Positions 1 through 64,000 of a stretch of DNA of 64,000 nucleotides are shown here, one piece after another. The translations under genes and the position numbers were made by a program. Within the stretch, counting starts at the first letter, position 1, and each line of letters begins with the position of its first letter. The stretch is from Cyanidioschyzon merolae (lineage: Eukaryota). The notes under the pieces were generated by a model. The model did no database searches and was not told where the DNA came from. It saw only the letters and a list, made by a program, of their open reading frames with translations. The stretch is from NCBI GenBank assembly GCA_000091205.1, contig AP006490.2. One strand, written 5' to 3'.

Positions 1-1345
1 CCCCCATTCTCCATCATCCTCATATTTTTATCTTTCTTGTATATCGAATTATCTTTCTGTATTTACCGCTTTTTATTAAAGATTTTTTGTTCCATTTTTT
101 TCTATATCTTGGTTTTTAGATTGCAGAATAGATCAGTGCCGGGCGTTGCTATTATAACGGATTTCGATTTTGGTACAGCTTCTTAGGTATAAGGCAGGGT
201 TTTTTTAAAGAATGTGCTCTAATCTACGTAGTAATTGGAGCCAAGCTCTGCCTGCATTTTCATAGCACCTTTTTGCATGACTCTTTTGTCACCCTGCTTT
301 GTCTCCTTAATAATAGAGTACTTTCCGGCATGCTCCTTATATCAACTCTTTTGGCTCTCTTCTTTCTAAATGATATTAGACCAAAAATTTACCATGTTAT
401 AAATCGTTGCTCTGTACTTATTAGCACCCGTTCTAGTCTTTATATCGACTATGATTTGGATGCTTTTTCTAGGGGCGAATCCTTTTCTGTAATTTTTCAT
501 GGGATTAATCATATTTCTGTTTTCATGTCTTAGATGTAGTTTATTCTTGATTATCACTCTCGCTCGTTTTCTCTTCGTGTTTTCTCTCCATGTTAGGTTC
601 GCTGTCTTGTACCTCTAATTGTACGCCTTTGCTTTTTTTTGTGGGCATCATCATACCTTACGAGGTTCTAATCGGCAATTTTCATATGTTTACACTTTTG
701 ATAGTGAATCTTTCCTTTATCGTTCCTGTGCTTGAGAGGAAATCTCGAGCCGCTATAAACCAATTTTGGCTTTTTCCGCCCAGCGAAAATCTGGTTAACG
801 TATCATATACTGTAGCAATTCTCCCGCGACTTGAGCGAGTGTATCCCATTTGGGGTACAGGGTGCTTCCCTCCGATCGAATCTCGATTGCGCGCAAATCC
901 GTTCATGAGCATATCCACATACGAAACCGATAATCTCTCACTTCGAGCATATTTCGACGGATGCCTTTGGCACCTGAGAGCACCCATGGAATTCTCAACG
1001 ATCCATGCACCTGTAGAGTTGATCGCATCTTTTTCAATCGGACCGCCTCGGATGCTGTAGCCACGGTTGGTTCTTTTCTCCAGTTCATTTTTTTGACGAC
1101 AAATGTTTCTGACTGGATTTCTCTTTTGCGGAAATCCTCTCTCTGCAAGGCACTCCGCCTTCCCTATTGGTGCTAAGATTTCGTTCTTGGTCCGCATATC
1201 AAAACAGCCTCCCCCTGGATCTTTTTCGGTTCGGAGAATCCTACTACGAATAATACTCGTAAAAAAAGTCGCAAAGTGTCTGCAAGGCATCTCAGAGTTG
1301 GTCTCCAGTATCAGCTCTCCCCCTTCTTTGCTTCGCAGCGCATTC

Positions 1346-2954
1346 TTAGCAGGCAACAGCTATAGCATTCACGCGACTATCTTTCAGAATACGTGCTGCA
1401 CTTGTCCATACGCGGTACAGTCCTTCTGCATATGGCATGATACCTTCCGTGCTGTCAGAGCCGAGCGCTGATCCCCATATCTTGCGCAAAAGTTCAACCC
1501 GCGCAGGCCACAATACAGCATGTGCCACAGTGTGCGATGCATAGGTCCCGTAGCAACTAACAAGAATTCCGTCTACCACAAGGCGCCCTGAGCGCGTCAG
1601 CGGCGCATAGAGGCCATCACTCGTAACGAGAGTGTCAATTGCCACCACGGGGTCCGGCAGGTGCGCAGCAATGTCGAATAAGGCGTCGCCTATGCGGATA
1701 TCTTCTGCGAAAACCGCTTCACCTACAGACGTCTCCAGTTCGAGGATCTTCTGTATGTGCTGCTCTTTCTCATGTGAAAGACTCGACACAGCTGTCATTT
1801 TGCGGCCCGGGACTCTCGGGTTCTCGTTCATCCGGTACACCAGATGCTGCCTCGTCAAGCGCAGCTCCTTCCCCGAACGCGTCTTGATCAATAGGATTTC
1901 TGCTGTGGCGCGAGTCTCTTTGTGCAACCACCCCAGAACTGTGTCCTCGACCAGTCGCCCACGTGAATCGACGCCGATTACGGTCATACCCGGGCGCAAT
2001 TCGCTTATCCGCCGCGTCTTGCCAAGACCATCAATAAGCACCGAAGCACCCGCTGGGAAGCAGACCGCAGCGCCGCCACCCACAGAAACCTGTGTAACAT
2101 TTGCTGTCGGTGAAGGCGTCACTGAGACGGTAGGCGTAGGCGTTGCTGAAGTTGTCGGTGTTGGTGTCGGTGTCGGTGTAGGTGTGGGTGTGGGTGTTGG
2201 CACAACTTTCGGAGTCGAGATCGCCACGAGACTCGCTCCACTTGGCAGGATACTTGGAACGCTACTTGTAAAATTGGTAGAGATCTTCGTCACGTTGGAT
2301 ACGAGCGCGGTAGGTGCTAAGATAGAGATATTGTAGCTTGCATTCACTGCTGATGTTGCGCTGAATACACGTTGAACGTCGAGGCTGCTTCTCTCGTACC
2401 AGTCGGCGAACCGCGAGGCTATTGACACGAAGATACTATCGCAGTTATCCGACACAGTGACGTTCGCTCCAGTTCCATTCAGCTTGGTTTCTAAGTTATC
2501 CTGGAGAACGACCGCAACATCAACACACACGGTCTTGTTCACCACACTGACCACCGCAGAGAATGCAACACCGGCTATTGCCGGGGTAGGCGTAGGTGAC
2601 GGTGTTGCCGTCGGCGTAGGTGTTGGTGTAGGTGTCGCAGTTGGCGTTGGTGTCGGTGTCGCAGTTGGTGTTGGCGTCGGTGTAGGTGTCGGTGTCGCGG
2701 TTGTCGTAGGCGTAGGCGTTGGTGTTGCAGTTGGTGTAGGTGTCGGTGTAGGTGTCGCGGTTGCCGTAGGCGTAGGCGTTGGTGTTGCAGTTGGTGTAGG
2801 TGTCGGTGTAGGTGTCGGCGTTGCAGTTGGCGTAGGCGTTGGTGTCGCAGTTGGCGTAGGTGTTGGTGTCGGCGTTGCAGTTGGCGTAGGCGTTGGTGTC
2901 GGTGTCGGTGTCGCAGTTGGCGTAGGCGTAGGCGTTGGTGTCGCAGTTGGCGTT

Positions 2955-2989
<35 letters not shown>

Positions 2990-4909
2990 TGCAGTTGGCG
3001 TAGGCGTAGGAGTTGCAGTCGGTGTTGCAGTTGGTGTCGCAGTTGGTGTTGCCGTCGGCGTAGGCGTAGGCGTAGGCGTTGGTGTCACAGTTGGCGTTGG
3101 TGTTGCAGTTGCCGTAGGCGTTGGCGTAGATGTTGGTGTCGGTGTCGCGGTTGCCGTAGGCGTAGGCGTTGGTGTTGCAGTTGGTGTAGGTGTCGGTGTA
3201 GGTGTCGGCGTTGCAGTTGGCGTAGGCGTTGGTGTTGCAGTTTGCGTTGGTGTCCGAGTCGGTGTCGGTGTAGGTGTCGGTGTTGCAGTTGGCGTAGGTG
3301 TAGGCGTTGGTGTCCCAGTTGGCGTTGGTGTCGGCGTTGCCGTCGGCGTAGGCATAGGCGTTCGTGTCGCAGTTGGCGTCGGTGTAGGTGTCGCAGTTGG
3401 CGTCGGTGTAGGTGTCGGCGTTGCAGTTGGCGTAGGCGTTGGTGTCGGTGTTGCAGTTGGCGTAGGCGTAGGCGATGGTGTCGCAGTAGGCGTCGGTGTC
3501 GGTGTTGCGGTCGGCCTAGGCGTAGGTGTTGGTGTTGCCGCCGGTGTCGGTGTAGCGGTCGGCGTAGGCGTCGGTGTTGCGATGTATAATGTGAAGAGGT
3601 CGTTAAGGGGACCTGTGCCGCCTTCGCCTCCGAACAGCACCGGGTCGTTTTGACCGGTATTCCAAAGAACTGCATCAGCTCGCGGAGGTGGAAGCGTTGT
3701 ATTGCTTGTCTTGTTAAGCTCGCCGTAACTATAGGCTCCATCCGTTGTATTGTCACCGTCTACCCAAGTCCATTCAAGACTCGTAATATTGAACGTCCAC
3801 AGGTCGTTGCAGAAACCGGATGAATAACCACCGAAGAGATACAGAGTATTTGACGAGTCTACAAATCCAGAGGAAAAGGATCTGTACCCCGGAGTGTTAC
3901 TCGATGACGGCACTCCTTTCTCGCCGTATACCGACCCATTCGAACCAACACTGTCATTTCCAGACATCCAAGTCCATTCTCTGGAGCTGATATTGTACAG
4001 CCATAAATCATTGAGACCGCCAAATGTTTCAATCTGTCCGAAACCTCCAAAGAGCCAAAAGTTCCCATCAAGGTCTCGCCACGATGTGGCTCCGTAACGT
4101 CCCGCGGGATAATTGCTCGGCGATGCCTGGCGAAACGCACCATAGCTTCCGGAGGGGTCCAGCTCTTGGGTGCCACCTATCCAGCTCCATTCGTTGGTCA
4201 CTGTGTTGTACTGCCACAAGTCACCGTAAACAGTTCCATTAGGACCAGATCCACCAAAGAGATAAAACTGGTCATCCAAGCCAACCCAGGTCGCCGGTTG
4301 GTAACGACCGCCAGGCGTGTTGCTTGAAGACGACTTCCCAAGAGGACCATATGTCGGGGAAACGTTGGTCTCGTTGGATCCCTGCACCCATGTCCACTCG
4401 CCCGACGATACATTATACATCCACATATCACTATAGCCCGAGCTCAAATTACGGCCTCCAAATAGCCAAAGGTTTCCGTTGCTGTCACTCCATGCAGCGG
4501 ATTGCGTCCTCGAAGGCGGATTGTTGCTTTTGTTGGGAACTCCGAGGTAGCCGTATACCCCTGCAGAGTTGAGGGATGCCGAGCCTCCAACCCAGGTCCA
4601 AGAGAACGTGCTCAGATTGTAGTTCCAGAGATCACCGAAGACGCCGTCCGAGTTGCCACCACCAAACAACCAGAGCACTCCGTCAGCGCCGGTCCAGAAG
4701 GCCGCACCGTACCGCGCCGGAGGCACGTTGCTGGTGTTCGGCACACCCTGAACACCGTAGCTACCTGAACTGCCGGTAGAGTTACTGCCACCGATCCAGG
4801 TCCATAAAAAAGTATCTTCGGAGGACAAAACTCCACGAACTGCGTGCGTTCCCGACACAACCAATACTATAACGAGGAGTTTCAATATAGAAAAATATCT
4901 TTTTCGCAT
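1346..4909 (-). CDS. Secreted multidomain protein: signal peptide, six kelch blades, a roughly 330-aa Pro/Thr linker, a roughly 125-aa N-glycosylation-rich domain of unknown fold, a second PT linker, and a C-terminal hedgehog-type Hint/Hog autoprocessing domain
   Basis: The ORF 1346..4954 starts at GTG. The first ATG at 4907-4909 gives [23 protein letters not shown], which is signal-peptide-like. Six repeats of the kelch/galactose-oxidase type follow, e.g. [33 protein letters not shown], each with W..W and YG..G signatures. The C terminus reads [43 protein letters not shown] ... [21 protein letters not shown], which aligns with the hedgehog Hint module (CFPG...LSPGDRVLA...[21 protein letters not shown]). 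Confidence 0.8.
2570..3595. repeat. Imperfect hexanucleotide/dodecanucleotide tandem array, (GGYGTNGGYGTN)n on the + strand, which encodes the (TPTPTA)n linker on the - strand; a shorter copy lies at about 2090-2225
   Basis: The ggcgtaggtgttggtgtcggtgt-type unit is visibly reiterated for about 1 kb. The translation is an almost pure T/P/A tract. Confidence 0.85.
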
Positions 4910-5707
4910 ATAGGATACGAAAGGGGTTCTGCACCAGTGAAAAGAAAGCGCCACTGAGAGAAACGAGTTGCTTAGAATCTCCAGGGATAGGAGAGACTCC
5001 AGCTGCTGGTACTGTTGTCACTGCTGTCTCCGTCCTTACCACCACCACTCTCAACGAAGTATTCTGAGGTAAGCAGCACGGGAGCGCGTCAAGCACCGCC
5101 TTCTGAATGATGCAGATCTGCGCACGGCGCTCCCGAAACGGGACATTTCTGGCATAAACGGACAAAGATATTTTGCAGCGTCTTCTACCGAGTTTCATGA
5201 TGGCGCTCTCGTAATGGCAGTACAAGATAGCAGTCTACGCCGCAGTCGTGTTTCAGATACACATGCAGAGTCCAAATATCGAAAAAGGCTAATGGCGTGC
5301 CCGTCGCACATTCGGACCCGGCCCGCTATGACGCAGTACGAACAACTCCCTCTTACTGCACGCCATCTGCATATTTGTTGGCATCCCGTCTAGGGGGAAG
5401 TTTGGTGTCCAGATACCCTCAACATTGGATTATGGGCCGCCAACCCGGACTGGAAGGTTGCGTGCATGCACGTGCGAACTATATTACACAACTAAGATCC
5501 TCATGGAATCAATATACCAATAACTGAAACATAATTTAGTTCTGTGTTCGCGCGCGGGGCCGTACGGATAGCTGGCGTCAACGCAGTGGTTCATACTGAA
5601 GCACTTGCTGAGGCACGCGTCGAGGTCGACACCAATACCGACGCACCTGGAGACGCAGTTGCAGTCGCAATAACGGCACTCGGAGTCGGCGTAGGTCTAA
5701 TCAACAA

Positions 5708-7036
5708 TCACTCGTTGCTGATGCACTCCTGATCAGAGCGGCAGCAACGCACCTTGTTCACAAGGTTATCCGAAGCGATCAGGTATGTCCCGCACTGCTT
5801 CGTAGGGTCCTTGCACACACAGAACGACGGCAGCAGCGCCTGTTGTTGCTGCTGTTGTTGCAATTGCTGCTGCTGCTGCTGGTTGTTGTTGTTGCTGAAG
5901 GGGTTGTACGTGCAGTTCTGCGTCCTGGCGTTGCAGCACTCGGGCCCGCATGGAATATACGTCGAGTTCGATACGTTCCCGGTCGTGCTGCTCAGCGAGT
6001 TCGAGATGTACCCATACGCCTGACACACGTGCTCAGTAACCGGCTGGAAGCACTCGTTGCCGAGCTCCAGGCAGCAACCAGCCTCCAGACACTGCTGCGG
6101 TGAGTAGCTCATGCGCAGCGTCCCGTGCTGCTCTCCGTACACGAGCGTGTTCAGCAGACGCACAAACTGGCTACTGTTGATGTTATTGTTGGTCAGCTGC
6201 TGGTTCTGATTCAGCGCGTTCGTGCACGGCTGGCGCTCAAACTCGCCCACCGCGCACGTCTTCTCGGGCTGGAAGCAGTACGGGTTCGACGCAAAGTCGC
6301 TCTGCTGCTTGCCGTTCTGCACCCACTGGTTCTGCGCCTGCGAGTCGTAGCAGCAGCCCTGGGCATAGTAGGTAAACTGGTTGATACCCGCGTTGCCGTA
6401 CGGCTGGTGATGCGCTCCCGGTGACGGGCAGACGGGAACCGTTGCCTGCACCTCCTGCAGCGCTACAGAAGCCTGCGGTGCATGGTTGATGTCGTAGTAG
6501 CACCAGGGTGCCAGGATGCCGTTCGCTGTGGGCTGCCAGCAGCATCCCGGTATCGCAGAGCACTCGTCGGGGTAGATATAGCTCCAGCCGCAGGGGACGC
6601 GCTGCGTCACTGGAACAGCGCTGCACGCCGATGAGACGCTCTTCAGGGTGCACGCGTTCGTCTGGGAGCTGAAGCAGCACCCGACTTGCTCGCAGCGTCC
6701 TGGTTGATGCACTGTCCTGGAGATCCGCAGAGCTCATTGGAGCAATGGGGTGGGTGTCCGCGTAGGTTTCGGTGTTGGAGTAGGAAATGCTTTCCTCAAC
6801 GCATAGACATCATTGATAAAGTCACTGCCGCTCGTGTTTATGTATCCATTTCCAACAAATACGATCGGATCAGTCCTACTAGTGTCCCAGAAAGCTGATC
6901 CATAGCGAGTACTTGGTACACTATTCGGGCCTGACTCGCTCAATGCCCCATATACTGCTAGAGTATTCACTACCGAGCTTCCATTAATCCATGCCCGTTG
7001 ACCCAGTTTGATATCGAATACCCACAGATTGTTCAA
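5708..7036 (-). CDS. Paralog of the kelch/PT-linker family: one kelch blade, a PT linker, then trefoil(P-type)-like cysteine-rich modules and a poly-Q/N tract. The frame is interrupted by a single in-frame TGA at about 6734-6736, so this is a possible pseudogene, a read-through, or an assembly error
   Basis: ORFs 6734..7036 and 5708..6712 share one frame: ...PTPKPTRTPTPLLQ * ALRISRTV HQPGRCEQVGCC.... The segment NNLWVFDIKLGQRAWINGSS...RYGSAFWDTSRTDPIVFVGNGY...NDVYAL...PTPTPKPTRTPTP aligns with the last kelch blade plus linker of the upstream gene. CSAVPVTQRVPCGWSYIYPDECSAIPGCCWQPTANGILAPWCYY fits the trefoil pattern C..R..CG...C...GCC[FWY]...PWC[FY]. Two more GCC[YL] modules follow. A possible signal peptide (MKRTEVVIDIAIAMTYFV) is out of frame at 7033..7239. 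Confidence 0.5.
5838..5895. repeat. CAG/CAA (CTG/TTG on +) trinucleotide tract encoding NNNNQQQQQQLQQQQQQQ
   Basis: The sequence ctgttgttgctgctgttgttgcaattgctgctgctgctgctggttgttgttgttg is visible on the + strand. Confidence 0.85.
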
Positions 7037-7382
7037 ACGTCTGCAAGTTCGCCTCTATTGCCGTATCCTTTATGGCAAAAAGAGTTACAGATTACCCAAA
7101 TAAACGCGCTCTGCCCTCTTGAACGACCACAGTTAGCAGTCTCTGGCGCATTCGATACGAAGTAGGTCATAGCTATAGCTATATCAATCACTACTTCAGT
7201 ACGCTTCATGACTTGCGAAGCAATTTTGGTTCTCCACATCAGGAGGAGTGCCCACCCATCCGTTCAATATCCGATCGTGACTGTGGGATGCCGTCTCATC
7301 GGTACGCTGTTGCTCCCACATTTGTCTTTGAAGCAGCGGTCTGCGCTTTGAAGGCGCATCTCATTTTCATCACTAACAAACC

Positions 7383-8488
7383 TTAGACAGGGGCCAAGAT
7401 AGTCGACTTGAGGCCTCGCCTCCGTAACGCCTGGTCGATCAGATCAAGACTCAGTTCGTAAAGCTGATCTGCCTTGTCGATTTCGTACGTTGGTTCAATA
7501 ACCTGCGGTTTCGTCTTCTCTCGACCTTCGGTATATTTGCCACGCCACTGATAATACGAGCCCGAGTCCGAGAACTGTCCCTGGGTCGCCACTTCGGCTA
7601 CGCGGCGGCCGGCCTCGTCATTCGGAAGGTATTGCCGAGTGATATACTTTTGAAGAATCGGAAAGAATACGTACCGGAACCAGCCACGCTTTTCGCGGAA
7701 GAGGTTGCTGTCGGCGACACATCCCGGAAAATCGCCACAGAGGTCACCCCGTCGCGGCCGTATCAATGACCGAGCGTCTTCATTGATAAAACGTTCGCGG
7801 CTTTGGCGTCTTTGAAAGCTGTTGTGGGCTCAAACGGGCCACTGTCCACCATGCCCGTCGTCTGCGGACCGAGCCCCGCGGCTAGACCAGATAAATCCCC
7901 GAGACGGGCCTGCGGGAGGATCTTTCCCGGCAGCGAATTCGGCGAGTGGGTCTGAGTCGTCAGAAACACAATGTGCCTGCGCGATATTTTCATCTTCGGC
8001 AACAGCTCCCGACATAGAAGCAAATGGCTCAGATGGCATACCTGCATGGTTTTCTCGATGCCGTCCACCGTGAAACGCGGTTTCTTGTCCCGCGGATGCC
8101 ATATTGTGGCATTGCAGATCAGGGTATCCAGGTGATCGACGCGCGCCACACTTGACAGCTCTCTTACAAACTTCAACACAGAGGCGAAATCAGCCATATC
8201 ACAATGCAGCACGGTATAGGCGTCCTTTAGAAGGTTTACGCTGTTTGCTGCGCGCTCCGCCCGGTCGACGTCACGACATGCCATGACGATGTGCCAGTTG
8301 CCCTTGTTGATCAGAGCGTGAGCTGCATACAGACCGACTCCAGCGGACGCGCCAGTGATCACAGCGATCTGTGATTGCTTCGGGCCCATACGAAGATGCA
8401 GCGCGTGGTGCCGGCGCGCCCCAGGCAAACGCAGCACTACCAAGGCAGCAGATGCTGGCAATGGCGACGATGTCCCGCTGCGAAGCAC
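7383..8488 (-). CDS. POR: Light-dependent NADPH:protochlorophyllide oxidoreductase (LPOR) homolog. Its reading frame is broken by a 1-nt frameshift at about 7763-7766 and it lacks an ATG-initiated transit peptide, so it may be a pseudogene or an assembly error
   Basis: The 5' ORF 7763..8488 carries IAVITGASAGVGLYAAHAL, GNWHIVMACRD, AYTVLHCDMADF, LICNATIWHP, CHLSHLLLCRELL, LGDLSGLAAGLG and FKDAKAANVLSMK. These match the POR motifs KWHVIMACRD, DSYTVMHLDLAS, LVCNAAVY, LGDLRGLAGGL and YKDSKVCNMLTM. The 3' ORF 7383..7766, in another frame, continues with GDFPGCVADSNLFREKRGWFRYVFFPILQKYITRQYLPNDEAGRRVAEVATQ, which matches [47 protein letters not shown]. The first in-frame ATG, at 8387-8389, sits directly at the Rossmann fold. 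Confidence 0.75.
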
Positions 8489-10347
8489 CCGTCAGGTGCG
8501 GTACGCAGCAGGAACGGTGCTCGAGTTGAAGCGGGCGTACAAAGAACGTGCCAGTCCATTTGCAGGGGACAAGAAACGAGCAGGGCTTGCGTTTTCTAGA
8601 TTTGATTTTTTTCCGGTGCGAAGGCTGCCAATGACCTCAACAACAATACAAATTCGCTTAAGCATGCGTATCCATTCAAAAACCTCTTTTGCGTAGCTGC
8701 ACGAGTGATCGTCCGTCCATTGATGCAGATGCCAACCTCAATCTCCCGTAGACTGTCTAACTTTGAGCACAACCCACACAATCGCCGAATGTCCTTTTCA
8801 GAAACTAGGCAAGACTCCCATTTTTCTCGAGCAACAACCTCGTCAGTGCTAGTCGCTAAGCGCTCCGCAGTGCTACGCTCAAAGAATACGAAGTTCGCAG
8901 ATGAACTTCGACAGAGCTCGCCAACGGATACCGTAGAGGAGGTATAAGGGAATTTCCTCCGGTGGTATGTTATTTATGGAAGCGCCTGCACGTCAGTTGG
9001 ACACGTGATGTGTAGGGCGGGTCGCTCGCCACTACTGTGGAAGGCCGGCGACAACGTTTTTCTTTTCAAAGGCATTTGTTGTTGACTGTGTCGCTTCCGG
9101 GCTCGATGGACGGGTTAGGCTCCTCAAACTAACCTTATAGAGTAGATCAAAATGCAGTATGTCCTTTTGTCGGGTTCCTCGATCGTTCCAGGCTAGATGC
9201 AAGTCTCAAGCTTCGTGGAAGATATGGACGCAACATGTGTGCTATGCCTCTGCCAAGATCACCAGAGCTAATCGACGTAGCGGGAGCCAGAAGTTAGACA
9301 AAGACGGTAGCATGGCAATGACTTGAGCTCTCATCAGTGCCAGCCCATGACGTACGACAGAGGCACAATTCAGGTCAGTTCCGTATTCCAGTGTCCGTGC
9401 ATGATGCATAGCAAGCCTGGGGAATAAACGTATATCCATGTTCGAGAACACTACCGTGCCTATTTTGGTTACGATCAATACAACTGAAGAAACTCTTATT
9501 GAGTAGAATATTGCATACCTTATCCACACAAGTCTAAGCCGCAGAGAAAGATACGCTTTTGATATGAGCATCGCGGGGTTTCGTGCCAGGCCCTGCATCT
9601 CCACGTATGTCAGGGCGGTACTGCGATGGGCAGTAGCGTCGGCTCCAGCGAGAGAGCCTACAGCAAGAGATCGTTCTACGTGAGTTTGCGATCTACGATA
9701 CTTTATGTTTTGCGGCAGTGCGATGCGAACACGCATGTGCCAAGGCGGGGTGTCGGACACGTGTCCTTCATCTACCTGAGTAGCGTCGCGCGCAGTGGAT
9801 GCATTGCGCTAAATGAGCGCAACTGGGTGATCAGGCAGTCAACTGACACGATGCGCATGCCGTTGTTGAAGGGAAACGCGATCTCGATCAGAAGCGTGTT
9901 GTTCAGCTGCAAAAAGTTGGATTTCCGTTGAGGACATAGCAAAGTGTAGTTTTCTGTTCGTTTTTGTTTCAGCCCTCGAACAAGTCTAGTCAAGTATTTT
10001 TTCGGAGTATATAACAGAAGCGTTCAAAGAGCGTTGTTTTTCAAAAAAAAACTAAAAAAAGGAACCTATGAAAAAACAAGTAGACGATCCTGGAGGCCCA
10101 GGGTCGTCGGCTGCTAGAAAAAAACAAAAAACATTGCCGAGCCCAGAAGAAAAGGAGGATGACAAGGACCGAAGGGGGTAGGTCCTACGTCGAAGGCGGC
10201 AAGAGAGACAACAATACAACGAGATGGTAGTAAAAAACCTGTCGTCTTGGACATATTAAGGATCCGTATAGGGAAAACTTACATGTCGCTATCAAAAAAC
10301 GTGTTGCGTCATACTCCAAGAGTATTGTCAAGGCGCCGTCTGGACTC

Positions 10348-12440
10348 ATGCATTTGGTGACGGAGATGTATCGCGACGTTACGAACATCGTAACGGTCGA
10401 GATTCCGGACGAGTTTTTCGACAAGACCTTTTTTTTTCGTCACATGATGCACGGTACAGGGGAGGCGCGGAAGGAAAATGTGCTAGTAGATGCCTTTCAC
10501 GAAAAGCATCCCTTTTACAGATTCGAGGGTACTCGGCACAAAGGTGACCGGGATATTTACACATACAGGCCGATAAAGTACCTCACGAATCTGAAGAACC
10601 ATTTCAGAGTGAATCTCGAACGTTTCATGATCTGCGCCGTGTTTGCACTCTATCCGGGCCTATCTCGCAATGCAAAATGGACGATGATCAATGGCATCAC
10701 GAACGATCGAAACTATGGAAATGGGATCGAATTCGTCGGAGAGAAGGCATCAAACGAAAGCGCGAGCGAAGCTTCCGTAATCCGTGCGGTTATAGAAGAG
10801 CACCGTGCGGTACTGTGGTTGGCGAATCCAAGAGACAAGATATCAGAGTTGAAAAAAGATAAGGAAAGATACTTTCGCCTCGTCCTGCGCTACTTTGTGT
10901 TTCTGGACCGAGAACTTGAACGCAAAGCGGAGATGAAGCTGATTGAGGAAAAAAATGAAGAGTGGGAGAGACGGAAGGCTATCCTTATGGGGAAGCGCTT
11001 CAACGTGGTTCTAATGAGCAACATCAAGTCACATTTTGTTACTATTGACTCCGGCGTCCTTCACGGCATCATGCAGGAGATCAGTCCCGAATTCAATGAT
11101 AGTATGGACGACTTCACCGGTGAAAACCGGGAGACGTACTGGAAGAGTAACTTCCAGTACAAACGTCTCAAAGTCAGCAAGCAAAAGGTATTCACTGGGA
11201 TGATCGAATCAGATGGAGTAGCCTTGTGTGTACACTATCGGCGGTTGAAGAAAGATCGGCCAGTCCCTTTCTCGGCTGCGCCCGTCACGAAGGATGAAGA
11301 AATGGAGGAGACTGGTCTTGCGACGCAGAAAGTGCAGGATAATGTCTTTCTCGTTGACGCGGCGAAGGTGGAGAGGAGAAGGAGGCGGAACTTACGACGC
11401 AGGAGGTGGAGGATAACGACCTCGTCGTTGGCGTGACAAAGGATGAAGATGAGAAGGAGGCGGATCCTGTGACGCAGGAGATTGAGGGGCACGAACTTGT
11501 CGTGGACGTGACGATGGATGGAGATGAGAAAGAGGCGGGTTCTTCGACACAGAAAGTGCAGGATAACGACTTTGTCGTTCGCGCGGACCCTGGGAACCCA
11601 ATTATCATAACCATCGCTCTACCCAAGCGTGCGGAAGATTGTAACGACTGTAACTTGCGTCAGAAAGACATGCGTCTGTTGAGATTCTCGAGAGCAAGAT
11701 ACTATCGAAAATCCGGTATAATGAATGCTAGGAAGAAAATTGAGACGTGGAATTCATGAATGAAAGAGCACCTGGGAGCTATGTGCGAGGTGACGAGTCG
11801 CGTAGCGGACTTGGAAGCTTTTCGGAAATTCGTGGAAGTTCGTGTTGCCCATTGGGATGCACTGTGGGAGGAGTATACAAAGCCCCGGTGCGCTCGTCCG
11901 CAAATGAATCTATACGGCGGAAGGCAGCTGGCGTTTGCCAACTTTTTCAATCAGTTGGGCGCCTTCAAAAAGGACAAGAGTCAAAGACTAGTAGTAGCGT
12001 ACGGAGCAGTGCGCTGGGCGCCCAAGAAAGGCACTACGCCAGCTCTAACGACAAGAACGTACAAGGAGTGCGCAAGGCGTTTTGTTCCAATACCTGTAGA
12101 TAAGTTTCGAACATCGTATACACACCATGAACTGGGGTGTACACTTGAGAGAGTGGAGATGGAAAAGTGCCAACGGAGTCCTGAGAATAAAACAAAGTAC
12201 GGACCGCTGACGGAGGAGGAAATGGAAAGGAGGGCAAAAGTGCGAGGATTGCTTGCACTGGTGAGTACATCCAGTGATTGCAAGAAACGTATGGAGTTTA
12301 GTAACCGAGACTTTAATGCCACTATCAATATATTAGGAGATGTGCGATGCTGGAGAAGAGACCTCCAGAATAGTCAAGATGGAACTTTATTGGACAATCC
12401 TGCAAAGCCGCGCTATATGAGAAATAGTTGGAAGCACTAG
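10348..12440 (+). CDS. TnpB/Fanzor-like RuvC-fold nuclease gene (OrfB_Zn_ribbon type). It is disrupted by one frameshift at about 11360 and one in-frame TGA at 11757-11759
   Basis: Three ORFs make up the gene: 10348..11436 (a genuine ATG start), 11406..11759 and 11760..12440. The C-terminal part has [21 protein letters not shown]...C...C, which matches the TnpB V..VdP.yTSq.C..CG box. It ends with [12 protein letters not shown], matching the RuvC-III D[RA]DxNAAxNI motif. The N-terminal part has a RuvC-I-like [12 protein letters not shown]. The protein is about 690 aa if joined. Confidence 0.65.
11285..11600 (+). repeat. Four tandem copies of an 81-bp unit encoding a 27-aa acidic repeat ([VT]xDE[ED]xxEAGxxTQKVQDNxF[LV]V[DR]A) inside the Fanzor-like gene
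   Basis: The four copies are [50 protein letters not shown] (in a shifted frame), [25 protein letters not shown] and [25 protein letters not shown]. The frameshift lies between copies 1 and 2. Confidence 0.8.
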
Positions 12441-12628
12441 TAGGTGGCCGGTCCAAGAATACTGGGAGGCGTCTGCACATCAGTTCAGGACGCTATGTTT
12501 AGGGCGCGATTGCTGCCACTACTGTATTCCGGTGACGTCGTTCGACTTTTAAACGGCGTTCGCAGCCGCTTCGGTCTAAGCGTGTGAATATAATTCCCCT
12601 GGGAAGCGCCAGTTGTGGACACTTGCAG

Positions 12629-14008
12629 ATGGCAGGGTCACGAGCGAGCAACCTGAAACAAACCCGCGAAAAGCGCCAGCGCGCTGTTGCGTCTGCTTCT
12701 GCTGCCGCTGCTGTCCGCTGGGAAAGCATCGATGCGGCACTCTGCGAGCAACGGGCAACAGCGGTCACTCGTAGCCTGATCTGGGCCTACCTTATTCTCG
12801 CTGTGGTACTCGTTGTGTTCCCTGCCCTCTATACGCACGCGGAGGATAGTGGCCTGCTCTCCAGTGCGCCGCGGCTATTCGCCATGGCCGCAACAGCGAT
12901 CACGCTCGTCAACATGCTACTTGTTTCAACCAGCGTCGTCTTCATCGGGGCACGCGTGTCTGCAGCACGTGATCGGCTTCGCCGGTGGGCTCTCGAGCAA
13001 TCCCGTACCCGAGCGGGCGCGGACGACTCAGAATCGGTGGCGGCTGCGTTGGCAGCGCTCGAGCGCGAAGTCATCGGAAGAGGCGACGCGCTGCGGTTCC
13101 CCCTGGTCGCTTCACTTGGCCTGATAGCACTCTTCATGGCCATTCGGTACCTGCCGCAAAACGTTGTGCAGCTGCTCATCGGGATGTACGTTGCTCTAGC
13201 CTCGCTGGTCTCGATGACGAGTATCCTCTCGCCGCTGCTGGACCTGCTGGAGCACCGATTGCGGCAATCGCCGCGCACCAAACCGTTGGGGATGCTCATG
13301 GCGCGGCGGTTTGGACTTTTCAGGGATACGCTCTCGGTACACGGTCGAGATGTGCTGGGCATGGTGCTCGCGCTGCCGCTTCTCTACTGGTATCGGCAGT
13401 CGAGCGGTCTCGGCGCTGCGATCCTGAACAATATTTTTGCGGCAAGCCTGGGAGTTGCGGGCATCGACCTATTGGCCATTGGTGACTTTCAGACGGCTGT
13501 CGTGCTGCTTGTCGGCCTTTTCCTCTACGATATTTTCTGGGTCTTTGGCAGCGAGGCCGTCTTCGGCGACAACGTGATGGTATCGGTCGCGCGCGGCATC
13601 GACGGTCCCTTCAAATTCGTCTTCTACCGTCTGCGAGCGCGCCCTGATGCAGCGCGCGATATGTCGATGCTAGGACTTGGTGACCTGGTGATTCCCGGAC
13701 TCTTTGTGGCCCTGATGTTGCGCTTTGACCACCGTCATTTGGCGAAACCTTCACTGGCGCCCAAGCATCCCTATTTTTCTGCTACATACATGGCCTATGC
13801 ACTGGGTATGGTGACAACGTTCGTAGCGATGGCGGTGTCGAAGGCGGCGCAACCTGCGCTGCTTTACCTGGTACCGTTCTGCCTGGTGGCACCGCTGATG
13901 CGAGCCTGGCGCCTGGGCGAGCTGCGCTCGCTCTGGTATTACCGCGAACACGATGCGGAGCTTGATTCGCATCGCGAGCCGCACCAGTCGTCATGCAACG
14001 ATACCTAG
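12629..14008 (+). CDS. Signal peptide peptidase (presenilin-type intramembrane aspartyl protease, SPP/HM13 family)
   Basis: YDIFWVFGS carries the YD motif, MLGLGDLVIPGLFVALMLRFD carries GxGD, and QPALLYLVP carries PAL. There are multiple TM helices. The ORF track start at 12584 is GTG; the first ATG is at 12629. Confidence 0.85.
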   Translation: MAGSRASNLKQTREKRQRAVASASAAAAVRWESIDAALCEQRATAVTRSLIWAYLILAVVLVVFPALYTHAEDSGLLSSAPRLFAMAATAITLVNMLLVSTSVVFIGARVSAARDRLRRWALEQSRTRAGADDSESVAAALAALEREVIGRGDALRFPLVASLGLIALFMAIRYLPQNVVQLLIGMYVALASLVSMTSILSPLLDLLEHRLRQSPRTKPLGMLMARRFGLFRDTLSVHGRDVLGMVLALPLLYWYRQSSGLGAAILNNIFAASLGVAGIDLLAIGDFQTAVVLLVGLFLYDIFWVFGSEAVFGDNVMVSVARGIDGPFKFVFYRLRARPDAARDMSMLGLGDLVIPGLFVALMLRFDHRHLAKPSLAPKHPYFSATYMAYALGMVTTFVAMAVSKAAQPALLYLVPFCLVAPLMRAWRLGELRSLWYYREHDAELDSHREPHQSSCNDT

Positions 14009-15633
14009 AACCGGAAGCGGGCCGCATCTAGCAGCAGTCGCTACCGCATCGATACTGGACATGCCATGGAGCGATTGCGCCCTAAGGACACGCACAGAGT
14101 CAACGACGCGGTGCATGCGCGCCATCATCCAGCCAGAATGACCAGCGTATGGGCAGCGCGCTCCATTTAACTAAAAGTTGAATGACCGCAAATCCTGCCA
14201 GCTGCTTGGTCGGTGCTGTGCCTGTTCGTTAGCGGCATCGTGCATGCCGCCGTGTGCCACCAAAAGCGCAATGCATTTGGGTATTCGAGGATCGCCCGCA
14301 CAAGGCATGCGAGTCTGCGCTGAGAGCACCATTGCGTCGATGCAATTTCAGCAGCGGCGGCTGGCAAAAGTCCAGACCCAGGTGTGCTGCGGCTCAGTAT
14401 CTATTGGTCAAGCACTCGGTGCACGCCGAACTTTTACACACTGTAAAGAATATCCCTCTGGACACCAACATGACCTGGAGGCCACGCACCACAAAGGCTC
14501 CTGCAGGGAGCCTCTCTCTCAAGCGATGACTCTGAGCAGCGCTATCCCGAACACTTGATCTACTGCCGAGTCTCGTTACCCTGTAGGGCATCTTAGCTCC
14601 CAAGTGCGCCTCATATTCCTGCGCCCTGAGCGCAAGAGGTATCGCTCTGGTGTACTGGGTGCCGCTCGTGTTTCTACGTGGCATCCAGCGTCGCCGTCGC
14701 GATGATCATTTCGATCGCGACGTGTCCGCGCACGCATCGCCGCCGTAGATGGTGCGTGTCACACAAGTTGCATTGGTGCATGCAGTGGACAGCGTTTTTC
14801 TGCGTCAACCGCTGTGAGTACTTTCCTGGTGTTTATACTCTGGATAGCGATACATGCAGGGCTTCTGAAAATCTTATTCGGTTACGTGGAGCAATGCGGG
14901 TATCCAGGCTATGGTGGTCGTCATGGGTCACGAGCAGCAGACCGTGTCCATCTCTGCATGGACTTGGGCTGGAAAAAGACCTGTCAATGTGTGTTGTCAT
15001 ATTTTTGGAGCAAACCTATACATATTATATATTGGAAATATTGCGTATAGGGTCGAACCCTCGCGTCGTGTGGCATCGCGTCGCGTAGGATCGTCCGAAC
15101 AAAGCAGCTTCACAAAGAACGTGAAATGCATGACGACTAAACTCACGATCACGCTCTTCGGCCTCGTTCGGTTGCTCGGGAGCAGCATCGAGAAGCCATG
15201 CCAGGCTCAAAACAAAAGGATGGGATTTGGCGTATAATTGCTTGCTTTTGTTCTGTGACTGGACAAGAGCATGCGACTATCTTATTCAGGGAATACGGTG
15301 CACCGCTGCACTGTAATCTGCGCCATCCCGAATCGATGGGTGGCGCGCGCTAGCGCCTCGTCATATCGTGTGCGAAAAAGTTGGAACTTGCGCAGCCACC
15401 ATCCATGAGCGCGGATAGAGCCGACGCTCTTCTGGTCCAGGTGTCGCGGAACGAATGCCCGGTTTACCACGAGATGTACCGAAATCGCCTTTCCTGACCA
15501 TGATACGCTCACACGACATATACCCGGAAATAGAGCGTTCATACACCGGGAATCCTATCAATCACGGGATAGGAGAATGCAAACTCGGAGCATATCATGA
15601 ACGCCGCACGAGACCCCTTCTAAATATTGTGTA

Positions 15634-17841
15634 TCATTCGGGGGTGTCGCCCTGCCAAAGAGCTACGGCGCGTCCAGCTATGTTTCGAACGAGGTGGTCA
15701 CGAATCCAACCCTCCATTCGGGGATACGGAACTAGTTTCGCAATATCTCCCACGAATCCATACAAGAGCAATGTTCTTGCTTCATCTCTGGAAGCTCCTC
15801 TTGACTGCAAGTAAAACAGTTCGACCTCGTCCAAATGGGCAGAGGCAGCACCATGGGTGCAGGACACATCGTCATTCAGAACCTCTAGGAACGGCATGAC
15901 GTGCACACGAGAACCATCGCTCAGAAGCAGACTCCGGATTAACTGATGCGCATTGGTGCCGTCCGCCTCTCGCTCCACGTACACTGTCCCTCGGTAGACT
16001 GCAGTGCTTCGGTCGACAACCACATTCTTGTGAAGTTGATTCGACTCACACTGAGCGACATGATGACTGACTCGAACCTGCACATCGCCAAGAGCTCGAT
16101 CCTGAAGCAAGGTCAGGCCGTTGACGTTACAAGAGGCCCGGCGGCCAACTAGATCAACGCCCATGACAAGCCGCCGCAACGCCAAAGAATCCACATTCAG
16201 ATTGGTCGCGGTGAACGAGGTTCCTTGCTCGCAACGAACTGACAGACCAGTCATGTGGTAGAAACGATGTTGGTCCTGACGGACCGACTCCGATACGGAT
16301 TGCGAGCCAATAATACTCAATTTCAGGCACGCATCGGTCTCCAGATGCACGTTGACACACTCATTCAGGAATGTGGCATCGTTTGGCTGCTGGGGCGCTT
16401 CAGGAGACGTGGCCCCTAGCGCAACAAGCCGAAAGGATACGGACGCCATTGCGCCGCGGTCGAGAAAGATTACAGTTCGAGGATTCACAGCGACGCCGGC
16501 GTCGACTACCTGGATGATTTCCATGGGGCGATCAATCGTACACCCCGGTGGCAGGTATACCACGAAAACGCCATCCCCGTCGCCAGACATTCCTAGATAC
16601 ACGTTCAAAAGGGTGAAAAAATCGTTCACCTTGGCGATGCCACTCGAATAATCGTGTGTCCGGGGCTCTTCACGAAACGGAACGACACCCAGGCCTGCTT
16701 CAGGCGGCGCGGTTCGAATGACCGATACGATGCGTTCCTGAAGTGCGCCGTCAGTGCACTCCTTGAGGTTGCCGACGTAACCTTGTTGAAGCGACGACGT
16801 GTCGCGAATCTGGGCGAGAGAGCTCAGTTCCTGAACAAGCCGGCCGTTCAGTAAAACAAATCTCAAGGGTTCCGTTTCCGAACCTTGGGTCGGCGTTCCG
16901 CACACTTGCTCCGCACGGTGAAGGGCATCACGTAGCCGCTCGAGCTGTGCGCTTGTGTACGGCTCCCGAGGCGTTCGCAGCCTAAAGTCTGTCTCTAGCA
17001 GCTCTCTGATATCGGTGAAGCGCCAGGTCTCCATCTTCCGATGCGGCAGGCGCTTCTCAGCTGCGGCACTCCCGAGACGCGCAAGTGCTATATCGCGCAA
17101 AGAGGCACAGCAGCCTGAAGTGATGTCGCTGGGTGGCGCCTGCGCCAGCAGTCTCTCCATGAAAGAGGAACTCCTCCAAAGGCGCATCGCCTGCACTACA
17201 GCAGAGAGTTCTTCCTCAACACTCTGACTGCGGGGCTGCATACCGCCAACATCCGAACCGTTCATGTCGAGCCTCGCTGAGCGTCTGACCTGCGCGGATC
17301 GACAGCGACTCCCAGCGCGTCGCTGATGAGCGCAGCTACCAACAACGGTAGCGTTCCAGCCACCTCGGAAGGCGCCAACGCGTCCTCCTGGAACAACAAA
17401 GGCAGACAGTTTGTTCTCTCTTGCCTCGATCGTAAGCATTTTATCCCCAACTAGCGCCTTGCGCAACAGTACCAAACCACGAAGAGCGCTGAAATAGTTG
17501 CACAGCCCGCGGCAGGCCCGGGGTATGCGCGTGCCCCCGGCCTGGTGGCTGCCAATCGCTGGCGGATCGCCGTTTGATCGCCGCCGTCGCTGCCACTGCA
17601 GGCACGCTGTGCGGGATGCGGCGCAGGCGCTGTGGCGCGCCTCCCACGCGTGCCATCGATCCTGCGGTGCGCTATAGGCGCTGCTGTTGCTGCCGCTTGC
17701 GGCAGGCTCGGCACACGATAGGACGTATGAAACGACCAGAATATCCGAGATGAAGTATAGGTAATGTAACTCGGAGGTAGGGTGTTTGATAGATACCTCG
17801 TCGCGCTCTGAAAAACCCAAAAAGAAAAGAAAAATGCGCAT
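15634..17841 (-). CDS. sufD: Fe-S cluster assembly protein SufD (SUF system, plastid-type) with a roughly 200-aa N-terminal extension
   Basis: The C-terminal region LIRSLLLSDGSRVHVMPFLEVLNDDVSCTHGAASAHLDEVELFYLQSRGASRDEARTLLLYGF matches the conserved SufB/SufD signature (LLLSD..A...P.LEI..DDVKCSHGAT.G.LDEE.LFYL.SRGI...A..LL..GF). The SufD-like N-terminal region includes LPHRKMETWRFTDI. The ATG at 17839-17841 gives MRIFLFFLGFS. Confidence 0.8.
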   Translation of the reverse strand: MRIFLFFLGFSERDEVSIKHPTSELHYLYFISDILVVSYVLSCAEPAASGSNSSAYSAPQDRWHAWEARHSACAASRTACLQWQRRRRSNGDPPAIGSHQAGGTRIPRACRGLCNYFSALRGLVLLRKALVGDKMLTIEARENKLSAFVVPGGRVGAFRGGWNATVVGSCAHQRRAGSRCRSAQVRRSARLDMNGSDVGGMQPRSQSVEEELSAVVQAMRLWRSSSFMERLLAQAPPSDITSGCCASLRDIALARLGSAAAEKRLPHRKMETWRFTDIRELLETDFRLRTPREPYTSAQLERLRDALHRAEQVCGTPTQGSETEPLRFVLLNGRLVQELSSLAQIRDTSSLQQGYVGNLKECTDGALQERIVSVIRTAPPEAGLGVVPFREEPRTHDYSSGIAKVNDFFTLLNVYLGMSGDGDGVFVVYLPPGCTIDRPMEIIQVVDAGVAVNPRTVIFLDRGAMASVSFRLVALGATSPEAPQQPNDATFLNECVNVHLETDACLKLSIIGSQSVSESVRQDQHRFYHMTGLSVRCEQGTSFTATNLNVDSLALRRLVMGVDLVGRRASCNVNGLTLLQDRALGDVQVRVSHHVAQCESNQLHKNVVVDRSTAVYRGTVYVEREADGTNAHQLIRSLLLSDGSRVHVMPFLEVLNDDVSCTHGAASAHLDEVELFYLQSRGASRDEARTLLLYGFVGDIAKLVPYPRMEGWIRDHLVRNIAGRAVALWQGDTPE

Positions 17842-20800
17842 AATCGGAGAACGCTGGCCTAAGTAAAGGTTTTGTCAATGAAAAAAATCGATCCTGCGGT
17901 TGGCATCGGTGGCGCTGCTGCCCTTGAGATGCTAGACGTCGTCCAGTTTGCGCATCGCTGTTGTTGCTGGCTCGAGTGGGATCTCATATGGCCTGTCTCA
18001 TTGCGTAGGGCATCTGGGTCCGGCAAATTTTGAATTTCGTGGGATCAGGTACACAAATCACCTGTTTGCTGCTACTGGGACTGCGATAAAGCAAGCGGAA
18101 AGACGTGATTCCCTGATGCACAAGTGCTGCTTCCAGAAACGCTGCGATGGGAATCGAACATTTCTCCTGAGCCGCTCGCATACCCAGGTGCGGTTCATTG
18201 GTTGTTTTGAACATATAAACGTCCTGATTCGACAGGTTGAGGGTACAGCGCAGGCGTGCAAAGCGCTCGCTTAGAGCGTGCACGCAAACCGGACACGCAT
18301 GCGAGATGAGACGGAATGGCAGTGCGCGCTCCAGGGCGTAGCGCGTTCCGCGCTCTAAAGATGCACACTCGGAGGTTCTCGCGAAAGACTGCTCCTGGAA
18401 TGCCTCCGAGTGCCACCGTATCGAAACTACTGCCATCACGGGAAGCGCCGTCCACGATTGTTGCGCGAAACGGATACGTCAGACCATTGCCCACACGTGC
18501 TACTCAAGAGTACCTCAAGACTCTGCCTAATCGTCGAGAAGCTATCGGTGCCTCTTGAGAGCCCGTCTTTCAGGGTCGAATGTTCAAGATCCGAGCTTTA
18601 CAAGCTGCTCTGCATTTTGTGGTGTCTCCACACGCATCGGAAAGGATTTGGAGTACGTGGGTGTGTGCTTCAGGATCCAGAGCACCGCCTCCTGCGACCG
18701 AGTTTCGTCCAACATCAGCGAGCTCACCGAGCGCAGATGCTGCCGCCGCCATCTCAGAAGAGCGACTGTCATCGACAATCTACACGTAAGCTGCTTGCGG
18801 CACAACGGAATCATCGATCTGTGTCTTTTGTGGTAGCCCGCAAGTGCACGAGAAAGCCGTGCTGTCTCTGAACAGCGACGCTGGCTGCGCAGATGGCACC
18901 GTAGAACGCAATTGTGACCAACCTCGCACCCAGACCGTCCGCGAACGCATATCTCCAACCTGTGTCCCTCAAGGTTGGGCGGCTCCAGGGTCCACGGTGA
19001 ATTGCTTCTTCGTCCGGCGGACTGCGCTCTCTCCCAGGGCTTGCTGTCGTACTCGTGCATCCGCGGGAGTCTGACCAAAATCATCGATCATAGACGATTA
19101 CAAATCGAGCGGTCGCCATCGTTGGCGAGGAAATCGCTTGGCGCTTTGTTTTGATCGACGGATCGTGTACATTGGCCCAGGGATCTCCATCTTCGCAATG
19201 CTGATCGGCGTCTTGGAGAGCTTCCATCACTTCATACCTGATGCAAGACCTACATGAGATATCGAGTACACGCACAGACCGGACACGGCCTCGATGCAGC
19301 CACCAATCCACAGCTACTTCGAGAGGTGGCATAACTCCGTGGCTCGGTATCCAATTTGGAGGCGTTTGTTTGGTACACAGGACGTGTTTGTCGACCAGGG
19401 ATCTCGGATAGCAAGATGGATATCGGCGTACCGGGCAGAGTCCATGATTCAGCAACTGACCTCCAAGTTCTACCAGCCACTACCAATACTATCATCCCGA
19501 GGAATTACTGGTCATTCCGTATGCTCCAGAGATTGCTGAGCCTGCCGTGAACACCCCCGATGGCACAAAATAGCGCCTATGCCGACACCGCATCGAGACA
19601 CTGCGGGTTCATCACACCAGTGAGGGCGCCGGCTCGACGCGAGGTTCAAGCGACACGAGGGCGGAACTAGCCGGTGTTCTGGTATCCAGCAGAATGCACA
19701 AAGAGACCTACTGCGTCCAACAGCGCCAGGTAGTATGCCAGGAGACCATCAAGACCAGGGCGACAGCTAGAAGCAGCCTACTCACTTCTAGCCCCAGAAA
19801 AAAAGGCCTTGAGGTCGAGCTGCTCAGGTAGGGCCACGGCAGCCGCCACCGGAGGGCACATGAAACGTGCGGCACGAGCCTGGGAGAATCGTACAGCTCG
19901 CGGGACCTTCTTCTTGCAGGGTAATCTCCCGATTACGCGGAAATATTTTCCCGTGCTCACTGGGTGTGGCGAAGCGAGAAGAAGCAGTTAAGTGGATGCA
20001 AGTTTTTTGGATGTATTCTATCATGTTTTCTGTTCTCGCTGATGAGCGCCTCGAGTGCCTCTCATTCGAAGCTACGGTACGTTCGCGATAGGAGCAGTAG
20101 CGCTCGCGGCGTTGGTCTTCTTCACCAATGCATGTCTAATTGTTTGAAATGGCTATAGCGGTACACAGCATTCGTCACCGCTTGCGAGGCGTTGGCGTGA
20201 TTACATGGCATACCGTGGACTGCCCTGTACTTCAACGCTGTTGTCTACCACATCCATGTGAGAATGGTACAGGGCGGCTTCCCGAAGCACGGGCAGGCAT
20301 CCTGAAAGTTCTCCTCTCTTTCCATTGCCATCAACACCAGGATTTGCAGCCCTTTTTACTTCTTTCTTTTCTCCTCTCTTACCTGCGGCTTTTTCTCTGC
20401 AGATCCCTACCGTCGCTCCAGTTACGTTTTCAATACTCGAAAGCAGTTGATTCCAGCGTAACATTCCCGATGACGCTGCGCAGACTGTTCCTCAAGCATG
20501 TCATGGCAGGCAAGCGTCGCAATGTACACTGTGCTTGAAATTCTTATCACCTTCGCTTACAGCCTTAACGTGTTTTTCGCATCTACGAAACTTGGCTGTG
20601 ATTAGGGTCGCCGCTAAGCTCGCTGCTCCGTCTTTACCGGGCCCTGTCCTGCGGCGCGTGGGCGCTTGCGTTACTGCTCCAGACTTGTCTTCGACGAAGA
20701 CAGAAAACTCGCTTTTGTGCTCTTTTCTTTACTGGGAGAAGTGAAGGACCCCACGTTACCGATTCTCTTTTGGGAGATAGCCTCAGCGAGTACGCGACCC

Positions 20801-21789
20801 GCTGCACACACGCGTGCACGCTGCTCCCTTCAGTAGAGGATTTTTGGAGCGGAATGTTGTCTATGATGAAACGAGTAGGAAGCGGCGAACCAAACTGGAG
20901 AACTATTCGAGAAACTTGAACCCAGCTACGCTCCATTCTTGCAAAACGTTGACGCACGCCTCACCAGTAATGATCACGCAGAAGACTCAAGTCCCAGTCC
21001 ATGACCGTTTTTCACCAAAACGGAAGAGGCGTGAGCCACCGCGAGCATATCCCGAGAGATTCATGAGGCTGCAGTGAAGCGCGGTCTTCCCTACGGCCCG
21101 CAAGAGAGGAGGATTCGCCTTTCGAGCGGAATCGATTATTTGCGGCGACAAATTTAGTCGACTCGTAATATGCTTTCGCCCGAGGACTGCCATTGGACGA
21201 CGTCGAGTGTTTCTCATCGTCAATCCAGAAGCGAGAATGGGCGCGCCAACAAGTTGGCGTGGAGCAAACCTATCGAAAACTTGAAGAATGCATCACATCA
21301 GCATGCGGCACAAAGGGGACGGAGAAGACGGGGAGGTTCTACCTACATACCTAATAAAATTATGAGTTACCTTAGCGACGCTTGCTTGAGAGGGTCGCGA
21401 ATCATCTCGCCTCTGGTTATCGTTCGAATGCAAGCGCCAGTGTCGAAGGAGCCTACCAAAAAAGACAACACTGAATGCTCCAAATTCGTCTGAATCCTAT
21501 ATTCCATATCTCTCCACTTCGAGTATCGAAGTTAATCCCCAAAATATTGTTATGGATAATAATCAACTCACAGGGACGGAGCGAGTACAGCATTCTTCCA
21601 TTTCATCGGAAAAAGGGTGTTGGACGCGCGTTCCACGCTGGCGGCAGGAGCCCATTCTTCGACGCCCAGGGCGGATCGCGTCATCCATAGCGAAGCTGTT
21701 GCTTCAGGTACCTGCGACTGGCGTGCTTCCTGATAACATTCTTTTCTTCGGGAGTTGGTGCAACCACCCACCATAAGTGGTTGTAAACC

Positions 21790-23715
21790 ATGGAGGATCA
21801 GCCACGGACTGGGACACTCACGTCCAACGATGCTGCTGCTATACCGCTACGAGGGCGCCCATTTGCGTACGAGTACGCTGCAGTCAACGCGCTGCAGTTG
21901 GTGCCAGAGTTCAAACAGCTCTTGGAAGGCAGCAATCTTCTCGCTTTTATCGCGTACCTTCGGCGACAGACGATTGAAAGTGGCGGGAGACCTGGACGCG
22001 TCTCCTGGCCAGTTTGGCTCCAGGCCGCAGAGGATCTCGGTCTAGGCGCCACTCGTGCGGCTATTCTCTGGAGAGGTGCACAGTTTGCGGACACGGACCG
22101 CGGCGCCTCTGCAGTGCAGTCTCTGGACGTTTTCAGTGAGTACGACTCTGTACCGCTCGCGCGCCTCGGAGCACTTCTGTTTCTATCGAGCGTCATTCCG
22201 CGGCCACTCGCTCGGGAAGTGGATGCGGCCTGGCTGGACTTTCCGTCTCCGACAACCATCACCGAGAGCGTTCCGCAGTTACTTAAGGAAGCAGCACGTT
22301 GGGAGACCCAGACCAAAGTCATCGACTTGCAAAGTGGGGAAGTCACGGAACACCTGTCCTTTGAACAGAAAAGCATTAGCGATGTCATGGCGGTCACCAC
22401 GTCGAGCATGGAAAAGATTCTCGGAATGGTTGAAAAGGGTAAATTCTACCCCGCAGGATCGTACATCTCCACACTGCGACGTCTACCCGCAATTCTTCAA
22501 TACAATTGTACTTTCCAGACAAAGATTCTGGTGGTTTCGCTTGGACTCACGTTCACCAATGGTGACGTATGTGCAGATGTCATCACCCCGTGGAATCCGA
22601 AGGGTCGTCCCGATGCAAATACTGGGACAAAATCTGCTGATGATATCGACTGGAACGATATTTGGATTCCGCTTCGCTGTATAGAGCACTTCCGTTTCCT
22701 GTTTGAATTGCCCGATGTGCCGCTGACATTGGGCTGGGATGCCACCCAGATTGTGGAGGGCATTTCCGAACCAGCAGTGAAATTTGCTGATTCAGTTTCA
22801 TATCTATTCGATCTCTTCAATATTCTGCTGGGCACTTGCTTCATCCGGAACAAGAACCTGCCGTGGGCGCATATTAGGTCGATTGCTGGCCTACGGGCTG
22901 TGGCGTCACTGCGGCCGTACCGCTGGGAGGTATCCGCACTCGTTCGATCGACGTTGATCAAACGTATCGACCACGAGGATACCGCCGACATAGATATCCG
23001 AGGGTGCAAGGATTGCCGGCTCGAGTTTGTTCCGGGAGACGCTACGACGATCGCGCATGTTACAATAGGCCAGTGCGTAGACTGCACCATCTTTGTGGCA
23101 GCTTGCAAGACGCTCATGCTGACCACGAGCGAGAGGGTTACCATTCTTGCCGCCGTGCACGCAGAGTTGCGAATCATCAATTGCCTAGAGTGCCAAATCT
23201 ATATCCTCTGCAACGAGCGGCCGGTGGCTTACGGAGACAATCGGCTCGTATACATTGGACCCGCTGCATACAATTTCGACGGCCTCGATAGTATCCTGAG
23301 CAGGCATGGGATTCGTACGGACTCCAACCGGTGGAGCGAGCCCTATGATTTTGAACGGGACGGTACCCCAACGTCCAACACGGTTGCGCTGATTCCGCCG
23401 AGCAGTTACTGGCCCCCGGTGCTTGCGTGGAAGAACGCCAAGGACCTGCGCTCTTGTCCGTGGCAGATCGAGAAGGAGTACCTGGAGGTGTTCGAGCACA
23501 GATCAGCCAGCGTTGATCGGCTGCGACGAAGCGTATGCGACAGGTTCGGCGATCGCAAAGATGCCATGTCGCAGCTGCAAGACCTCGTCCATGCTCGATT
23601 TCGAGAATGGCTCGGGAACGGTAATCGGATGCGCTCCGTTCACGATCTGCTCCGTATGGAGAGGACGGAAGCGAAAGAGGCGCCCAAAGACTCGTCAGAA
23701 CAAAGTGCATCTTGA
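21790..23715 (+). CDS. TBCC-domain containing protein (TBCCD1/cofactor C-like, beta-helix C-CAP domain)
   Basis: A repetitive beta-helix segment (AHVTIGQCVDCTIFVAACKTLMLTTSERVTILAAVHAELRIINCLECQIYILCNERPVAYGDNRLVYIGP) resembles the TBCC/RP2 C-CAP domain. The start is an ATG at 21790. There is no other recognisable domain. Confidence 0.45.
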   Translation: MEDQPRTGTLTSNDAAAIPLRGRPFAYEYAAVNALQLVPEFKQLLEGSNLLAFIAYLRRQTIESGGRPGRVSWPVWLQAAEDLGLGATRAAILWRGAQFADTDRGASAVQSLDVFSEYDSVPLARLGALLFLSSVIPRPLAREVDAAWLDFPSPTTITESVPQLLKEAARWETQTKVIDLQSGEVTEHLSFEQKSISDVMAVTTSSMEKILGMVEKGKFYPAGSYISTLRRLPAILQYNCTFQTKILVVSLGLTFTNGDVCADVITPWNPKGRPDANTGTKSADDIDWNDIWIPLRCIEHFRFLFELPDVPLTLGWDATQIVEGISEPAVKFADSVSYLFDLFNILLGTCFIRNKNLPWAHIRSIAGLRAVASLRPYRWEVSALVRSTLIKRIDHEDTADIDIRGCKDCRLEFVPGDATTIAHVTIGQCVDCTIFVAACKTLMLTTSERVTILAAVHAELRIINCLECQIYILCNERPVAYGDNRLVYIGPAAYNFDGLDSILSRHGIRTDSNRWSEPYDFERDGTPTSNTVALIPPSSYWPPVLAWKNAKDLRSCPWQIEKEYLEVFEHRSASVDRLRRSVCDRFGDRKDAMSQLQDLVHARFREWLGNGNRMRSVHDLLRMERTEAKEAPKDSSEQSAS

Positions 23716-24678
23716 TTCCGACAGCCGATGGCATCGGGATAAGCTCGCAAAGCATCTCGTACTGCGCTCATGCCTCAGCGCAGGCTGATGTAGAGCTCTG
23801 TGCTCCCAAACGGCAGCGTTGTCGACGAAGCGCTGCTCGCTGCGCGGAACCGCACCGGCTTGCACCCTGTGGCACACCGGGCATTAAGAGCCGGACCGTA
23901 TCTAGATGGAATTTTTCAGGTTCTTTGCGATACGCGGCTGGCAATGAATCTATCCATCCGAAGAAGGTTGCACAGTGCTACCCACAGAATCAGTAGAATA
24001 ACTGATCGTACGGAGCAGTGTGCGTGCTTTGCACCCTGCATGAAAATTCTAAACCTTCCTCGATCGGGGCCTGCTCCAGGCTGGCACTGGACCAAGTTTC
24101 GGTTTCTCCTCGATAAGACCGGCAGAAACCAGCGCTATCGCAGTGGCGGCGACGATCGCTGAGACTTGAGGCACCAGGAGCACTCAGGACCCACGCCTCA
24201 TAGTTCAGGTTCTGAATCAGATCTGGTCTGGAGTACATGGTGAAGTGCTAGTGATCCGAGTCTAGTCTTACTCGGGACTAGAGCTGGTACATAGGCGACG
24301 TGCAGCCTTCAAGCACCAAGCACGAACCATCTCCTTGTCGTTCTTTATCCGCAAATGATTTCGAGTACCAGGCATCTGTATCACAGTCCCTGGATCCGTG
24401 CCCTGGATACCTAGGCGCACGGCTCTGATCGTATGTGCTGCGGAGGCATGCGCCGGGCTCCCACAAACCGAAGACTTCGTCATTCTCGGCTTCGTGCGTA
24501 GCCGGGTGCATGTGCCTCTATGAATGCATGATCACGCCGCAGGTCTGCGCATCGAGTCCGCTGCGCATTGCTCTCTCGTTGTAAACGAGCGCGCACCGCG
24601 TGCTTCCGTTCAGACAGTGTATGTTGGTTTGTTTGTGTGTCGGTAGACTGGCGCGATAATCGACTGAGGCGTCGCATT

Positions 24679-26292
24679 TCATTTAGGCGATGTCGACGCC
24701 CGGTTCGCTTTCGCCTGCTCTATACGCTCCAGGCTCAATCGTAAGCTCTCTCTCTGCCGGATCAGGTGCGGGGGCATCGAGCTGTACACATCGAGGAACA
24801 TGTCGAGTGGTGGTTCCTTTTCCTCTTGTTCAGCGCTAGATAGTGCATCAAGAACCAGAGTGCGTTCGCGTTTACGCATCGCCTGCTCTTCTGCAGGCGA
24901 CACGTTCAGAAAGCGTCCCAAACGGGCGATCGGGTCGGCATAACGCATGAAGTAGTCAATCTCTTCGAGCGAACGGTACTGGGAGGAGTCATCCGATGTC
25001 GAATGATGCCCACCTCTGTAGGTCAGCAGCTCCAAAAGCATCGGTCTACTCGTTGCCACAATTCGATCGCGGGCATAGTTTGTGGCAACGTAAACAGCCA
25101 GGGCATCGTTCCCATCACAACGAATCGCGTCCATACCATAGCCACATGCCCGTCTGGCAATGCCATCCCCGCGGAACTGTTCGGTTGCAGGCGTCGAGAT
25201 CGCATACCCATTGTTGCGGCAGATAAAAAGCACCGGGCAGTCGAGTGTGGACGCGAAATTCATGGCAGCGTGAAAATCGCCTTCGCTTGCAGCGCCCTCG
25301 CCAAAGTAACATGCTGCGATCCCTTTGCCATCAAGTTTGAGCGCATATGCCGCGCCTACAGCGTGGGGTATCTGCGTAGCCAAAGTTGATGAAATGGTAT
25401 GAAAATGCATATCTTTTCGGCCGTAGTGCACGGGCATCTGATGGCCACGCGCAGGCTCCTTCCGCGTGCTGCAGCATTGCTGGCAAAAATCGTCATACGT
25501 GTAGCCGCGCCACAGCAGAACGCCTTGCTCTCTGTACTGCGCGAAAACCTCATCATGGTTATCTAAGGCCGCTGCGGACGCAACAACGGCAGCCTCCTCG
25601 CAAAACGAGGTCAAGTAGAAAGATATTCGGCCTTGACGTTGCGCGGAAAACAAAATCGAATCCATTACGTTCAGAGCAACCATGCAGTCATAGATCTTGC
25701 GCAGCACTGCCCCGCTTACTTTTTCCTCCACTGACTTGGAGTCAACTCCATCGACCAGTTCACCGTTGTTATTCAAAAGTCGGAAAGCTGGTATGGGCAA
25801 GAGCTTTGCCGCTTCTTCAACGACGAGCTTGTGTGTGTACGGCGCTGCAACCGCCCCTGGAAAGTGCACTTCCCCGCCCGGTGAAAACCAGCTCACAGGC
25901 CGCTCCGTCCCACTTGAACAGCAGCGAGCTTGCTGTCCGACAGCGGCGTAGCTCCCTGAGCAGCCCTGCTGGTACGCGTTTCCGATGCGTCGACCGTGGT
26001 GCTTTTCAACTTGGGCACGGAAAGCCGCTCGGTACGCGATTCGAACAGAGTCTTGTACCGCACGCGTCAACAAGACACGCACGTTTTTCAAGTACGACTT
26101 AGAGTGATACATTCGTGTCCGAACATCTCCAATTCCTTGGCTCCGAGCGCAACAGTGCCTTGCTATGGAACGACTCCCGACCAAGGACCAGGCGCGAGGT
26201 ACAGACCCGTCGTTGAGAGCGCACGCGGCAGCGCCACTGCCTCGCAGCTGTGGAGCCAAGTATCGCACTGCGGTCGTGGAGTCATTCACCAT
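24679..26292 (-). CDS. BCKDHA: Branched-chain alpha-keto acid dehydrogenase E1 component alpha subunit (2-oxoisovalerate dehydrogenase alpha), mitochondrial
   Basis: The ORF is near-colinear with BCKDHA: FPGA..., RISFYLTSFCEEAAVVASAAALDNHDEVFAQYREQGVLLWRGY, QMPVHYG, ISSTLATQIPHAVGAAYA, YFGEGAASEGDFHAAMNFASTLDCPVLFICRNNGYAISTP, and the phosphorylation-loop motif YRGGHHSTSDDSSQYRS. Alternative ATGs lie at 26292 and 26112; the presequence is about 70-130 aa. Confidence 0.9.
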   Translation of the reverse strand: MVNDSTTAVRYLAPQLRGSGAAACALNDGSVPRAWSLVGSRSIARHCCARSQGIGDVRTRMYHSKSYLKNVRVLLTRAVQDSVRIAYRAAFRAQVEKHHGRRIGNAYQQGCSGSYAAVGQQARCCSSGTERPVSWFSPGGEVHFPGAVAAPYTHKLVVEEAAKLLPIPAFRLLNNNGELVDGVDSKSVEEKVSGAVLRKIYDCMVALNVMDSILFSAQRQGRISFYLTSFCEEAAVVASAAALDNHDEVFAQYREQGVLLWRGYTYDDFCQQCCSTRKEPARGHQMPVHYGRKDMHFHTISSTLATQIPHAVGAAYALKLDGKGIAACYFGEGAASEGDFHAAMNFASTLDCPVLFICRNNGYAISTPATEQFRGDGIARRACGYGMDAIRCDGNDALAVYVATNYARDRIVATSRPMLLELLTYRGGHHSTSDDSSQYRSLEEIDYFMRYADPIARLGRFLNVSPAEEQAMRKRERTLVLDALSSAEQEEKEPPLDMFLDVYSSMPPHLIRQRESLRLSLERIEQAKANRASTSPK

Positions 26293-27095
26293 GCGCTGCT
26301 GGATTCGCTACCCGCTCCAGTGCTACAACGACCATATTTCATTGACAGCGTTTGGGGGACACGTTGTCGCTAGGAGGCACTGTCGTTGTATACTTGTCGG
26401 ATCGTTGATGAGCAACACAACGAGGTACATACGGAACCCGAGCGCTCATAGAAGATCTAAGGGCTCACGCTTGTCGTGCCTGGTCGAAGCCCGCAGGGGC
26501 TCGTTCCCGGCGGAGAAGCACATGGTCAGCACTAGTCCCTTTTCTGAATCTGTCCGGGCGTCGGATATGCGCTCGTGAGCTGGGCGGCACTCGGCCTGCT
26601 CAATGACAGCGTGCGCTTCGCATCACGGACGGGTGCCACATGCAAGTTAAGTATCCCGGTATCGAAGGCTTCTCGAAGATAAGCAGTGCAGACACTGCAT
26701 TGGGCTTTGGAGCGAACCGATTGTCTAGATAAGGGCGATAAAGGTACCTCAAGCTATTCTGTCTCTGTACAGCGCCCGCAGCAAAGCCGCAGCCAATGCG
26801 ACGCATCGCGCCGACGGTAGCCGCGGCATCCGCAGGGACACTGGGTTGCTCCAGACGCTTTCCCTACGAGACGACAAGCCTTAGATTCATAACACCTGGA
26901 GGTATCCGGAGAGAAGCGCTCGTCTCTCCTATAGCTGCATATAGAAACCGCGATTCCCAGCAGGCATGCGGTGAGTTGGCGATCGACTTGAACGAACGCA
27001 AGCGGACGTGTGCGTCGCGCCACGTGTCCAGCATCGGGTGCTTTTGCGGCGGCGCGGCTTGGACCTCAGGTGTGTCTGCCCAGGAGCCTTGTGAC

Positions 27096-28235
27096 ATGGC
27101 TGGTGAACTGAACCGACGAGTGCTGCAGCTGATTCCCTCTGATCTGGAAAATGATCCGAAGTTTTTAACCTTTCTCGCAGCGAACGTGCCAAAAGCAGAG
27201 CTCCATATCCACATTGAAGGCGCGCTGGAGCCAGAGCTCGCGCTCAAGCTCGCCGCACGAAACAACGTCACCGAAGTGCTTTCGAAATATGATAGCTCCG
27301 TCGCAAAGCTAAGAGAGTCCTACAACTTTAGTGATCTACAGTCGTTCCTCAATGTCTATTACGATACTATGCAAGTGCTACGGACAGCTGATGACTTTTT
27401 CTGTTTGACAAGAGCGTACCTGGAACAGGCCCGAATACAGCACGTTCGCCACGTAGAGCTCTTCTTCGACGGACCGTTTCATGTAAGACGCGGGGTACGG
27501 CTCTCAAGCGTGATTGACGGGATCCGCTCGGCGTTAGAAAACGCCGAAGCTGAATGGGGCCTCTCCTGGCGCCTCCTCATGTGTCTCCAGCGAGAACTGC
27601 CACCGGAGGAAGCGCTCCATTGCGTCCGTCAGATTGGACCCTACCGACCATGGATTCATGGCATTGGGCTAGACGGTGCCGAGAAGCCTAACCCTCCGGA
27701 GCGATTCGCAGATGCTTTCAATCTGGCGCGCTCTATGGGCCTGCATTGTGTCGCCCATGCAGGAGAGGAGGGACCACCTCCATACATTTACACGGCGTTG
27801 AACGTTCTGCACGTGGAACGTATCGATCACGGCGTTCGTGCAGTGGAAGACCCCTCACTACTGGAGATGCTTCGTGTGAGATTGGTGCCACTGACGGTGT
27901 GCCCGTTGTCGAACTGGCGCCTCCGTGTGGTAGAGAGTCTGGCACAGCATCCGATAAAGGAGCTCATGGACGCCGGGCTGTGCGTTACTCTGAACTCGGA
28001 TGATCCAGCCTATTTTGGTGGCTACATCAACGAGAATTTCTCGGCGATGATTCACGAAAAACATCTTAACTGTACGCAAGTCTTGGGGCTTTTGGAAAAT
28101 TCATTCGTCGCATCGTTCCTCGAGCCAAACCAACGAAATCTTTTCTTGGGCGAGCAATGCTCTGCAGTTGAGTCCTGTGTGCGTACGTGGCAAACAGACC
28201 CAAATCGCCATGAGAGCGTTGTCTCCACAGCATAG
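27096..28235 (+). CDS. Adenine deaminase of the adenosine/AMP deaminase superfamily (AAH1-type)
   Basis: The metal-binding and catalytic motifs are LHIHIEGAL, VAHAGEEG, CPLSNWRLRVV and LNSDDPAYFGGYINENF. The track ORF starts at 26796; the first ATG matching the conserved N-terminus is 27096. Confidence 0.85.
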   Translation: MAGELNRRVLQLIPSDLENDPKFLTFLAANVPKAELHIHIEGALEPELALKLAARNNVTEVLSKYDSSVAKLRESYNFSDLQSFLNVYYDTMQVLRTADDFFCLTRAYLEQARIQHVRHVELFFDGPFHVRRGVRLSSVIDGIRSALENAEAEWGLSWRLLMCLQRELPPEEALHCVRQIGPYRPWIHGIGLDGAEKPNPPERFADAFNLARSMGLHCVAHAGEEGPPPYIYTALNVLHVERIDHGVRAVEDPSLLEMLRVRLVPLTVCPLSNWRLRVVESLAQHPIKELMDAGLCVTLNSDDPAYFGGYINENFSAMIHEKHLNCTQVLGLLENSFVASFLEPNQRNLFLGEQCSAVESCVRTWQTDPNRHESVVSTA

Positions 28236-28548
28236 ACGAGTTGGCAGCGTGTCTGGGCCAGTTGTATGCCATGGAACGATTCCTTCGATGATGTTTCTCC
28301 TCAAAAAGTTCATGCGCTCAGACGCCAAGCATCCGCTTAAGATTTGTCTGCACAAATATGCTCAACGGGCCCAGCATTGGCAGTATCCTGGCGAGTACTC
28401 AGCATTTCGCATTGGAACAGGCACGTGCGGGAAAGAAACTCTCCAGTATGGAGCGCTCGCTTCTGCACGCGCTTCCTTGCTCTTCGCAGACGCTGTCGAG
28501 AGGCCAGATGCTTTCTAGTTATAGCTCCGCAGGCGGCCTTCCAATTCT

Positions 28549-29505
28549 TCAAATCCACTTTAGTACTAGTATCAAGAACAGCACTACACACCCCAGTGCC
28601 AGTATGAGTGTACAGTAGTGGATCCAGCCGCGTTTCTGCGTTCTTCGCGCCCGCTGCAACTGCTTTAAAGCCTGTTCTGCCTCCATGTCAGCCTGCTCGA
28701 TGTTATAATCGATTCGGTCTATAATGCTGCCTTGTTCTGTAACAAGCAGCGAGAGATCTCGCATGATTCCCGAGAGCTCCTGAATAGAACGCGCGATGCG
28801 GCGAGCCTCTTCGTATCGCGCGCCCGCATGCATCTCCGCGTGTCGCCACAGGGCCAACTGTGATTCGTTGAACCCTGGGTCATATGTGCTGAAATTATCT
28901 GGATGGTTATCATCCATGGAGTCGTTAGCACCGGCTTTCGTTCTAAATAGCGCTCCGTTAACGCGGAGAGCGAGAGCGTTATCCGCATCCGCTTTGCGGA
29001 GACGATCCAGGAATCGGCGCTGTTCCCGTCGAAAACGAATACTCAGTTCCTGGACTTGCATGGCATGCTTCTTCTGAACATTTTCTCTTATAATGCGCTC
29101 AGTTCGAGAGAGGCTGATTTCGTGCACGAGCTCGCTCAATTGCCGTACTTTGGCTTCGCAGCTCTGGAACAACCTCGCCACCTCTGCCGTTTTTTTGTCG
29201 ACCACGTACTCTTCTTCACTCTTGTCAGCAAACTCTGGCAACAACAGTTTTCTGCGCATATTTTCCAGCTCATCCATACCAGAGCGTATTGTAGCCAAGT
29301 CCTCTTGGATGGACTCGTGGAGATCCACCCACCGCGGCGGCAACAGGGCGACTCCTTTGGCGACCTGGGTTACGCCCGCCCGCGCAGCAGCGGGTGCTTG
29401 CTGCTTCTCGCTTTTCAGTTCTTCAAGCGCGCTCCGTTCACCGAGAGCAAGACGAGCCTCAGCTCGGTAGCGCTTAAAAACCGACGTCCTGTCGCGGCTT
29501 GTCAT
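28549..29505 (-). CDS. Qa-SNARE of the syntaxin-16/Tlg2 family
   Basis: The N-peptide is MTSRDRTSVF. The SNARE motif is LVTEQGSIIDRIDYNIEQADMEAEQALKQLQRA, with the Q layer. A C-terminal TM anchor follows (IHYCTLILALGCVVLFLILVLKWI). The ATG start is confirmed. Confidence 0.85.
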   Translation of the reverse strand: MTSRDRTSVFKRYRAEARLALGERSALEELKSEKQQAPAAARAGVTQVAKGVALLPPRWVDLHESIQEDLATIRSGMDELENMRRKLLLPEFADKSEEEYVVDKKTAEVARLFQSCEAKVRQLSELVHEISLSRTERIIRENVQKKHAMQVQELSIRFRREQRRFLDRLRKADADNALALRVNGALFRTKAGANDSMDDNHPDNFSTYDPGFNESQLALWRHAEMHAGARYEEARRIARSIQELSGIMRDLSLLVTEQGSIIDRIDYNIEQADMEAEQALKQLQRARRTQKRGWIHYCTLILALGCVVLFLILVLKWI

Positions 29506-29752
29506 GTTGCGCGAGGGAGAGCCTTTGCTGAAACCAGTTACCGCTCTTCGAACTAGAGCTCCTGGTCGCTATCGTCCAGTGGACGCGAAGACGCGGAGCT
29601 GAACCTCGTATGCTTCAGGAGGCTTTGACGCCCCGCGTCTCGTTCCAGGAAACACGTTCGAGGTCTGGGAACGACCCGCAACTAGCACCGTTCTCTAGTG
29701 CTGCTTACGGACGCTCGCCTGCCCGCCGCGCGCGTCGACACTTGACACCGCA

Positions 29753-30553
29753 TTGAGCGCTTCTCCGCAGACAATGCCTGAAACCGGGGACACCGACGGG
29801 GCTGCTCTCAATCAAGAAGAGAGGGTACCAACGGAACTCTCTGAAAATGAACAGGAAGGTGGTTCGGCGAGTGCTGGAGAGAAGCTTCGCGACCCAAGGT
29901 ATCCGCTCAAGGTAAAGTATGCCCCGTGCGGCCTGCCTCCCGAGTACTGCGAGTTCCACTCGCAGGATGAGTTGAGACAGTGTTTGCCTTGGCTCGCTAC
30001 GCACTTTCCCCATTGGTTTGAGTCTCGAGACCAGGAGAGATCGATCGATCCCCAGAAACAAACACGAACGAGCGCGCCCTTGCCACCAGAGCAGCGTTCT
30101 GAGGGACTTGAAGAGATCCGGGTTGATTTCAGCGCTTTCGCGGACGCTTTCGCCGAACTCAGAGTGACCGCGAAAACGAATGCTGTGAACAAACCGGACC
30201 GCAAAGAGTCTACCAAGCACTCGGGAGGCAAACAGAAAGGCAGCAAGATCGATAACGTGATCATCCACGTGAGCAAAGTCAAAGGAAACAAACAAATGAC
30301 AGCAGTTCATGGTCTCGAGGCATTCTTGGAGCGAGGCACCATCAAGGATATGGCAAAATTATGCAAAAAGCGGTTCAGTTGTGGTGCAACGATTACGAGA
30401 ACTGAAGCTCATGGAGAGGCCCTTGAAATCCAGGGCGATCGCTCGACGGACATTGCCGAATGGCTCCGAGACGAGTTCTTAGTACCAGCGGATCGAATTT
30501 TCTTCGCAACCACGGGTGATCTGAGGAATAAACAAGCTGCGTTTCCTGCTTGA
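29753..30553 (+). CDS. DENR: Density-regulated protein / translation machinery-associated protein 22 (DENR/Tma22) with a SUI1 domain
   Basis: YPLKVKYAPCGLPPEYCEF matches the DENR zinc-binding N-terminus (YCGVCSLPPEYCE). The C-terminal SUI1 fold reads IIHVSKVKGNKQMTAVHGLEAF...AKLCKKRFSCGATIT. The actual initiator is probably the ATG about 7 codons downstream (MPETGD). Confidence 0.85.
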   Translation: MSASPQTMPETGDTDGAALNQEERVPTELSENEQEGGSASAGEKLRDPRYPLKVKYAPCGLPPEYCEFHSQDELRQCLPWLATHFPHWFESRDQERSIDPQKQTRTSAPLPPEQRSEGLEEIRVDFSAFADAFAELRVTAKTNAVNKPDRKESTKHSGGKQKGSKIDNVIIHVSKVKGNKQMTAVHGLEAFLERGTIKDMAKLCKKRFSCGATITRTEAHGEALEIQGDRSTDIAEWLRDEFLVPADRIFFATTGDLRNKQAAFPA

Positions 30554-32079
30554 GCAGTTTCGTTCATGTGGAAGGCGAAGAAACCGGCTGTGTACCCAGA
30601 CGCGATGCCGCGAATGCGGACGCCGATTGTAATCCACATGGGCAAGCGTTTCGGTCACGACTCGACAGCGACACCTTTAGAACAGAATCAGGTTTTCCAG
30701 ACGACGTCGCCGTACCGCAGTTAGGTATGATAGACAAGCTCGGAAATCGCAATATGTCTGCGGCATGCAGAGGGTATCGCAGCTCCGGGGATATGGTTGT
30801 TTTTCGTTGAATAGGAGCACGATGGCGCGCTCATGGTTGGTGAACGCCTCTGGAGCAAGTCGGCACGAGCTCGTTAAGCGTCGTGTCTGTGTGTCTCGCA
30901 GAAGATGAACTTTAAGGTCAGAGGCATGCATGGACCGGGGAAGCATCATGGCTGTGCATAGCATAGTGGAAACGGTATCACGTCTTGTAGATGCACTTCA
31001 GTCAGTCAGGTGCCGAAAGTGTTTGCGTCGCAGCGGATGCTGCACATCTGTTTACAGTTTTTGTTGACAGGCTCGCGAGACATTACCAACGGCGAACGCA
31101 GCACGGCAACGCTCTGTGCTGCGCTTCCTCAGAGTCGATTTACTGGGCTGTGTCTGTAAGCGAATGCCACGAGCATCGAGCTTCTGGTGCATGTGTACCA
31201 AATCCGACATCACTCCGTCCTGATCGTACTGCTCGACGAAGGTCTCGTTGCGCGGAAAACTGTGCTGTGGTGTTATGCATAGCGGTATCCTCAACGCAAC
31301 GCGGGGATTCGTGCACGGAGCACGACAAGTTCTTCGACGCCGACAGTCTTCTAAATGGCAGAGCATTCCTCTGGCTGCCTTCACTGCTCGGGTCCTGATC
31401 ACGAATACCTGGAGTATGAACTTGACTCTGTGCGATGTGGCGCTTTCGTCCTTGATCGAAGCGAGCAACGGTCACCAGCAGCTATCAAAGACGAATGCAC
31501 TGGACGGGGCGCACAACATTGACAAGTCCAGCACGCGGTCCTTCCTGGATGCAACGAGTTTACTCGCGACATGATCCGCGTATCGTGCATCGACGATGCA
31601 CGAGAGTCCGCCACTTGAACGCCAGACAGGTGTCAAATTAAAATGGAACATTGAGCTCCCTGCTCTGTTCCTGCTTTTCGACTTTGTTTGGGAACTTGTC
31701 TACGCGTACAGCCTCAATACTCGAATTTCAACAGTAAGGGTTTCCGAACTTGTACCAAATATAAGGATTATAGTTTGGTTTTCGGATTGGCAGTTTCGAC
31801 GCTTTGCTCTCTGAATGCGTGACGTCATCGAAACCAAGATGAATGATGACGCCCTTGAACGAGGGTTCGTGAAATAACCGATATCGTTATTCAAGTAATA
31901 GGGACAAGCTTCTAGGCGTCTCCGTTCTCTACTAGTAGCATGCTCAAATCAGAGGTTCCTCACGTTTGCAACCGTTTTTTCAAGGCAGTATGCGGGCACA
32001 GCAATTCGTGCGCTGCATTGACGAGACCAAAAAAATACTCGAGGTCGTCCCATGCCAACTTGTTAACGAGCGTATTCCT

Positions 32080-32495
32080 AAATTTGACTGTGTTTCTTTC
32101 GTCAAATAAAACAATCCGCACGAAGAACAGTTCCTGTTCTCTTTATGGCTATCGAAGGGACCGCGTTCTATAGCAACATGATATCTTTCAAAGGATACGT
32201 TCGCAGAGGCTACCGTTCTATTTGGACTGTGTTTCTTTCGTCAAATAAAACAATCCGCACGAAGAACAGTTCCTGTTCTCTTTATGGCTATCGAAGGGAC
32301 CGCGTTCTATAGCAACATGATATCTTTCAAAGGATACGTTCGCAGATGCTACCACTCTTTTTGGACTGAGTTTCTTTCGTCAAATAAAACAATCCGTACG
32401 AAGAACATTTCCTGTTCTCTTTATGAGTATCGAAGGGACCGCGTTCCACAGCAGCACGGTATCTTTCAAAGGATACGTTCGCAGAGGCTGTCGCT
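32080..32495. repeat. Tandem satellite-like repeat, three copies of a roughly 132-137 bp unit
   Basis: The unit gactgtgtttctttcgtcaaataaaacaatccgcacgaagaacagttcctgttctctttatggctatcgaagggaccgcgttctatagcaacatgatatctttcaaaggatacgttcgcagaggc recurs at about 32086, 32223 and 32355 with a few substitutions. Confidence 0.85.
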
Positions 32496-34577
32496 CTTTC
32501 TGTTTACATGGAAAAGCGTATCGGGCACGGATTTGAGTCAAAGCAGCGATCGCTGCCAGCGGAGAGAGCGTAAACGCTTCGCACGAAGGCAACGTAGATG
32601 GATCGAAATCTCTCCGCATGTTCTTCAGCGTGGATCGCCTTCCAGGACTCGTTTCGTCGTGGATTGCATTGCGTTCGACAAATCCTATGTCGAATGGAAT
32701 AGCGTGCGTTTGCGCTTGCACTTGCGGCGGACACAGTACTAGCCGTTGTGATCGTGAAGAGAGCAGGCAGCGGACACTGGGTACGGCGCCGGGCGGGAAA
32801 CATTGGAGTGCACCGCGAGGAGCCCTCTTTACCCGCCGAAGGCATGTACCGAGCAGTGAAGAAAACGTTGATGCGCCACGGGCTGCCCCTGGAGTGGAAG
32901 GCGCGCTAGACGTATAGAGACTCTCTTCTACATCCAAGAGTGTTCATTGCGAAAAGCTTTCCACTGCTGCATACAAAGAAAATGACCACGGTAAGCGATA
33001 CGTTGGTCGCGACTACTCTCTATGTATCAAATGCATCGACAACTGCGGAAACCGCAAAATCATGACTTTAAAACTGCCATCTACATCCTTCCACTGCTGA
33101 TCACGGGGCCGGAAGGAAAAGACAGATCATCGTATTCAGAGCCGGAGGTAAGAGACAGGCAAGTATGCAGGAGTGGGAAAGCCCGCAAGTACTGGTGCTG
33201 ACGACATTAAGAGCAGGCCCAAACTTTAGAGTCCACACTCGTGTTAGGCAAGTGGACCTCTTGCATGACAGCCGGGCACGGGTGTAACAATATGTCCGAA
33301 GAATCCACAGGCGCTCACGAATGAACCAGACCTGTCTGGATTGTATGCCCATCCGAATCGCATGCTTCCTCCGTCGAATGTGTGATCAGCTCGACTTGCC
33401 CGTCAGGTGCATCCTTCAGGGCACTCATGCTCGGCTGGTGTCGTTCGTCGGAAGCAAGCTAGATGCTGTTCGTGGACGAACGCTGCGACGCCCACCTTGC
33501 CGGGTCGGAACGCGACTCAAACGATGCACACCCGTCAGCTCCGATACGTTCCAAGACAGTCTCGCATGTGCATCAAGTGTTTTGCTTAGACGCCCTTCTT
33601 CGCCTTCGTCGCGTGCGGTCATTTGTTCCTTCCTCCGCCTCGAGGCTCGGTACAGGTTTCACACGAACCTCTTTCAACACCGGTTCATGGAGCGCTTCCG
33701 TATCCCCGGCTGCGGTGCCAAGTGCCTCCGTGGGTTTCTCTTGAAGCTGATGAACGTGCTCTGCATTTCGAGAAAACTCGACTCGCTTCTGCGGCAAAAG
33801 CCGTTCGGCTGCGCGCAGTCGTTGGCGGAAGTACAACCACGTACCAGCGAGAAGCAACACCGTCACCCCGTACGATAGCCATACTTCGGGGTACGCTCGA
33901 GTGATGTCAAACACACCGATTCGTGTTGACTCAGGCTCGTTACTCGGATAGCTTGAAGGCTCTGCGTCAAGCGGTGTGGCGCCCCGCTCTAGCGTTGTCG
34001 CAGCTCCAGTGCGGGTCTCAAGGGGGCTACAAAAAATGAGCCCCTGCCCTAGAGCGAACTTTTTCACAGTACAGCCGGCTTCGTACATATACGACCAGAG
34101 CGACATGGCCTCGATCATTAACTTACGAAAAGGTCACCAGACCCTATCCATATCTTCGCTCGTAACCAGCCAAGTGGGTGCGTTCTGCGAAAGCGTTTGT
34201 CACTGGCGGGCAGCATCATCGAAAGCGCCGCTGTGGCGTCGTGGCTTGCAAGTCCTGTTAGTGTCTTTCAACTCAGTATGTGCAAGCACCACCCCTGTGG
34301 TGTACAGTAAGAGATCGAAATCACGATGCAATGTACCGCATAGATCGTAGAAGAACTGCGTGTTGGATATCTATTCTTTACTGAACAGTGACGGAGGACT
34401 GCATTCTCCTCTGAGGTCAGTTACACTACAGCATTCAGGTGGTTGAGGACCACTGAAAGAAAGAAGCATACGCGCTCCGCATCATAAACCGATATTCTTA
34501 ATGAATGCATGCTACCAGTCGTAGAAAACGACCGACTGATCACTTTGCGTTAGGCGAAAGCGGCGATAATAGACACC

Positions 34578-34910
34578 ATGGGCGCCTCTGTTTCTCAACA
34601 GCTTGTTCGTGTGATCCTGAAAACACTGGAATACGGTTGTGAAAAAAGCGTCCTAGTTCACGTCCGCCCATTTTCCACCGAAATCGCAACGACAGCGTTC
34701 TTGGAACGTCACTATCCATATGAAGCACAGGAAAGTCGGTTTCGTTTTTTTATCGATGATACCTTCGTTGGGCGATTCTGTTGTAGCGTATATGGGTATT
34801 CGCGGAACAGGGTGCCCGTGTTATGCACGACTGAACTCGAAGAGAACGACGACATCATCATTTGTTGGAGCTGTAGTGGAATTATTTGTCGGCCTCAGTT
34901 CCGCCCGTAA
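34578..34910 (+). CDS. Hypothetical small protein with an N-myristoylation-type start (MGASVSQ)
   Basis: An isolated 110-aa ORF in a gene-poor stretch. MGxxxS is the classic N-myristoyl consensus. No recognisable domain. Confidence 0.2.
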   Translation: MGASVSQQLVRVILKTLEYGCEKSVLVHVRPFSTEIATTAFLERHYPYEAQESRFRFFIDDTFVGRFCCSVYGYSRNRVPVLCTTELEENDDIIICWSCSGIICRPQFRP

Positions 34911-35739
34911 AGCAGGCCCGTACAACAGCACCAACGACTTTGTCGAATCATTGAGGACGTTTTCCTGACGTCTGGCGACGCCCTTACATTAGGAAAAGGT
35001 GGTATTTCACCATTACCCTTCGTGTTCGAGCTTTTGCTTACTCTATCGGGGTAGAGCAGCACTTCATTCTTCCGGACGCTCCGTGTTTCAACTGCATCGG
35101 ATCAGTGTTCTCCATCATGAAACATAACCATCGCTCCACTGGGCGAATCGCTAAATCGTCCAGCACACGGTGACATGCTGGGGCATATTTCCTCATTCTC
35201 GTGCAATCTCTTCTTCTTCTGGGAAGATCGTCACCTACTGGCATTAGAAAGTGCAATCATTTTCAGAACAAAGGAGAGAACGATCTGGGATGTACACTTC
35301 AGAGCGTCGAGAAGGAGACAAGGCAGCGGAGCGCTTTGGTGATAGAGAAGTATAGAGAGCTCGCAATGCAGCAAGTGGCACGGAGGGCACGAGCTCTACC
35401 AACCCCTGCACTGACGAGTTCCACCAAAGGCAATAAACGCATGGAGTTCGTGCACTAAGAATTCAACGCCGCCATCTATATCAGACGATATGCAATGCTG
35501 AAGACAAGACCTAGGGGCGTGACGCGAGCCAACGTTATGAAGCAGTCTCTCAGGCTCGAAGTGTGTCTGGATGAAACCCGAAACCGATAGCATCGATCTG
35601 GTCGAAAAGTGCTGGAAGGTGGCGTCTGCGCGTGGGTATGCATTTACCCCACATTGTCGTACAAAATACTTGCGCCAATCATATGTAGTTCCCTTGCGCT
35701 TTCACCTGCTCTCTGTGGGCTATTCTTCGAGCAGTATGC

Positions 35740-37677
35740 ATGGGGGTCTGGTCGGACTTTCGAAAATTTCTTGAAGACGGTGCTTTCTTCAACCAGAATG
35801 GGTTTAAACCCGCCTGGTTCGTATACGTGGTGCAGCTCTGGAGCCTCTTGCAAGCTTTCATTCTACCAGCTGCGCAAACCTTGGCGGGGTTGTTCGCGCT
35901 TCGTGTTGCTGCTGGAGTTTTGAGCCGTCTGCGGCCTTTTTGTAGACTGGCTGCTCATCATCTACCTAGTTTGAATTCTCTCTGGAATGATAGGCACAAT
36001 GGTTTGCCACTGGGCACGGACGCGGTCGCACTGCGGAAACGCGGTGCTGTCACCGACCGTGCTGCGGCCCTGGAACCGCTCGGCGCCAAACTAGCGCACT
36101 CCAGGGCGGAAAACGCTGGACGCTGCGACACAGTGGCTTGTGAAGCTGGCGGTGCACCGCGGAACGAGACTTGTATTGCTCGCTGTCGGTCATTTCTGGT
36201 AGAGCTACGACGAAAGCCTCAGCTTGGCTGGCCGAGGCTTCTCTATCGCGTTCTGCAGCTGCTCATTGTGCTGCGCGGGCTCATGCTTTTCAAGCATCTG
36301 GCGCTCACGAACGAGCCACGGACTTATTTTTATTCGACAAGTATCGTACCCCCTCCGTTATGCCCACTGAATGACCTGGAGCCCCTTATTGAGAAGGAGT
36401 CTCGTTTTCTGCAAGTGGAGTTACCTCGTTATGTCGCGCAGGTCCAGGAAGCGCTTTGGCAAGATGCCAGACGCTATGGTGAACCAGGCATCCGGAAGCA
36501 TCGCATTGTGCTGTACCGCGCCAGCTGCGACGGCTTGGGCAACCGCCTGACCGGCCTTGTATCAGCGTTCTACTATGCCTATATGAGCCAGCGTGCCTTT
36601 CTCGTAGACTGGAACGGCTGTGCAGCGGTCGTGAGCGGCACTCTCGAAGATCTGGTCGATCCTCCCTTCGCATGGAGTGCACGCGACCTACTCCGCGTCC
36701 TCGGTGCAGACGATCGCCAGCATGCTGCTCGAAGAAGCGATCAAGATACGGATCCGGTGCTCGTCGAATTTCAACGTATCTTCGGTGATGCCGGTGTGCG
36801 GCGTCTGTCGACTGCATACTGCAGGCCGTGTCCGGAGCGACGCCCTCTGCGAGACCTGGAACATATGCTGTGTGAGCGTTTTGTCGATGACTCGACCCCC
36901 GTTGTCGACTTTTACGGCACACACTGGACTGGAGCGACCATTCAGCATAATCCCTATTTCCGGACTGCTTCTTGCAAACTCTTCGGCAATGATGCCTTTG
37001 GCATCCTTTCGCGTGCGCTGCTCAGGCCAAATGCAGTGGTTCAGCGCATCGCGGCTCCGGTTCTTGAGGAAATGTCAAGGGCGGTTCTCACGATCGCTCT
37101 GCAAATACGACGACGTGACAGCTACGGCATCTCGGCGGCCATGGAGGAGGTCATGTGGCGCTGCGCACAACAGATTCGAGTGCTTCACTTTCAGCGACGA
37201 ACACTCGGAGACCGCTCGAACAAAGCATCGACACCCGGCCATTCGACTGGCCGAAACGAGTCCGGGATCGGGAATCAAACTTTCTACCGCACGCTTTTGT
37301 TCATCGCGGCCGATAACGATCGGTCCCGCAAGCGGATCGAGGACGGCAGTAGCAAGGAGCACACTGGCCTCCATGCGATCTATTTGTCAAGCCCGCTGAC
37401 CAAGACGGAGCTAGTCGGGATACAATACGCTTTTGCGGAGATGTACCTGCTGAGCAAAGCAGATGAGATTATTATCAGCCCGTATTCGAGCTTTGGCAGT
37501 TTCACTCATGGCTGGTCCAGTAAAGTACCATGGATTGCGCTGCGTTCGGGGAAGTGCATGCAAACGACTTCGAGCATGCCATGCGATGTGTATTGGTTTG
37601 GAGTGCAGCGCCTGTCATGTTTCAATGCGAGCATGCTGAGTAGTGAGATGGTGAACATGGATTCATGCTATGGTTGA
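35740..37677 (+). CDS. Putative membrane-anchored glycosyltransferase, fucosyltransferase-like (GT11/GT23/O-FucT superfamily)
   Basis: N-terminal hydrophobic segments are present. CDGLGNRLTGLVSAFYYAYMSQRAFLVDW resembles the GxGNxx donor-binding motif I of fucosyltransferases. C-terminal Cys residues are conserved. The start is an ATG at 35740. The assignment is by motif only. Confidence 0.5.
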   Translation: MGVWSDFRKFLEDGAFFNQNGFKPAWFVYVVQLWSLLQAFILPAAQTLAGLFALRVAAGVLSRLRPFCRLAAHHLPSLNSLWNDRHNGLPLGTDAVALRKRGAVTDRAAALEPLGAKLAHSRAENAGRCDTVACEAGGAPRNETCIARCRSFLVELRRKPQLGWPRLLYRVLQLLIVLRGLMLFKHLALTNEPRTYFYSTSIVPPPLCPLNDLEPLIEKESRFLQVELPRYVAQVQEALWQDARRYGEPGIRKHRIVLYRASCDGLGNRLTGLVSAFYYAYMSQRAFLVDWNGCAAVVSGTLEDLVDPPFAWSARDLLRVLGADDRQHAARRSDQDTDPVLVEFQRIFGDAGVRRLSTAYCRPCPERRPLRDLEHMLCERFVDDSTPVVDFYGTHWTGATIQHNPYFRTASCKLFGNDAFGILSRALLRPNAVVQRIAAPVLEEMSRAVLTIALQIRRRDSYGISAAMEEVMWRCAQQIRVLHFQRRTLGDRSNKASTPGHSTGRNESGIGNQTFYRTLLFIAADNDRSRKRIEDGSSKEHTGLHAIYLSSPLTKTELVGIQYAFAEMYLLSKADEIIISPYSSFGSFTHGWSSKVPWIALRSGKCMQTTSSMPCDVYWFGVQRLSCFNASMLSSEMVNMDSCYG

Positions 37678-40600
37678 GGCGCACTGCCTTGTGCTCGACG
37701 CAGACGAACGCTGCCCAGACATGACCGGGTGTATCCGAATGAATAGGAGTCGTTCAAAACGTTCTGCGTAGAGCTGTGAATTCGGGGACACCTGGACTAG
37801 GACGCCTGTTCTGGTCCTGTTTGTTTTCTTGCAGGTACTCGGTAAAAGGAATGTTTCATGTTGATGGGAAAGAGGCTGCCGAGAGACTCTGTGGTGGAGT
37901 CACCGCCGGCCTGTGAAAACTGACCTTACCAGTCTTTCTCAGTATTGGAAGGGTAAGCGGGTGTATAAGCCACGCTTCCCGGAGTCCATAGTCTGAACAT
38001 GGTGTACCCCAATGAGAATGTATTAAACTCTATCTACACAGTTTGCTCCTCGTCAGCTCATTACAGTTTACAAATTTTTCTAAGGTATGCTGCGAGAAAA
38101 TGCAGAGTTTGTGAAGTTTCCGTATCTTTGGATTGAACATCGAGGAAGCGACGCAGGTACGCAAAGCCAAAAGCACCTATCTACCGCAGACTGTCGCGCG
38201 TTGCACAACTCAGTATCAGCTTCATAGGGAAACACGAGTGCTTACACTAGGTGCGACGGGCGTTCATCTGACTCGAGGCGACTTGATTCTAGAAAATGCT
38301 AGCCCTTCACACGGGTAATCCAAGTAGGGCAAACGTGGGTTGGTAATGAAGAAATAAGCGAACATAGCGACGACAGCAGTCCGAGCGGTGATTCCGTCGC
38401 ATGGTCTCTTACAAATCCGCACAGAGACAGTGTTTCTGAACACCGCGTACTTCGTCGAGGCACTGACCGTCGATTCTCCTTCGCATAGAGTTTTGTGCTG
38501 TTCTCGGACAGTGTGGCTCTCCACCTCTCAAAGTCGGCAAGGCGTATTCAGCTAGGATTCGCGTTGAGATGCTTTTCGTGTCGACCGATTTTCTCTGGTT
38601 CAATCCAGTCGAAGAGGTATTCGACTGTTGGTGTGGAAAGCCGTTTCTACGCTCATGTATTGAGAAAAGTTCCGTCTGCATACGGGGCACCTTTCTTCAA
38701 CAAGACGTTCTTCGGAACCTTCACCAGCATTGAACTGATTTTTTGCGTTATTGCTCATGCGTGGGCGGAACCAGAAAGGTGCGCTTCGGTCCGAGCGCTT
38801 GCTCGCTGGGAGAAAATCACGAAACGCAACGTGGAGTATAGTAGGTAAGCAGATGCAAAATGATACTTTCAGTCGGGTCGTCCACCCAGAAATTCGGATT
38901 CCTGAGAGAAACGGATACGGGTTACAGTGACCATATCAATGCTACACTGCCAAATAGAGGAGAAGGAGAAGAAAACGCCGGGCATAGAAAAGATACGATC
39001 CTTCCAAAAAGAAGACATGGAGGAACAGGAAGCATGAGCTCGCTTAGAAGCTGGGCGCAACTATGGGTCGCAAAGCCTCTTACTCGAGGAACGCTTGCCT
39101 TGCGCCACCCGCCGTGAAGCAGCTCGGCGAGCAACTGGTCACAGCAGTTCCAGTCACGTGGCTACAAGCTATCCATATTTCTCACTAATTTTTCGATGAG
39201 GCCTATGTGCGACAACAACAGCTGCTTTTCGGGGTGGACGAAGCGAAATGGCCGGATCGTTGGATCAGGGATTTCCTGACACAATTTCCTGGATACTTTA
39301 AAGCGTCACCGTGCCCCGCTGACGATCGGAATATATCCAGCGCAGGTCGGAAAAGTATCAAATCGATCGATGAGATTCGTTCTGAACCGGTCAAGATGTG
39401 CGAACCGAGAACCTTTTTGATGAACTTGGATTCCAGGCTGAAGAGTATACTGCCCGTTCCGTGAGCTCCACAGCACAAGGACAATGCCGAAGATCTGAAC
39501 GGAAACCATGTGAAGATGCTCTGCTACTCCAGGGCTCCATATTCTCGGAGTTTATATCTGACAGACACCAGTCAACATTCCAAAATGTGGAATGAAGGCG
39601 TCAGAACGCATGCCGACACCCCGTGCATCGTTTCGAGCGGAGGGCGGTGCTTTGTTTGCATCATTCAGCGAGGACGTGAGCTTCCGCATCGCTCATGCGG
39701 ATGACCCTTGGCAGTGGTATCTGAGGGTGCGCGGGGGTCGCCCGCGGTGTCCGTTGTACGGGAGCGAGTAGCTTGCATTCACCAATTTCTCCAACGGGTT
39801 GGAACGGGAAACGACGCACAAGTTGCGACGTTCGGTGGTATCTAAGGGCGCTGGTCGTGTTGGTGCGCGCCTGGGATGCACCCCTGGTCCATCGCCACGC
39901 TCGTGTTGAGAGCTCTGGGATTCATGCTCTCCGCTGCCAATCGACGAATTCGGGGCGGTATTCACGCATAACGTGCACGGTTGCACGCTGGAACTACGAG
40001 AGAAGGAGAGCGTGAAACGTAGCCAGCTGATGGAGATGGTGCTCGGTAAGCTAGCCAAGCATTACGTGGCGAGGAGTTTGAATACGATTGGCTTGCAATG
40101 ACGTGATTCCACCATCAAGAATGCACCCTAGAGGATTTTTCTCTGGGGTCTGAACGGTTCGAGCAGTATCCAGAAAAGTCTCGTGTTTTCTGAGCGTGTG
40201 GCGGCTTTGAATTTTGCAAAGTCTCGAAGAAGTCGTTTGGAGCTCGATTTGGGCCTTTTCTGATGCGTTGAAAACTTTCGAAGAAAAAAGGCAGTGCTCA
40301 GAAGCAAGAAAATTGGTTTCTCACCTAGTGCCCGGCACTGGTAGAGCACGGTCAGCGATCGAGCAAGGCTGGAGCACCCCATATATATTCCGGAACCGGA
40401 TTTTCCTGACGATTGGAGAACGCTAATAGTGGTTCATATTCGATATTACAGAGTATACGCAGGGCCTGGAAAAGGGTCGTCTTGGTTTATAACGCGTTGG
40501 GTGAAAATGCTCAGCTTTGTATGATTGCCATCACCCGCCTAGGCTCTGCGGGTCGCGCAACATACTCGTTAATGCCACGTTCCTCCGGGGGATTCCGGAT

Positions 40601-41187
40601 AGAAGCATTCATCTATTACCATCAGAGACACCCGTTTCTTCACGCAAGCCGACTAATTTCGGAAGCATTAGCGCGACATGTAGCTTACCATCGAGCGCGA
40701 TACCCCAGAGAACACACAGCTCCGAAAACTGCAACCAGAATAGAGGAGAGGACCCGATGCTGTGGTGGCGCGGGAAAAGCGTTCCTCGCGCCTTCCTCAC
40801 AGAATACGATGTACTAGGATGTGAGGCACAGGGGCATCTAAAAGCTCGAGCGCAGTGGCGTCAGCACGCATGCGAGCGAGCGTAGGCAGCATGAAACCCG
40901 GCGTTTCAGACTACAGAGCCCAGCATTCTATTTGCCTGTCTGCGCTGTCTTGGTGCATAGGCATTCCAGCCGTGAACGTTGCACTGCTGTGCATAATTGA
41001 GCGGTCCCGCTGCTTCAAGAATTTCGGGGAATACCTTGCACGGTATCAGCAGCTGGAGACTGCGCCTCGTATCCCGCTTCCGTACCCAGGAATTCGATTT
41101 AGTTTCCCTCACGAATATATCTCGCATGACATCCTCCAGTCTCGCGTGTTAAGTCTACGGCGAAGCGATGCCGCTGGCAGCTCGTGC

Positions 41188-42708
41188 TCAGGCTGGACGA
41201 AGCGTCAATTTCTCGCCGAGCACGGAAACCGCATCAACCAGAGCATCTATAAAGCGATCAATGTCTGCCGAGGAATTATAGACGTAGACAGAAGCTCGGG
41301 CACTCCCTCCGACGCCAAGAGCGTCCCGGTGGAGCGGCTGCGCGCAATGGTGTCCTGCACGAATCGCGATCCCATCTAGGTCGATGATGGTAGCCAAATC
41401 ACTTGGATGCACACCACGCACATTGAATGCACAGAGGGCCGCTCTCTCGAGACCGAGATCGTTGTCCAGGGGCGGCCCATAGATCGATATCTCTTGGAAC
41501 TGTTCCAGGGATTCGTAGAGATATCGGGCAAGCTGGAGCTCGAACTGGTGAATGCGTTTCATGCCGCCAAGGCCATCCTCCAGGTAGTCTATGGCTGCGC
41601 CTAGTGCGACTGCATCGCCAATCGAAGGAGTTCCCGCCTCGAACTTATGCGGCAAATCTGCAAACGTACTGTGGTCAAGAAACACTTCCGCGATCATCTC
41701 ACCGCCACCGAGAAAGGGTGCCATTTCTCTGCGAAGCACGTGCTCTTTCCCATACAGGATACCGATCCCCGTCGGGCCGCACATTTTGTGACCACTGGCC
41801 ACGAGCCACTCGCATCCGATATCCTGGACGTCTACTGGCATATGAGGAACCGCCTGGCATGCATCGACGAGCACGGAAGCTCCTGCTTGATGAGCTAGCT
41901 CCGTTATTCGTCTGACGTCCTGCACGTACCCGAGAACGTTGCCAACATAGGCGATTGCCACCAGCTTTGTTCTCTCCGACAACATTTTCTCGAATGTATC
42001 CATGTCCAAGGCTTGTACCTGTGGCAACAGCGGTATGTGCCGTAGTCGAGCTCCGGTGCGCTGCGCTACAAGCTGCCACGGCACCAGGTTGGCATGGTGC
42101 TCGGCCACCGAGACAATGATTTCGTCGCCAGGAGTGAGGTTCCCGCCCAGCAAACCCCATGCGTACGCTACAGTGTTAATCGCTTCAGTCGCATTCCGGG
42201 TGAAAACAATTTCAGTATCCTTTTTCGCGTTCAAGAATCGAGCGACTTTTGCTCTCGCGCTCTCGAAAGCCTCCGTTGCCTGCTGTGAGAGCCTGTGCGC
42301 CCCGCGGTGGACGTTCGCGTTTTCGTACCGATAGAAGTGCGAGAGCGCTTCGATGACTTGCAAAGGCTTCTGCGACGTCGCAGCAGAGTCCAGATAGACG
42401 AGTTGCTTACCTTCCGTGGTGGTTCTCTCCAGGATCGGGAACGAGTCCTTGTCCAAGGCAGCGATCGCAGGACGATTTCGGCGGTGTCCAGGAGCTTCAA
42501 CAGATGTGCCAGCCTGTCCGACACTGGAGGCTTCAGCCTTCAGCCTGTATGCCCCAACCCAACGAGCAGCTCCTCTGTGATGAGCGCAAGTTCGTCCAGC
42601 AGCACTGAGACACGATTCTAGAGGTGCCTGGTCACGAGTCTTGGCACCGGAAAGCTTGCCGCTTCTACCGAAGCGTGCAGTACCGACGGTGTGCTGCACA
42701 GTAAACAT
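41188..42708 (-). CDS. sufS: Cysteine desulfurase, SufS/CsdA type (class-V aminotransferase group II), with an organellar presequence
   Basis: Motifs include YLDSAATSQKP, NVHRGAHRLSQQATEAFE, SGHKMCGPTGIGILYG (the PLP lysine) and the group-II signature RAGHHCAQP. The track start at 42723 is TTG; the first ATG at 42706-42708 gives MFTVQHTVGTARFGRSGKLSGAK, which is Ser/Arg/Ala-rich and not hydrophobic. Confidence 0.9.
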   Translation of the reverse strand: MFTVQHTVGTARFGRSGKLSGAKTRDQAPLESCLSAAGRTCAHHRGAARWVGAYRLKAEASSVGQAGTSVEAPGHRRNRPAIAALDKDSFPILERTTTEGKQLVYLDSAATSQKPLQVIEALSHFYRYENANVHRGAHRLSQQATEAFESARAKVARFLNAKKDTEIVFTRNATEAINTVAYAWGLLGGNLTPGDEIIVSVAEHHANLVPWQLVAQRTGARLRHIPLLPQVQALDMDTFEKMLSERTKLVAIAYVGNVLGYVQDVRRITELAHQAGASVLVDACQAVPHMPVDVQDIGCEWLVASGHKMCGPTGIGILYGKEHVLRREMAPFLGGGEMIAEVFLDHSTFADLPHKFEAGTPSIGDAVALGAAIDYLEDGLGGMKRIHQFELQLARYLYESLEQFQEISIYGPPLDNDLGLERAALCAFNVRGVHPSDLATIIDLDGIAIRAGHHCAQPLHRDALGVGGSARASVYVYNSSADIDRFIDALVDAVSVLGEKLTLRPA

Positions 42709-44457
42709 GTGACCCGAATCCAAGGCTGTGCAAGGAAAAGAGTTCCCGAGTTCGAGTCGTATATTTTAGACAGCTACGCAACTTTGCAGAACGCAGCTGC
42801 TGACCTTCAGTATAGAACCTGTTCTCCGACGCTGGACGTGAATCACAGCGGTCTTGGAGCAGATAATCGTAGCGTGCGGCGAGCGCTGCTGGACCGTCAT
42901 GGCACTTGGTCAATCTCGAAAAACAGTCCTCTTCTTGGTTCGATTCTTTATTTGGTTCACCGCAAGCCTGGAGGCATTGTCCATTCTTCCGTTCAGCATC
43001 TGGTGAGGTTTTTCTGGGATGCTTCTGAATGTCTGCAGAGTAGACGCCGTGCGCTCGCGGTGGGCGGACATCAGCCTTTAAGATCTCGCAGAGCTGTTGC
43101 TCTCCAGTTGACGGCAGACGCCAGGTTGAAGGTCGCGGGAAATCATCTGCTCCGGGCACCAGCGAGCTAGAGTTAAAGCGTCTCAGAAGTACGCTTAGGG
43201 CAAAAAGATAAAATCGGTTTGAAGACGAACACCACGGAGCCGGTTTTGAGAGGCTCGTGGAGTCGAGTTCCTTGCGCTGGGTTTCGGCTGGGCATAACAT
43301 AGCTGTGCGAACTGTATGTGGCGGTTGGCGCGCGAAGAGGCATGAATTGCTTGAAAAAATGCTAGCAAGGGGTTCGATTATGCAACCGCTCGTTGGAATC
43401 CTGCTTCGATGGTGACGAGTGCGGTTTTTCAACACGCTCAGCAATGACGCTGCTTCGCGTGCGTGGCGCTGCGTCCGCACGACCGATGCAGGGATCCAGA
43501 CTCTTTCCCCGAAGCGTCGGACCCAGACTTCGCGTAGTTTCGACGATTGCTCCTCAAGCCAGGTTGCCGAAAAATGCCTGCAATGGCGCCAATTCCGAAT
43601 TCAGCAGCAATAGGTGAATACTGTGCTTCGCATCGCCTACAGGATGAACTGAGGCATCCGATTCGAATCGCAGCTTAGGATCTTTATAGTGTATGGGGCC
43701 ACTGATGCTTCATGGACGTCTCGTGAACTCTCTAGCGAACGCTTGCGCAATTCGACTCAGGAAGAGCTCGTTCCACTTCACCGGTCTTGCTCTATCGCAT
43801 GGGATGCGCAGATTCCGCCACCATGGTGCTCGCCTGAATGGATTCTTCGAAAGCCGTATTCACTGAACGCCTCGGATGTACTAGGGTGCTTTGTACAAAG
43901 GATCTTGTCCCAGAAATAGACAAAAATCCTGGAGCGGGTCGAGCACGCGTTGCCCCGTCGGTAACACCATCGTTGCTGTCTAAGTGATCCGCAGTACGAG
44001 CGAAGAGCGCAAAACTCGCGCAAACAGGAATCAAACGTCACGAAATTGTACAAAAAGTGTCCCGGAGGCGGTGTCCGTGTGATTGCGAACAGACCCGCCC
44101 CGCTGCTCCTGTGTGCGCACGCATGTACGCGTGTGCGCCTCGGGTACTGCCATCGCTCGCCTAGCGGGGCAGCTTTGTCCCGCGGACCTGCGTATGCGTA
44201 TTTGCGTGTTTGTGTGTGTTTGTGAAATCATACGGTGCATACATGCGACATCAGCATTCCAAGAGCATGGCTGTCTATATGAAGCACGCAGGCGAGGCGT
44301 GCGTGCGATCGAGCGTTGACAACGCGGTGCCGACGCACGTTCTGCATGCATGCCGTGTCGGATGCGTGCGTCGCAGGCATGCTCTCCCATCTCCTAGGCG
44401 ACAGCAATATGTTTTGTGCTGAATCTTGGGGTTCTATTTTCCAGTTGCGTCTGAAAC

Positions 44458-45402
44458 ATGAGCGAAAACCGTTTCAAAACTGCAAGCATACTAGGGACGA
44501 GTCGGAAGCTCAGTGCGCCGGACCTGCTTCGTGCACTCGAGACCAAACATACGCCAGCGTCAAGCGAATCCGCAAACCGGACTCTTTATGGACCAATGCC
44601 TCTTTCAAGAGCACTGCTTTCTAGGCAAAGGGCATCGTCGCGTCTCGCAACCGCGTCGATGACAATCTATGCCCATGCGGGCCAGTGTCGGCTGCCGAGG
44701 ATGCCGCTGGAGCTGTGGCAGCGAGCGTTTCGATTCTCTGAGTTTTTCGACTTTGTCAGCTTCTTTATGGGGGCTATGGAAAATCCGTGTCATGCGTGTT
44801 GGGTTCAACTGCGTGCGCTCTATCGAAATCTGTCCTCCGCTCGACTCACTGCGACGGAACGCTTTGTTTTGAACCTCGTTTGCCGGGTACACCCAAAGAT
44901 GCGGGCACTTGATGGGTCGGCGAACCGCAGGTCGCACCGCGTGAAAAGGAAGTGCCCCTCCAACATAGGCGACGAACCTGTGCCGTTTGGCCCCGACTGC
45001 AGTGCCATCGCTGTCGACGTCGCGATCGTGAATGCAGAGCGACTCGGTGTGCCACGACGTCTCATAGAGTCTGCTCTCGGAGATATCGCGTGGAGGCTCA
45101 ATTTCGTTCACTTTGGACAGATGGTTTCCAGGGTTTCTAATCTAGATATGCGAGCGAACATTCTTCGCTGCGTTTTTGCACGCCAAAGGGTCGGTCCGCG
45201 ATCTGCTGCCGCGAATGCCCTAGCAGCGCTCGAGACGGGCGCCGCTGACCGAAGCCTGGAGTTTCTGTGGCGCGTCGTACGCGACTGGGACACGGCGCGA
45301 CGGGCGGAATTTATCGCTGTTGTGCACGCAGCGCTCTCGGATCCGCAGCGTCTTTGCAGTCTGTTCTGCTCAAGAATAGATGGAGTGCCGGGTTTGATCT
45401 GA
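44458..45402 (+). CDS. Hypothetical protein (314-aa ORF, no recognisable domain)
   Basis: The longest ORF in the 43.5-46.5 kb gap. Its composition is similar to neighbouring genes. No motif was recognised. Confidence 0.2.
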   Translation: MSENRFKTASILGTSRKLSAPDLLRALETKHTPASSESANRTLYGPMPLSRALLSRQRASSRLATASMTIYAHAGQCRLPRMPLELWQRAFRFSEFFDFVSFFMGAMENPCHACWVQLRALYRNLSSARLTATERFVLNLVCRVHPKMRALDGSANRRSHRVKRKCPSNIGDEPVPFGPDCSAIAVDVAIVNAERLGVPRRLIESALGDIAWRLNFVHFGQMVSRVSNLDMRANILRCVFARQRVGPRSAAANALAALETGAADRSLEFLWRVVRDWDTARRAEFIAVVHAALSDPQRLCSLFCSRIDGVPGLI

Positions 45403-46561
45403 TGAGAATGGCGCTTCAAGCCGAGTTTTCTGATGCGCTCGAGGACGATGACCCTCGCATAAGTCACTGTCTACGCTATACTCGTGATGAGCAAGTCATT
45501 GTTTTGCGAAGGAACTGAAAGTGTACCACAGAGACGCACCAGTGTTCCCGCTTTCGGGATGGCAAGATTGGATCTGGGCGATGATTGGTTTTCGCGCATC
45601 CAGTGAGCAGAGTTACCTGCATTCACCTCTGTTCCTCCCTGGATCTCAATTGCATGCCATTACAACGTCCGATGTCCTCGAAAACCCGTTCAATCGTGGA
45701 ATGAGTAGTGCTACAATCACACCCGTACTGTGATCGTCGAGGTTCCTCGGACCCGAGATGCCGTCGCCGCGCCCGCCCGATGCGTGACGGTCTCGGCCTT
45801 GCTTTTCTCGATGATGATATCGTGATATGAGTTTTTTGTAAGGTTTGCAGTCTGAAAACGGGTACCCATGCGAAATCACAGGTGAAACTTCAATTTGGCG
45901 TCAATGGGCGGCGCATGCAACACCACGCATCCTCAACGTACAAAGCTTCCGTCGGCAGCTTCTAGCCACGGGAATGGACTCTATGCTGATTTTCCGCCAA
46001 AACTGCTACTCGCCCGCCGGCCTGGGCGTTAGGTGTGCCAAATCACGACCGTCAGAGCGATACCATAGAGATCGCGTAACTCCCGGAGACACAGTGAAGA
46101 TGTATTCATCGAAGGCTACCTCATGGGCTAACTACCAACCACAACGGAGCGGTATAACGCATTCTGGCGCGTACAGTTTCCTCCAAAGTGCACGGTTCTC
46201 CAGCATGTTTCAGTTGCGCGTTCTTAACGAGCACATCCACTGGAAGCGAACCCGTCACCCAGGTATCCGCAGCGTTCAGCTGGCGGACACGCTCGCCGAC
46301 GGTTTGTGACTATAATGGACATTGATGCCCATTTGCATGGATGCGACGCCATGAGCACCTCCGCCGAAGCGCACACCATCGTCAATTGTAGATGTTGGCA
46401 GACGTGTTCTCGCCCCTGCTTCGAAAAGGCATCGTGCCTCGTCGACTGTCGCCACGGGCTCTAGTGTGTTCCCGTCGACGCAATAGCTAGACCCGAAAGG
46501 GCCTCAATGCAGTCCTTGGAATGAGAGTTTGCTCATAACATGCTTGGGTAAACGCTTGTTC

Positions 46562-47317
46562 ATGCCTTTTTCTCACAACTATGGGGGTTTGCTTCGCCCG
46601 AAAACGCGCGTGGTAGCGCTGGCTGACTTCTGGCGTTGTACAGCGCTTGTCGTCCTAAACTCTCCAGATAGATCACTGTCCAACGAACAGGTGCACGGTT
46701 TGGCGTCAGCCTGCGGTTTCGTCGTTGCAGCCGACGGTGGAGCGAACTGGCTGCGCGGAACCAACGTCAGACCCAATGTTCTCGTGGGCGATTTGGACTC
46801 TGTAGAGGACGAAACTAGGAGTTTTTATGAGAAATCTTCAGTTTTATGTCAGAGTGATCCAGATGAGAGTCGAAACGACTTCCAAAAAGCGCTGACTTGT
46901 CTACCGGACGCGTTCCAACGAGCGGTTGTCATCGGCGGTGATGGCGGTCGCTTCGATCACCTGCTGGCAAATATTCATGCCATGTATGCAGACGCTATGC
47001 ATCATCAACACCGAGATGTTGTTCTGCTTTCGAGTAAAAGCATGGCGTTTGTGCTGCGGCCCGGTGGCCATACCATCCACATCGATGAATGTGTAGAAGG
47101 TCCCTCATGCGGCATGTTCCCCATGGGCGGGCCCTGCAATGTCCGCACGCGAAACTTGCAATGGGATGTCAATAGCGAAGGGTGGAATGGTCGTCCTTTA
47201 GAGTTTGGCTCATTCATAAGTTCGTCGAATCGCATTCTCGGAAACTCGGTATTGATTTGGACGGACGCGTTCCTGCTGTGGACCCATGAGGTGCGCTGGC
47301 CGTCGCCAGGTGGATAG
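46562..47317 (+). CDS. TPK1: Thiamine pyrophosphokinase
   Basis: FVVAADGGANWL, VLVGDLDSV, DESRNDFQKAL (the DxD(T)DF box), VIGGDGGRFDHLLANI and the C-terminal thiamine-binding region (SSSNRILGNSVLIWTD) are present. The track ORF starts at TTG 46529; the first ATG is at 46562. Confidence 0.8.
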   Translation: MPFSHNYGGLLRPKTRVVALADFWRCTALVVLNSPDRSLSNEQVHGLASACGFVVAADGGANWLRGTNVRPNVLVGDLDSVEDETRSFYEKSSVLCQSDPDESRNDFQKALTCLPDAFQRAVVIGGDGGRFDHLLANIHAMYADAMHHQHRDVVLLSSKSMAFVLRPGGHTIHIDECVEGPSCGMFPMGGPCNVRTRNLQWDVNSEGWNGRPLEFGSFISSSNRILGNSVLIWTDAFLLWTHEVRWPSPGG

Positions 47318-48463
47318 CGGCTGGCCTGCAGTCAAGCCCCATGCGGTGCGTCGCCACTCGTCCTGAGTACGACAACTAGGACCCAGTGAAAGTGCGTTCC
47401 GAGGCAATGCTGTGGATACGTGATCTCCGATAATGCCGAATGGGACTTGTGAGCCTCGTCTTTGGTGTGCCAAAGAACGCCCAATTTTTCGAGATAACGC
47501 TTCCTTTGTTTGGTCTTGGATAAAATCGAGTAGGATGTATGGGCCTCGTCTCTGGTGTCTCAAAGGTCGCCGCACATAAGCATCCATTGGCAGAGAACGC
47601 GCTCGAAAGCCCGGCCAATACCGGGAGCCAGCCTAGAGTGTTCAGCACAGTGGCACCGTGGATTTTATATTTCCGCAACCGAGACATTCGACGTTTGTTT
47701 CCGGAAATAGATTCATCGCCATAGTCCCCTTACTAGTCATTGCAGTGAGAAAAGCTTCAAAGGAGATTACATCGGTCAACTGGAATAGAAATCAAGATCT
47801 CAATTAGATACGAGTCCAGAGAGATTTCCTCGACAAGCCCTCTGCGATATGGCAATCCTGAAGTTGAGGCGCCGCGAACCATTTCTGCGCACGCTTGCGT
47901 ATTCATTCCATACAGGCCAGTCATCGCGTACGTCAGTGGAAAGACCTATCCTCAGGCTCAAGCAGGGCGCCGCTCAGACGCACGCTCTCGTACAGGGAAC
48001 CATCTCGTTTTACCTACGCAGTGTGCACTGACGTTATCACCGGAAATGATATCGTATTTGAAGACCGGCATGAGCACACATAATGACCAAGTGACGATTT
48101 TCCTCAGGCCGCCGGCAGGTGCGTGTCTATGTAGCGGAAACTACAACATGTTGCAGCCGCCTCTGCTCATTACGGGACGCCATGATGCGCTCTGAGTTCC
48201 CCCAACACATCCCTGGCACGGCGCTTGTCTTGGGAGTACTCTCCGACCAAGGCATCTCACGCAAGCTTCCACATCCATGTACGGGATGCTAGAGGGAGGA
48301 CACATAGTGTGGTTGTGAAAGAAAGCAACCACCGCTCCACCACTAGAACCGGGGGATAGCTCCAACTGCGCTCGAATCTCAGCTCACTTGCAAAATCTTC
48401 AGCGTATAGTGTAGTCTGATCTGCCACGTTCGTCGCCGTGCTTCGAAACAGACTGTCACTTCA

Positions 48464-48964
48464 TCAATCGCTCGTAAGCTCGTTGACGCTCCAGTCCTCG
48501 TACGCGCCGTTCGGCAAGTGTCGTCGAATCTTCAACGGTATCTTCTTTGCACGAAGTTCTTTCTCCGCTATCAGCAGTGGATCGCTTTCACCCTCGAGGT
48601 CAACCAGCACGGGGGCTCCCAAACTGATCTGCAGAGCACGCGCGCCAAGCACGCGTGCGCGTTCGTACTTGGTCAGGAAAGGAGTCGTCACTCTATTCTT
48701 TAGGTCCGACTGGTCTTTGCTCCAGTGGCTTGATTCTCGAGCAACCTTCTCATTGTCCCCAGCGTATATCGTTGGCTTTTGCTCCTGCTCCCCGTCAGGG
48801 AGTACTTCGGCATCGATCTCTGTTTCAGGAACGGACTCTTTCAGCTCCTCTGACTCTTCCTGAAGTTCCTCACCCTCATAGTCATCGCCATAGTCATAGG
48901 GCAACTCGGGTTCAGCTTCCTCGTCTTCGATATAGTCATCTACGTCTTCCTCATCGGCTGCCAT
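48464..48964 (-). CDS. RPB6: DNA-directed RNA polymerases I/II/III common subunit RPB6 (RPABC2)
   Basis: An acidic N-terminus is followed by [71 protein letters not shown], which is near-identical in pattern to RPB6 ([17 protein letters not shown]...IPIIIRRYLPDGSYEDW). The ATG at 48962-48964 (MAADEED) gives 166 aa. Confidence 0.9.
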
Positions 48965-51378
48965 TTGCAGTTGTGCAGTGACGTGCCGCAGCAGAAACCT
49001 GTACGCTCGATGAGACGCAAACGTTTGTCTGTGGAAGCTGGTCGGCACGCTGCGACGTCCGCGCTGGCGATGCGCCCCGTGCTGTGGATGGCGCCCGCTG
49101 CTGCGCACTCAGCGACTTCGCATCTTCCACCACCGAGCGTCGCCAGTGTTGCCTAACGAACGTTTAATGACGAAAATTTCCCGCAAAATGTGGATAGCTA
49201 GCAGCCTTGTGTCCGGAACTCCGATGAAGAGCTTCCTGACGCGGAGCTTCCAAGCGAATGAGGCCCGGTGAGCCTTCCCCGAATAAGAAGCTTTAAGATC
49301 CCAAATGACGCCCTGTATATTTCCGTTTCACAGATGTGAACAACTCGTGTCATGATCCTTGAGCGTAAAAACCGATTTTGACAGCAGGAAAGAAGCCTAG
49401 GACATGCCTGAGCCAAAGAGAATAGGCTGTACCGAAGAGCGACTATACGCGATCCCCAACTGCACACTCCGTGACGGATTTCGAGGGACAGACAGCATCG
49501 GTATCTAAATGCACGACAGAGGATTACGGGAAGGAAAAGCCACAGCGAGTGCCTCGACTGAGGATGCGGGATTGAACAGTTCTGTTCGTGTACCGGCGTG
49601 TAGGCATCTACGCGATTGAATCGCTGCCCGGGCTGATATTGTCGTCATTCTCACTTGTCGCTTTTTTACATGCAGCGATTCGCGGTGCCTTCAGTACCCA
49701 TATTCAGTTCTACCATATTTCCCGAATGATGTCTCATCGACTGAGACGAGCATCTGTCCTTTCTATTATCAGCGGTCGCGTCTCATTGCGAAATCGAAAG
49801 TGCGCAATTCGATGCGAAACGGTAGTCGATAGAAGTGTGCTCTTTCTTCGTCCATCTGCGTCCCTTCATTTCGGCTCGTATCAACATTGCGGAAGCTTCA
49901 CATTCAGTAGCTCCTTTGATAGTATTTCTTATGAAAGATATGAAGTGGAACGGATCGAAGAAGATACAATCAAGTAAGTAGAGCTTGATACGTTGGTTTT
50001 TGAGTGCACGACGATCAGAATAGGTACAGCGAGAAGGATCATGTACAGTGTTGCTGCAGTAGAAATACTGATTTGTTCAAGAATCATCGTTTTCCCGAGC
50101 TCGCAATGTAAGCATACAACCTTTCAGCAACAATTCTCCAATCTACAGGACAGATTCCTTGTATTCAATATCAGCGAGAGATAGAAACACAAACAAAAAG
50201 GGAACGCAGGTCCACGTACTCCTGAATTCTCTGCTCTATTTAGCAACCGTCGGCCTCTTTAAAATAAGTTGCACTGCTTCCTCGAACCGCAAAAGCAAAT
50301 CAACGACTCAGCCGGTTCTCCCGGTAGTTTCGACCACGGCTTCAAACACGAGGAAATTTTGCCTCAAAGCGGCTGCTCCAGCCGCACCGCAAGAGGCGCA
50401 CCCCACGGAGCTTGCAACCCTTTTGGACGTAGCTTACAATCAGTTGGCTCGGACTTCCTTTCGGTGCAGCTATTCCCATTCTAACCATGGCTCGAGGCCG
50501 CATCCGCTCTTGTATTCTCTAACTGCACTTGAGTTCCACCCTCAGATGCGTATCATCAAATGCTTTTTCGCAGTTTATGGCGGATGCATTCGAAGTGCGT
50601 TCATTTTCAAACATAAAAAATCCAAGGGAAATCTATGGACATCGAAGGCGGGGATCCTCAAGGGCCGTCATTGCCGAGTCCCAGAAGAAAAAACGAAAAA
50701 ACGTCTTATCGCCTACCATCGAGTAAAAAAAGCAAGCGACGACGGCGAAGAAGAAGATGGGAAATAGATGAGAAAGGGTGCTCGCCCGACAGAACGATGA
50801 AGAGACTGTGGTAGCACTGAACCCACCACTTCGAGCAGTCCGTGTAACGGTGAGTCCAACCAGCAGTGCCGCACGGAGGAAGCTCGTGAACCGGGACATT
50901 AACGCTGCCACCAGTACCAGGACATGTGCGGTGCTGAAGACGAGACAACAGGAGCAGATGCGATCCAACTTTTTGGGGCCAGACTCATAGGGTCGACGTG
51001 TGCGCGAGGAAAAACTGAAACCAAAAGCAGGCGGCTCGTACAACTGCCTGGGAGGCGTCTGCGCTTGAGTAGATCTATATTGACCCTCCGTGGTGGTGAA
51101 ACGTTTTCGTTATGCTGACAAATATAGGTAAGTTTCGTTGAGTGGAGGATCAAACGCGCAATCTACGCAGATCAACGGGGCATGCGTCGCACTTCCACAC
51201 GGGCGTCACCGGAATGCGCGCCATTGCGGTCGGAGAACTCCACGTTCCGCGTGCAAAGGCGGACGCGTTCGCTGCGCTCCTGAGTGCTCAAGTTCCGCAA
51301 CTGGTTTAGGAGCCCTTTCGACGTCACGCAGGCTCTGTATTGGAAAGAGCTACTTCTAGGGCTGTCCAAGAACTTCCC

Positions 51379-54198
51379 ATGGATGTACGTGAAGCGGTTG
51401 ATCTGCTGACGCCGTTTCGCGTACTACACCTCGTTGCAGCTGCGCTTTGTGCACAGGTGCCATGTAACCCACAGATTGACGGAGCAACTGGAACTAACGC
51501 AGCGGTGCAAGAGCGACGCGCCCTCACCTGCTTACACTTGCTCCATGTCGCTCGTGCTGGCCCAGCGGAGAATTTTGACTGGCGACTGAGCAGTCCTGAC
51601 ACATACTTTCCAGCACGCTCTGTACTAGACAGGTTGCCGTCGGCTGAGAGGGAAGAACTCCAACACTTTGCAGACCGCTGGGTAGAGCTTACTCGGCACG
51701 TTTTGAGCGAGTCTGTTGACGTTCTCTACGACGCCTTTGAGGTGCTCTTGGGTGACTTGTTCGTGAGTGTGCCGCTCTCACTCGGTGATGTCGTGCTCGG
51801 TTCGCTGCAGGTTGACGAGAGCTTTCAGTCACATGAGCAATCAGATACATTTGAGCGCGGTATATGCACTGATAGAGTGCTCCAGCGAAGTGCTTTCGCC
51901 GGGGGAAGCGCACTAGGCACTTTTGTACGTCGTTGTCGCGTTGCTTTTGAATCGCTTCCATTTGAGGCCGTCGCTCAACTGCATCGGGAAGTGACGCTTG
52001 ACCATACGAAGGCACCAAGCACTCATTATGCAAACGTGGTACATACCTCCTTCGACTTTAGTGCAGTTCGACGCGCGGCGCATCGTGCAGTGCGTGCGAT
52101 TGTTATTGCTGGTGGCCCGCCGCATCCGCGGGACCGAGCGCTTCTGAAGGCATCCACTGACCCAGCGGCTGAGCTCTTCCGCTGGGTTGACGCCGTATGG
52201 AGGCGGAACCTGAACGAGGCGAATTTCGCCCTCCGGCGTTACAACGATCTGGCAATAGCCCGATGCAATAGAGGTATGTTCGATAGCGGCCCTCAGGAGG
52301 CCGCTGTTGCGGTTGCGGGCATGCTGGTACTGATGGGACACCCGGTGCAGGCGAGAATTGCACTAGAAGAGAGCATTCGCGTTGCGCAGCAGACCGGTGA
52401 TCATGTAACGCTCTCGAGAGCCTTGACGTGGATAAGTCGCCTCACGGAAAATGAGCGCAAGCGGCTGCGATACCTCAAAGACTGCTGGACGCGTTCTCCA
52501 AAACTCAGCCAAGAGAGCGTATTAGCTCGCTTGGCAGCTGCGCACACGCTTCTGAATATGAATTTTCCCCTCGGAAATCATACAGCTACCAAGTTTCGGA
52601 AATGGCGACGAATTCTTCGGCACATGGAGTGCGCATACGCTGCGAGCGTGAACTCTCCAGAGGACACACATCTGGTGCTCGCATCGATGCACACATTGGC
52701 AGTCCTGTCTGGACAGCCGCTTGTCCTTCGAGAGTCGCTTACGGAGATGCGGCTCCGGTCGCTGCTCCCAAATATCAGGGAATTTACAGAAGATGGAGAT
52801 CACCGCACTCACGATGAAACTACCTCGAGTCTCTCGTCTGTAGATCATGATTCGTGCGAATCGAACGCAAAGAAAGCTGGCGCCGGCGCAAACTTTGGAG
52901 AGCATGAACGCTCGAGGCATCCTCTTGGAGAGCTCCCCGTGCAGTTACATCAATCCGCCTCGATTGATGATGGACCGGAAGATGCTGCTCATGTCGATGC
53001 GAATTTTCTACTGACCTCGAAGGAGCTTGGATTAGCCCCTACCGAGCATCTCGCGAGAGCTTTGTGCGCTGCAAGCGCCGAAACGCTCATGAGGCATGGC
53101 ATTTTGCGAGCTTCCTGGACAGCTGCTTTGCCGCTTCGGAACGCTTGCGCTCTTGTACGAGCGGCTGACGATGAGCCCGAATCGTCGCCCGTTTTGCGCA
53201 TTTTGCACCAGTGCCTCGCTCGGATCGCGTTCGAGTATGCGGTCGCCCGAGAGGAATGGCAGATCGCTGCCGCCTGCCTAGAGCGTCTAACATCATTCGC
53301 ACCTCCTATCGTGCAAGAGAAGTATCCAGATTTGGCCGGAAACTCCGCATCGACGGCTACCTTGAACGCCATATTAGATGTGCTCGACTGTCATGCGCGA
53401 TTCTGGCTCTGTCGTGCACAAGTCTCTGAAGCATTATATTTCGCGGAGGAATTCGCTCAAACCGCTAACAAATATGCAGCCCTTGGTTGCCGCTCGCGTC
53501 TCGTTGACGCTTTGCTTCTGCAAGTTGAGTGCTATCTGAGCGCCGAGATGAATGCGCGGGCGCTGGCGGCGTCGCTGGCAAGCATATCTCTCGCTGAATC
53601 CATTGGCGACGAGCCGCGGCGTTTTCGTGGTATTCTGTCCCTTGCACAGGTCCGATTAGCAATGCAAGCCGTGGACTCCGCATCTCGGTTGCTTGAGTCG
53701 GCAGACTCTATGCTTCTGGATCAGAAAGATTCTGCGTCCCTCGGTAGTGCAGCTCTCTGGAAGTCTTTGGTCAGTGAAGAGAGCTGTTTGTCACATTCAG
53801 ATAGGGCTCGAGTCTGGATGATGTTGGGCGGAATCGCGCTTGTCAAGATGCAGTCGCAGCAATCCGTTAACACCGGAGAGGCAACCAGCTGCTTCGAGAT
53901 GGCGTTCAGGACAGCGGACTTGGTCGCCCTTCAACGCGAGGCGTTGTTCGCGCTCCTGCATACCCGCGGTGCCAAGACGGATATCGCGGCCATGACAAAC
54001 TTCGAATTTAAGATGCAGTGCGTACGTCGACAGCAGAGCAGCTGGGCGGAAGCTCTGCAAGTTTCCGGCTCCACCGAATGGGAGCAAAATGTATGTTGCT
54101 ACCTCCAGCATACCCGAACAGAATTTCATGAATCCAGGAATTCAGAGAGCGATCTTTACATGGAAGTCGCGGCGGCAAACCGGAAAAGCGAGTGTTGA
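51379..54198 (+). CDS. Anaphase-promoting complex subunit 5-like TPR protein
   Basis: The segment ARIALEESIRVAQQTGDHVTLSRALTWISRL resembles the conserved APC5 motif (EAIRIAQESNDHVCLQHCLSWL). The protein is about 940 aa and helical-repeat rich. The track start at 51340 is TTG; the first ATG is at 51379. Confidence 0.55.
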   Translation: MDVREAVDLLTPFRVLHLVAAALCAQVPCNPQIDGATGTNAAVQERRALTCLHLLHVARAGPAENFDWRLSSPDTYFPARSVLDRLPSAEREELQHFADRWVELTRHVLSESVDVLYDAFEVLLGDLFVSVPLSLGDVVLGSLQVDESFQSHEQSDTFERGICTDRVLQRSAFAGGSALGTFVRRCRVAFESLPFEAVAQLHREVTLDHTKAPSTHYANVVHTSFDFSAVRRAAHRAVRAIVIAGGPPHPRDRALLKASTDPAAELFRWVDAVWRRNLNEANFALRRYNDLAIARCNRGMFDSGPQEAAVAVAGMLVLMGHPVQARIALEESIRVAQQTGDHVTLSRALTWISRLTENERKRLRYLKDCWTRSPKLSQESVLARLAAAHTLLNMNFPLGNHTATKFRKWRRILRHMECAYAASVNSPEDTHLVLASMHTLAVLSGQPLVLRESLTEMRLRSLLPNIREFTEDGDHRTHDETTSSLSSVDHDSCESNAKKAGAGANFGEHERSRHPLGELPVQLHQSASIDDGPEDAAHVDANFLLTSKELGLAPTEHLARALCAASAETLMRHGILRASWTAALPLRNACALVRAADDEPESSPVLRILHQCLARIAFEYAVAREEWQIAAACLERLTSFAPPIVQEKYPDLAGNSASTATLNAILDVLDCHARFWLCRAQVSEALYFAEEFAQTANKYAALGCRSRLVDALLLQVECYLSAEMNARALAASLASISLAESIGDEPRRFRGILSLAQVRLAMQAVDSASRLLESADSMLLDQKDSASLGSAALWKSLVSEESCLSHSDRARVWMMLGGIALVKMQSQQSVNTGEATSCFEMAFRTADLVALQREALFALLHTRGAKTDIAAMTNFEFKMQCVRRQQSSWAEALQVSGSTEWEQNVCCYLQHTRTEFHESRNSESDLYMEVAAANRKSEC

Positions 54199-55186
54199 AG
54201 CGTACGGAGCGTTCCTCACGTTCCTATGAAGGCCGGCTTGCTGTGGCCTGACAACAGGACTTTGAACCTATTTCCAGTGGGTTCCAACAAGGGCTCTGCA
54301 TCCTTCGCCTTCTGTTTCTGTAGCTTCCATGTACAAGTAGCCGGAAATTTCGTATTTCTGCAACTAATCATCGGCAAAAATGTGCCTGTTGCAGAAGTAA
54401 ACACACGGATGATCGAGAAGACAACTTGTATACATGCCATACATCCACGACTTGAAAGTGAAAGGGTGCGCGATACGTCAATCGGCACGCGCCCTTGACG
54501 CGAATCTCATTCCTGGACAAGCGCAGAGTACAATCCGTTTCGCCGAAATTTTTAGCGGCGACGGCGACGACGGCGGCAGCAGAAACCCCTGTAGCAATAC
54601 TCGTTTGCGGATAGCCGCACAAGTTGAGTCATGACAAACTTTCCCTCGCGCCCACGAAGAAAAACTCTAAGCGGGAGGCCATCTTAGGATAACAATTGCT
54701 ACACGCTCAAACATGCGCACTCTAGTCGTGATCAGAAGCTGCATCCCGCAGCCAATGCCAATTAACGGCCGCATTTTAAGCTGATATCCGCGCTGCAGCC
54801 AATCCAAGCACAGCGCTCGAAAAGTAGAACGCGCTCTGCGTCCACGTGGCGCTACACAGAACAGGAGTGGCATGCATGAGACATTTCAGACAAAGACATC
54901 CCTGAGTGCTTCGAGGGCGAGCGCTCTGGACGCGCGTCGAGCCGTACACGCTGCATCGCCAGCCTCGTCACATGAGAAACACTGTATAGCCTGGGCAATC
55001 CACAAGTGATGCCCCTGCGTGAACCCTTAAGGCATGCTGCGGTAAACCGACATTCAGCCGCGCGGTTGCCGCCGTTGAGGCTATTGCGGCATGCCACAGC
55101 GATATTGTCAGCTACGATATCCCCGCACGCGTCGTGGCACCGTGAGAATGTGCGATTCCTTATGTGAGACGCATTCACCGCGGATT

Positions 55187-56560
55187 TCAGTGCGAACGGT
55201 ATCCCCAAGCAGCGGCGTGGAAATGGCCCATCGTTGCTCGATCGACTCGGAAACCTGGTGGCAACTGCACTCTGACGGGTTCAAAAGCCATGCGCGGCGC
55301 TCCGGCCCCAATGCCAAGTAAGCCGTATTCGCCGCTACCCGTGACGTATATCTCGTTATCGCTCACTAGAAAAAGTGTGTTCTCGTGGCCACAGGCAATG
55401 CCAGTCACTCTGCGAGAGGCAAGTGGTGAATTCCTAGTGTTGAGAATTTGCGGAGTCGGCGTCATTGTGATACTCTCGCCCAAGCCAAGCTGACCACTCA
55501 TACCATGACCCCAGCAGATCACTTCACCTTGATCACTCAAAGCGACCGAGTGACGCTCCCCGCAGGCAATCTGAGCAATGCGGCGGCCGGCGAGCGCGCC
55601 GCCTGTTAGGAGCCGAGGCTCGGAGAAAACACACTGCTTACTCGTGGGATTCTCTGCTGTTTCCTGATCGCAGGACATGGTGATGCCAAGTTGGCCGTAT
55701 TCATTGCTTCCGAATCCATAAATGCGACCGTCATCAGTCAGGACGAGCGTGTGTCGGTCACCGCTGGCCACTTTGATGATTCGAAGATTAGGCAAAGCGT
55801 TCCCATGTTCGTCCCGAAAAGTGACTGCCAAGAGCGATGGTTCGTCGTTGCAGCTTCCGTGACCCAGCTGGCCATAGGCACCCCATCCGCAAGTATACAC
55901 CACGCCGATAGCGCTTAAAGCGACGGAGTGATGGTACCCGCACTCAACAGCGACGATCTGGCATTCACTGGGGATTGCTAGCGAGCGACGAACATTGCCT
56001 GGTTGGCCCGGGACTTTCTCCTGGACGGTACTCACGGGCCACGGTAGGAACGACCTCAGCTCTGTTCCTGTACCGAGGCGGCCATTCTTCCCGCCTCCCC
56101 AGGAGAAAAGCCTCCCGTCGCTCGAGACTGCGAAAGTGTGATAGCGTCCACAAGCCACGGCCTCTATGGGCGGCAGGGCTACGGCAGAGCTGCGACCCAC
56201 GTTTGTGATCGCTTCTGGACCTAGTACGCCTCGTACGCGAGTTGGTAAGGAAACCCTACGTATTCTTTGCCCAAGACCTAGTTGTCCGTACAATCCGTGA
56301 CCTACTGTGTACAAGGCGCCGTTCCGCAACAGAATTGCAGTGTGACTGCCTCCACAAGCGACCTGCAGAACGTGGTTGGGCGTCCTTCGATCACTTACCA
56401 GTCGATCTAATACAATTTTTGGAAGTTCGCTCGGCTGGAATATGTCACCTTCGGCGTATGGAATGCCCAGTCGATGGTTCTTCGCTCTTCCCCACACAAC
56501 GAGGGCTGGTTGCAGCTCCGAACCTTCCTCAGTGCCTCTCTCCAAACCTTCTCTCCTCAT
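55187..56560 (-). CDS. RCC1-repeat (regulator of chromosome condensation-like) beta-propeller protein
   Basis: There are seven repeats of the form ACG..H[ST]..L..G.[LV]Y..G.G.YGQLG.G, e.g. ACGGSHTAILLRNGALYTVGHGLYGQLGLG and ACGERHSVALSDQGEVICWGHGMSGQLGLG. Confidence 0.75.
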   Translation of the reverse strand: MRREGLERGTEEGSELQPALVVWGRAKNHRLGIPYAEGDIFQPSELPKIVLDRLVSDRRTPNHVLQVACGGSHTAILLRNGALYTVGHGLYGQLGLGQRIRRVSLPTRVRGVLGPEAITNVGRSSAVALPPIEAVACGRYHTFAVSSDGRLFSWGGGKNGRLGTGTELRSFLPWPVSTVQEKVPGQPGNVRRSLAIPSECQIVAVECGYHHSVALSAIGVVYTCGWGAYGQLGHGSCNDEPSLLAVTFRDEHGNALPNLRIIKVASGDRHTLVLTDDGRIYGFGSNEYGQLGITMSCDQETAENPTSKQCVFSEPRLLTGGALAGRRIAQIACGERHSVALSDQGEVICWGHGMSGQLGLGESITMTPTPQILNTRNSPLASRRVTGIACGHENTLFLVSDNEIYVTGSGEYGLLGIGAGAPRMAFEPVRVQLPPGFRVDRATMGHFHAAAWGYRSH

Positions 56561-57783
56561 CCAACCAGCTGCCTCGTTGCCGACGAAGACGCTTTATCCC
56601 AACAAACCGGTGCAAGCACACCCAAAGAGCGTTTTGCACTGAGGTTAACCCTGCTTCCAAGTCCAGATGCGTCTACTTGACCCTGCGACAAACTCAGCAT
56701 TTGATTGGCGCTGCAGTAACCAATTCGCGTCGCCGGCGCCGCAGCGGCGGGCGGACACGCTGTCTGAGCGCGAAGGCTCCATTTCGCGGGGGCGAAGGCG
56801 CCTCCAGGTACGCGCACGTGCACGATGCCCCGGGGCAGTACCGACTTTGTCTGCTGCACGATCGAGGCGTGCGAAGGAAAACTGATGCAGCTGAGAATCC
56901 GATTGCGTCGTTCGCGCGCGACGCTCGAGCTCCAGTTTGGCGTTTGTATCATGCCCAAGCTGGAACGACGCGAATCGGACCTTGGTTGATGCAGACGCTC
57001 TAGAACGCTGGAAGACGCTTTCAGTTGGTTTGTAATAAAAGTTGTGCGTTCGGAGGCACTTGAACTGGATCATTAAGGGCTGGTGCGACCCGGGTGGTGG
57101 CGTTTCTTCTTTAAATAAGTAGGTGCCTATCGGTGACAACCGTATCAGATTCGAGTGGAAACTGAACTGATCGTTCTGTTCCTGCCTTTGGAGTCTTTCC
57201 GAAGCTTTTTAGATATGCAGCTTCGAGATTCGTAGTGCAGCAATATGGGCTTACGTACAATTGCTTTGGTGTAGGATTTCTGGTCATCTTTTCGAAGTGG
57301 CAAGTTCCACGCTTCGCCGCTGGCGTTCGGTATATCAGCGTAAACGAGATGTTTCGAGATTTCGCTGAACAAGTGTTCGCAAAATAACGGATATCATTAT
57401 CCACCTAGTATAAACAAGCGTACACTCTTCCCCGTTCCTTTCGAGTATAATTTTCAAAACACGCAAACCTTGAATTTTCTACATTTGTGTCCCAAAGCGG
57501 CTTGTGGGCGCAGCCGTCGCGCATATAGTTCCCGGAAAGGTACAAAAGCACCGAACCTCGCTCCGCCGTTTTCCGGAGCCAGCGGAACAATACGCGCAAG
57601 CGGACCGGAACAAGGCACTGTTTGCTGGAAACAGTCCTCAGAAACACAGTACAGGTCTTGAGCAGCTGTCTCTGGCGCACGCAAAGCACCCCAGAAAGCG
57701 ATGACCCCATAAGAACCGAACAAGCTCTCCGAAGTATTGCTCGCATTAGAGCTGGAGGAGCGCTACAAATCGTGCGCCAATGA

Positions 57784-60033
57784 TCAAGAGCACCCACAAA
57801 ACCAGTCTGGAATCGGATAGATAGACGAATAGATGCGCCGAAGAACGATATAAATGTGGTCCCGTAGTTTCGTGTCCTTGCAAGTGACTTCACCGGTCTC
57901 GTGGTTCACGATCACTGGCGTGTTTTCGATGACCAATCGCGTCTCGCTCCTTCCCGTTACTTCTACGGAACCGAATCGTTCGGCAAGCAGCCGCCGCGTA
58001 AGACGAAGCTCACGCAATGCATCCTGATCTGGATAACCCTTTGGAGGCTCATGAACAGAACGATCAGCTAGGAAGGCGATCAAGGCGTCCACAATGGCGT
58101 CAGCCTGGAATGACGAATCCCACTCGAATGTGAGGAACCGATACCCAGTTTTTGGCTCTGTCCCAGATATACGAACATGGACGGCACCCTGGACAAGAAA
58201 GACTCGTTCTTCAGAGCCGCACTCGGTGTCTTCGGTCACGACCTTGGAAAACATACCCCGCAGTTCCTCTTCAAAGCTCTCGATACCTCCTCCGAGACAA
58301 AACGGTGCCACGAGTCTTTGCAGAATCCGTGATGTTTTCATCGCTGTGTATTGCTCCAAATCCGAAGGTTCCAGCAGAGAGTACTTATAGTCCCGTTTCA
58401 ATAAAACGCCCGATGCGCGGTGTCCAGCTTCTGGGCGGCTCTTCGCAAATTTGCCGATTGCCTTTCCAATGACCTCACCCTGGAATCGTAATAGAACGGC
58501 TTTCGTATTTCGAGGTGTAAAAATCCGAAGACGCTTTGAATCGTCTTGGTTCGCATCTTTGACACGCATTGTGTCGCGGACACTACCAGTCGTGACCCCC
58601 GAAAGCGGCGCCAGGTTGCTCGGAAGTACATCAACATCTGGCTCGTATACGTCTTTCTCATTCGACCCCACCTGGACAGCAGAGGCCTCCGCAATGGCGG
58701 CCTCAAAGGTTGCTTTGCGATTGAACCGGCTATCTAGCGCTTGTGCCAACCGCTGCATTTCAGATTTCTCCCCGTGAACGAGGACCAGATTCGATGGCCG
58801 GCACTGCTCGATGAACTCGCTCGTCTGCATGAAATCCGAATGAGCAGAGAAGGTTATATAGTCCACAGAGCATCGCAATGGAACATGTTGTCCATCAAGC
58901 CGGGGTACTGTCGCCGGATCCGTCAGAATGTACTTTGCAAGGGTGCCCTGCACAGAGTATCCGGGCAGAATGACGCCATTCCGTCTGTCGCTACACCACT
59001 TCTCGAAGAGGCGACGACTCATGCCGGACTGCAACATCCCGGGTGATGCCATGAATACACAGGGCCCGGAATCCTCGAATTCATCCAGCGATCTAATGTT
59101 CATCACATACTTGAAGGCAAAAGGATTACCGAATCTCCGGTAGCGTTGCTGAATATTCTGGTTCATCTGATGGATATACGTGGAGTAGATGGCCATACAA
59201 CGCTTCGCGATTGATGACGAATAATAAATCGGAATCTCTTGCAATTCCGGATGGGCGTCCCAGTATTCCTCCAGGATGAGCAACAGCTCTTGAGCCCGAC
59301 CGAGCGCAAATACGGGTAAGAGGCATCGACCTCCGCGCTTCACAACTTCTGCAACCCGTTGCGTGAAGCGTGCCTCCCGGACTCGTCGCGGTTCGTGAAC
59401 CTGCACGCCGTATGTCGACTCACAAATCAACACATCGATGTGAATGCCTCGCGGTATCTCTGCTTCCATCAAGTGGCGGTCCTCCTGTCGTGAGAAGTCT
59501 CCTGTGTACAGAACTGAAACACCGGCGACCTCCACGAGGAACATCGCGGCGCCGAGCACGTGCCCGGCGTTGTACGCGCTTATGCGCACACCAGAGACAT
59601 CGATATGCTGATGATAATCGATGCATTCGATACGTGCCATTGTCTGGTTGAGGTCGGACTCTGTGTAAATTATACCAGCGTAGTCCGACGAGCCCACGCG
59701 AACAAAATCACCTATCAGAGAGCGATACACTGCTTTCGTCGGATGCGTCATAAGAATCCTCGCACGCGGGTTTAGATTCGTTTGCGTGACGAGGTACGGC
59801 AGACCAGCACAGTGATCCAGATGAAAGTGGGTTATTAGGATCACATCAATCTCACTGGGATCGATCTCGTCGAAAAACGGCAGAGCAGCAAGTCCGGAGT
59901 ACGCGGGATGCACGCCACAGTCAAAGAGAATCGTTTTCTTTTTAAACTTCAGCACTATACAAGATCGTCCCACCTCGGATCCTGCACCTAACGGTATAAT
60001 AGAGAGCGTGTCATCGTCTGTCGCGGGTGGCAT
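57784..60033 (-). CDS. CPSF3: Cleavage and polyadenylation specificity factor 73-kDa subunit (CPSF3; metallo-beta-lactamase/beta-CASP endonuclease)
   Basis: The N-terminus LSIIPLGAGSEVGRSCIVLKFKKKTILFDCGVHPA and the motif ILITHFHLDHCAGLPYL (HxHxDH) are present. beta-CASP motifs and a CPSF73-type C-terminal domain follow. The track start at 60054 is GTG; the first ATG at 60031-60033 gives 749 aa. Confidence 0.9.
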   Translation of the reverse strand: MPPATDDDTLSIIPLGAGSEVGRSCIVLKFKKKTILFDCGVHPAYSGLAALPFFDEIDPSEIDVILITHFHLDHCAGLPYLVTQTNLNPRARILMTHPTKAVYRSLIGDFVRVGSSDYAGIIYTESDLNQTMARIECIDYHQHIDVSGVRISAYNAGHVLGAAMFLVEVAGVSVLYTGDFSRQEDRHLMEAEIPRGIHIDVLICESTYGVQVHEPRRVREARFTQRVAEVVKRGGRCLLPVFALGRAQELLLILEEYWDAHPELQEIPIYYSSSIAKRCMAIYSTYIHQMNQNIQQRYRRFGNPFAFKYVMNIRSLDEFEDSGPCVFMASPGMLQSGMSRRLFEKWCSDRRNGVILPGYSVQGTLAKYILTDPATVPRLDGQHVPLRCSVDYITFSAHSDFMQTSEFIEQCRPSNLVLVHGEKSEMQRLAQALDSRFNRKATFEAAIAEASAVQVGSNEKDVYEPDVDVLPSNLAPLSGVTTGSVRDTMRVKDANQDDSKRLRIFTPRNTKAVLLRFQGEVIGKAIGKFAKSRPEAGHRASGVLLKRDYKYSLLEPSDLEQYTAMKTSRILQRLVAPFCLGGGIESFEEELRGMFSKVVTEDTECGSEERVFLVQGAVHVRISGTEPKTGYRFLTFEWDSSFQADAIVDALIAFLADRSVHEPPKGYPDQDALRELRLTRRLLAERFGSVEVTGRSETRLVIENTPVIVNHETGEVTCKDTKLRDHIYIVLRRIYSSIYPIPDWFCGCS

Positions 60034-63000
60034 CGCAGACACTCGGAGAGCCACTTGCCCGCCCAGAACAGGTCGTGGAAAACAACAGCAGTTGTACCCC
60101 TTGCGAAACGCGAGCCGAATCCACGGCTTGAGATTGATTGATCGATCGCACTGGACCTGCCCCGACGTGGCGACCCGGTTCTAGAGACAACGAGCGGCGA
60201 GGAGGAGCGCTGGCTGCAGCGCACAGCCGGTGCTGGGCCTTGCTTTTCCGCTGATATCGAATAGACGAGTCTGTACCCATGTCAGAATGGAATAGAACAG
60301 ACCCTTGATGCTAACTCGGAAGTGCACTGTAAAGTAATAGTCTCTTCCCTATGTCAGCGACACCGGGCTTCGGGGAATTTTTCTACGACTGCTTCCTCTT
60401 TCTCACTTTTATCTCCGGGTTGAAATCTGCCGGTCCATTCTTTCCCTGTATCCCCATGGTCAGCACTTGGTGGATGTGGATTGCAGCGTTAAAGTTCCCG
60501 TTTCGCAGATTCCGGCTGTTGTAGACGCATTTGATGTTCAGGTGGTGCTTGGAATCCGCGCACCTCCTGTAAAGTTAATCTTCTTTGTACATAGCATCCT
60601 CTTGAACTTTGGATCGGTGCGACTTTGCCGTGGTCAGGTGTTCTGACACATCCACCATGCGTCGTCCGAGTTCCAACGTATCGTGCGTGAACGCTCGCAC
60701 CATCGCTCGGATTGCACCCTAGACGAGTCCATAAGGCGCTCATCGATGCCCTCCTCGGTTTCCGTACCTAGTTTAGTACCCTACGATCGCATGCTACTTC
60801 TTGCCGATTTGCTTGGCGAGAACTCTGTCCGCTAGAGGCGCAAACGCTTCCTGTCTTATTCGGTAAGGGATTTGCAGCGCGCGATCTTGTAAATAATGAA
60901 ACGAGTTCCGGACGAAAATTTCGGGCTGAATTACAAGTCAGGCATACTCGATCCCTCTACGCTTCCTTCCCGCAAAGCGGTAACGCAAGCTCTACTGGAA
61001 GCGATCGCTTCAGTGACTGAGTTCCGAGGTCAACACATTGTTCCATGCAAATAGCAGAGATAGACCTCTTTGGTACCGGGTCCCGTTATAGGCCCTTGCC
61101 GGTGCCGGATTCCGTCTCGTCGCTGGCCAATAACCGCGATGGATTCGTATTCCGAACGTAATCGATAATTCGATGCGACAAGGTCACTAGTATTTCCGCA
61201 TAAACGTGTAAAGTTGGCGTCAACGGGTCACGTCGAGTTCTCTCCTCGTCAATCGAGCGGCCGAATCGCTGCGGCGACGAGTTGCCCCGAAACTGAAAGA
61301 TCGAAACCGTAACCACTTCGTGATTTGAGCCTGGTAAATGTAAGGAACGAAATCAAATCGAGATTGACACGCACGAATTTGTCGATCATAGAGGTCATCT
61401 TCAGAAACCGAAGTAGAGCGCATCGAGAATCATCTTCATGCCGGTTACGCGGAGAATTACTCCCGCAAAAGATTTGAAGGAGCCACGCTGACCAGGCAAC
61501 CAAACATCCGAAATCCTAGTAGGAATCGATAGGCCCTTATTACTGGGCTTTGAATGTCGAGGCTGTATATTCCAGAATAGTTCGGAAACAAATTGAAAGG
61601 CGGGAACTGAGCGAGGAATTCGGTGTTCCATTTTTGTACAACGTAGGCATAGTGAGACGTATTTGTCCACGTGCAAACTTCGTCCATTTTGAAGCCCTTG
61701 AGGAACTTCAAACAGAAACGGAGACATATCTTATAATGAACACTGGCGGATTTTGCATCGAGACGTGTTCGACGCGCCCTCTCGCAGAGAACTGGACCCC
61801 AAAAGTACCGTACGGGTTATCCAATTGATGCTCAATAGCACAGCAAGTGCGATACGAGTATCATGGGCACTTAATTTGCGCTGGAACCTTGCTCCACTTC
61901 GAAACCGTAATGATCAAAGAGCCACTGTCTCTATGCTTTTAAAAGGATGAAAATGTGCGTACAGCTGCTCGTCAGATCGCTGAGAACAGCATGCAATGGT
62001 ATCGTCTTAGATTGGATGCAAAATCTGAACCAACTTATTCTTCGGGAAATCCTCCAATCCAGCGCGAAACTTCGGCATCTAGATATGCGAAACTTCCGAA
62101 TACAAGAGATAGTGTGGCGCGAGTCTTCCGGCCTGCAGGTCCGGACCTGCGTAAGCCTTGTTTTGCGCGTCAAACGATCTGTGAGCGCCCCAAGTATAAA
62201 GTTCGGTGCTCTCGTGCAGCACACATTCTTATAGGACCCTTACAGACCCGATATCAATTCTTTGTATTCATCTATCTATTCATGCTCTATACTGGCGCTT
62301 TTCCATGCTATGAGAACTCTGAATACGACACACAATTAACCAACCTCAAAGTTTGAACACGTTAGCGTGAGGAAGTTTCCAGTGGGATGCTGTGATTGGA
62401 GCACGCCTGGAATATATTAGTGTGTACATACCTAGCATATTACTCCAGAGTCATGGACTGGCTCAGAAACACCACTCGATGGGGTTTTCTGATATGAACG
62501 GATATCTGCCTCATCGGCAAGATATTGTGCTTCACATGTGATTCGCATACGATATGCGGATCGTTAGGCGCGAATACGCAAATGGGGAGGCTTCAGAGAC
62601 GCCACTAGCTGGCTCTCGGTGATTATTACAACGGCCGTGGCACAAATTTCGCGGAAAATGATTCTGAATTCGCTTCCAACAGCTTCCTGAGCGCCAGTCC
62701 CTAACCAGATACGAGCAAAGTGCCGCCTGACATATGCCGAATATTCTCTAAGCCCGCAACGGTGCGATCAAAATGTCCTTCGTCGCACGCGCTAGTTGCC
62801 AGGGTGCATTGCGCGCATTTCCCAAGCCCCCGACTTCGTGAACTGCATCGAAATATTTTTTGTTCTTCAAAATTTTTGGATAGGAATATGAGCGAGGCAG
62901 CGAAACTTAGTTTTCCGGGTAGTTCATTCAACAAGTAATTCTAGAACATTATAGGGTGTAAGTGGCCATGAAGAATAACTTTTGCGGTGGACTCTGCCTA

Positions 63001-63678
63001 ATTCTGGACGATCGCGCACCAATATATTGCGTCGGCCGCGGTCAGGGGCCACATCGGAAAGTGACTAGAACTTATCGGTGTTCCCAAAGAGGCGTCCGCT
63101 CTGTGGAAACCCGAACGTAAGGGCTCTCGAGCGGGGTGGTAGATGCCCCTTTACTTGTAGGCAAAAATCGCGCATCCGATCGGTCTTTTGATAGTCTCAC
63201 CGATCGCACGCCATGAAAGCAACTGTCCCCAGGTGGTACTTACATCCTGAATTGGCCCATGAAACCGGAAATGTTAACTCGGAGGCCCTGCTCGAATTTG
63301 CTGTGTGCTCAGCGGCCAAAGCGAATGCTCGCTCACCACACTGGGTGCTTTCACAGGATACTGAGTGCGTCGAGTTCTTGTTTCGGTTCCCTTGCTACAC
63401 TCAGAATAAAAACAGAGAATAAGAGACCAGAGCAAGCCTCTTAACGTGAAAGAGCACAATTTTTTCTCGGAACTCTTCTTGCCCGAAGGGTCCAACGTAA
63501 ATCATTGTCAAAAATACTCAGTGCCTGTCTTTCATAACTGAAAGAAGCAGATTGTTCTGGTGCAACTTTCCCTGTTAAGACAGTATCCCCATGCGACACA
63601 GCAACACGGCTGTCGATGAAACTAATAGTATCCATACCATAGGCAATATCCGAAACTGCCCCAGGTCAATAGCGTTAC

Positions 63679-63978
63679 TCAGACTGCTTCCAACACCACC
63701 GCTGTTCCATATGCAGTTACTTCGTTCATAAGATAACCAGCTCCTGAGCCAAACTCACTCGAATCGAAGCGCATGGCGAAGACCGCGTTTGCCCCCAGGG
63801 ACAGCGCATGCTTTGCTAGTTCCTGTAGAGCGTCATCACGTGTGGCAGAGATCATTTTAGTGTACCCGGGCTGCTTTCCACCACGCACCGCACGGAAGCA
63901 GCTCACCCAGTTGCCCCCTATGCTGCGGGTTCTCACTGATGTTCCGTAGACAGGACCGATGACACGAAGAACTCGCAT
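63679..63978 (-). CDS. YbjQ/UPF0145-family protein (bacterial-type small beta-barrel). The 5' end lies at the window edge
   Basis: SVRTRSIGGNW...GGKQPGY...RDDALQELAKHALSLGANAVFAMRFDSSEF......AYGTAVVLE matches the YbjQ pattern (V.G.N..RD......GG.S..Y......AR.EAL..M...A..LGANAV.G.R.D.......M..V.A.GTAV.L). The ATG is at 63976-63978, only about 20 nt from the end of the window. Confidence 0.55.
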   Translation of the reverse strand: MRVLRVIGPVYGTSVRTRSIGGNWVSCFRAVRGGKQPGYTKMISATRDDALQELAKHALSLGANAVFAMRFDSSEFGSGAGYLMNEVTAYGTAVVLEAV

Positions 63979-64000
63979 GCCAGGGCAATCATTCGTGGTA

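Follow-up and report, generated by a model that had tools for sequence, protein, structure and literature searches.

We find that the minus-strand interval 5708..7239 of the DNA analysed here, a 64,000-nucleotide stretch of Cyanidioschyzon merolae that we call the window, is very probably a pseudogene: the remnant of a kelch plus trefoil (K+T) gene, lodged between a POR-like gene and the kelch plus Hog (K+Hog) gene CMH001C. It is a broken, 5'-truncated member of a published red-algal family that combines kelch blades, a Thr/Pro linker and trefoil modules, and the first-pass annotation was right to suspect a decaying copy. The window is the left end of chromosome 8 (8L) of strain 10D, with exact matches within it to CMH007C, CMH013C and BAM79724 on the 739,753-bp chromosome; the telomere repeat (two copies of AATGGGGGG) was searched for across the window and was not found. 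Strain 10D has eight PH subtelomeric elements (6L, 7R, 8L, 8R, 11L, 14R, 18R, 19R); Nozaki et al. list those at both 8L and 8R (PMC1955436).

Like other K+T genes, the relic is subtelomeric and adjoins K+Hog and POR genes. CMH001C, which has been catalogued as a K+Hog gene with a signal peptide and as expressed in haploid cells, comprises a signal peptide, a kelch propeller, a PT linker of about 480 aa, a middle domain and a Hint module, and Pfam recognizes in it both Kelch families and Hint (PF01079, E=9e-36). The relic lies on the same strand as this gene, as had been noted, but on its 5' side (upstream) and not downstream of it, since both are on the minus strand and CMH001C runs from 4954 to 1346. 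The next protein-coding gene after CMH001C is CMH005C, with no protein accession between them, and a literature search for CMH002, CMH003 and CMH004 returned nothing relevant. On the other side, the POR-like gene of the PH element (described in PMC1955436) occupies two frames, split near 7766. Elsewhere in the window, a TnpB/Fanzor identity for the ORF at 11760..12440 was rejected, being a mere sub-threshold hint with no PDB match.

A complete K+T gene encodes a signal peptide, six kelch blades, a Thr/Pro-rich linker, trefoil modules T0 to T3 and a small C-terminal Cys motif. Full-length examples are CME001C of strain 10D (901 aa) and the syntenic metagenome loci L007, L008, L016 and L021; members labelled "similar to trefoil factor" include CME001C (BAM79243), CMA001C, CMA142C and CMD191C, together with CCYA04G1438 of Cyanidiococcus. 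The account of the finished genome in 2007 included "trefoil factor" genes at the ends of C. merolae chromosomes (PMC1955436), and the K+T and K+H fusions were described in 2023 and 2026 (PMC9812998, PMC13353863), so that an algal trefoil, which had been flagged as noteworthy in itself, is already on record. Among the duplicated genes of Cyanidiales subtelomeres, K+T and K+H genes with a Thr/Pro/Ala linker are the most frequent (PMC9812998), and in C. merolae the TFF-like genes number 15 and the Hog genes 17 (PMC13353863). Both haploid and diploid expression of kelch plus trefoil and kelch plus Hint fusions was described in 2026, and in published data the functional K+T genes are expressed mainly in the walled diploid phase. 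Their products are probably secreted surface or wall proteins, O-glycosylated and with trefoils that are putatively glycan-binding. The features of the relic and its neighbours are listed in Table 1.

Table 1. Features of the K+T relic and of the genes on either side of it (window coordinates)
Feature	Position	Strand	Basis or remark
K+Hog gene CMH001C ("similar to hedgehog protein"), intact neighbour	1346..4954	-	Pfam
C-terminal Cys-rich motif, FCVCKDPTKQCG...RCCRSDQECISNE	5708..5824	-	ends at TGA 5710..5708
Poly-N/Q tract, NNNNQQQQQQLQQQQQQQ	5840..5893	-	length varies among copies
T3, trefoil-like with Asn/Gln-rich insertion	6047..6256	-	weak PF00088 match, 11.4 bits
T2, damaged trefoil	6272..6430	-	two of six Cys changed to Tyr
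T1, canonical trefoil, CSAVPVTQRVPCGW...CSAIPGCCWQ...APWCYY	6494..6625	-	PF00088
T0 in-frame tail, degenerate trefoil-like, CEQVGCCFSSQTNACT	6647..6694	-	PF00088
Out-of-frame 52-nt stretch	6695..6746	-	three-way DNA alignment, lesion table, frame translations
Last (sixth) kelch blade and 14-aa PT linker, FPTPTPKPTRTPTP	6737..7051	-	open frame, ATG absent
Spurious 68-aa ORF across the deletion junction	7033..7239	-	signal-peptide-like ORF of the first-pass annotation
Junction of ~3.6-kb deletion relative to intact K+T loci	7103..7108	-	blastn and alignment
POR-like short-chain dehydrogenase	7383..8488	-	"P" of the PH element; borders the relic on its 5' side

The 5' truncation can be placed by comparison with L008, an intact syntenic locus relative to which the window is about 3.6 kb shorter. 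In blastn alignments, window positions 8881-7123 correspond to 4350-6108 of L008 and positions 7103-6746 to 9733-10090; with L021, positions 7353-7108 correspond to 4-249 and positions 7103-6807 to 3862-4158. The K+T gene starts at an ATG at 8633 in L008 and at 2765 in L021, and the deletion took about 2.5 kb of upstream DNA together with the signal peptide and most of kelch blades 1-5. With these parts missing, the locus is a pseudogene derivative and not a functional K+T member. The ORF at 7239..7033(-), which had been offered as a signal-peptide-bearing upstream segment, is a chance product of the junction. At its N-terminal end it is homologous to intergenic DNA, while at its C-terminal end (FCHKGYGNRGELADV) it is what remains of the end of blade 5, read out of register from a +1 insertion at ~7078 to a -1 deletion at ~7049. 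In the original kelch frame, a CAG codon of this blade-5 remnant has become TAA. The ORF is unlike the true K+T signal peptide (MFRARSLVRGLVVAVCLLLAATFSVS) and is destroyed in L002, where its start reads ATG-TAG, so that codon 2 is TAG, and its second ATG has become ATA.

What survives of the propeller, apart from the frameshifted scrap of blade 5, is the last blade, which is 65% identical to that of CME001C (aa 390-471, E=9e-34). Its reading frame contains no Met anywhere in 6737..7051(-), and the sole in-frame ATG between 7051 and 5711 comes 313 codons in, past T1 and T2. Beta-propeller folds cannot be made from one kelch blade.

The first-pass annotation had also recognized that the terminal kelch blade and PT linker are reused, and the segment 7036..6737(-) does align to the last blade of the adjacent Hog protein, at 29% identity and E=2e-11. 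It went on to read the locus as a recent tandem duplicate of that Hog gene, its Hint domain replaced in place by trefoil modules. The relic is indeed adjacent to the Hog gene and on the same strand, the Hog terminal blade is the best Hog match of the relic blade, and the parent K+T gene has the signal peptide, kelch (six blades) and PT linker layout of CMH001C; moreover, the L021 K+T variant keeps a Hog-type middle domain ahead of its trefoil part, and a Hint relic lies 3' of the K+T gene in L004 and L007. We nevertheless regard a recent duplication as very unlikely. The 29% identity to the neighbouring Hog blade contrasts with 65% to K+T genes on other chromosomes, and K-domain identity between the two families is 40%. 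Both Cyanidiococcus and Cyanidium have K+T genes (in the former with 68% identity and 100% coverage of the L008 K+T query), so the fusion is older than these genera, and Cyanidium also has a trefoil-only gene, CDCA10G3079, outside the subtelomeres. Pairwise identities point to the relic falling within the K+T clade, far from CMH001C. Where the duplication reading does hold is at the level of the family: the K+T family (CME001C, L007, L008, L016, L021) is a paralog of the K+Hog family with trefoil modules in Hint's place.

Hog proteins, as Burglin is said to have described them in 2008, are Hint-module proteins without a Hedge domain. Unlike them, the relic has no Hint module: neither Pfam nor tblastn with the Hog Hint region detected one in 5708..7239, and the module is confined to the neighbour at 1346..4954. 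Because the C-terminal module is trefoil and not Hint, autoprocessing is not expected.

Between the kelch and trefoil parts of the relic lies an apparent in-frame stop. There is a TGA at 6734-6736 and it does sit in the frame of both parts, as had been proposed, but it is not the only thing that separates them. Relative to intact relatives, the relic has lost 2 bp between 6747 and 6746 and 1 bp between 6695 and 6694, and this pair of deletions throws 17 conserved codons out of frame. Read in another frame, the 52 nt between the two deletions encode (H)CSNELCGSPGQCINQDA, the conserved sequence with which trefoil-like module T0 begins, and the supposed TGA comes from reading AAT-GAG in the wrong frame. 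The relic thus has no continuous ATG-initiated frame, only the frameshift pair with its TGA and one late ATG. Metagenome contigs L005, L006 and L015 have the same 2-bp deletion, and L018 has the same 1-bp deletion. Peptides spanning PYGNAGINQFTYYAQ, for example, would be particular to the relic copy.

If the TGA were bypassed by read-through, programmed frameshifting or a small intron, and an upstream exon supplied a signal peptide, the locus could be a functional chimera. The blade and trefoil parts do share one frame but for the TGA, a GT...AG pair (GTAATC...TTGCAG, about 7096..7042) lies upstream, and the counterpart of the relic at 8R is annotated and has RNA-seq signal. However, the conserved T0 residues around the TGA sit in another frame, so that read-through would give a scrambled T0, and the GT...AG pair joins incompatible phases. 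The ORF that would supply the signal peptide is neither conserved nor similar to a K+T signal peptide, the single blade could not form a propeller, constraint is relaxed and Cys residues have been lost. We therefore consider a functional chimera very improbable. An intron that removes the TGA or links the upstream ORF to the kelch frame was rejected, as the only tidy GT...AG pair is out of phase and the TGA segment is conserved coding sequence, and an alternative genetic code or read-through was rejected because orthologs show a frameshift, and not a sense codon, at the TGA site.

Scarcely credible, and largely refuted, is the view that the gene is intact in the organism and that its TGA and broken frame were introduced when homopolymer runs were misread or misassembled: the three missing bases do lie in or beside short homopolymers (CCCCC to CCCC, a base lost from an ATCT/ATT run, and GC(A/T)TGC to GCTGC), but lesions common to independent contigs are not sequencing errors, the finished 10D genome is 100% complete (PMC1955436), and repairing the indels would still leave no ATG or signal peptide, five blades gone and two trefoil Cys lost.

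The Cys-rich modules of the relic pseudogene are, by their profile matches and cysteine patterns, genuine P-type trefoil domains. The first-pass annotation had seen the trefoil consensus in them and had named the Trefoil and PAN/Apple profiles as a check on 5708..6712; of these, Trefoil (PF00088) matched three stretches of the ORF 5708..6712(-), with E=6e-10 and 39.2 bits against a curated gathering threshold of 21 bits, while hmmscan at E<=1 returned Trefoil alone and no PAN/Apple match. T1 by itself scores 45.3 bits (E=8e-12, profile positions 1-42 of 43) and has the six-Cys spacing C-x9-10-R-x2-CG...C-x4-GCC[FWY]...PWC[FY]. T0, once repaired, scores 20.9 bits, over profile positions 12-33 only. 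T2 has lost cysteines at PYGNAG (6403..6386) and FTYYAQ (6376..6359), where both codons are now TAC; it scores 16.3 bits, under the cut-off, whereas the ancestral version with its cysteines scores 32.4 bits, and these cysteines are kept in intact copies and in the trefoil-only Cyanidium protein (P0007). The Cys pattern of T3 is conserved across the K+T family. A poly-Q/N tract follows the modules, as had been described. The terminal TGA codon of the relic is a Cys codon in P0003, P0004, P0005 and Cyanidium P0007; in L002 the codon is TGG and the frame runs on into a Thr/Ser-rich tail. The P-type fold has three loops and 1-5, 2-4 and 3-6 disulfides; an AlphaFold2 model of the ortholog P0007, built from a 7-sequence alignment, has a mean pLDDT of 42, too low for comparison of folds.

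T1 shares with metazoan TFF1-3 and other P-type domains the full six-Cys pattern and the R, CG, GCC[FW] and PWC[FY] signature. It aligns in the PDB to TFF3, TFF2, TFF1 and the trefoil domains of maltase-glucoamylase and sucrase-isomaltase, with all six Cys conserved residue for residue against TFF3 (6v1c) and TFF2 (1pos), and a K+T family profile retrieves TFF3, TFF2 and TFF1. In metazoans, P-type domains also occur N-terminally in maltase-glucoamylase, sucrase-isomaltase and GAA, whereas in K+T proteins the modules come after a kelch propeller and a mucin-like linker, on the C-terminal side. Unlike metazoan trefoils, T0 and T3 are degenerate, and T3 carries an N/Q-rich insertion. The published view allows either homology or convergence between metazoan and Cyanidiales trefoils (PMC13353863).

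Compared with annotated K+T genes, the relic retains the Thr/Pro linker followed by T0-T3, the poly-N/Q tract and the C-terminal Cys motif, and its trefoil region is 88% identical to that of CME001C; it differs in lacking the signal peptide, an ATG and five of the six blades, in a linker cut to 14 aa, in T0 being out of frame and in T2 lacking two Cys. A further relative is CMH282C (BAM79920, 373 aa), a "T" variant without a signal peptide that lies beside the K+Hog gene CMH283C at 8R. The two are mirror-image relics at opposite chromosome ends, with trefoil regions 85% identical, and both are truncated to the end of the last kelch blade. Unlike the 8L relic, CMH282C is annotated, keeps its T2 cysteines and is one continuous ORF, whose initiating ATG arose within the blade relic in a shifted frame. 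It also has RNA-seq signal (TPM ~65 in 10D, to which multi-mapping reads could contribute), so that such relics may be transcribed, a point that tells against the pseudogene reading.

The lesions of the relic are distributed among related copies in a mosaic fashion. The two T2 changes, C122Y and C132Y, are also found in L010, L013, L014 and L018, and all four combinations of the 2-bp deletion and C122Y occur across copies. Full-length L007 and L008 are free of these lesions, as is L004, the 5' end of which runs off its contig. The trefoil part of the truncated metagenome copies L002 and L011 is free of disabling lesions, which also speaks against decay of such copies. dN/dS is 0.11-0.19 between intact copies, 0.26-0.32 between the window copy and any other, and up to 0.64 between lesioned copies. 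These values point to relaxed constraint on the window copy; since its dN/dS is well under 1, decay would either have begun recently or have been countered in part by conversion from functional copies. The sharing of lesions in different combinations suggests recombination among subtelomeres.

In the ancestral state, a full-length K+T gene for a secreted protein adjoined the Hog gene on its 5' side, as survives in L008, where the Hog ortholog directly follows the K+T gene; the original order appears to have been P - K+T - K+Hog. The ~3.6-kb deletion took away the upstream region together with the signal peptide and blades 1-5, after which the remainder gained the 2-bp and 1-bp deletions that jointly mimic one in-frame TGA. 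Further lesions are the indels and stop in the blade-5 remnant, the two Cys to Tyr changes in T2 and the TGA at the conserved terminal Cys codon. We infer that the copy makes no functional protein. Relic copies on different chromosome ends or in different strains may exchange sequence by recombination or gene conversion, and K+T and K+Hog may themselves have arisen long ago by a swap of C-terminal modules behind a shared cassette of kelch and low-complexity linker. It is conceivable, though unlikely, that the truncated K+T relics of PH elements, this one among them, form a transcribed archive that undergoes gene conversion, both among relics and with functional K+T genes, and so diversifies secreted kelch/trefoil surface glycoproteins. 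The mosaic lesions, a dN/dS of about 0.3 despite disabling lesions, and the RNA-seq signal at 8R are hints in that direction, and such an archive would be akin to the pseudogene reservoirs for surface-protein variation in some parasites.

The finding is an ordinary one, with little import beyond annotation, as the family is already published. What is new is that a decayed and unlabelled K+T relic lies between the POR-like and Hog genes of the PH locus at 8L, and that the same relic occurs in related metagenome contigs with the POR-relic-Hog layout; the apparent P - K+T - K+Hog ancestry, the -2/-1 frameshift pair that passes for a stop codon and the mosaic lesions are further small additions. 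These observations may be of use for pseudogene curation and for studies of subtelomeric gene turnover in Cyanidiophyceae.

We have found that the locus at window 5708..7239(-), which carries a kelch blade, a PT linker and trefoil modules, is a pseudogene, truncated at its 5' end and frameshifted, whose family is known and annotated. The first-pass annotation had seen a single TGA separating the kelch and trefoil parts of one reading frame; the TGA is present, but it is the product of a frameshift pair and not an isolated nonsense codon. Close metagenome relatives, syntenic with the window and 92-94% identical to it in DNA, encode ...RTPTPICSNELCGSPGQCINQDACEQVGCCF... in one frame, and the residues CSNELCGSPGQCINQDA are encoded in another frame in the window. 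A three-way alignment places deletions in the window of 2 bp between 6747 and 6746 and of 1 bp between 6695 and 6694; three bases are thus lost and the flanking parts share one frame, while the 52 nt between the deletions are read in the wrong frame, turning AAT-GAG into ..A-TGA-G.... The 2-bp deletion is common to metagenome loci L005, L006 and L015 and the 1-bp deletion to L018, so both are inherited mutations rather than errors in the assembly of strain 10D.

A scan of metagenome contigs gave 16 further loci. Four of these (L007, L008, L016 and L021) hold a kelch domain of ~450 aa in frame directly before the linker and trefoil region, and their ORFs begin with a signal peptide, MFRARSLVRGLVVAVCLLLAATFSVS.... 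The L008 gene of this kelch-trefoil (K+T) class encodes 865 aa and has a POR-like gene on its 5' side and, directly on its 3' side, the ortholog of the window Hog gene; from this gene order, L008 represents the window locus in its intact form. About 3.6 kb present in L008 and L021 is missing from the window, homology stopping on the upstream side at window 7123 (L008) or 7108 (L021) and resuming on the downstream side at 7103. The lost segment comprises roughly 2.5 kb of upstream DNA and about 1.1 kb of coding sequence, the latter spanning the signal peptide and the bulk of blades 1-5. The upstream ORF taken for a signal peptide crosses this junction, with an N-terminal part that corresponds to intergenic DNA and a C-terminal part made up of the blade-5 remnant, and it is broken at codon 2 in L002. 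Nor is the locus downstream of the Hog gene, as had been supposed; in the direction of transcription it lies upstream.

The kelch blade had been regarded as reused from the Hog gene, yet it is only 29% identical to the adjacent Hog blade versus 65% to the last blade of CME001C (E=9e-34). A cluster look-up revealed annotated family members in 10D itself. CME001C (BAM79243, 901 aa) is a full-length K+T gene, 88% identical to the window trefoil ORF. CMH282C (BAM79920, 373 aa; 85% identity to that ORF) is trefoil-only, lacks a signal peptide and adjoins CMH283C, a kelch-Hint (K+Hog) gene, at the right end of chromosome 8. Kelch domains of the K+T and K+Hog classes share 40% identity over their full length. 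The idea of a paralog with trefoil in place of Hint stands as an ancient change in the family but not as a recent one here.

The trefoil assignment is correct by profile and structural-database matches. ORF 5708..6712(-) scores 39.2 bits against Pfam Trefoil over three stretches (cut-off 21) and has no PAN/Apple match, a profile also proposed for it, in the Pfam search. Module T1 by itself scores 45.3 bits, T0 and T3 match partially or weakly, and T2 scores 16.3 bits in the window version versus 32.4 with the two cysteines found in relatives restored. In the PDB the family profile matches TFF3, TFF2, TFF1 and the trefoil domains of maltase-glucoamylase and sucrase-isomaltase, with all six cysteines aligned in TFF3 and TFF2. 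The kelch blade, PT linker and poly-Q/N tract were likewise found as described.

Features of the locus and its neighbours (window coordinates)
Feature	Position	Strand	Details
K+Hog gene CMH001C	1346..4954	-	1202 aa; kelch repeats and Hint PF01079, E=9e-36
Poly-N/Q tract	5893..5840	-	
Trefoil T1	6625..6494	-	45.3 bits alone; nearly whole Trefoil profile
TGA	6734-6736	-	apparent in-frame stop
One kelch blade and PT linker	7051..6737	-	open frame; linker 14 aa
Blade-5 remnant	about 7100..7052	-	CAG->TAA change, +1 insertion, -1 deletion
68-aa ORF	7239..7033	-	crosses deletion junction
POR-like short-chain dehydrogenase, 'P' of PH element	7383..8488	-	split into two frames near 7766
Repeat element adjoining PH element	~9758..12560	+	ORFs 10348..11436, 11406..11759, 11760..12440

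That the locus is decaying, as first suggested, is borne out by the truncation, the frameshifts and the loss of two T2 cysteines to Tyr (C122Y and C132Y), changes shared with L010, L013, L014 and L018. At the position of the terminal TGA (5710..5708), several relatives and Cyanidium have a Cys codon and L002 has TGG, and the sole in-frame ATG between 7051 and 5711 sits after T1 and T2. Most truncated copies have stops, frameshifts or Cys losses of their own; no disabling lesions were found in full-length L007 and L008, nor in L004, which is cut off on the 5' side by the end of its contig. In the trefoil region dN/dS is 0.11-0.19 for intact pairs and reaches 0.64 for lesioned pairs; comparisons of the window with any copy give 0.26-0.32. 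Full-length L016 (608..2917) combines an intact kelch domain with a premature TAG at trefoil-region codon 227 and a Cys->Arg change, and decay thus extends beyond the truncated copies. All four combinations of the 2-bp deletion and C122Y are present among the copies, which suggests that the copies have undergone recombination or gene conversion with one another; recurrent mutation is an alternative source of the same combinations. We also note that the trefoil region is seemingly joined to unrelated sequence in P0010 (a 1.6-kb JGI contig; C2/ribosomal-L39-like N-terminus, then trefoil region) and in L006 from ~917 onward (trefoil region, then a TatA-like region), either through subtelomeric rearrangement or as assembly chimeras.

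Other copies bear on the architecture of the family. In L021 (2765..5079) the K+T linker holds the Cys-bearing middle domain that sits between PT linker and Hint in the Hog gene; L021 has an intermediate architecture, kelch - PT - middle domain - PT - trefoil. In L004 (2578..2948) and L007 (3950..4320), ~1.2 kb downstream of a CME001C-type K+T gene, there is a frameshifted relic of the Hint C-terminal half, 34-41% identical to the window Hog; it represents either the remains of a Hog gene next door or a vestige of the module displaced by trefoil. The closest matches to the K+T kelch domain (L008 8633..10040; also window 3600..4909(-)) beyond Cyanidiales come from bacterial kelch-repeat proteins, with 34-43% identity across roughly half of the query, and the kelch module may have a bacterial origin.

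Three long window ORFs match CMH007C (BAM79713), CMH013C (BAM79719) and BAM79724 of Cyanidioschyzon merolae 10D chromosome 8 (739,753 bp) exactly, and by gene numbering the window is the left end of that chromosome, 8L. According to the finished-genome paper, 8L is one of the ends with a subtelomeric PH element, P being a protochlorophyllide oxidoreductase and H a hedgehog-like protein, and the subtelomeric genes include 'trefoil factor' genes (PMC1955436). CMH001C, annotated 'similar to hedgehog protein', is of the K+Hog class with a signal peptide; its linker has ~480 aa of (TPTPTPTA)n repeats (~2460..3650(-)), which produce a spurious 398-aa Gly/Val-repeat ORF on the opposite strand. There are no protein accessions between CMH001C (BAM79710) and CMH005C (BAM79711), the latter probably the signal peptide peptidase ORF 12584..14008, so the pseudogene and the POR-like gene are both without protein annotation at 8L. 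For this reason the POR-like gene, whose halves are ORFs 7763..8488 and 7383..7766, is probably another pseudogene; its L008 counterpart is open across the split junction but has an early stop elsewhere. The adjoining repeat element, which metagenome loci L017 and L022 contain twice, may be a degenerate mobile element; ORF 11760..12440 gives only a sub-threshold hint of a Cas12f1/TnpB-like TNB domain (PF07282, E=0.64) and no match in the PDB.

The K+T architecture is already published. Genes in which a Thr/Pro/Ala-rich linker connects kelch with either trefoil or Hint are the most prevalent subtelomeric duplicated genes in Cyanidiales (Cho et al. 2023, PMC9812998), and the same authors noted CDCA10G3079 (P0007, from Cyanidium), trefoil-only and non-subtelomeric, which is also the best named match in the present analysis. 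For C. merolae, a 2026 Plant Cell paper gives 15 TFF-like genes, expressed mainly in diploid cells, and 17 Hog genes, expressed mainly in haploid cells; it does not settle where the trefoil domain came from (PMC13353863). The locus is a real sequence feature, but one of low interest, lying in a well-studied genome and belonging to an annotated family.

Follow-up and report, generated by a model that had tools for sequence, protein, structure and literature searches.

Chromosome ends of Cyanidioschyzon merolae and the analysed window

In the red alga Cyanidioschyzon merolae homologous elements of up to 20 kb adjoin the telomeres, and they carry the genes T (trefoil factor), P (NADPH:protochlorophyllide oxidoreductase) and H (hedgehog protein) (Nozaki et al. 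2007, PMC1955436). 'PH elements' are found at eight chromosome ends, 8L among them (PMC1955436). For the start of chromosome 8 a subtelomere ranging from 9 to 12537 has been tabulated with the content 'H,<T,P>,SPP', where the angle brackets denote a pseudogenized gene, so that the trefoil gene and the POR gene are both published as pseudogenized there (Cho et al. 2023, PMC9812998 Suppl. Dataset 5). In the same dataset four of the subtelomeric POR genes of C. merolae are intact (4E, 7E, 10S, 14E) and ten are pseudogenized; an earlier count gave three por genes (Hunsperger et al., PMC4337275 Table 2). As the plastid genome of C. merolae has no chlL, chlN or chlB (PMC4337275 Table 2; PMC8003979 Table 3), the alga depends on the light-dependent protochlorophyllide reductase (LPOR).

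The DNA examined here, called the window, is one stretch of 64,000 nucleotides which contains a damaged LPOR gene about 8 kb from its first base. The surroundings of this gene are made up of the following features.

1-8, plus strand: telomere repeat unit CCCCCATT (AATGGGGGG on the other strand), its only occurrence in the 64 kb
1346-4954, minus strand: Kelch + Hint open reading frame ('hedgehog protein', K+H) of 1202 codons, with Pfam matches to Kelch and Hint (PMC9812998 section 13)
3500-12560, no strand assigned: multi-copy subtelomeric block (about 9-12 kb); blastn against L009-L050 matches over 30 metagenome contigs at 80-93% identity
5708-6712, minus strand: trefoil-domain open reading frame (T), Cys-rich, with a long poly-Gln run (PF00088, E=6e-10)
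12584-14008, plus strand: signal peptide peptidase (SPP), bordering the repeated block on its inner side (PF04258, E=1.5e-66)

A scan of all 64 kb found exactly one telomere unit, located at base 1 where the window starts. It is the repeat unit of Cyanidioschyzon and Cyanidiococcus telomeres (PMC1955436, PMC9812998 Suppl. Dataset 2), and the window probably starts at a chromosome end of which this one unit is visible. By blastn, unique sequence begins at about 12.53-12.56 kb. Comparison of the Pfam matches and reading frames with the published element (PMC1955436 Fig. 3 legend, PMC9812998) found the gene content and order of the H-T-P element in the window, namely Kelch + Hint, trefoil, POR and then SPP. 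Gene order, block length, the telomere unit and the published coordinates taken together make the left end of chromosome 8 of C. merolae, or of a very close relative, the most likely identity of the window.

The affiliation of the host can also be read from the remaining genes. The reading frames of the window are long and intron-less and encode, by Pfam, besides Kelch + Hint, trefoil and signal peptide peptidase, also SufBD, TBCC, a BCKDH E1-alpha subunit, adenosine deaminase and syntaxin. Since the BCKDH E1-alpha protein is 99% identical to a protein from a hot-spring-type metagenome, 84% identical to that of Cyanidiococcus yangmingshanensis and 54% identical to that of Galdieria, the host is a cyanidiophycean red alga from the Cyanidioschyzon/Cyanidiococcus group and the window a piece of its nuclear DNA. 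Exact-sequence searches with the adenosine deaminase, SufBD and SPP frames gave no identical record. Scans of the 64-kb window for tRNAs and for Rfam families found nothing.

Several further observations concern the neighbourhood of the gene. The Kelch + Hint frame is a member of the K/T/H subtelomeric family, and its Thr/Pro/Ala-rich linker is encoded by tandem repeats at 2582-3577 (about 1 kb, imperfect units of 6, 30, 54 and 60 nt). The trefoil frame has no ATG start and is listed from a GTG. Two more reading frames inside the repeated block, at 10348-11436 (plus strand, 362 aa) and 11760-12440 (plus strand, 226 aa), are 70-80% conserved in many paralogous contigs; in Pfam the first of them matches nothing, and a 75-nt unit repeated four times forms its end (tandem repeat 11283-11579). 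In an otherwise unique region, at 32086-32499, a unit of 139 nt occurs three times in tandem with 93% identity. The SufB/D-family frame (735 aa, 15634-17841, minus strand) is much longer than bacterial SufB or SufD, and is presumably a nuclear-encoded component of the plastid SUF system with a long N-terminal extension.

The LPOR gene and its five lesions

Listing of the open reading frames yields two adjoining ones on the minus strand, 7763-8488 (241 aa, read from a GTG) and 7383-7766 (127 aa). The frame-repaired translation of the joined frames matched TIGR01289 with 280.9 bits (E=1.5e-83) over model positions 2-312 of 315, a score below the cut-off of 331.35 bits, so that the threshold of the curated family (equivalog) is not reached. 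Arabidopsis PORB (9tl6) was matched with E=7.9e-69 over query residues 9-318, and cyanobacterial LPOR structures with E values around 1e-61. Judged by these matches the LPOR homology of 7383-8592 is full length, unambiguous and far beyond chance, which bears out the likeness along the whole length that had been seen in a previous sequence-only reading of this DNA.

The closest relatives found in protein searches are 70-96% identical and occur only in metagenome or SRA-derived assemblies; beyond this close group the next matches are florideophyte red-algal LPORs with about 52% identity. As a reference the best match was used, protein P0001 from locus L004, which has 403 aa, is 94% identical and intact, and carries an N-terminal extension of 68 residues. 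Lesions were mapped against this protein and the other copies by DNA alignment, a codon-level scan and tblastn. In tblastn, the intact protein aligned to the window in three segments lying in three different frames, with residues 2-50, 48-289 and 289-403. Relative to this reference the gene bears five lesions, which are given here together with its landmarks in the direction of reading.

7383-8592, minus strand: LPOR pseudogene, whole, 1210 nt versus 1212 nt of the intact coding sequence, comprising the 68-codon transit-peptide region and the mature enzyme
8590-8592, minus strand: lost start codon, ATG changed to ACG (Thr), from DNA alignment and codon-level scan
8443-8444, minus strand: 1-nt deletion in the transit-peptide region, CTGCC-TTGG here versus CTGCCTTTGG in relatives, reference nt 149, frame -2 to -1
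8387-8389, minus strand: ATG corresponding to Met69 (LRMGPKQSQ), a conserved internal residue in the intact P0001, from the alignment
7814-7816, minus strand: catalytic Tyr of the SDR YxxxK motif replaced by Phe (TTC; AYKDAK to AFKDAK), from alignments and codon-level scan
7763-7765, minus strand: in-frame TGA for Arg277 (CGA in other copies), from DNA alignment and codon-level scan
7727-7728, minus strand: 1-nt deletion in a GATTTT(C/T)CCGGG run before the conserved Pro-Gly-Cys, reference nt 862, frame -1 to -3
7383-7385, minus strand: original stop codon TAA, the same in intact copies by DNA alignment

At the N-terminus MQALFVS of the reference has become TQALLVS, with Leu in place of the relatives' Phe5 in addition to the lost start. 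The ATG at 8389-8387 had been correctly located in the sequence-only reading as the first one, and it sits nine codons ahead of the ITGAS(S/A)GVG NADPH motif; the ancestral start was nevertheless at 8592-8590, where ACG is now found. The Ser/Ala/Arg-rich residues upstream, taken at that time for a transit peptide reachable from a GTG, turned out to be mostly the true transit-peptide sequence translated in a wrong frame.

The damage further downstream also differs from the single +1 frameshift which had been proposed. A frameshift does exist. What had been placed at 7763-7766 as the switch is an in-frame TGA at 7763-7765 where all relatives have Arg (CGA). After this stop the same frame stays homologous for 12 codons (YGRDGVTSVAIF), which are identical to the relatives and correspond to the GVTFASLY region of plant PORB, and only then does the frame change. 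The missing nucleotide lies in the TTTT(C/T)CC run at 7728/7727 and not near the GGGG run at 7747-7750, and its loss moved the last 113 homologous codons to another frame. As it destroys the Pro codon of the Pro-Gly-Cys sequence, GCVADS can be read only in another frame. The second deletion at 8444/8443, the ACG start and the Tyr to Phe change had all been overlooked.

Two ways of explaining the frame structure without damage were discarded. Against an intron at the frame switch stand the continuous homology across both switches and the near-absence of introns in the lineage; against use of TGA as a sense codon stand the reading frames of up to 1202 codons which are common in the window under a code with TGA as stop.

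Loss of the catalytic tyrosine is a change of a different kind. All 11 of the LPORs compared with the window copy in a 12-sequence alignment have Tyr at this position; the Lys codon of YxxxK is retained (7802-7804, minus strand). In the same alignment the NADPH-binding Gly-rich motif (TGASSGxG) appears as ITGASAGVG, with its Gly residues kept and one nearly invariant Ser changed to Ala, and the window copy is the odd one out in many of the 30 nearly invariant columns. Such changes, read from the alignment blocks, are S84A, A163T, P226L, K258T, Y260F, T270S, R277stop and V323L. The LPOR-specific insertion (TQTHSPNSLPGKILPQARLGDLSGLAAGLGP) was found in the alignments of the pseudogene. The Tyr to Phe change (TAC to TTC) also occurs in the otherwise different copies L010, L018, L022 and L036, either inherited from before their duplication or spread by conversion.

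From this copy LPOR can no longer be made. The description of the individual lesions comes from the present analysis; the published tables carry just the label 'pseudogenized'.

Other copies of the gene and their decay

Scanning of JGI metagenome contigs with P0001 yielded 42 loci, 41 of them close and one (L037) only 52% identical. Each metagenome contains many distinct LPOR copies, nearly all of them no more than a few kb from the end of a contig, and on one contig of 76 kb the LPOR copy is cut off at both ends. Copies at contig ends are typical of a repeat at which assemblies break, and from these breaks the copies would be expected to lie at chromosome ends. Among the metagenome LPOR loci no telomere arrays turned up; the contigs break off while still in the repeat.

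One intact LPOR was seen in a different setting. Protein P0007 (70% identical) is encoded by locus L001 in the middle of a gene-dense contig of 107.8 kb (ENA ERZ1300892, NODE_33; Rio Tinto study), flanked by genes for an ABC transporter and an Hc1-domain protein and away from the contig end. The subtelomeric location of LPOR may be specific to the Cyanidioschyzon/Cyanidiococcus group.

Three of the metagenome loci bear directly on the question whether the lesions are real. A contig from a different metagenome (L028) is 99% identical to the window copy and shows each of the five lesions. The contig of L039 comes from the same locus and matches the unique flank as far as window position 18589 at 98.7% identity; as far as this contig reaches into the gene, it shows the ACG start and the first deletion. 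The more divergent copy L043 shares the first two lesions, again up to its contig end. As independent metagenome contigs share them, the lesions are not assembly errors. A functional gene which starts at the GTG or in an upstream exon, and whose defects are sequencing or assembly errors in the form of miscounted homopolymers, is thus extremely improbable, even though both 1-nt deletions fall in short T/C runs as is typical for indel errors. Apart from the agreement between independently assembled contigs, the TGA, the ACG start and the Tyr to Phe change are substitutions, so that homopolymer errors cannot explain three of the five changes. An upstream exon is unlikely, as C. merolae has 27 introns and in the intact relatives the transit peptide shares one exon with the rest of the protein. 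The POR at this chromosome end has moreover been published as pseudogenized (PMC9812998). Of the two possibilities left by the sequence-only reading, a homopolymer error in the assembly with non-AUG initiation is therefore refuted, and decay of the gene is confirmed by five disabling changes that recur in contigs assembled independently.

About 15 distinct full-length LPOR types are found in related metagenomes, just two of them intact (L004 and L009/L012). The others are disabled by 13 different nonsense mutations together with several frameshifts. Of all copies L004, which is intact, is the nearest to every other one, a pattern consistent with a slowly evolving functional gene that was duplicated repeatedly and whose duplicates then decayed independently. 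Decay of the family driven by CpG sites or by methylation finds no support, as the 13 nonsense mutations are of mixed types with CGA to TGA accounting for only one.

Pairwise dN/dS values between the window copy and the intact copies range from 0.29 to 0.44. Such a value mixes the history before and after inactivation and is uninformative alone; being below 1, it means either that much of the divergence is older than the inactivation or that parts of the copy were homogenised through gene conversion by functional ones. Substitutions were therefore also counted by lineage, taking those unique to the window copy and L028 at sites where all other copies agree. This lineage has 19 non-synonymous and 7 synonymous substitutions, small numbers to be set against an estimated neutral site ratio of about 3:1, and the branch of the intact L004 has 1 non-synonymous and 3 synonymous. 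The substitutions of the window lineage would thus roughly fit neutral decay.

These data also bear on the proposal that recoding, by stop read-through and programmed ribosomal frameshifting, still yields a functional protein, or that a truncated product of 208 aa starting at Met69 has acquired a new non-catalytic role. An ATG-initiated frame of 208 codons does remain (8389-8387 to the TGA at 7765-7763), the N-terminal half with the Rossmann fold is intact in it, and the Tyr to Phe change is common to several copies. To make a full-length product, ribosomes would have to shift frame twice in the same direction and read through the stop, and the start codon, the transit peptide and the catalytic Tyr would still be missing, while the truncated product has neither plastid targeting nor the C-terminal third of the enzyme. 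In addition the lesions vary from copy to copy, as random decay predicts, and the lineage-specific substitutions of the window copy look neutral. With this weight of evidence against it, retained function in either form is scarcely credible, and an unconstrained pseudogene is the preferred reading.

Parts of the gene do not share the same degree of divergence. By tblastn, identity to the intact P0001 is 99% over the C-terminal 115 codons of the window copy and 89% over the middle part. The locus L018 (Ga0080006_1194895), compared with window positions 7461-8460, is the same locus with flanks about 99% identical and an LPOR body that is 8-10% divergent; its LPOR has no frameshifts and a different set of lesions, with stops at residues 305, 353 and 379. 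Either gene conversion between subtelomeric copies or chimeric assembly of the repeat gave rise to the pattern in L018. Because of the two identity levels within the window copy and the contrast of body and flanks in L018, exchange between dead and live copies is possible. That the dead copies are not inert and undergo ectopic gene conversion with the few functional subtelomeric LPOR genes is nonetheless an improbable proposition. If it were true, the dead copies would form a reservoir which diversifies, or at times damages or repairs, the sole protochlorophyllide reductase of an alga lacking DPOR.

Interpretation and comparison with known systems

All the evidence considered, the feature is very probably a duplicated, non-processed LPOR/POR pseudogene in a segmentally duplicated subtelomeric H-T-P element of C. 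merolae or a very close relative, most likely at the left end of chromosome 8. The H-T-P element was copied among chromosome ends by segmental duplication, and the surplus LPOR copies then lost constraint and decayed. Reduction of protochlorophyllide would be carried out by intact paralogs at other chromosome ends. The window copy itself is not expected to be expressed and would have no function of its own, apart from a possible part in ectopic recombination or gene conversion with other subtelomeres.

A different cause of the decay had been put forward as possible in the sequence-only reading, namely a DPOR-containing or secondarily non-photosynthetic lineage. On this view the organism's only LPOR would be decaying, DPOR having made it dispensable or photosynthesis having been given up. 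The window copy is indeed truly disabled, as this explanation would have it. The lineage is an obligately photosynthetic hot-spring alga, and the window contains the gene of 735 aa for SUF Fe-S assembly mentioned above, whose product is expected to be located in the plastid. Many paralogs exist and some of them are intact, as seen for L004, L009 and L012 in the metagenomes, and for C. merolae itself in the four intact POR genes alongside ten pseudogenized (PMC9812998) and in the count of three por genes (PMC4337275). The genes chlL, chlN and chlB, to which attention had been drawn in this connection, are absent from the C. merolae plastid genome (PMC4337275 Table 2; PMC8003979 Table 3). Loss of an only LPOR in a DPOR-containing or secondarily non-photosynthetic lineage is hence highly unlikely. 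It would be the existence of intact LPOR paralogs that left the window copy free to decay, and neither DPOR nor loss of photosynthesis.

As a consequence the LPOR remnant at this locus is no evidence on loss of photosynthesis or on the presence of DPOR. A decayed copy among many has already been described at C. merolae chromosome ends, and the mechanism is ordinary. In natural populations most subtelomeric LPOR copies are dead, though the enzyme is presumably essential given that the C. merolae plastid is without DPOR, and the LPOR copies constitute a tidy case of subtelomeric gene birth and death.

Compared with functional LPOR (TIGR01289; Arabidopsis PORB, 9tl6 and 7jk9; the Thermosynechococcus enzyme, 6l1h), the pseudogene belongs to the same sequence family at the level of the fold over its whole length. 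Still recognisable are TGASxGxG, the LPOR-specific insertion, the Lys of YxxxK, the cysteine codon of Pro-Gly-Cys and the C-terminal helix. It differs from the functional enzymes in the loss of the start codon, two frameshifts, one nonsense codon, the replacement of the catalytic Tyr by Phe and changes at several nearly invariant residues.

The closest counterparts are the '<P>' copies in the PH and H-T-P elements of C. merolae 10D. Their order counted from the telomere, K+H, trefoil, POR and SPP, is the same in the window, and the published subtelomere at the start of chromosome 8 (9-12537) and the block in the window both measure about 12.5 kb. In the published elements as in the window POR is disabled and the element is multi-copy with 80-93% identity; the single telomere unit CCCCCCATT at the start of the window suggests that its block, too, adjoins the telomere. 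Compared by gene order and coordinates, the window LPOR copy and the published '<P>' elements of 10D revealed no difference. A wider parallel exists to the STGD families of the Cyanidiophyceae, comprising the K/T/H genes, merA and arsM (PMC9812998), which share with the LPOR copies the spread by segmental copying between chromosome ends and the relaxed constraint. Those families have been discussed as adaptive amplifications (PMC9812998), whereas the LPOR of the window is a dead copy of a core gene of photosynthetic pigment synthesis.

Follow-up and report, generated by a model that had tools for sequence, protein, structure and literature searches.

The DNA analysed here (the window, 64,000 nucleotides in length) is the left end of chromosome 8 of the nuclear genome of Cyanidioschyzon merolae 10D, and two of its ORFs exactly match the C. 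merolae 10D proteins BAM79713.1 and CMH013C. The first letters of the window read CCCCCATT, which resembles the C. merolae telomere unit in its reverse complement. Since this start is telomere-like, the Fanzor1 relic described below lies some 10 kb away from the end of the chromosome. The neighbouring ORFs are without introns, are distributed on both strands and encode ordinary eukaryotic proteins, the products being a signal peptide peptidase, SufBD, tubulin cofactor C, an E1 dehydrogenase, an adenosine deaminase and a SNARE. At the locus itself, three ORFs are found on the plus strand, at 10348-11436 (ORF1, 362 aa), 11406-11759 (ORF2, 117 aa) and 11760-12440 (ORF3, 226 aa). ORF2 and ORF3 share one frame and are split by the TGA codon at 11757-11759, whereas ORF1 is in a different frame. 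It was revealed that the three ORFs are pieces of one decayed reading frame contained in a longer repeat copy (Table 1). A sequence-only reading of this DNA had placed a gene at 10348-12440; the three ORFs are indeed present there, as are all the peptides that it cited, but the true frame runs from an ATG at 10068 to about 12502 and the repeat copy from 9829 to 12558. Comparison with the published consensus of this repeat by blastn detected five more fragments of the same element within the 64-kb window.

Table 1. Features of the Fanzor1 relic and its surroundings, in positions of the window
Feature	Position	Strand	Basis
Solo 3'-end fragment of another CMe-1A copy, followed by TTTGTTGTTG	8948..9076	+	80% identical to consensus 3073-3168
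Alternative 5' head in place of the published head, left limit provisional	9173..9828	+	Common to a minority of copies
CMe-1A Fanzor1 copy, consensus positions 671-3169	9829..12558	+	blastn against the published consensus
Degenerate Fanzor1 reading frame, counterpart of the 734-aa CMe-1 protein	10068..12502	+	Codon-wise alignment to the consensus CDS
Premature stop TAG at consensus Glu38	10179..10181	+	Codon-wise alignment
+1 frameshift at consensus codon 55, approximate position	10232	+	Codon-wise alignment
Tandem 75-bp repeat array (25-aa acidic unit), 4.0 copies	11283..11579	+	Tandem Repeats Finder, period 75
RuvC-I Asp codon, motif R-A-D-P-G-N, kept	11586..11588	+	Aligned to SpuFz1 D383
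Premature stop TGA at consensus Gly488, between ORF2 and ORF3	11757..11759	+	Codon-wise alignment
Gly at the canonical RuvC-II position, VVAYGAV	12003..12005	+	Family-wide rearranged site
Catalytic Glu replaced: AAG (Lys) for consensus GAG, giving VDKFRTS instead of VDEFRTS	12102..12104	+	Alignment
RuvC-III Asp codon, kept	12309..12311	+	Aligned to NRD of SpuFz1 (D606) and PpFz1
+2 frameshift at consensus codon 680, approximate position	12333..12334	+	Codon-wise alignment
Premature stops TAG in the consensus frame	12371-12373 and 12425-12427	+	Codon-wise alignment
Conserved 3'-terminal module compatible with five helices, candidate omega-RNA/fRNA scaffold	12423..12560	+	Covariance model R1

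One Fanzor1 family, CMe-1A, has been described in C. merolae (Bao & Jurka 2013, Mobile DNA 4:12, PMC3627910). Its consensus of 3169 bp lacks TIRs and an assigned TSD, encodes a 734-aa protein and has its 5' 635 bp in common with the element TE-N2_CMe; by the count given in that paper, the 10D genome holds about 150 copies, roughly 80% identical to the consensus, and individual elements are still intact in some cases (PMC3627910). When the window was aligned by blastn with the CMe-1A consensus, which was taken from the supplementary file of the same publication (PMC3627910), 81.5% identity was obtained over 9829-11362 and 85.3% over 11507-12558, values that fit the divergence reported for the published copies. 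The right end of the copy, ...AAACGGCG at 12558, coincides exactly with the 3' terminus of the consensus (...GAAMGGCG), and the translation of the copy is 75.6% identical to the CMe-1 protein in a codon-wise alignment. The window copy and the published element thus have the genome, the sequence family, the 3' terminus, the encoded protein and the absence of TIRs in common. The window copy differs in its 5' region, in two extra 75-bp repeats and in its broken ORF; the published 5' 670 bp, a TE-N2_CMe-like head, is absent from 9829-12558. These results leave almost no doubt that the locus represents a CMe-1A copy that has become a pseudogene; CMe-1A is a multi-copy element without TIRs that carries a single Fanzor1 gene. 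The element family has been known from C. merolae itself since 2013, and the locus is real but ordinary.

Related copies were abundant in metagenome contigs, in which 370 stretches of the element were confirmed; these contigs also carry near-identical C. merolae genes. In 81 metagenome loci, homology to the window stops sharply at 12558-12563, and the flanks past 12558 are unrelated. A TTTGTTGTTG-like sequence directly follows the right end in most of 27 distinct flanks, which is non-random. The flanks suggest that the element may extend some 10 nt (TTTGTTGTTG-like) beyond the published consensus end. On the left side, most copies converge at around 9800-9850: 50-80 of the 81 loci cover the sequence downstream of 9850, 16 reach 9800, and 3-10 extend into the region between 9100 and 9750, while two of them (L068 and L079) have sequence in common back to 7108. 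Since at least four multi-copy groups are found among the upstream sequences, no single left end can be defined for the window copy. The head of the published consensus is one of these upstream groups and the head of the window copy is another. The search for further copies and element ends that the sequence-only reading had proposed yielded a multi-copy element with a sharp right end, but not a single left end.

These observations show that the CMe-1A-like element is multi-copy and dispersed, and they bear on whether a TnpB-like nuclease has been domesticated here as a single-copy host gene. The position among host genes is all that speaks for domestication. Against it stand the many copies with a sharp common 3' terminus at unrelated flanks, the fit to a published transposon consensus and the disrupted reading frame, and domestication therefore has practically no probability. 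The idea of a single-copy host gene is refuted by the multi-copy ends, the CMe-1A match and the broken frame.

To place the encoded protein, the ORFs were joined into a 697-aa sequence and used for a homologue search, which returned 48 homologue clusters at 55-75% identity with E values down to 0, and two further clusters at 33% identity; all of them were metagenomic. Intact relatives read DADPGN, VDEFRTS and NRDFNAAINI. When the family profile was run exhaustively with HMMER, 2553 clusters (50% identity) passed E <= 1e-3, 409 of them also E <= 1e-30, and the proteins were mostly 580-700 aa long; the Fanzor1-related family of CMe-1 is large. A wider profile, A2, was built from 43 diverse relatives found by a representative search. 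Compared with 177,635 PDB sequences, it matched only PpFz1 (E 7.9e-22), SpuFz1 (8.6e-15) and GtFz1 (4.6e-11), which originate from Parasitella, Spizellomyces and Guillardia, respectively. In these alignments, DPGR was paired with D-P-N of SpuFz1, vDEFRTt with LDEYKTS, and NRDlNAA with NRD. Profile A1, restricted to 17 close relatives, gave no match in the PDB. The candidate explanation of a chance motif resemblance is ruled out by the 48 homologue clusters and the E value of 7.9e-22 in the Fanzor1 profile comparison.

Curated domain models gave little signal. A Pfam scan of the window ORFs and the joined protein found nothing significant, the best model being Cas12f1-like_TNB (PF07282, formerly OrfB_Zn_ribbon), and an NCBIfam scan of the window ORFs gave no match. 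On ORF3, Cas12f1-like_TNB scored 10.7 bits (E 0.64), which does not reach its gathering threshold of 26.3 bits. The same model scored 12.1 bits on P0001, an intact metagenomic relative that is 71% identical to the window copy, and E 0.014 on a distant relative; it matched 6 of the 43 wider relatives at E <= 0.01 (best 9.6e-11). Of the profile comparisons proposed from the letters alone, the one with Fanzor1 thus succeeded through the structures, but OrfB_Zn_ribbon remained below threshold. Since Pfam and NCBIfam gave no significant match for the window ORFs, the Fanzor call relies on the profile of the family and on the published consensus.

The fold was modelled on P0001. AlphaFold2 with a 113-sequence alignment gave a model with a pLDDT of 84 and a pTM of 0.82; a model from a shallow 17-sequence alignment (pLDDT 38) was excluded from the fold search. 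When the P0001 model was compared with the PDB by Foldseek, the seven best matches were Fanzor1 structures (E 1.8e-16 to 1.6e-13), SpuFz being first (E 1.8e-16, TMt 0.72), followed by PpFz and GtFz, with TMt values of up to 0.73. Matches to Cas12 and Fanzor2 had E >= 1e-3 and TM <0.3. The CMe-1 family is Fanzor1, with a WED/REC and RuvC fold as predicted by the model of this relative, which bears out the Fanzor1/RuvC fold anticipated in the earlier reading. The Fanzor identity is supported by three independent lines, namely the near-identity with CMe-1A, the profile matches to Fanzor1 only, and the fold match of an intact relative. The earlier proposal of a nuclear, transposon-borne TnpB/Fanzor RuvC nuclease gene is upheld by the same CMe-1A match, profile and fold.

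The characterised Fanzor1 proteins SpuFz1 (8GKH, 9CEU-9CEZ), PpFz1 (9CF0-3) and GtFz1 (9CER-T) are homologous to CMe-1 over the WED/REC and RuvC regions. They have the same fold as the CMe-1 family (TM 0.5-0.73), yet the sequence identity is only 12-15%. Their active sites are laid out as in CMe-1, with Asp in DPx, Gly or Pro at RuvC-II, Glu in DE[FY]xTS and Asp in NRD, and their elements, like CMe-1A, possess a conserved 3' module, non-coding or overlapping the ORF, at the right end. Differences were also found: the SpuFz1 elements have 30-nt inverted repeats whereas CMe-1A has none, the CMe-1 lineage shows no evident counterpart of the CxxC...CxxC zinc ribbon that SpuFz1 and PpFz1 carry, and CMe-1 contains a disordered acidic insertion of 25-aa repeats. 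Prokaryotic TnpB (IS200/IS605, IS607) and Cas12f resemble CMe-1 in the RuvC core with its D...E...D triad and in the TS and RD boxes, whereas CMe-1 is about 300 aa longer, has a relocated catalytic Glu and has no TnpA partner.

The residues that coordinate Mg in SpuFz1 are D383, N385, E541 and D606 (Saito et al., PMC10432273). The RuvC-I motif of the window copy, ADPGN at 11583-11597, aligns with D383-P-N385 of SpuFz1. The sequence-only reading had taken IDSGV for RuvC-I; this segment is instead the N-terminal Fanzor1 motif HFxTIDS, located upstream of the RuvC domain. It had correctly identified RuvC-III, which aligns with NRD of the Fanzor1 structures, and had correctly recognised RLVVAYGAV as a RuvC-II region without an obvious Glu. 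At this canonical position, Fanzors have Gly or Pro, and an alternative Glu is located downstream (Jiang et al., PMC10530073). In P0001, G623 and E656 are invariant among 113 relatives, and D484 and D725 are nearly invariant. The Gly in VVAYGAV is, as judged from the alignment, a feature of the family-wide rearranged site and not a lesion.

The Lys codon of the window copy at 12102-12104 corresponds by alignment to E656 of P0001 and E541 of SpuFz1; the consensus DNA at this site is GATGAGTTC. Because Lys occupies the Glu position, the window copy is a family member by descent and catalytically dead. By the aligned residues, the rearranged catalytic triad is present in the family and is lost from the window copy. 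The two explanations offered earlier for the missing Glu, a rearranged site or inactivation, thus both hold, the first for the family and the second for this copy with its Glu-to-Lys change, stops and frameshifts. The family motif of Bao & Jurka is D-X(125,275)-[TS]-[TS]-X-X-[C4 zinc finger]-X(5,50)-RD, and its order is kept in the window copy: D at 11586, T-S 175 residues on (12111-12116) and R-D at 12306-12311. Between TS and RD, the window copy has H-H-x3-C-x10-C and one later Cys; a C4 zinc finger, which belongs to the family as defined in 2013, cannot be recognised in it, and the consensus of the wider family contains no conserved Cys pairs. Of the TSQ/zinc-finger box reported from the letters, the TS part (VDKFRTS) stands, and the C4 zinc finger is not evident. 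The quoted TS box also contains the compensating Glu position, which had been overlooked.

Codon-wise alignment with the consensus CDS detected a total of four premature stops and three frameshifts. The frameshift and the TGA noticed earlier are both present, but that lesion count was too low. Compared with the consensus, the repeat array has gained +149 and +75 nt. The frameshift near 11303 (within about 11303-11365) coincides with the insertion of +149 nt, which consists of extra 75-bp repeats; the array is thus longer than in the consensus, with one base missing, and this puts ORF1 and ORF2 in different frames. In the P0001 model, the segment that corresponds to the repeats, residues 375-469, is disordered (pLDDT <50). 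A basic KKQK patch at the N-terminus of the degenerate frame may be NLS-like.

The lesions could be read as sequencing errors, programmed frameshifting or stop-codon readthrough in an active Fanzor1 gene, and it is true that most catalytic and structural motifs are recognisable and that the three ORFs are long. This is, however, very improbable. The seven disruptions are independent and spread across 2.4 kb, and such a scatter in a finished genome rules out sequencing noise. Moreover, the invariant catalytic Glu has become Lys, an amino-acid identity of 75.6% with the consensus is what neutral decay typically leaves, and related copies are mostly broken to the same degree, an ORF of at least 650 aa being kept in only 3 of 81 related loci. 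The stops and frameshifts together with the Glu-to-Lys replacement indicate that the gene is dead. The window copy lacks an intact Fanzor1 ORF and is a molecular fossil; it cannot make a Fanzor1 protein and could contribute RNA at most.

The last 138 nt of the element, which overlap the ORF end and reach the right end, form a conserved module. The covariance model R1 scored 130 bits on the window module (E 1e-25) and gave 76 matches in 82 sources; the solo 3'-end fragment scored 35.5 bits (E 3e-5). In a model-fitted alignment of 60 distinct sequences, 82.7% of cells were paired compared with 37-54% for slid partners, the covariation score was reached by none of 500 shuffles, and the terminal hairpin showed double changes in 9 of 11 pairs. 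When 26 copies were aligned with MAFFT, 85.7% of cells were paired compared with 37-57% for slid partners, and covariation was no higher than in shuffles; RNAalifold on this alignment gave a weak consensus of -15 kcal/mol with a covariation term of about 0. An Rfam scan of 8800-12800 found no match. Since the model-fitted alignment is biased towards the structure, we rate the support for a structured RNA as moderate. The 3' 138 nt are probably a conserved, structured RNA, as judged from base pairing across the copies. In characterised Fanzors, the omega-RNA/fRNA is located where the CMe-1A 3' module is located, and the module may have a corresponding RNA role.

It is conceivable that the copy, although dead in its coding part, persists as an RNA-only element resembling a 'ghost', whose 3' module supplies a guide in trans to the Fanzor1 of an intact copy. 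The 130-bit score of the window module equals that of copies with better ORFs, the module fits the conserved five-helix structure with some covariation, ORF-less 'ghost' elements with omega-RNA have been reported for Spizellomyces Fanzor1 (PMC10432273), and intact CMe-1A copies exist according to Bao & Jurka (PMC3627910). However, the module overlaps the CDS and shows, at about 80%, no better conservation than other parts of the element, its covariation is not significant on an alignment independent of the structure, and the matches listed in the protein searches, all metagenomic, include no intact C. merolae 10D protein. We thus consider a function of this copy in trans unlikely, and prefer the reading of a pseudogenised CMe-1A copy.

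In other Fanzor1 systems, the protein binds RNA from the right end of the element and, guided by the 3' part of this RNA, which derives from the flank, cleaves both DNA strands with one RuvC site in a TAM-dependent manner (PMC10432273, PMC10530073). CMe-1 has the Fanzor1 fold, active-site residues and conserved 3' module in common with these systems, and by analogy may itself be RNA-guided and DNA-cleaving. For an intact CMe-1A, this would mean that the 734-aa Fanzor1 associates with a structured RNA produced from the element's 3' end, and that the portion of this RNA read into the flanking DNA serves as the guide. DNA matching the guide would be cut by CMe-1 with one RuvC active site, to which DPG and NRD each contribute their Asp and VDEFRTS its relocated Glu.

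The guide in Fanzor and TnpB systems is the sequence just downstream of the module. A more speculative possibility, to which we give only a small chance, is that the 138-nt five-helix end is an undescribed Fanzor1 guide-RNA module, that the flank bias reflects homing to, or upkeep at, a T/G-rich target, and that dead copies donate guides. If this were true, homing to a T/G-rich target could explain how an element without TIRs and transposase reached about 150 copies.

The annotation appropriate for this locus is that of a transposon relic and not of a gene. RNA-guided DNA cutting by Fanzor1 was established in 2023 and Fanzor1 in C. merolae had been reported in 2013, so the discovery value is small; the Fanzor had been recognised correctly from motifs alone, without database searches. 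CMe-1A is an element without TIRs that encodes Fanzor1 alone, and decay is far advanced in most of its copies. The RNA-like module conserved at its 3' end and the bias in the 3' flank could help to study how Fanzor-only elements spread.

The window begins (positions 1-10) with CCCCCATT, which looks like a single telomere repeat unit of C. merolae (AATGGGGGG) in reverse complement. On that reading, the window would begin at the chromosome end, and the main copy of CMe-1A, the Fanzor1 transposon of this alga, would be subtelomeric. Two adjoining ORFs were also observed within less than 7 kb of the chromosome end, one of 1201 aa with Kelch repeats and, at its C terminus, a Hint module of the Hedgehog/intein type (E 9e-36), and one of 333 aa with a Trefoil (P-type) domain.

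The window contained several further pieces of CMe-1A (see the table). A solo 3' fragment, recognized also by the covariance model of the conserved 3' module, was located ~750 bp 5' of the main copy. L072, one of the 81 related metagenome loci, showed a comparable layout, in which a 3' fragment precedes a full copy. The internal piece at 35282 lies directly upstream of CMH013C. Two fragments correspond to the 5' head of the consensus, which is common to CMe-1A and a separate element of ~635 bp, TE-N2_CMe (Bao & Jurka 2013, PMC3627910). A far more diverged Fanzor1-like relic showed 27-36% amino-acid identity to P0001, an intact relative of the CMe-1 protein, and to the joined translation of the three window ORFs. 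It lacks the middle of the protein and no long ORF was found in it; this relic stems either from an older insertion or from a second Fanzor1 lineage.

Features in the window related to CMe-1A, and ORFs near the chromosome end
Feature	Window position	Strand	Details
Kelch/Hint ORF	1346-4954	-	
Trefoil ORF	5708-6712	-	
5' head region	7108-9828		loci concerned: L068, L079, L007, L034, L075, L072, L033, L080
Isolated 3' end, last ~100-130 nt	8948-9076	+	80% to consensus 3073-3168; covariance model 35.5 bits
Biased right-end tail	9075-9084		after solo 3' fragment
Acidic 25-aa (75-bp) repeat	11283-11579		P0001 residues 375-469; between N-terminal half and RuvC-I
Biased right-end tail	12559-12570		after main copy
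Consensus 5' head fragment	17701-17781	-	consensus 84-166, 88%
Consensus 5' head fragment	19393-19952	+	consensus 22-563, 68%
Internal piece	35282-35512	+	consensus 2739-2972, 72%
Far more diverged Fanzor1-like relic	39057-40197	+	tblastn, three pieces
Internally deleted copy	50534-50700 and 50850-50946	+	consensus 810-969 plus 2871-2970

Upstream of ~9800, the head sequences of CMe-1A copies differ and form at least four multi-copy types. The head of the window copy is common to ~10 of the 81 loci, and two loci are homologous with the window back to 7108 but diverge directly after the 3' end of the element. This pattern has the appearance of a modular 5' region or of composite elements.

Copies also differ in the number of units of the acidic repeat. 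The window copy carries 4.0 units, two more than the published consensus, and the segment is predicted to be disordered in the P0001 model (pLDDT < 50). The CMe-1-type Fanzor1 clade is large, comprising 2553 clusters (50% identity) at E <= 1e-3 in an HMMER search with the family profile, and has the common signature RGLLWCxST...KFVNRDLNAAxNI. Family alignments of this clade revealed no conserved Cys pairs at the position of the CxxC...CxxC zinc ribbon of other Fanzor1 proteins.

The DNA directly 3' of the right end was non-random. Among 27 distinct right flanks from the 81 loci, T occupied +1 in 21 and +2 in 25, and G was present at +4 and at +7 in 18 each, giving a TTTGTTGTTG-like pattern with a 3-nt period. 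A tail of the same kind follows the solo 3' fragment. Either CMe-1A extends ~10 nt beyond the published consensus, or it prefers targets of that kind. By analogy with Fanzor systems, in which this position is that of the guide, the right flank of CMe-1A would be the guide.

Follow-up and report, generated by a model that had tools for sequence, protein, structure and literature searches.

A decayed Fanzor1 element next to a signal peptide peptidase gene in a Cyanidiophyceae red alga and its candidate omegaRNA module

Genes at the locus

The window, by which we mean the whole 64,000-nt stretch of DNA analyzed, contains on its plus strand a Fanzor1 pseudogene (10069..12440), delimited by three-frame translation against an intact 752-aa relative (P0001), and downstream of it, on the same strand, a signal peptide peptidase (SPP) gene (12629..14008; Pfam PF04258 Peptidase_A22B, E = 1.4e-66). 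The SPP gene encodes a 459-aa protein found in identical form on 15 contigs; its best named relative, from Cyanidiococcus yangmingshanensis, shares 65% identity with it.

The upstream gene had been called Fanzor-like in the first-pass annotation, and it proved to be a Fanzor1 homologue: a profile of 59 relatives matches the solved Fanzor1 structures 9cf0 (Parasitella PpFz1; E = 9.3e-22), 8gkh (Spizellomyces SpuFz1; E = 3.8e-14) and 9cer (Guillardia GtFz1; E = 2e-9). This working profile is the deeper one, built from the matches of representative searches; phmmer, single-sequence and shallow-profile searches of the PDB with the Fanzor family gave no matches, and Pfam searches with the window ORF pieces and their relatives returned nothing usable, only a weak Cas12f1-like_TNB match. 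An AlphaFold2 model of P0001 (19-sequence alignment) had a mean pLDDT of 34, too low to use. Across the Fanzor family the residues D484, E656 and D725 are invariant or nearly so.

The window copy is an old, decayed pseudogene with a dead nuclease gene. Three-frame translation reveals two in-frame stops and at least three frameshifts: TAG at ~10177 (GAT in the intact copy), a +1 frameshift near 10235, a frameshift near 11380, an in-frame TGA at 11757-11759 (GGA in the intact copy) and a frameshift near 12335, all on the plus strand, leaving no intact ORF. The RuvC triad is incomplete, with ADPGN and NRDFNA kept and the RuvC-II Glu now Lys (VDKFRTS, ~12096-12116, plus strand). The lesion near 11380 lies within four tandem 75-nt units inside the ORF (11283..11586, plus strand), which code for an acidic insert and whose number varies among relatives (P0001 versus P0002 and P0004). 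The broken ORF pieces (330, 117 and 226 aa) recur on contigs from four other samples, in independent assemblies. Intact relatives such as the 752-aa P0001 are present elsewhere and are now identified as partners for experiments.

The last Fanzor-like frame (ORF 11760..12440) closes with TAG at 12438-12440, directly followed by a second TAG, and is separated by 188 nt from the SPP ATG at 12629; the first-pass annotation had given ~190 nt between the same two coordinates, both of which were right. It had also treated the stop at 12440 as the natural gene end. The TAG is indeed present, but it is not the ancestral end, because the frame used there was set by the frameshift near 12335; the ancestral Fanzor frame is already closed by a stop at 12370-12372. 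For annotation, the "gene" is a pseudogene and the 188-nt "intergenic" region is mostly a transposon end: the interval 12430-12560 is not an anonymous spacer, being common to ~40 independent copies of the same repeat.

Extent and boundaries of the element

The comparison set consisted of these ~40 independent copies, which come from hot-spring Cyanidiophyceae metagenomes. A DNA pattern scan gave 73 loci in ~33 independent flank groups, with a Fanzor ORF directly upstream in 30; the loci were ascertained by their 3'-end pattern, and 3'-truncated copies are invisible to that scan. The minimal Fanzor1 repeat unit, made of a 5' leader, the ORF and a 3' module, occupies 9800..12560 on the plus strand (blastn and MAFFT). 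Its left limit precedes the anchor GTTGAAGGGAAAC (window 9864) by ~64 nt, and its right limit falls at 12544-12566 in at least four independent insertion contexts. One sub-family shows similarity running further upstream, to ~9100 or ~7102. A small plus-strand hairpin, GCGCT-aaatg-AGCGC (9806..9820), can be read from the sequence immediately within the left limit of this unit; its equivalent in L001 is CGCG-gtcgata-CGCG, and those of other copies are less clear. Terminal inverted repeats were sought in the Fanzor1 element and none were found, nor do the few clean independent left junctions (L001, L002, L025) share a common TAM- or TSD-like motif. Alternative 5' modules make the true left end uncertain.

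The element has no second ORF and hence no TnpA-type Y1 transposase, by which an IS200/IS605 element would be recognized. A minus-strand ORF at 9242-9760 was considered as a second gene and rejected, as it has many stops in paralogues and is not conserved.

These features recall the CMe-1A Fanzor1 elements of Cyanidioschyzon merolae (Bao & Jurka 2013; PMC3627910). The two have in common a red-algal host of the same class, a length of ~3 kb, many copies ~80% identical, no terminal inverted repeats and undetermined TSDs; both also show some intact ORFs among many decayed ones and a 5' module of ~600-700 nt that reaches beyond the Fanzor-bearing copies. The element is CMe-1A-like, and we infer its identity with CMe-1A from these common features, as given in the published description. 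We took the host to differ from C. merolae 10D, since the nearest named SPP, from Cyanidiococcus, is only 65% identical. The 2013 paper predates omegaRNAs and contains no description of a 3' module (PMC3627910).

At the right end, the first-pass annotation had proposed that a comparison of copies should expose a sharp drop in identity marking the element end. Such a break does occur, at 12559/12560, 120 nt past the stop: similarity collapses directly after GGCGTT, where column identity falls from 0.64 to 0.36. Pairwise identity declines from 0.79 in the core to 0.64 in the tail, then to 0.36 over positions +1..15 and 0.28 beyond. In L030, a 49-nt tandem duplication terminates exactly at GGCGTT.

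The variable 15-nt stretch that follows, CGCAGCCGCTTCGGT (12561..12575, plus strand), takes the position that a guide would take and is G/T-rich and A-poor across copies. In 41 independent copies, the G+T fraction is 0.77 at +1-5, 0.61 at +6-10 and 0.62 at +11-15, against ~0.48 beyond, and A amounts to ~0.1 within these 15 nt against 0.2-0.25. A 14-nt motif within the zone recurs at five loci; a second close match to the putative guide 16-mer was sought in the window, with no meaningful result. The bias in composition and the partial sharing of these first 15 nt are not what purely random flank-derived guides predict.

Family similarity passes beyond the stop codons, whose positions relative to the core range between -94 and +104 nt and which lie in different frames, so that the module is independent of frame. 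This bears on the possibility that the conserved core codes for a basic C-terminal tail of the nuclease (...KKLEAVVGGRSKKTGRRLHVSWRRFV*) and not for RNA. In 3 of 14 copies (L026, L028, L004) the frame does stay open across the core, as far as a TAG at +35 or further on, but the other 11, among them the intact P0001, stop at -94 to -27 in different frames. Moreover, relatives from the wider family terminate ~17 residues past RPxxLxR, and the protein-less copies described below have no ORF at all, which leaves a coding role scarcely credible.

The element ends 68 nt short of the SPP start codon; including the G/T-rich 15-nt stretch in the element narrows this gap to ~53 nt. Judging by distance only, the upstream control region of SPP would be transposon-derived, with the SPP promoter and/or 5' UTR in or directly against the element. 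One could go further and regard the segment as now mainly an SPP promoter or 5' UTR, that is, as exapted transposon sequence, given this proximity on the same strand and a layout of Fanzor end and SPP that is identical on all long contigs with this SPP, from six or more samples. Position is the sole basis of that proposal, though, and the module is equally conserved where the downstream genes are unrelated. No orthologous empty site was found via SPP orthologues: every contig with this SPP has the element, and the next relative, at 65% identity, is too distant. We consider such an exaptation very improbable.

Fold and conservation of the 3' module

In the predicted fold of the whole module (~131 nt, 12430-12560), three hairpins are enclosed by a long-range helix, and a terminal hairpin comes after them. 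Its core (12430..12528, plus strand), the candidate omegaRNA scaffold, matches covariance model R1 with 91.4 bits (E = 5e-27), and R1 has 74 further matches in related loci. The core fold is built from the long-range helix GCAGTAGT/ACTACTGT around the hairpins CCGGTC/GACTGG, AGACG/CGTCT and GGCGSG/CSCGCC. The terminal hairpin (12534..12560, plus strand) has 9 bp including two G-U pairs and ends in GGCGTT, where the family-wide similarity ends; other copies have CGTCGTTCGActtTCGAACGGCG (10 bp) or CGTTTTTCttttGAAAGGCG (8 bp) in its place, with compensatory differences. Competing pairings exist: AGACG could pair with an upstream or a downstream CGTCT, and GGTGG or CAGTAGT with CCACTACTG. A search of Rfam 15 over 9000-14000 gave no match at E <= 1, which says little, as that library holds curated families only. 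The analysis delimits a candidate scaffold of ~130 nt, places its 3' boundary precisely at GGCGTT and supplies a secondary structure that can be tested.

Structure prediction and covariance analysis, suggested as checks in the first-pass annotation, gave a divided answer: the fold is favored in intact copies, whereas the window copy does not stand out and covariation is moderate. Intact copies, which all adopt one architecture, reach z = -3.9, -3.9 and -3.5 against dinucleotide shuffles, of which 0-1 in 200 folded equally well. The window module folds no better than its shuffles (z = -1.1), and a longer segment gives z = +0.15. Of 33 copies, 32 have their more stable fold on the sense strand (-47.2 kcal/mol, against -37.4 kcal/mol for antisense), and the antisense strand of L001 also reaches z = -3.0. 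RNAalifold on 26 copies returned only 9 weak consensus pairs (-6.2 kcal/mol). Among 58 distinct sequences, in an alignment fitted to the model, 82% of cells pair versus 34-54% with the partners slid; double changes occur at 13 pairs versus 8.1 ± 1.8 in shuffles (5/500), and further pair types number 40 versus 32.8 ± 2.3 (0/500). In MAFFT alignments of the pattern-ascertained set, covariation was not significant. Covariation thus lends the module fold moderate support, which comes partly from the alignment fitted to the model.

Part of this evidence would suit a neutral explanation, in which the module is just the final 120 nt of an old repeat, resembles the other copies by descent, and owes its apparent fold to a strand rich in G and U. 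Copies of the module are 0.75 identical, only slightly more than third codon positions in the ORF (0.715; positions 1 and 2 reach 0.82 and 0.86), so common descent alone can explain the conservation of sequence. The shuffle-like folding of the window copy, the weak RNAalifold consensus, the unfitted alignments and the antisense value of L001 point the same way. What speaks against neutrality is the common architecture of the intact copies at z of about -3.5 to -3.9, together with counts of pair types and double changes above shuffles in the 58 sequences. In addition, both tail types and the diverged relatives (L090 and relics) have hairpins at the same places but with different sequences, unrelated ones in the diverged subfamilies, and protein-less copies keep the whole module with a substituted hairpin. 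We regard a purely neutral nature of the module as quite unlikely.

Protein-less and truncated copies

A protein-less "ghost" copy of the 3' module is located at 8926..9076 (plus strand; R1 57.5 bits, E = 5e-16, full model length). It is 72% identical to 12465-12560 (blastn), its second hairpin is replaced by GGAGG...CCTCC, and no Fanzor coding remnant was found upstream of it. The ~700-nt 5' module begins 20-27 nt downstream of the ghost, and homologous ghosts are present in L021, L023, L026 and L062. The copy at 8978-9076 was also considered as a left terminal direct repeat, which was rejected family-wide, as other full-length copies (L001-L005 and the "Y" group) lack one upstream. Two relics in the window (35580-35663 and 51017-51113) could be read as 3'-truncated after GGCGTCTGCGC; this was set aside, and they more likely represent a diverged subfamily, in which the sequence beyond GGCGTCTGCGC differs but the hairpins do not.

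Truncation of the 5' side is frequent: within the 3'-pattern-ascertained set, ~14 of ~31 distinct loci are 5'-truncated at differing points with the 3' module kept. Three of five Fanzor remnants in the unbiased window consist of the 3' end only, and head-to-tail arrangements were found among copies. In stringent LINE/SINE pairs (e.g., UnaL2), a structured 3' stem-loop is combined with a short, variable repeat-like tail and frequent 5' truncation. The element resembles them in its conserved structured 3' end, variable tail and 5' truncation, a likeness that serves as a lead only; unlike them, it lacks an RT gene, a regular tail repeat and demonstrated TSDs.

The module may instead be a cis-acting mobile-element end or an mRNA 3' UTR that serves mobilization and not guiding, with a transposase or RT acting in trans, as on LINE/SINE 3' stem-loops. 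Besides the truncated, 3'-end-only and head-to-tail copies, this would account for an element that has no terminal inverted repeats and codes for no transposase, for the terminal hairpin at its very end and for the variable, G/T-rich tail beyond it; Bao & Jurka likened CMe-1A to HAL1-type non-autonomous elements (PMC3627910). Against it, ascertainment by the 3' pattern hid 3'-truncated copies, the tail contains neither poly(A) nor a regular microsatellite, and no RT is linked to the element, the RVT_1 ORF near L002 being on the other strand and outside it. A role in mobilization to the exclusion of guiding seems unlikely to us. Known TnpB and Fanzor right ends serve both purposes, so a function in mobilization is compatible with an omegaRNA function of the same module.

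Comparison with known systems and proposed function

The TnpB omegaRNA (reRNA) of IS200/IS605 elements such as ISDra2 covers the nuclease gene's 3' end together with the right end of the element, and the adjacent flank supplies its guide. The Fanzor1 element shares with ISDra2 small hairpins near both ends, a feature not defining by itself. It differs in the absence of TnpA and of a recognizable left-end TAM, in its eukaryotic host and in its protein, whose N-terminal and REC region is large and contains an acidic repeat insert.

Known Fz1 omegaRNAs are 75-150 nt long; that of GtFz1 has 150 nt and four stem-loops, with ~15 nt of guide protected (PMC11423790). [quoted passage not shown] However, the RNAs have no detectable sequence similarity, the extension here is compositionally biased, and the conserved 7-bp SL1 of Fz1 omegaRNAs has no assignable counterpart in the window family, which also lacks the inverted repeats and conserved CA motif of SpuFz1. 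As in the ghosts of Spizellomyces punctatus (Saito 2023), the module copy at 8926-9076 occurs without a nuclease gene; those ghosts are short and extend from inverted repeat to inverted repeat, whereas the window ghost sits inside a larger repeated block, directly upstream of the Fanzor 5' module.

The interval 12430-12560 is the right end (RE) of a CMe-1A-like Fanzor1 transposable element from a red alga of the Cyanidiophyceae, a non-coding module that, on balance, we lean towards reading as an omegaRNA scaffold in intact copies. Such a module is to be expected in an element of this known kind and is nothing new in itself. By analogy with characterized Fanzor1 and TnpB systems, the module of an intact copy would template a scaffold of ~130 nt, and the sense-strand RNA would extend ~15 nt into the flank (12561-12575 here) to provide the guide. 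Such an RNA would be expected to start near GGAAGCAGTAG and to have its 3' end 14-20 nt past GGCGTT. Once transcribed, it would bind the Fanzor1 nuclease of the element and direct it to matching DNA beside a TAM.

The first-pass proposal of an omegaRNA-like region at this place is therefore plausible for the family, in which a common segment with a sharp end has a recurrent sense fold, but less so for the window, where the copy is decayed. The local Fanzor gene is dead (stops, frameshifts, Glu to Lys), and in this place the module is most probably an inert relic. At most it may yield an RNA, which would then have to work in trans with Fanzor1 from intact copies.

To our knowledge, the guide RNA of Cyanidioschyzon-type Fanzor1 elements has had no description so far, although the elements have been known since 2013. 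Red algae of the Cyanidioschyzon type combine very small genomes, nearly devoid of introns, with genetic tractability, and the system could be used for asking what Fanzor does for the element in vivo.

We also entertain, as an unlikely extension, that right-end modules behave as free-standing guide-RNA genes and/or that the element spreads via an RNA intermediate. Copies made from transcripts ending at the omegaRNA 3' end would then carry "fossil guides". An RNA intermediate would fit the retention of the module in ghosts and 5'-truncated copies, the G/T-rich 15-nt zone, in part common to unrelated loci, and the right-end modules found 20-27 nt upstream of the start of another element. The same observations also fit cleavage of the element's own flank, which would open insertion sites a constant number of nucleotides away from the right end.

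The Fanzor1 Pseudogene Upstream of SPP

The gene preceding the signal peptide peptidase gene (SPP) ends in a Fanzor-like frame (11760..12440) closed by TAG at 12438-12440, with a second TAG immediately following. Three-frame translation and comparison with P0001, an intact 752-aa relative, reveal a single gene of ~2.4 kb with its ATG at 10069. On the plus strand it carries a premature TAG near 10177 (GAT in the intact copy), a +1 frameshift near 10235, a further frameshift inside a run of four 75-nt tandem repeats (11283-11586) and another near 12335, and an in-frame TGA at 11757, where the intact copy reads GGA; in RuvC-II, VDEFRTS has become VDKFRTS. These lesions are not sequencing errors, since identical broken ORF pieces recur in assemblies of several other samples. 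Single-sequence searches against Pfam and PDB were uninformative. A profile of 59 relatives, found by searching 1.8 billion representatives exhaustively, matches three Fanzor1 proteins of solved structure, from Parasitella (E = 9e-22), Spizellomyces (4e-14) and Guillardia (2e-9), and the RuvC triad D, E, D is invariant or nearly so in the alignment. Profile matches, conserved triad and lesions together identify the gene as a Fanzor1 pseudogene. Across the Fanzor1 copies, conservation is 0.82 and 0.86 at the first and second codon positions and 0.715 at the third, indicating purifying selection on the protein. The 75-nt repeats (+) code for an acidic stretch inserted between the N-terminal half and RuvC-I, and their number varies among family members.

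G+C in the window is ~54%, and its ORFs are densely packed and intron-free; the close DNA relatives were all found in JGI hot-spring metagenomes. Together with the nearest named SPP, from Cyanidiococcus, this identifies the host as a Cyanidiophyceae red alga. CMe-1A, the Fanzor1 family of Cyanidioschyzon merolae (Bao & Jurka 2013), comprises about 150 copies of about 3 kb, about 80% identical to the consensus, without TIRs, with TSDs undetermined, some ORFs intact and the 5′ 635 bp also found in another repeat (PMC3627910). The copies analyzed here share these properties. Their pairwise DNA identity is 77-83%, a search for TIRs in the Fanzor1 element found none, and alternative 5′ modules of 600-700 nt occur among copies.

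Right Boundary of the Element

Similarity to four independent insertion contexts extends from about 9800 to 12544-12566. A 3′-segment pattern retrieved 73 metagenomic loci in about 33 groups by downstream flank, with a Fanzor ORF directly upstream in 30 of these groups. The segment forms a right-end module (12430-12560), comprising a core (12430-12528) and a tail with the terminal hairpin (12534-12560), which ends in GGCGTT. By mean pairwise column identity, the copies agree at 0.80 across the ORF tail, at 0.79 in the core (0.75-0.76 where the search pattern left positions free) and at 0.64 in the tail up to GGCGTT, then at 0.36 over the next 15 nt and 0.28 farther out. The first-pass annotation had placed a possible omegaRNA-like region at the Fanzor 3′ end, abutting the SPP promoter, and suggested looking in other copies for a sharp loss of identity at the element end; this drop is indeed seen, at 12559/12560. 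Its positions for the Fanzor-like stop (12440) and the SPP start are likewise correct, with a gap of 188 nt; the element thus ends 120 nt past the stop and 68 nt ahead of the SPP ATG. Two near-identical elements (L013 and L041) part directly after GGCGTT(T), and a 49-nt tandem duplication in locus L030 ends exactly at GGCGTT. Relative to L078, the duplicated terminus CCGCCACTACTGT...GGCGTT (L030, about 598-720, minus strand) has its end at the family boundary; the duplication could be a true polymorphism or an assembly artefact.

One could read the module as a coding C-terminal tail, the frame being open through the core in 3 of 14 copies only. The stops of the copies scatter from -94 to +104 nt relative to the core, in differing frames, that of intact P0001 lying about 70 nt ahead of it. 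Nucleotide similarity of the module is indifferent to stop position and frame; for this reason the module is not kept as coding sequence, and the coding reading is less likely.

Predicted Fold of the Module

Minimum-free-energy folds of 30 copies repeatedly gave the same plan, in which a long-range helix GCAGTAGT/ACTACTGT encloses the hairpins CCGGTC/GACTGG, AGACG-based and GGCGSG/CSCGCC, followed on the 3′ side by the terminal hairpin, whose end is the element boundary. Against dinucleotide shuffles, the 131-134-nt module of intact copies scores z = -3.9, -3.9 and -3.5, the window copy -1.1, and the window's ghost copy (8926-9076), a module without protein, -1.3. In 32 of 33 copies the sense strand folds more stably than its antisense, better folding being expected anyway of a G/U-rich strand. 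Two versions of the terminal hairpin, CGTCGTTCGA...TCGAACGGCG and CGTTTTTC...GAAAGGCG, differ by compensatory changes.

On MAFFT alignments of pattern-selected copies, compatible cells amount to 83-85% versus 33-57% for slid partners, and no covariation was significant; the RNAalifold consensus holds only nine weak pairs. A covariance model of the core yielded 74 matches, including copies missed by the strict pattern. In the alignment fitted to this model (58 distinct sequences), double changes occur in 13 pairs versus 8.1±1.8 in shuffles and in 28 cells versus 12.1±2.9, and pair types number 40 versus 32.8±2.3; these counts exceed nearly all shuffles. Diverged relatives (L090 and relics in the window, L010, L028 and L061) lose similarity past GGCGTCTGC, with hairpins still at corresponding places.

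Module identity between copies (0.75) scarcely exceeds that of third codon positions (0.715), which counts against a selective interpretation. A conserved RNA structure is likely; a purely neutral relic is less likely than the omegaRNA reading. The proposed omegaRNA-like region is supported in part, by a family-wide segment, its sharp end and a recurrent fold with z of -3.5 to -3.9 in intact copies, and not by MAFFT covariation or by the window copy, which folds weakly (z = -1.1).

Putative omegaRNA and Guide

In our analysis, the module is best interpreted as the right end of a CMe-1A-like Fanzor1 element, templating an omegaRNA in intact copies. There it would specify a putative scaffold of about 130 nt, to which a putative flank-derived guide of about 15 nt would be added; we infer that the module RNA is transcribed, bound by the protein and used in guiding. 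The module agrees in position, size and complexity with known Fanzor1 RNAs, which measure 75-150 nt overall and have about 15 nt of guide protected; that of GtFz1 forms four stem-loops (PMC11423790; PMC10432273). The main rival, a module acting primarily as mobilization signal or 3′ UTR, is suggested by the observed 5′ truncations, the odd tail and an element without TIRs or transposase. The right end of TnpB and Fanzor elements serves mobilization and guide RNA alike, so this rival is compatible with the omegaRNA reading. Present-day activity of the window copy, except in trans, is improbable, because the nuclease gene is dead and the fold weakened.

The 15 nt past GGCGTT, the putative guide position, are variable yet non-random (41 loci): G+T is 0.77, 0.61 and 0.62 in successive 5-nt blocks versus about 0.48 farther out, and A is about 0.1 versus 0.2-0.25. 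A 14-nt motif, T[GC]YTTYCAGGGRTG, recurs past five otherwise unrelated right ends. Behind the bias may be a target preference, an element terminus that evolves fast, or flanking sequence copied along with the element. The window copy has CGCAGCCGCTTCGGT at this place (12561-12575), with no meaningful second match within the window.

Fanzor1 in the red-algal group and Fanzor omegaRNAs are both already known, so the module is what would be expected within a known system. New are the candidate RNA delimited for the CMe-1A-like family, the ghost module and the odd composition and recurring motif of the 15 nt past the boundary.

The SPP Neighbor

SPP (ATG at 12629; Pfam Peptidase_A22B, E = 1.4e-66) lies on the same strand as the pseudogene, and its best named relative, from Cyanidiococcus yangmingshanensis, is 65% identical. 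The ATG is 68 nt from the element end, or 53 nt if the biased 15-mer is counted as element; judged by this distance, the promoter or 5′ UTR of SPP would overlap element sequence. The arrangement is identical across all assemblies with this SPP, and no orthologous empty site was found in these assemblies, the next named relative being the 65% identical one. That the module is an exapted SPP promoter is less likely than the omegaRNA reading.

Ghost and Truncated Copies

The covariance model matches 8926-9041 at full length (57.5 bits). This ghost (8926-9076, plus strand) is a complete module including the tail, its second hairpin replaced by GGAGG...CCTCC, with no Fanzor coding remnant upstream; homologous ghosts occur in L021, L023, L026 and L062. 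It sits 20-27 nt upstream of the start of a ~700-nt 5′ module, and in L024 a truncated Fanzor copy has its right end about as far from this 5′ module. Weaker matches (35580-35663 and 51017-51113) each follow a short C-terminal Fanzor fragment. Three diverged Fanzor1 remnants lie on the plus strand (35279-35663, 39057-40197 and 50829-51113), two consisting of a C-terminal fragment and a right-end-like module only, and one degenerate but near full length (27-32% amino-acid identity).

About 14 of about 31 related loci are 5′-truncated at different points with the 3′ module kept, a count biased by the loci having been found via 3′ ends; in the unbiased sample of the window, 3 of 5 remnants are 3′-end-only. 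Such modules parallel the "ghost loci" of Spizellomyces (PMC10432273). Head-to-tail right-end modules 2.3-3.1 kb apart in L063 (5293-7768, minus strand), L028 (1212-4448, plus strand) and L057 are tandem or nested elements, the downstream one 5′-truncated.

The Larger Repeat Unit

The block 7102-12560 is common to the window, L021, L023, L026 and L062 at 80-85% identity, with a different flank downstream of the Fanzor right end. Including L045, this ~5.4-kb block (+) recurs at 80-90% identity, again with differing downstream flanks, which places the end of the larger repeat at the Fanzor right end. Besides the ghost, the 5′ module and the Fanzor element, the block includes a protochlorophyllide-reductase-like SDR fragment (7763-8488, minus strand). 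L045 is a mosaic that matches the window at about 99% upstream and at about 75% in the Fanzor 3′ half. A 172-aa ORF in the 5′ module opposite Fanzor (9242-9760, minus strand) is not a gene, as stops interrupt all paralogues. A small hairpin, GCGCT/AGCGC (9806-9820, plus strand), lies slightly inward of the minimal unit's left limit; L001 carries CGCG/CGCG at this position, and the picture in other copies is ambiguous. In L089 (404-1024, plus strand), a DDE_3 (Tc1/mariner-type) transposase fragment sits immediately ahead of P0039, the most distant of the relatives (35-47% identity), and the subfamily of P0039 may use a different transposon type as vehicle.
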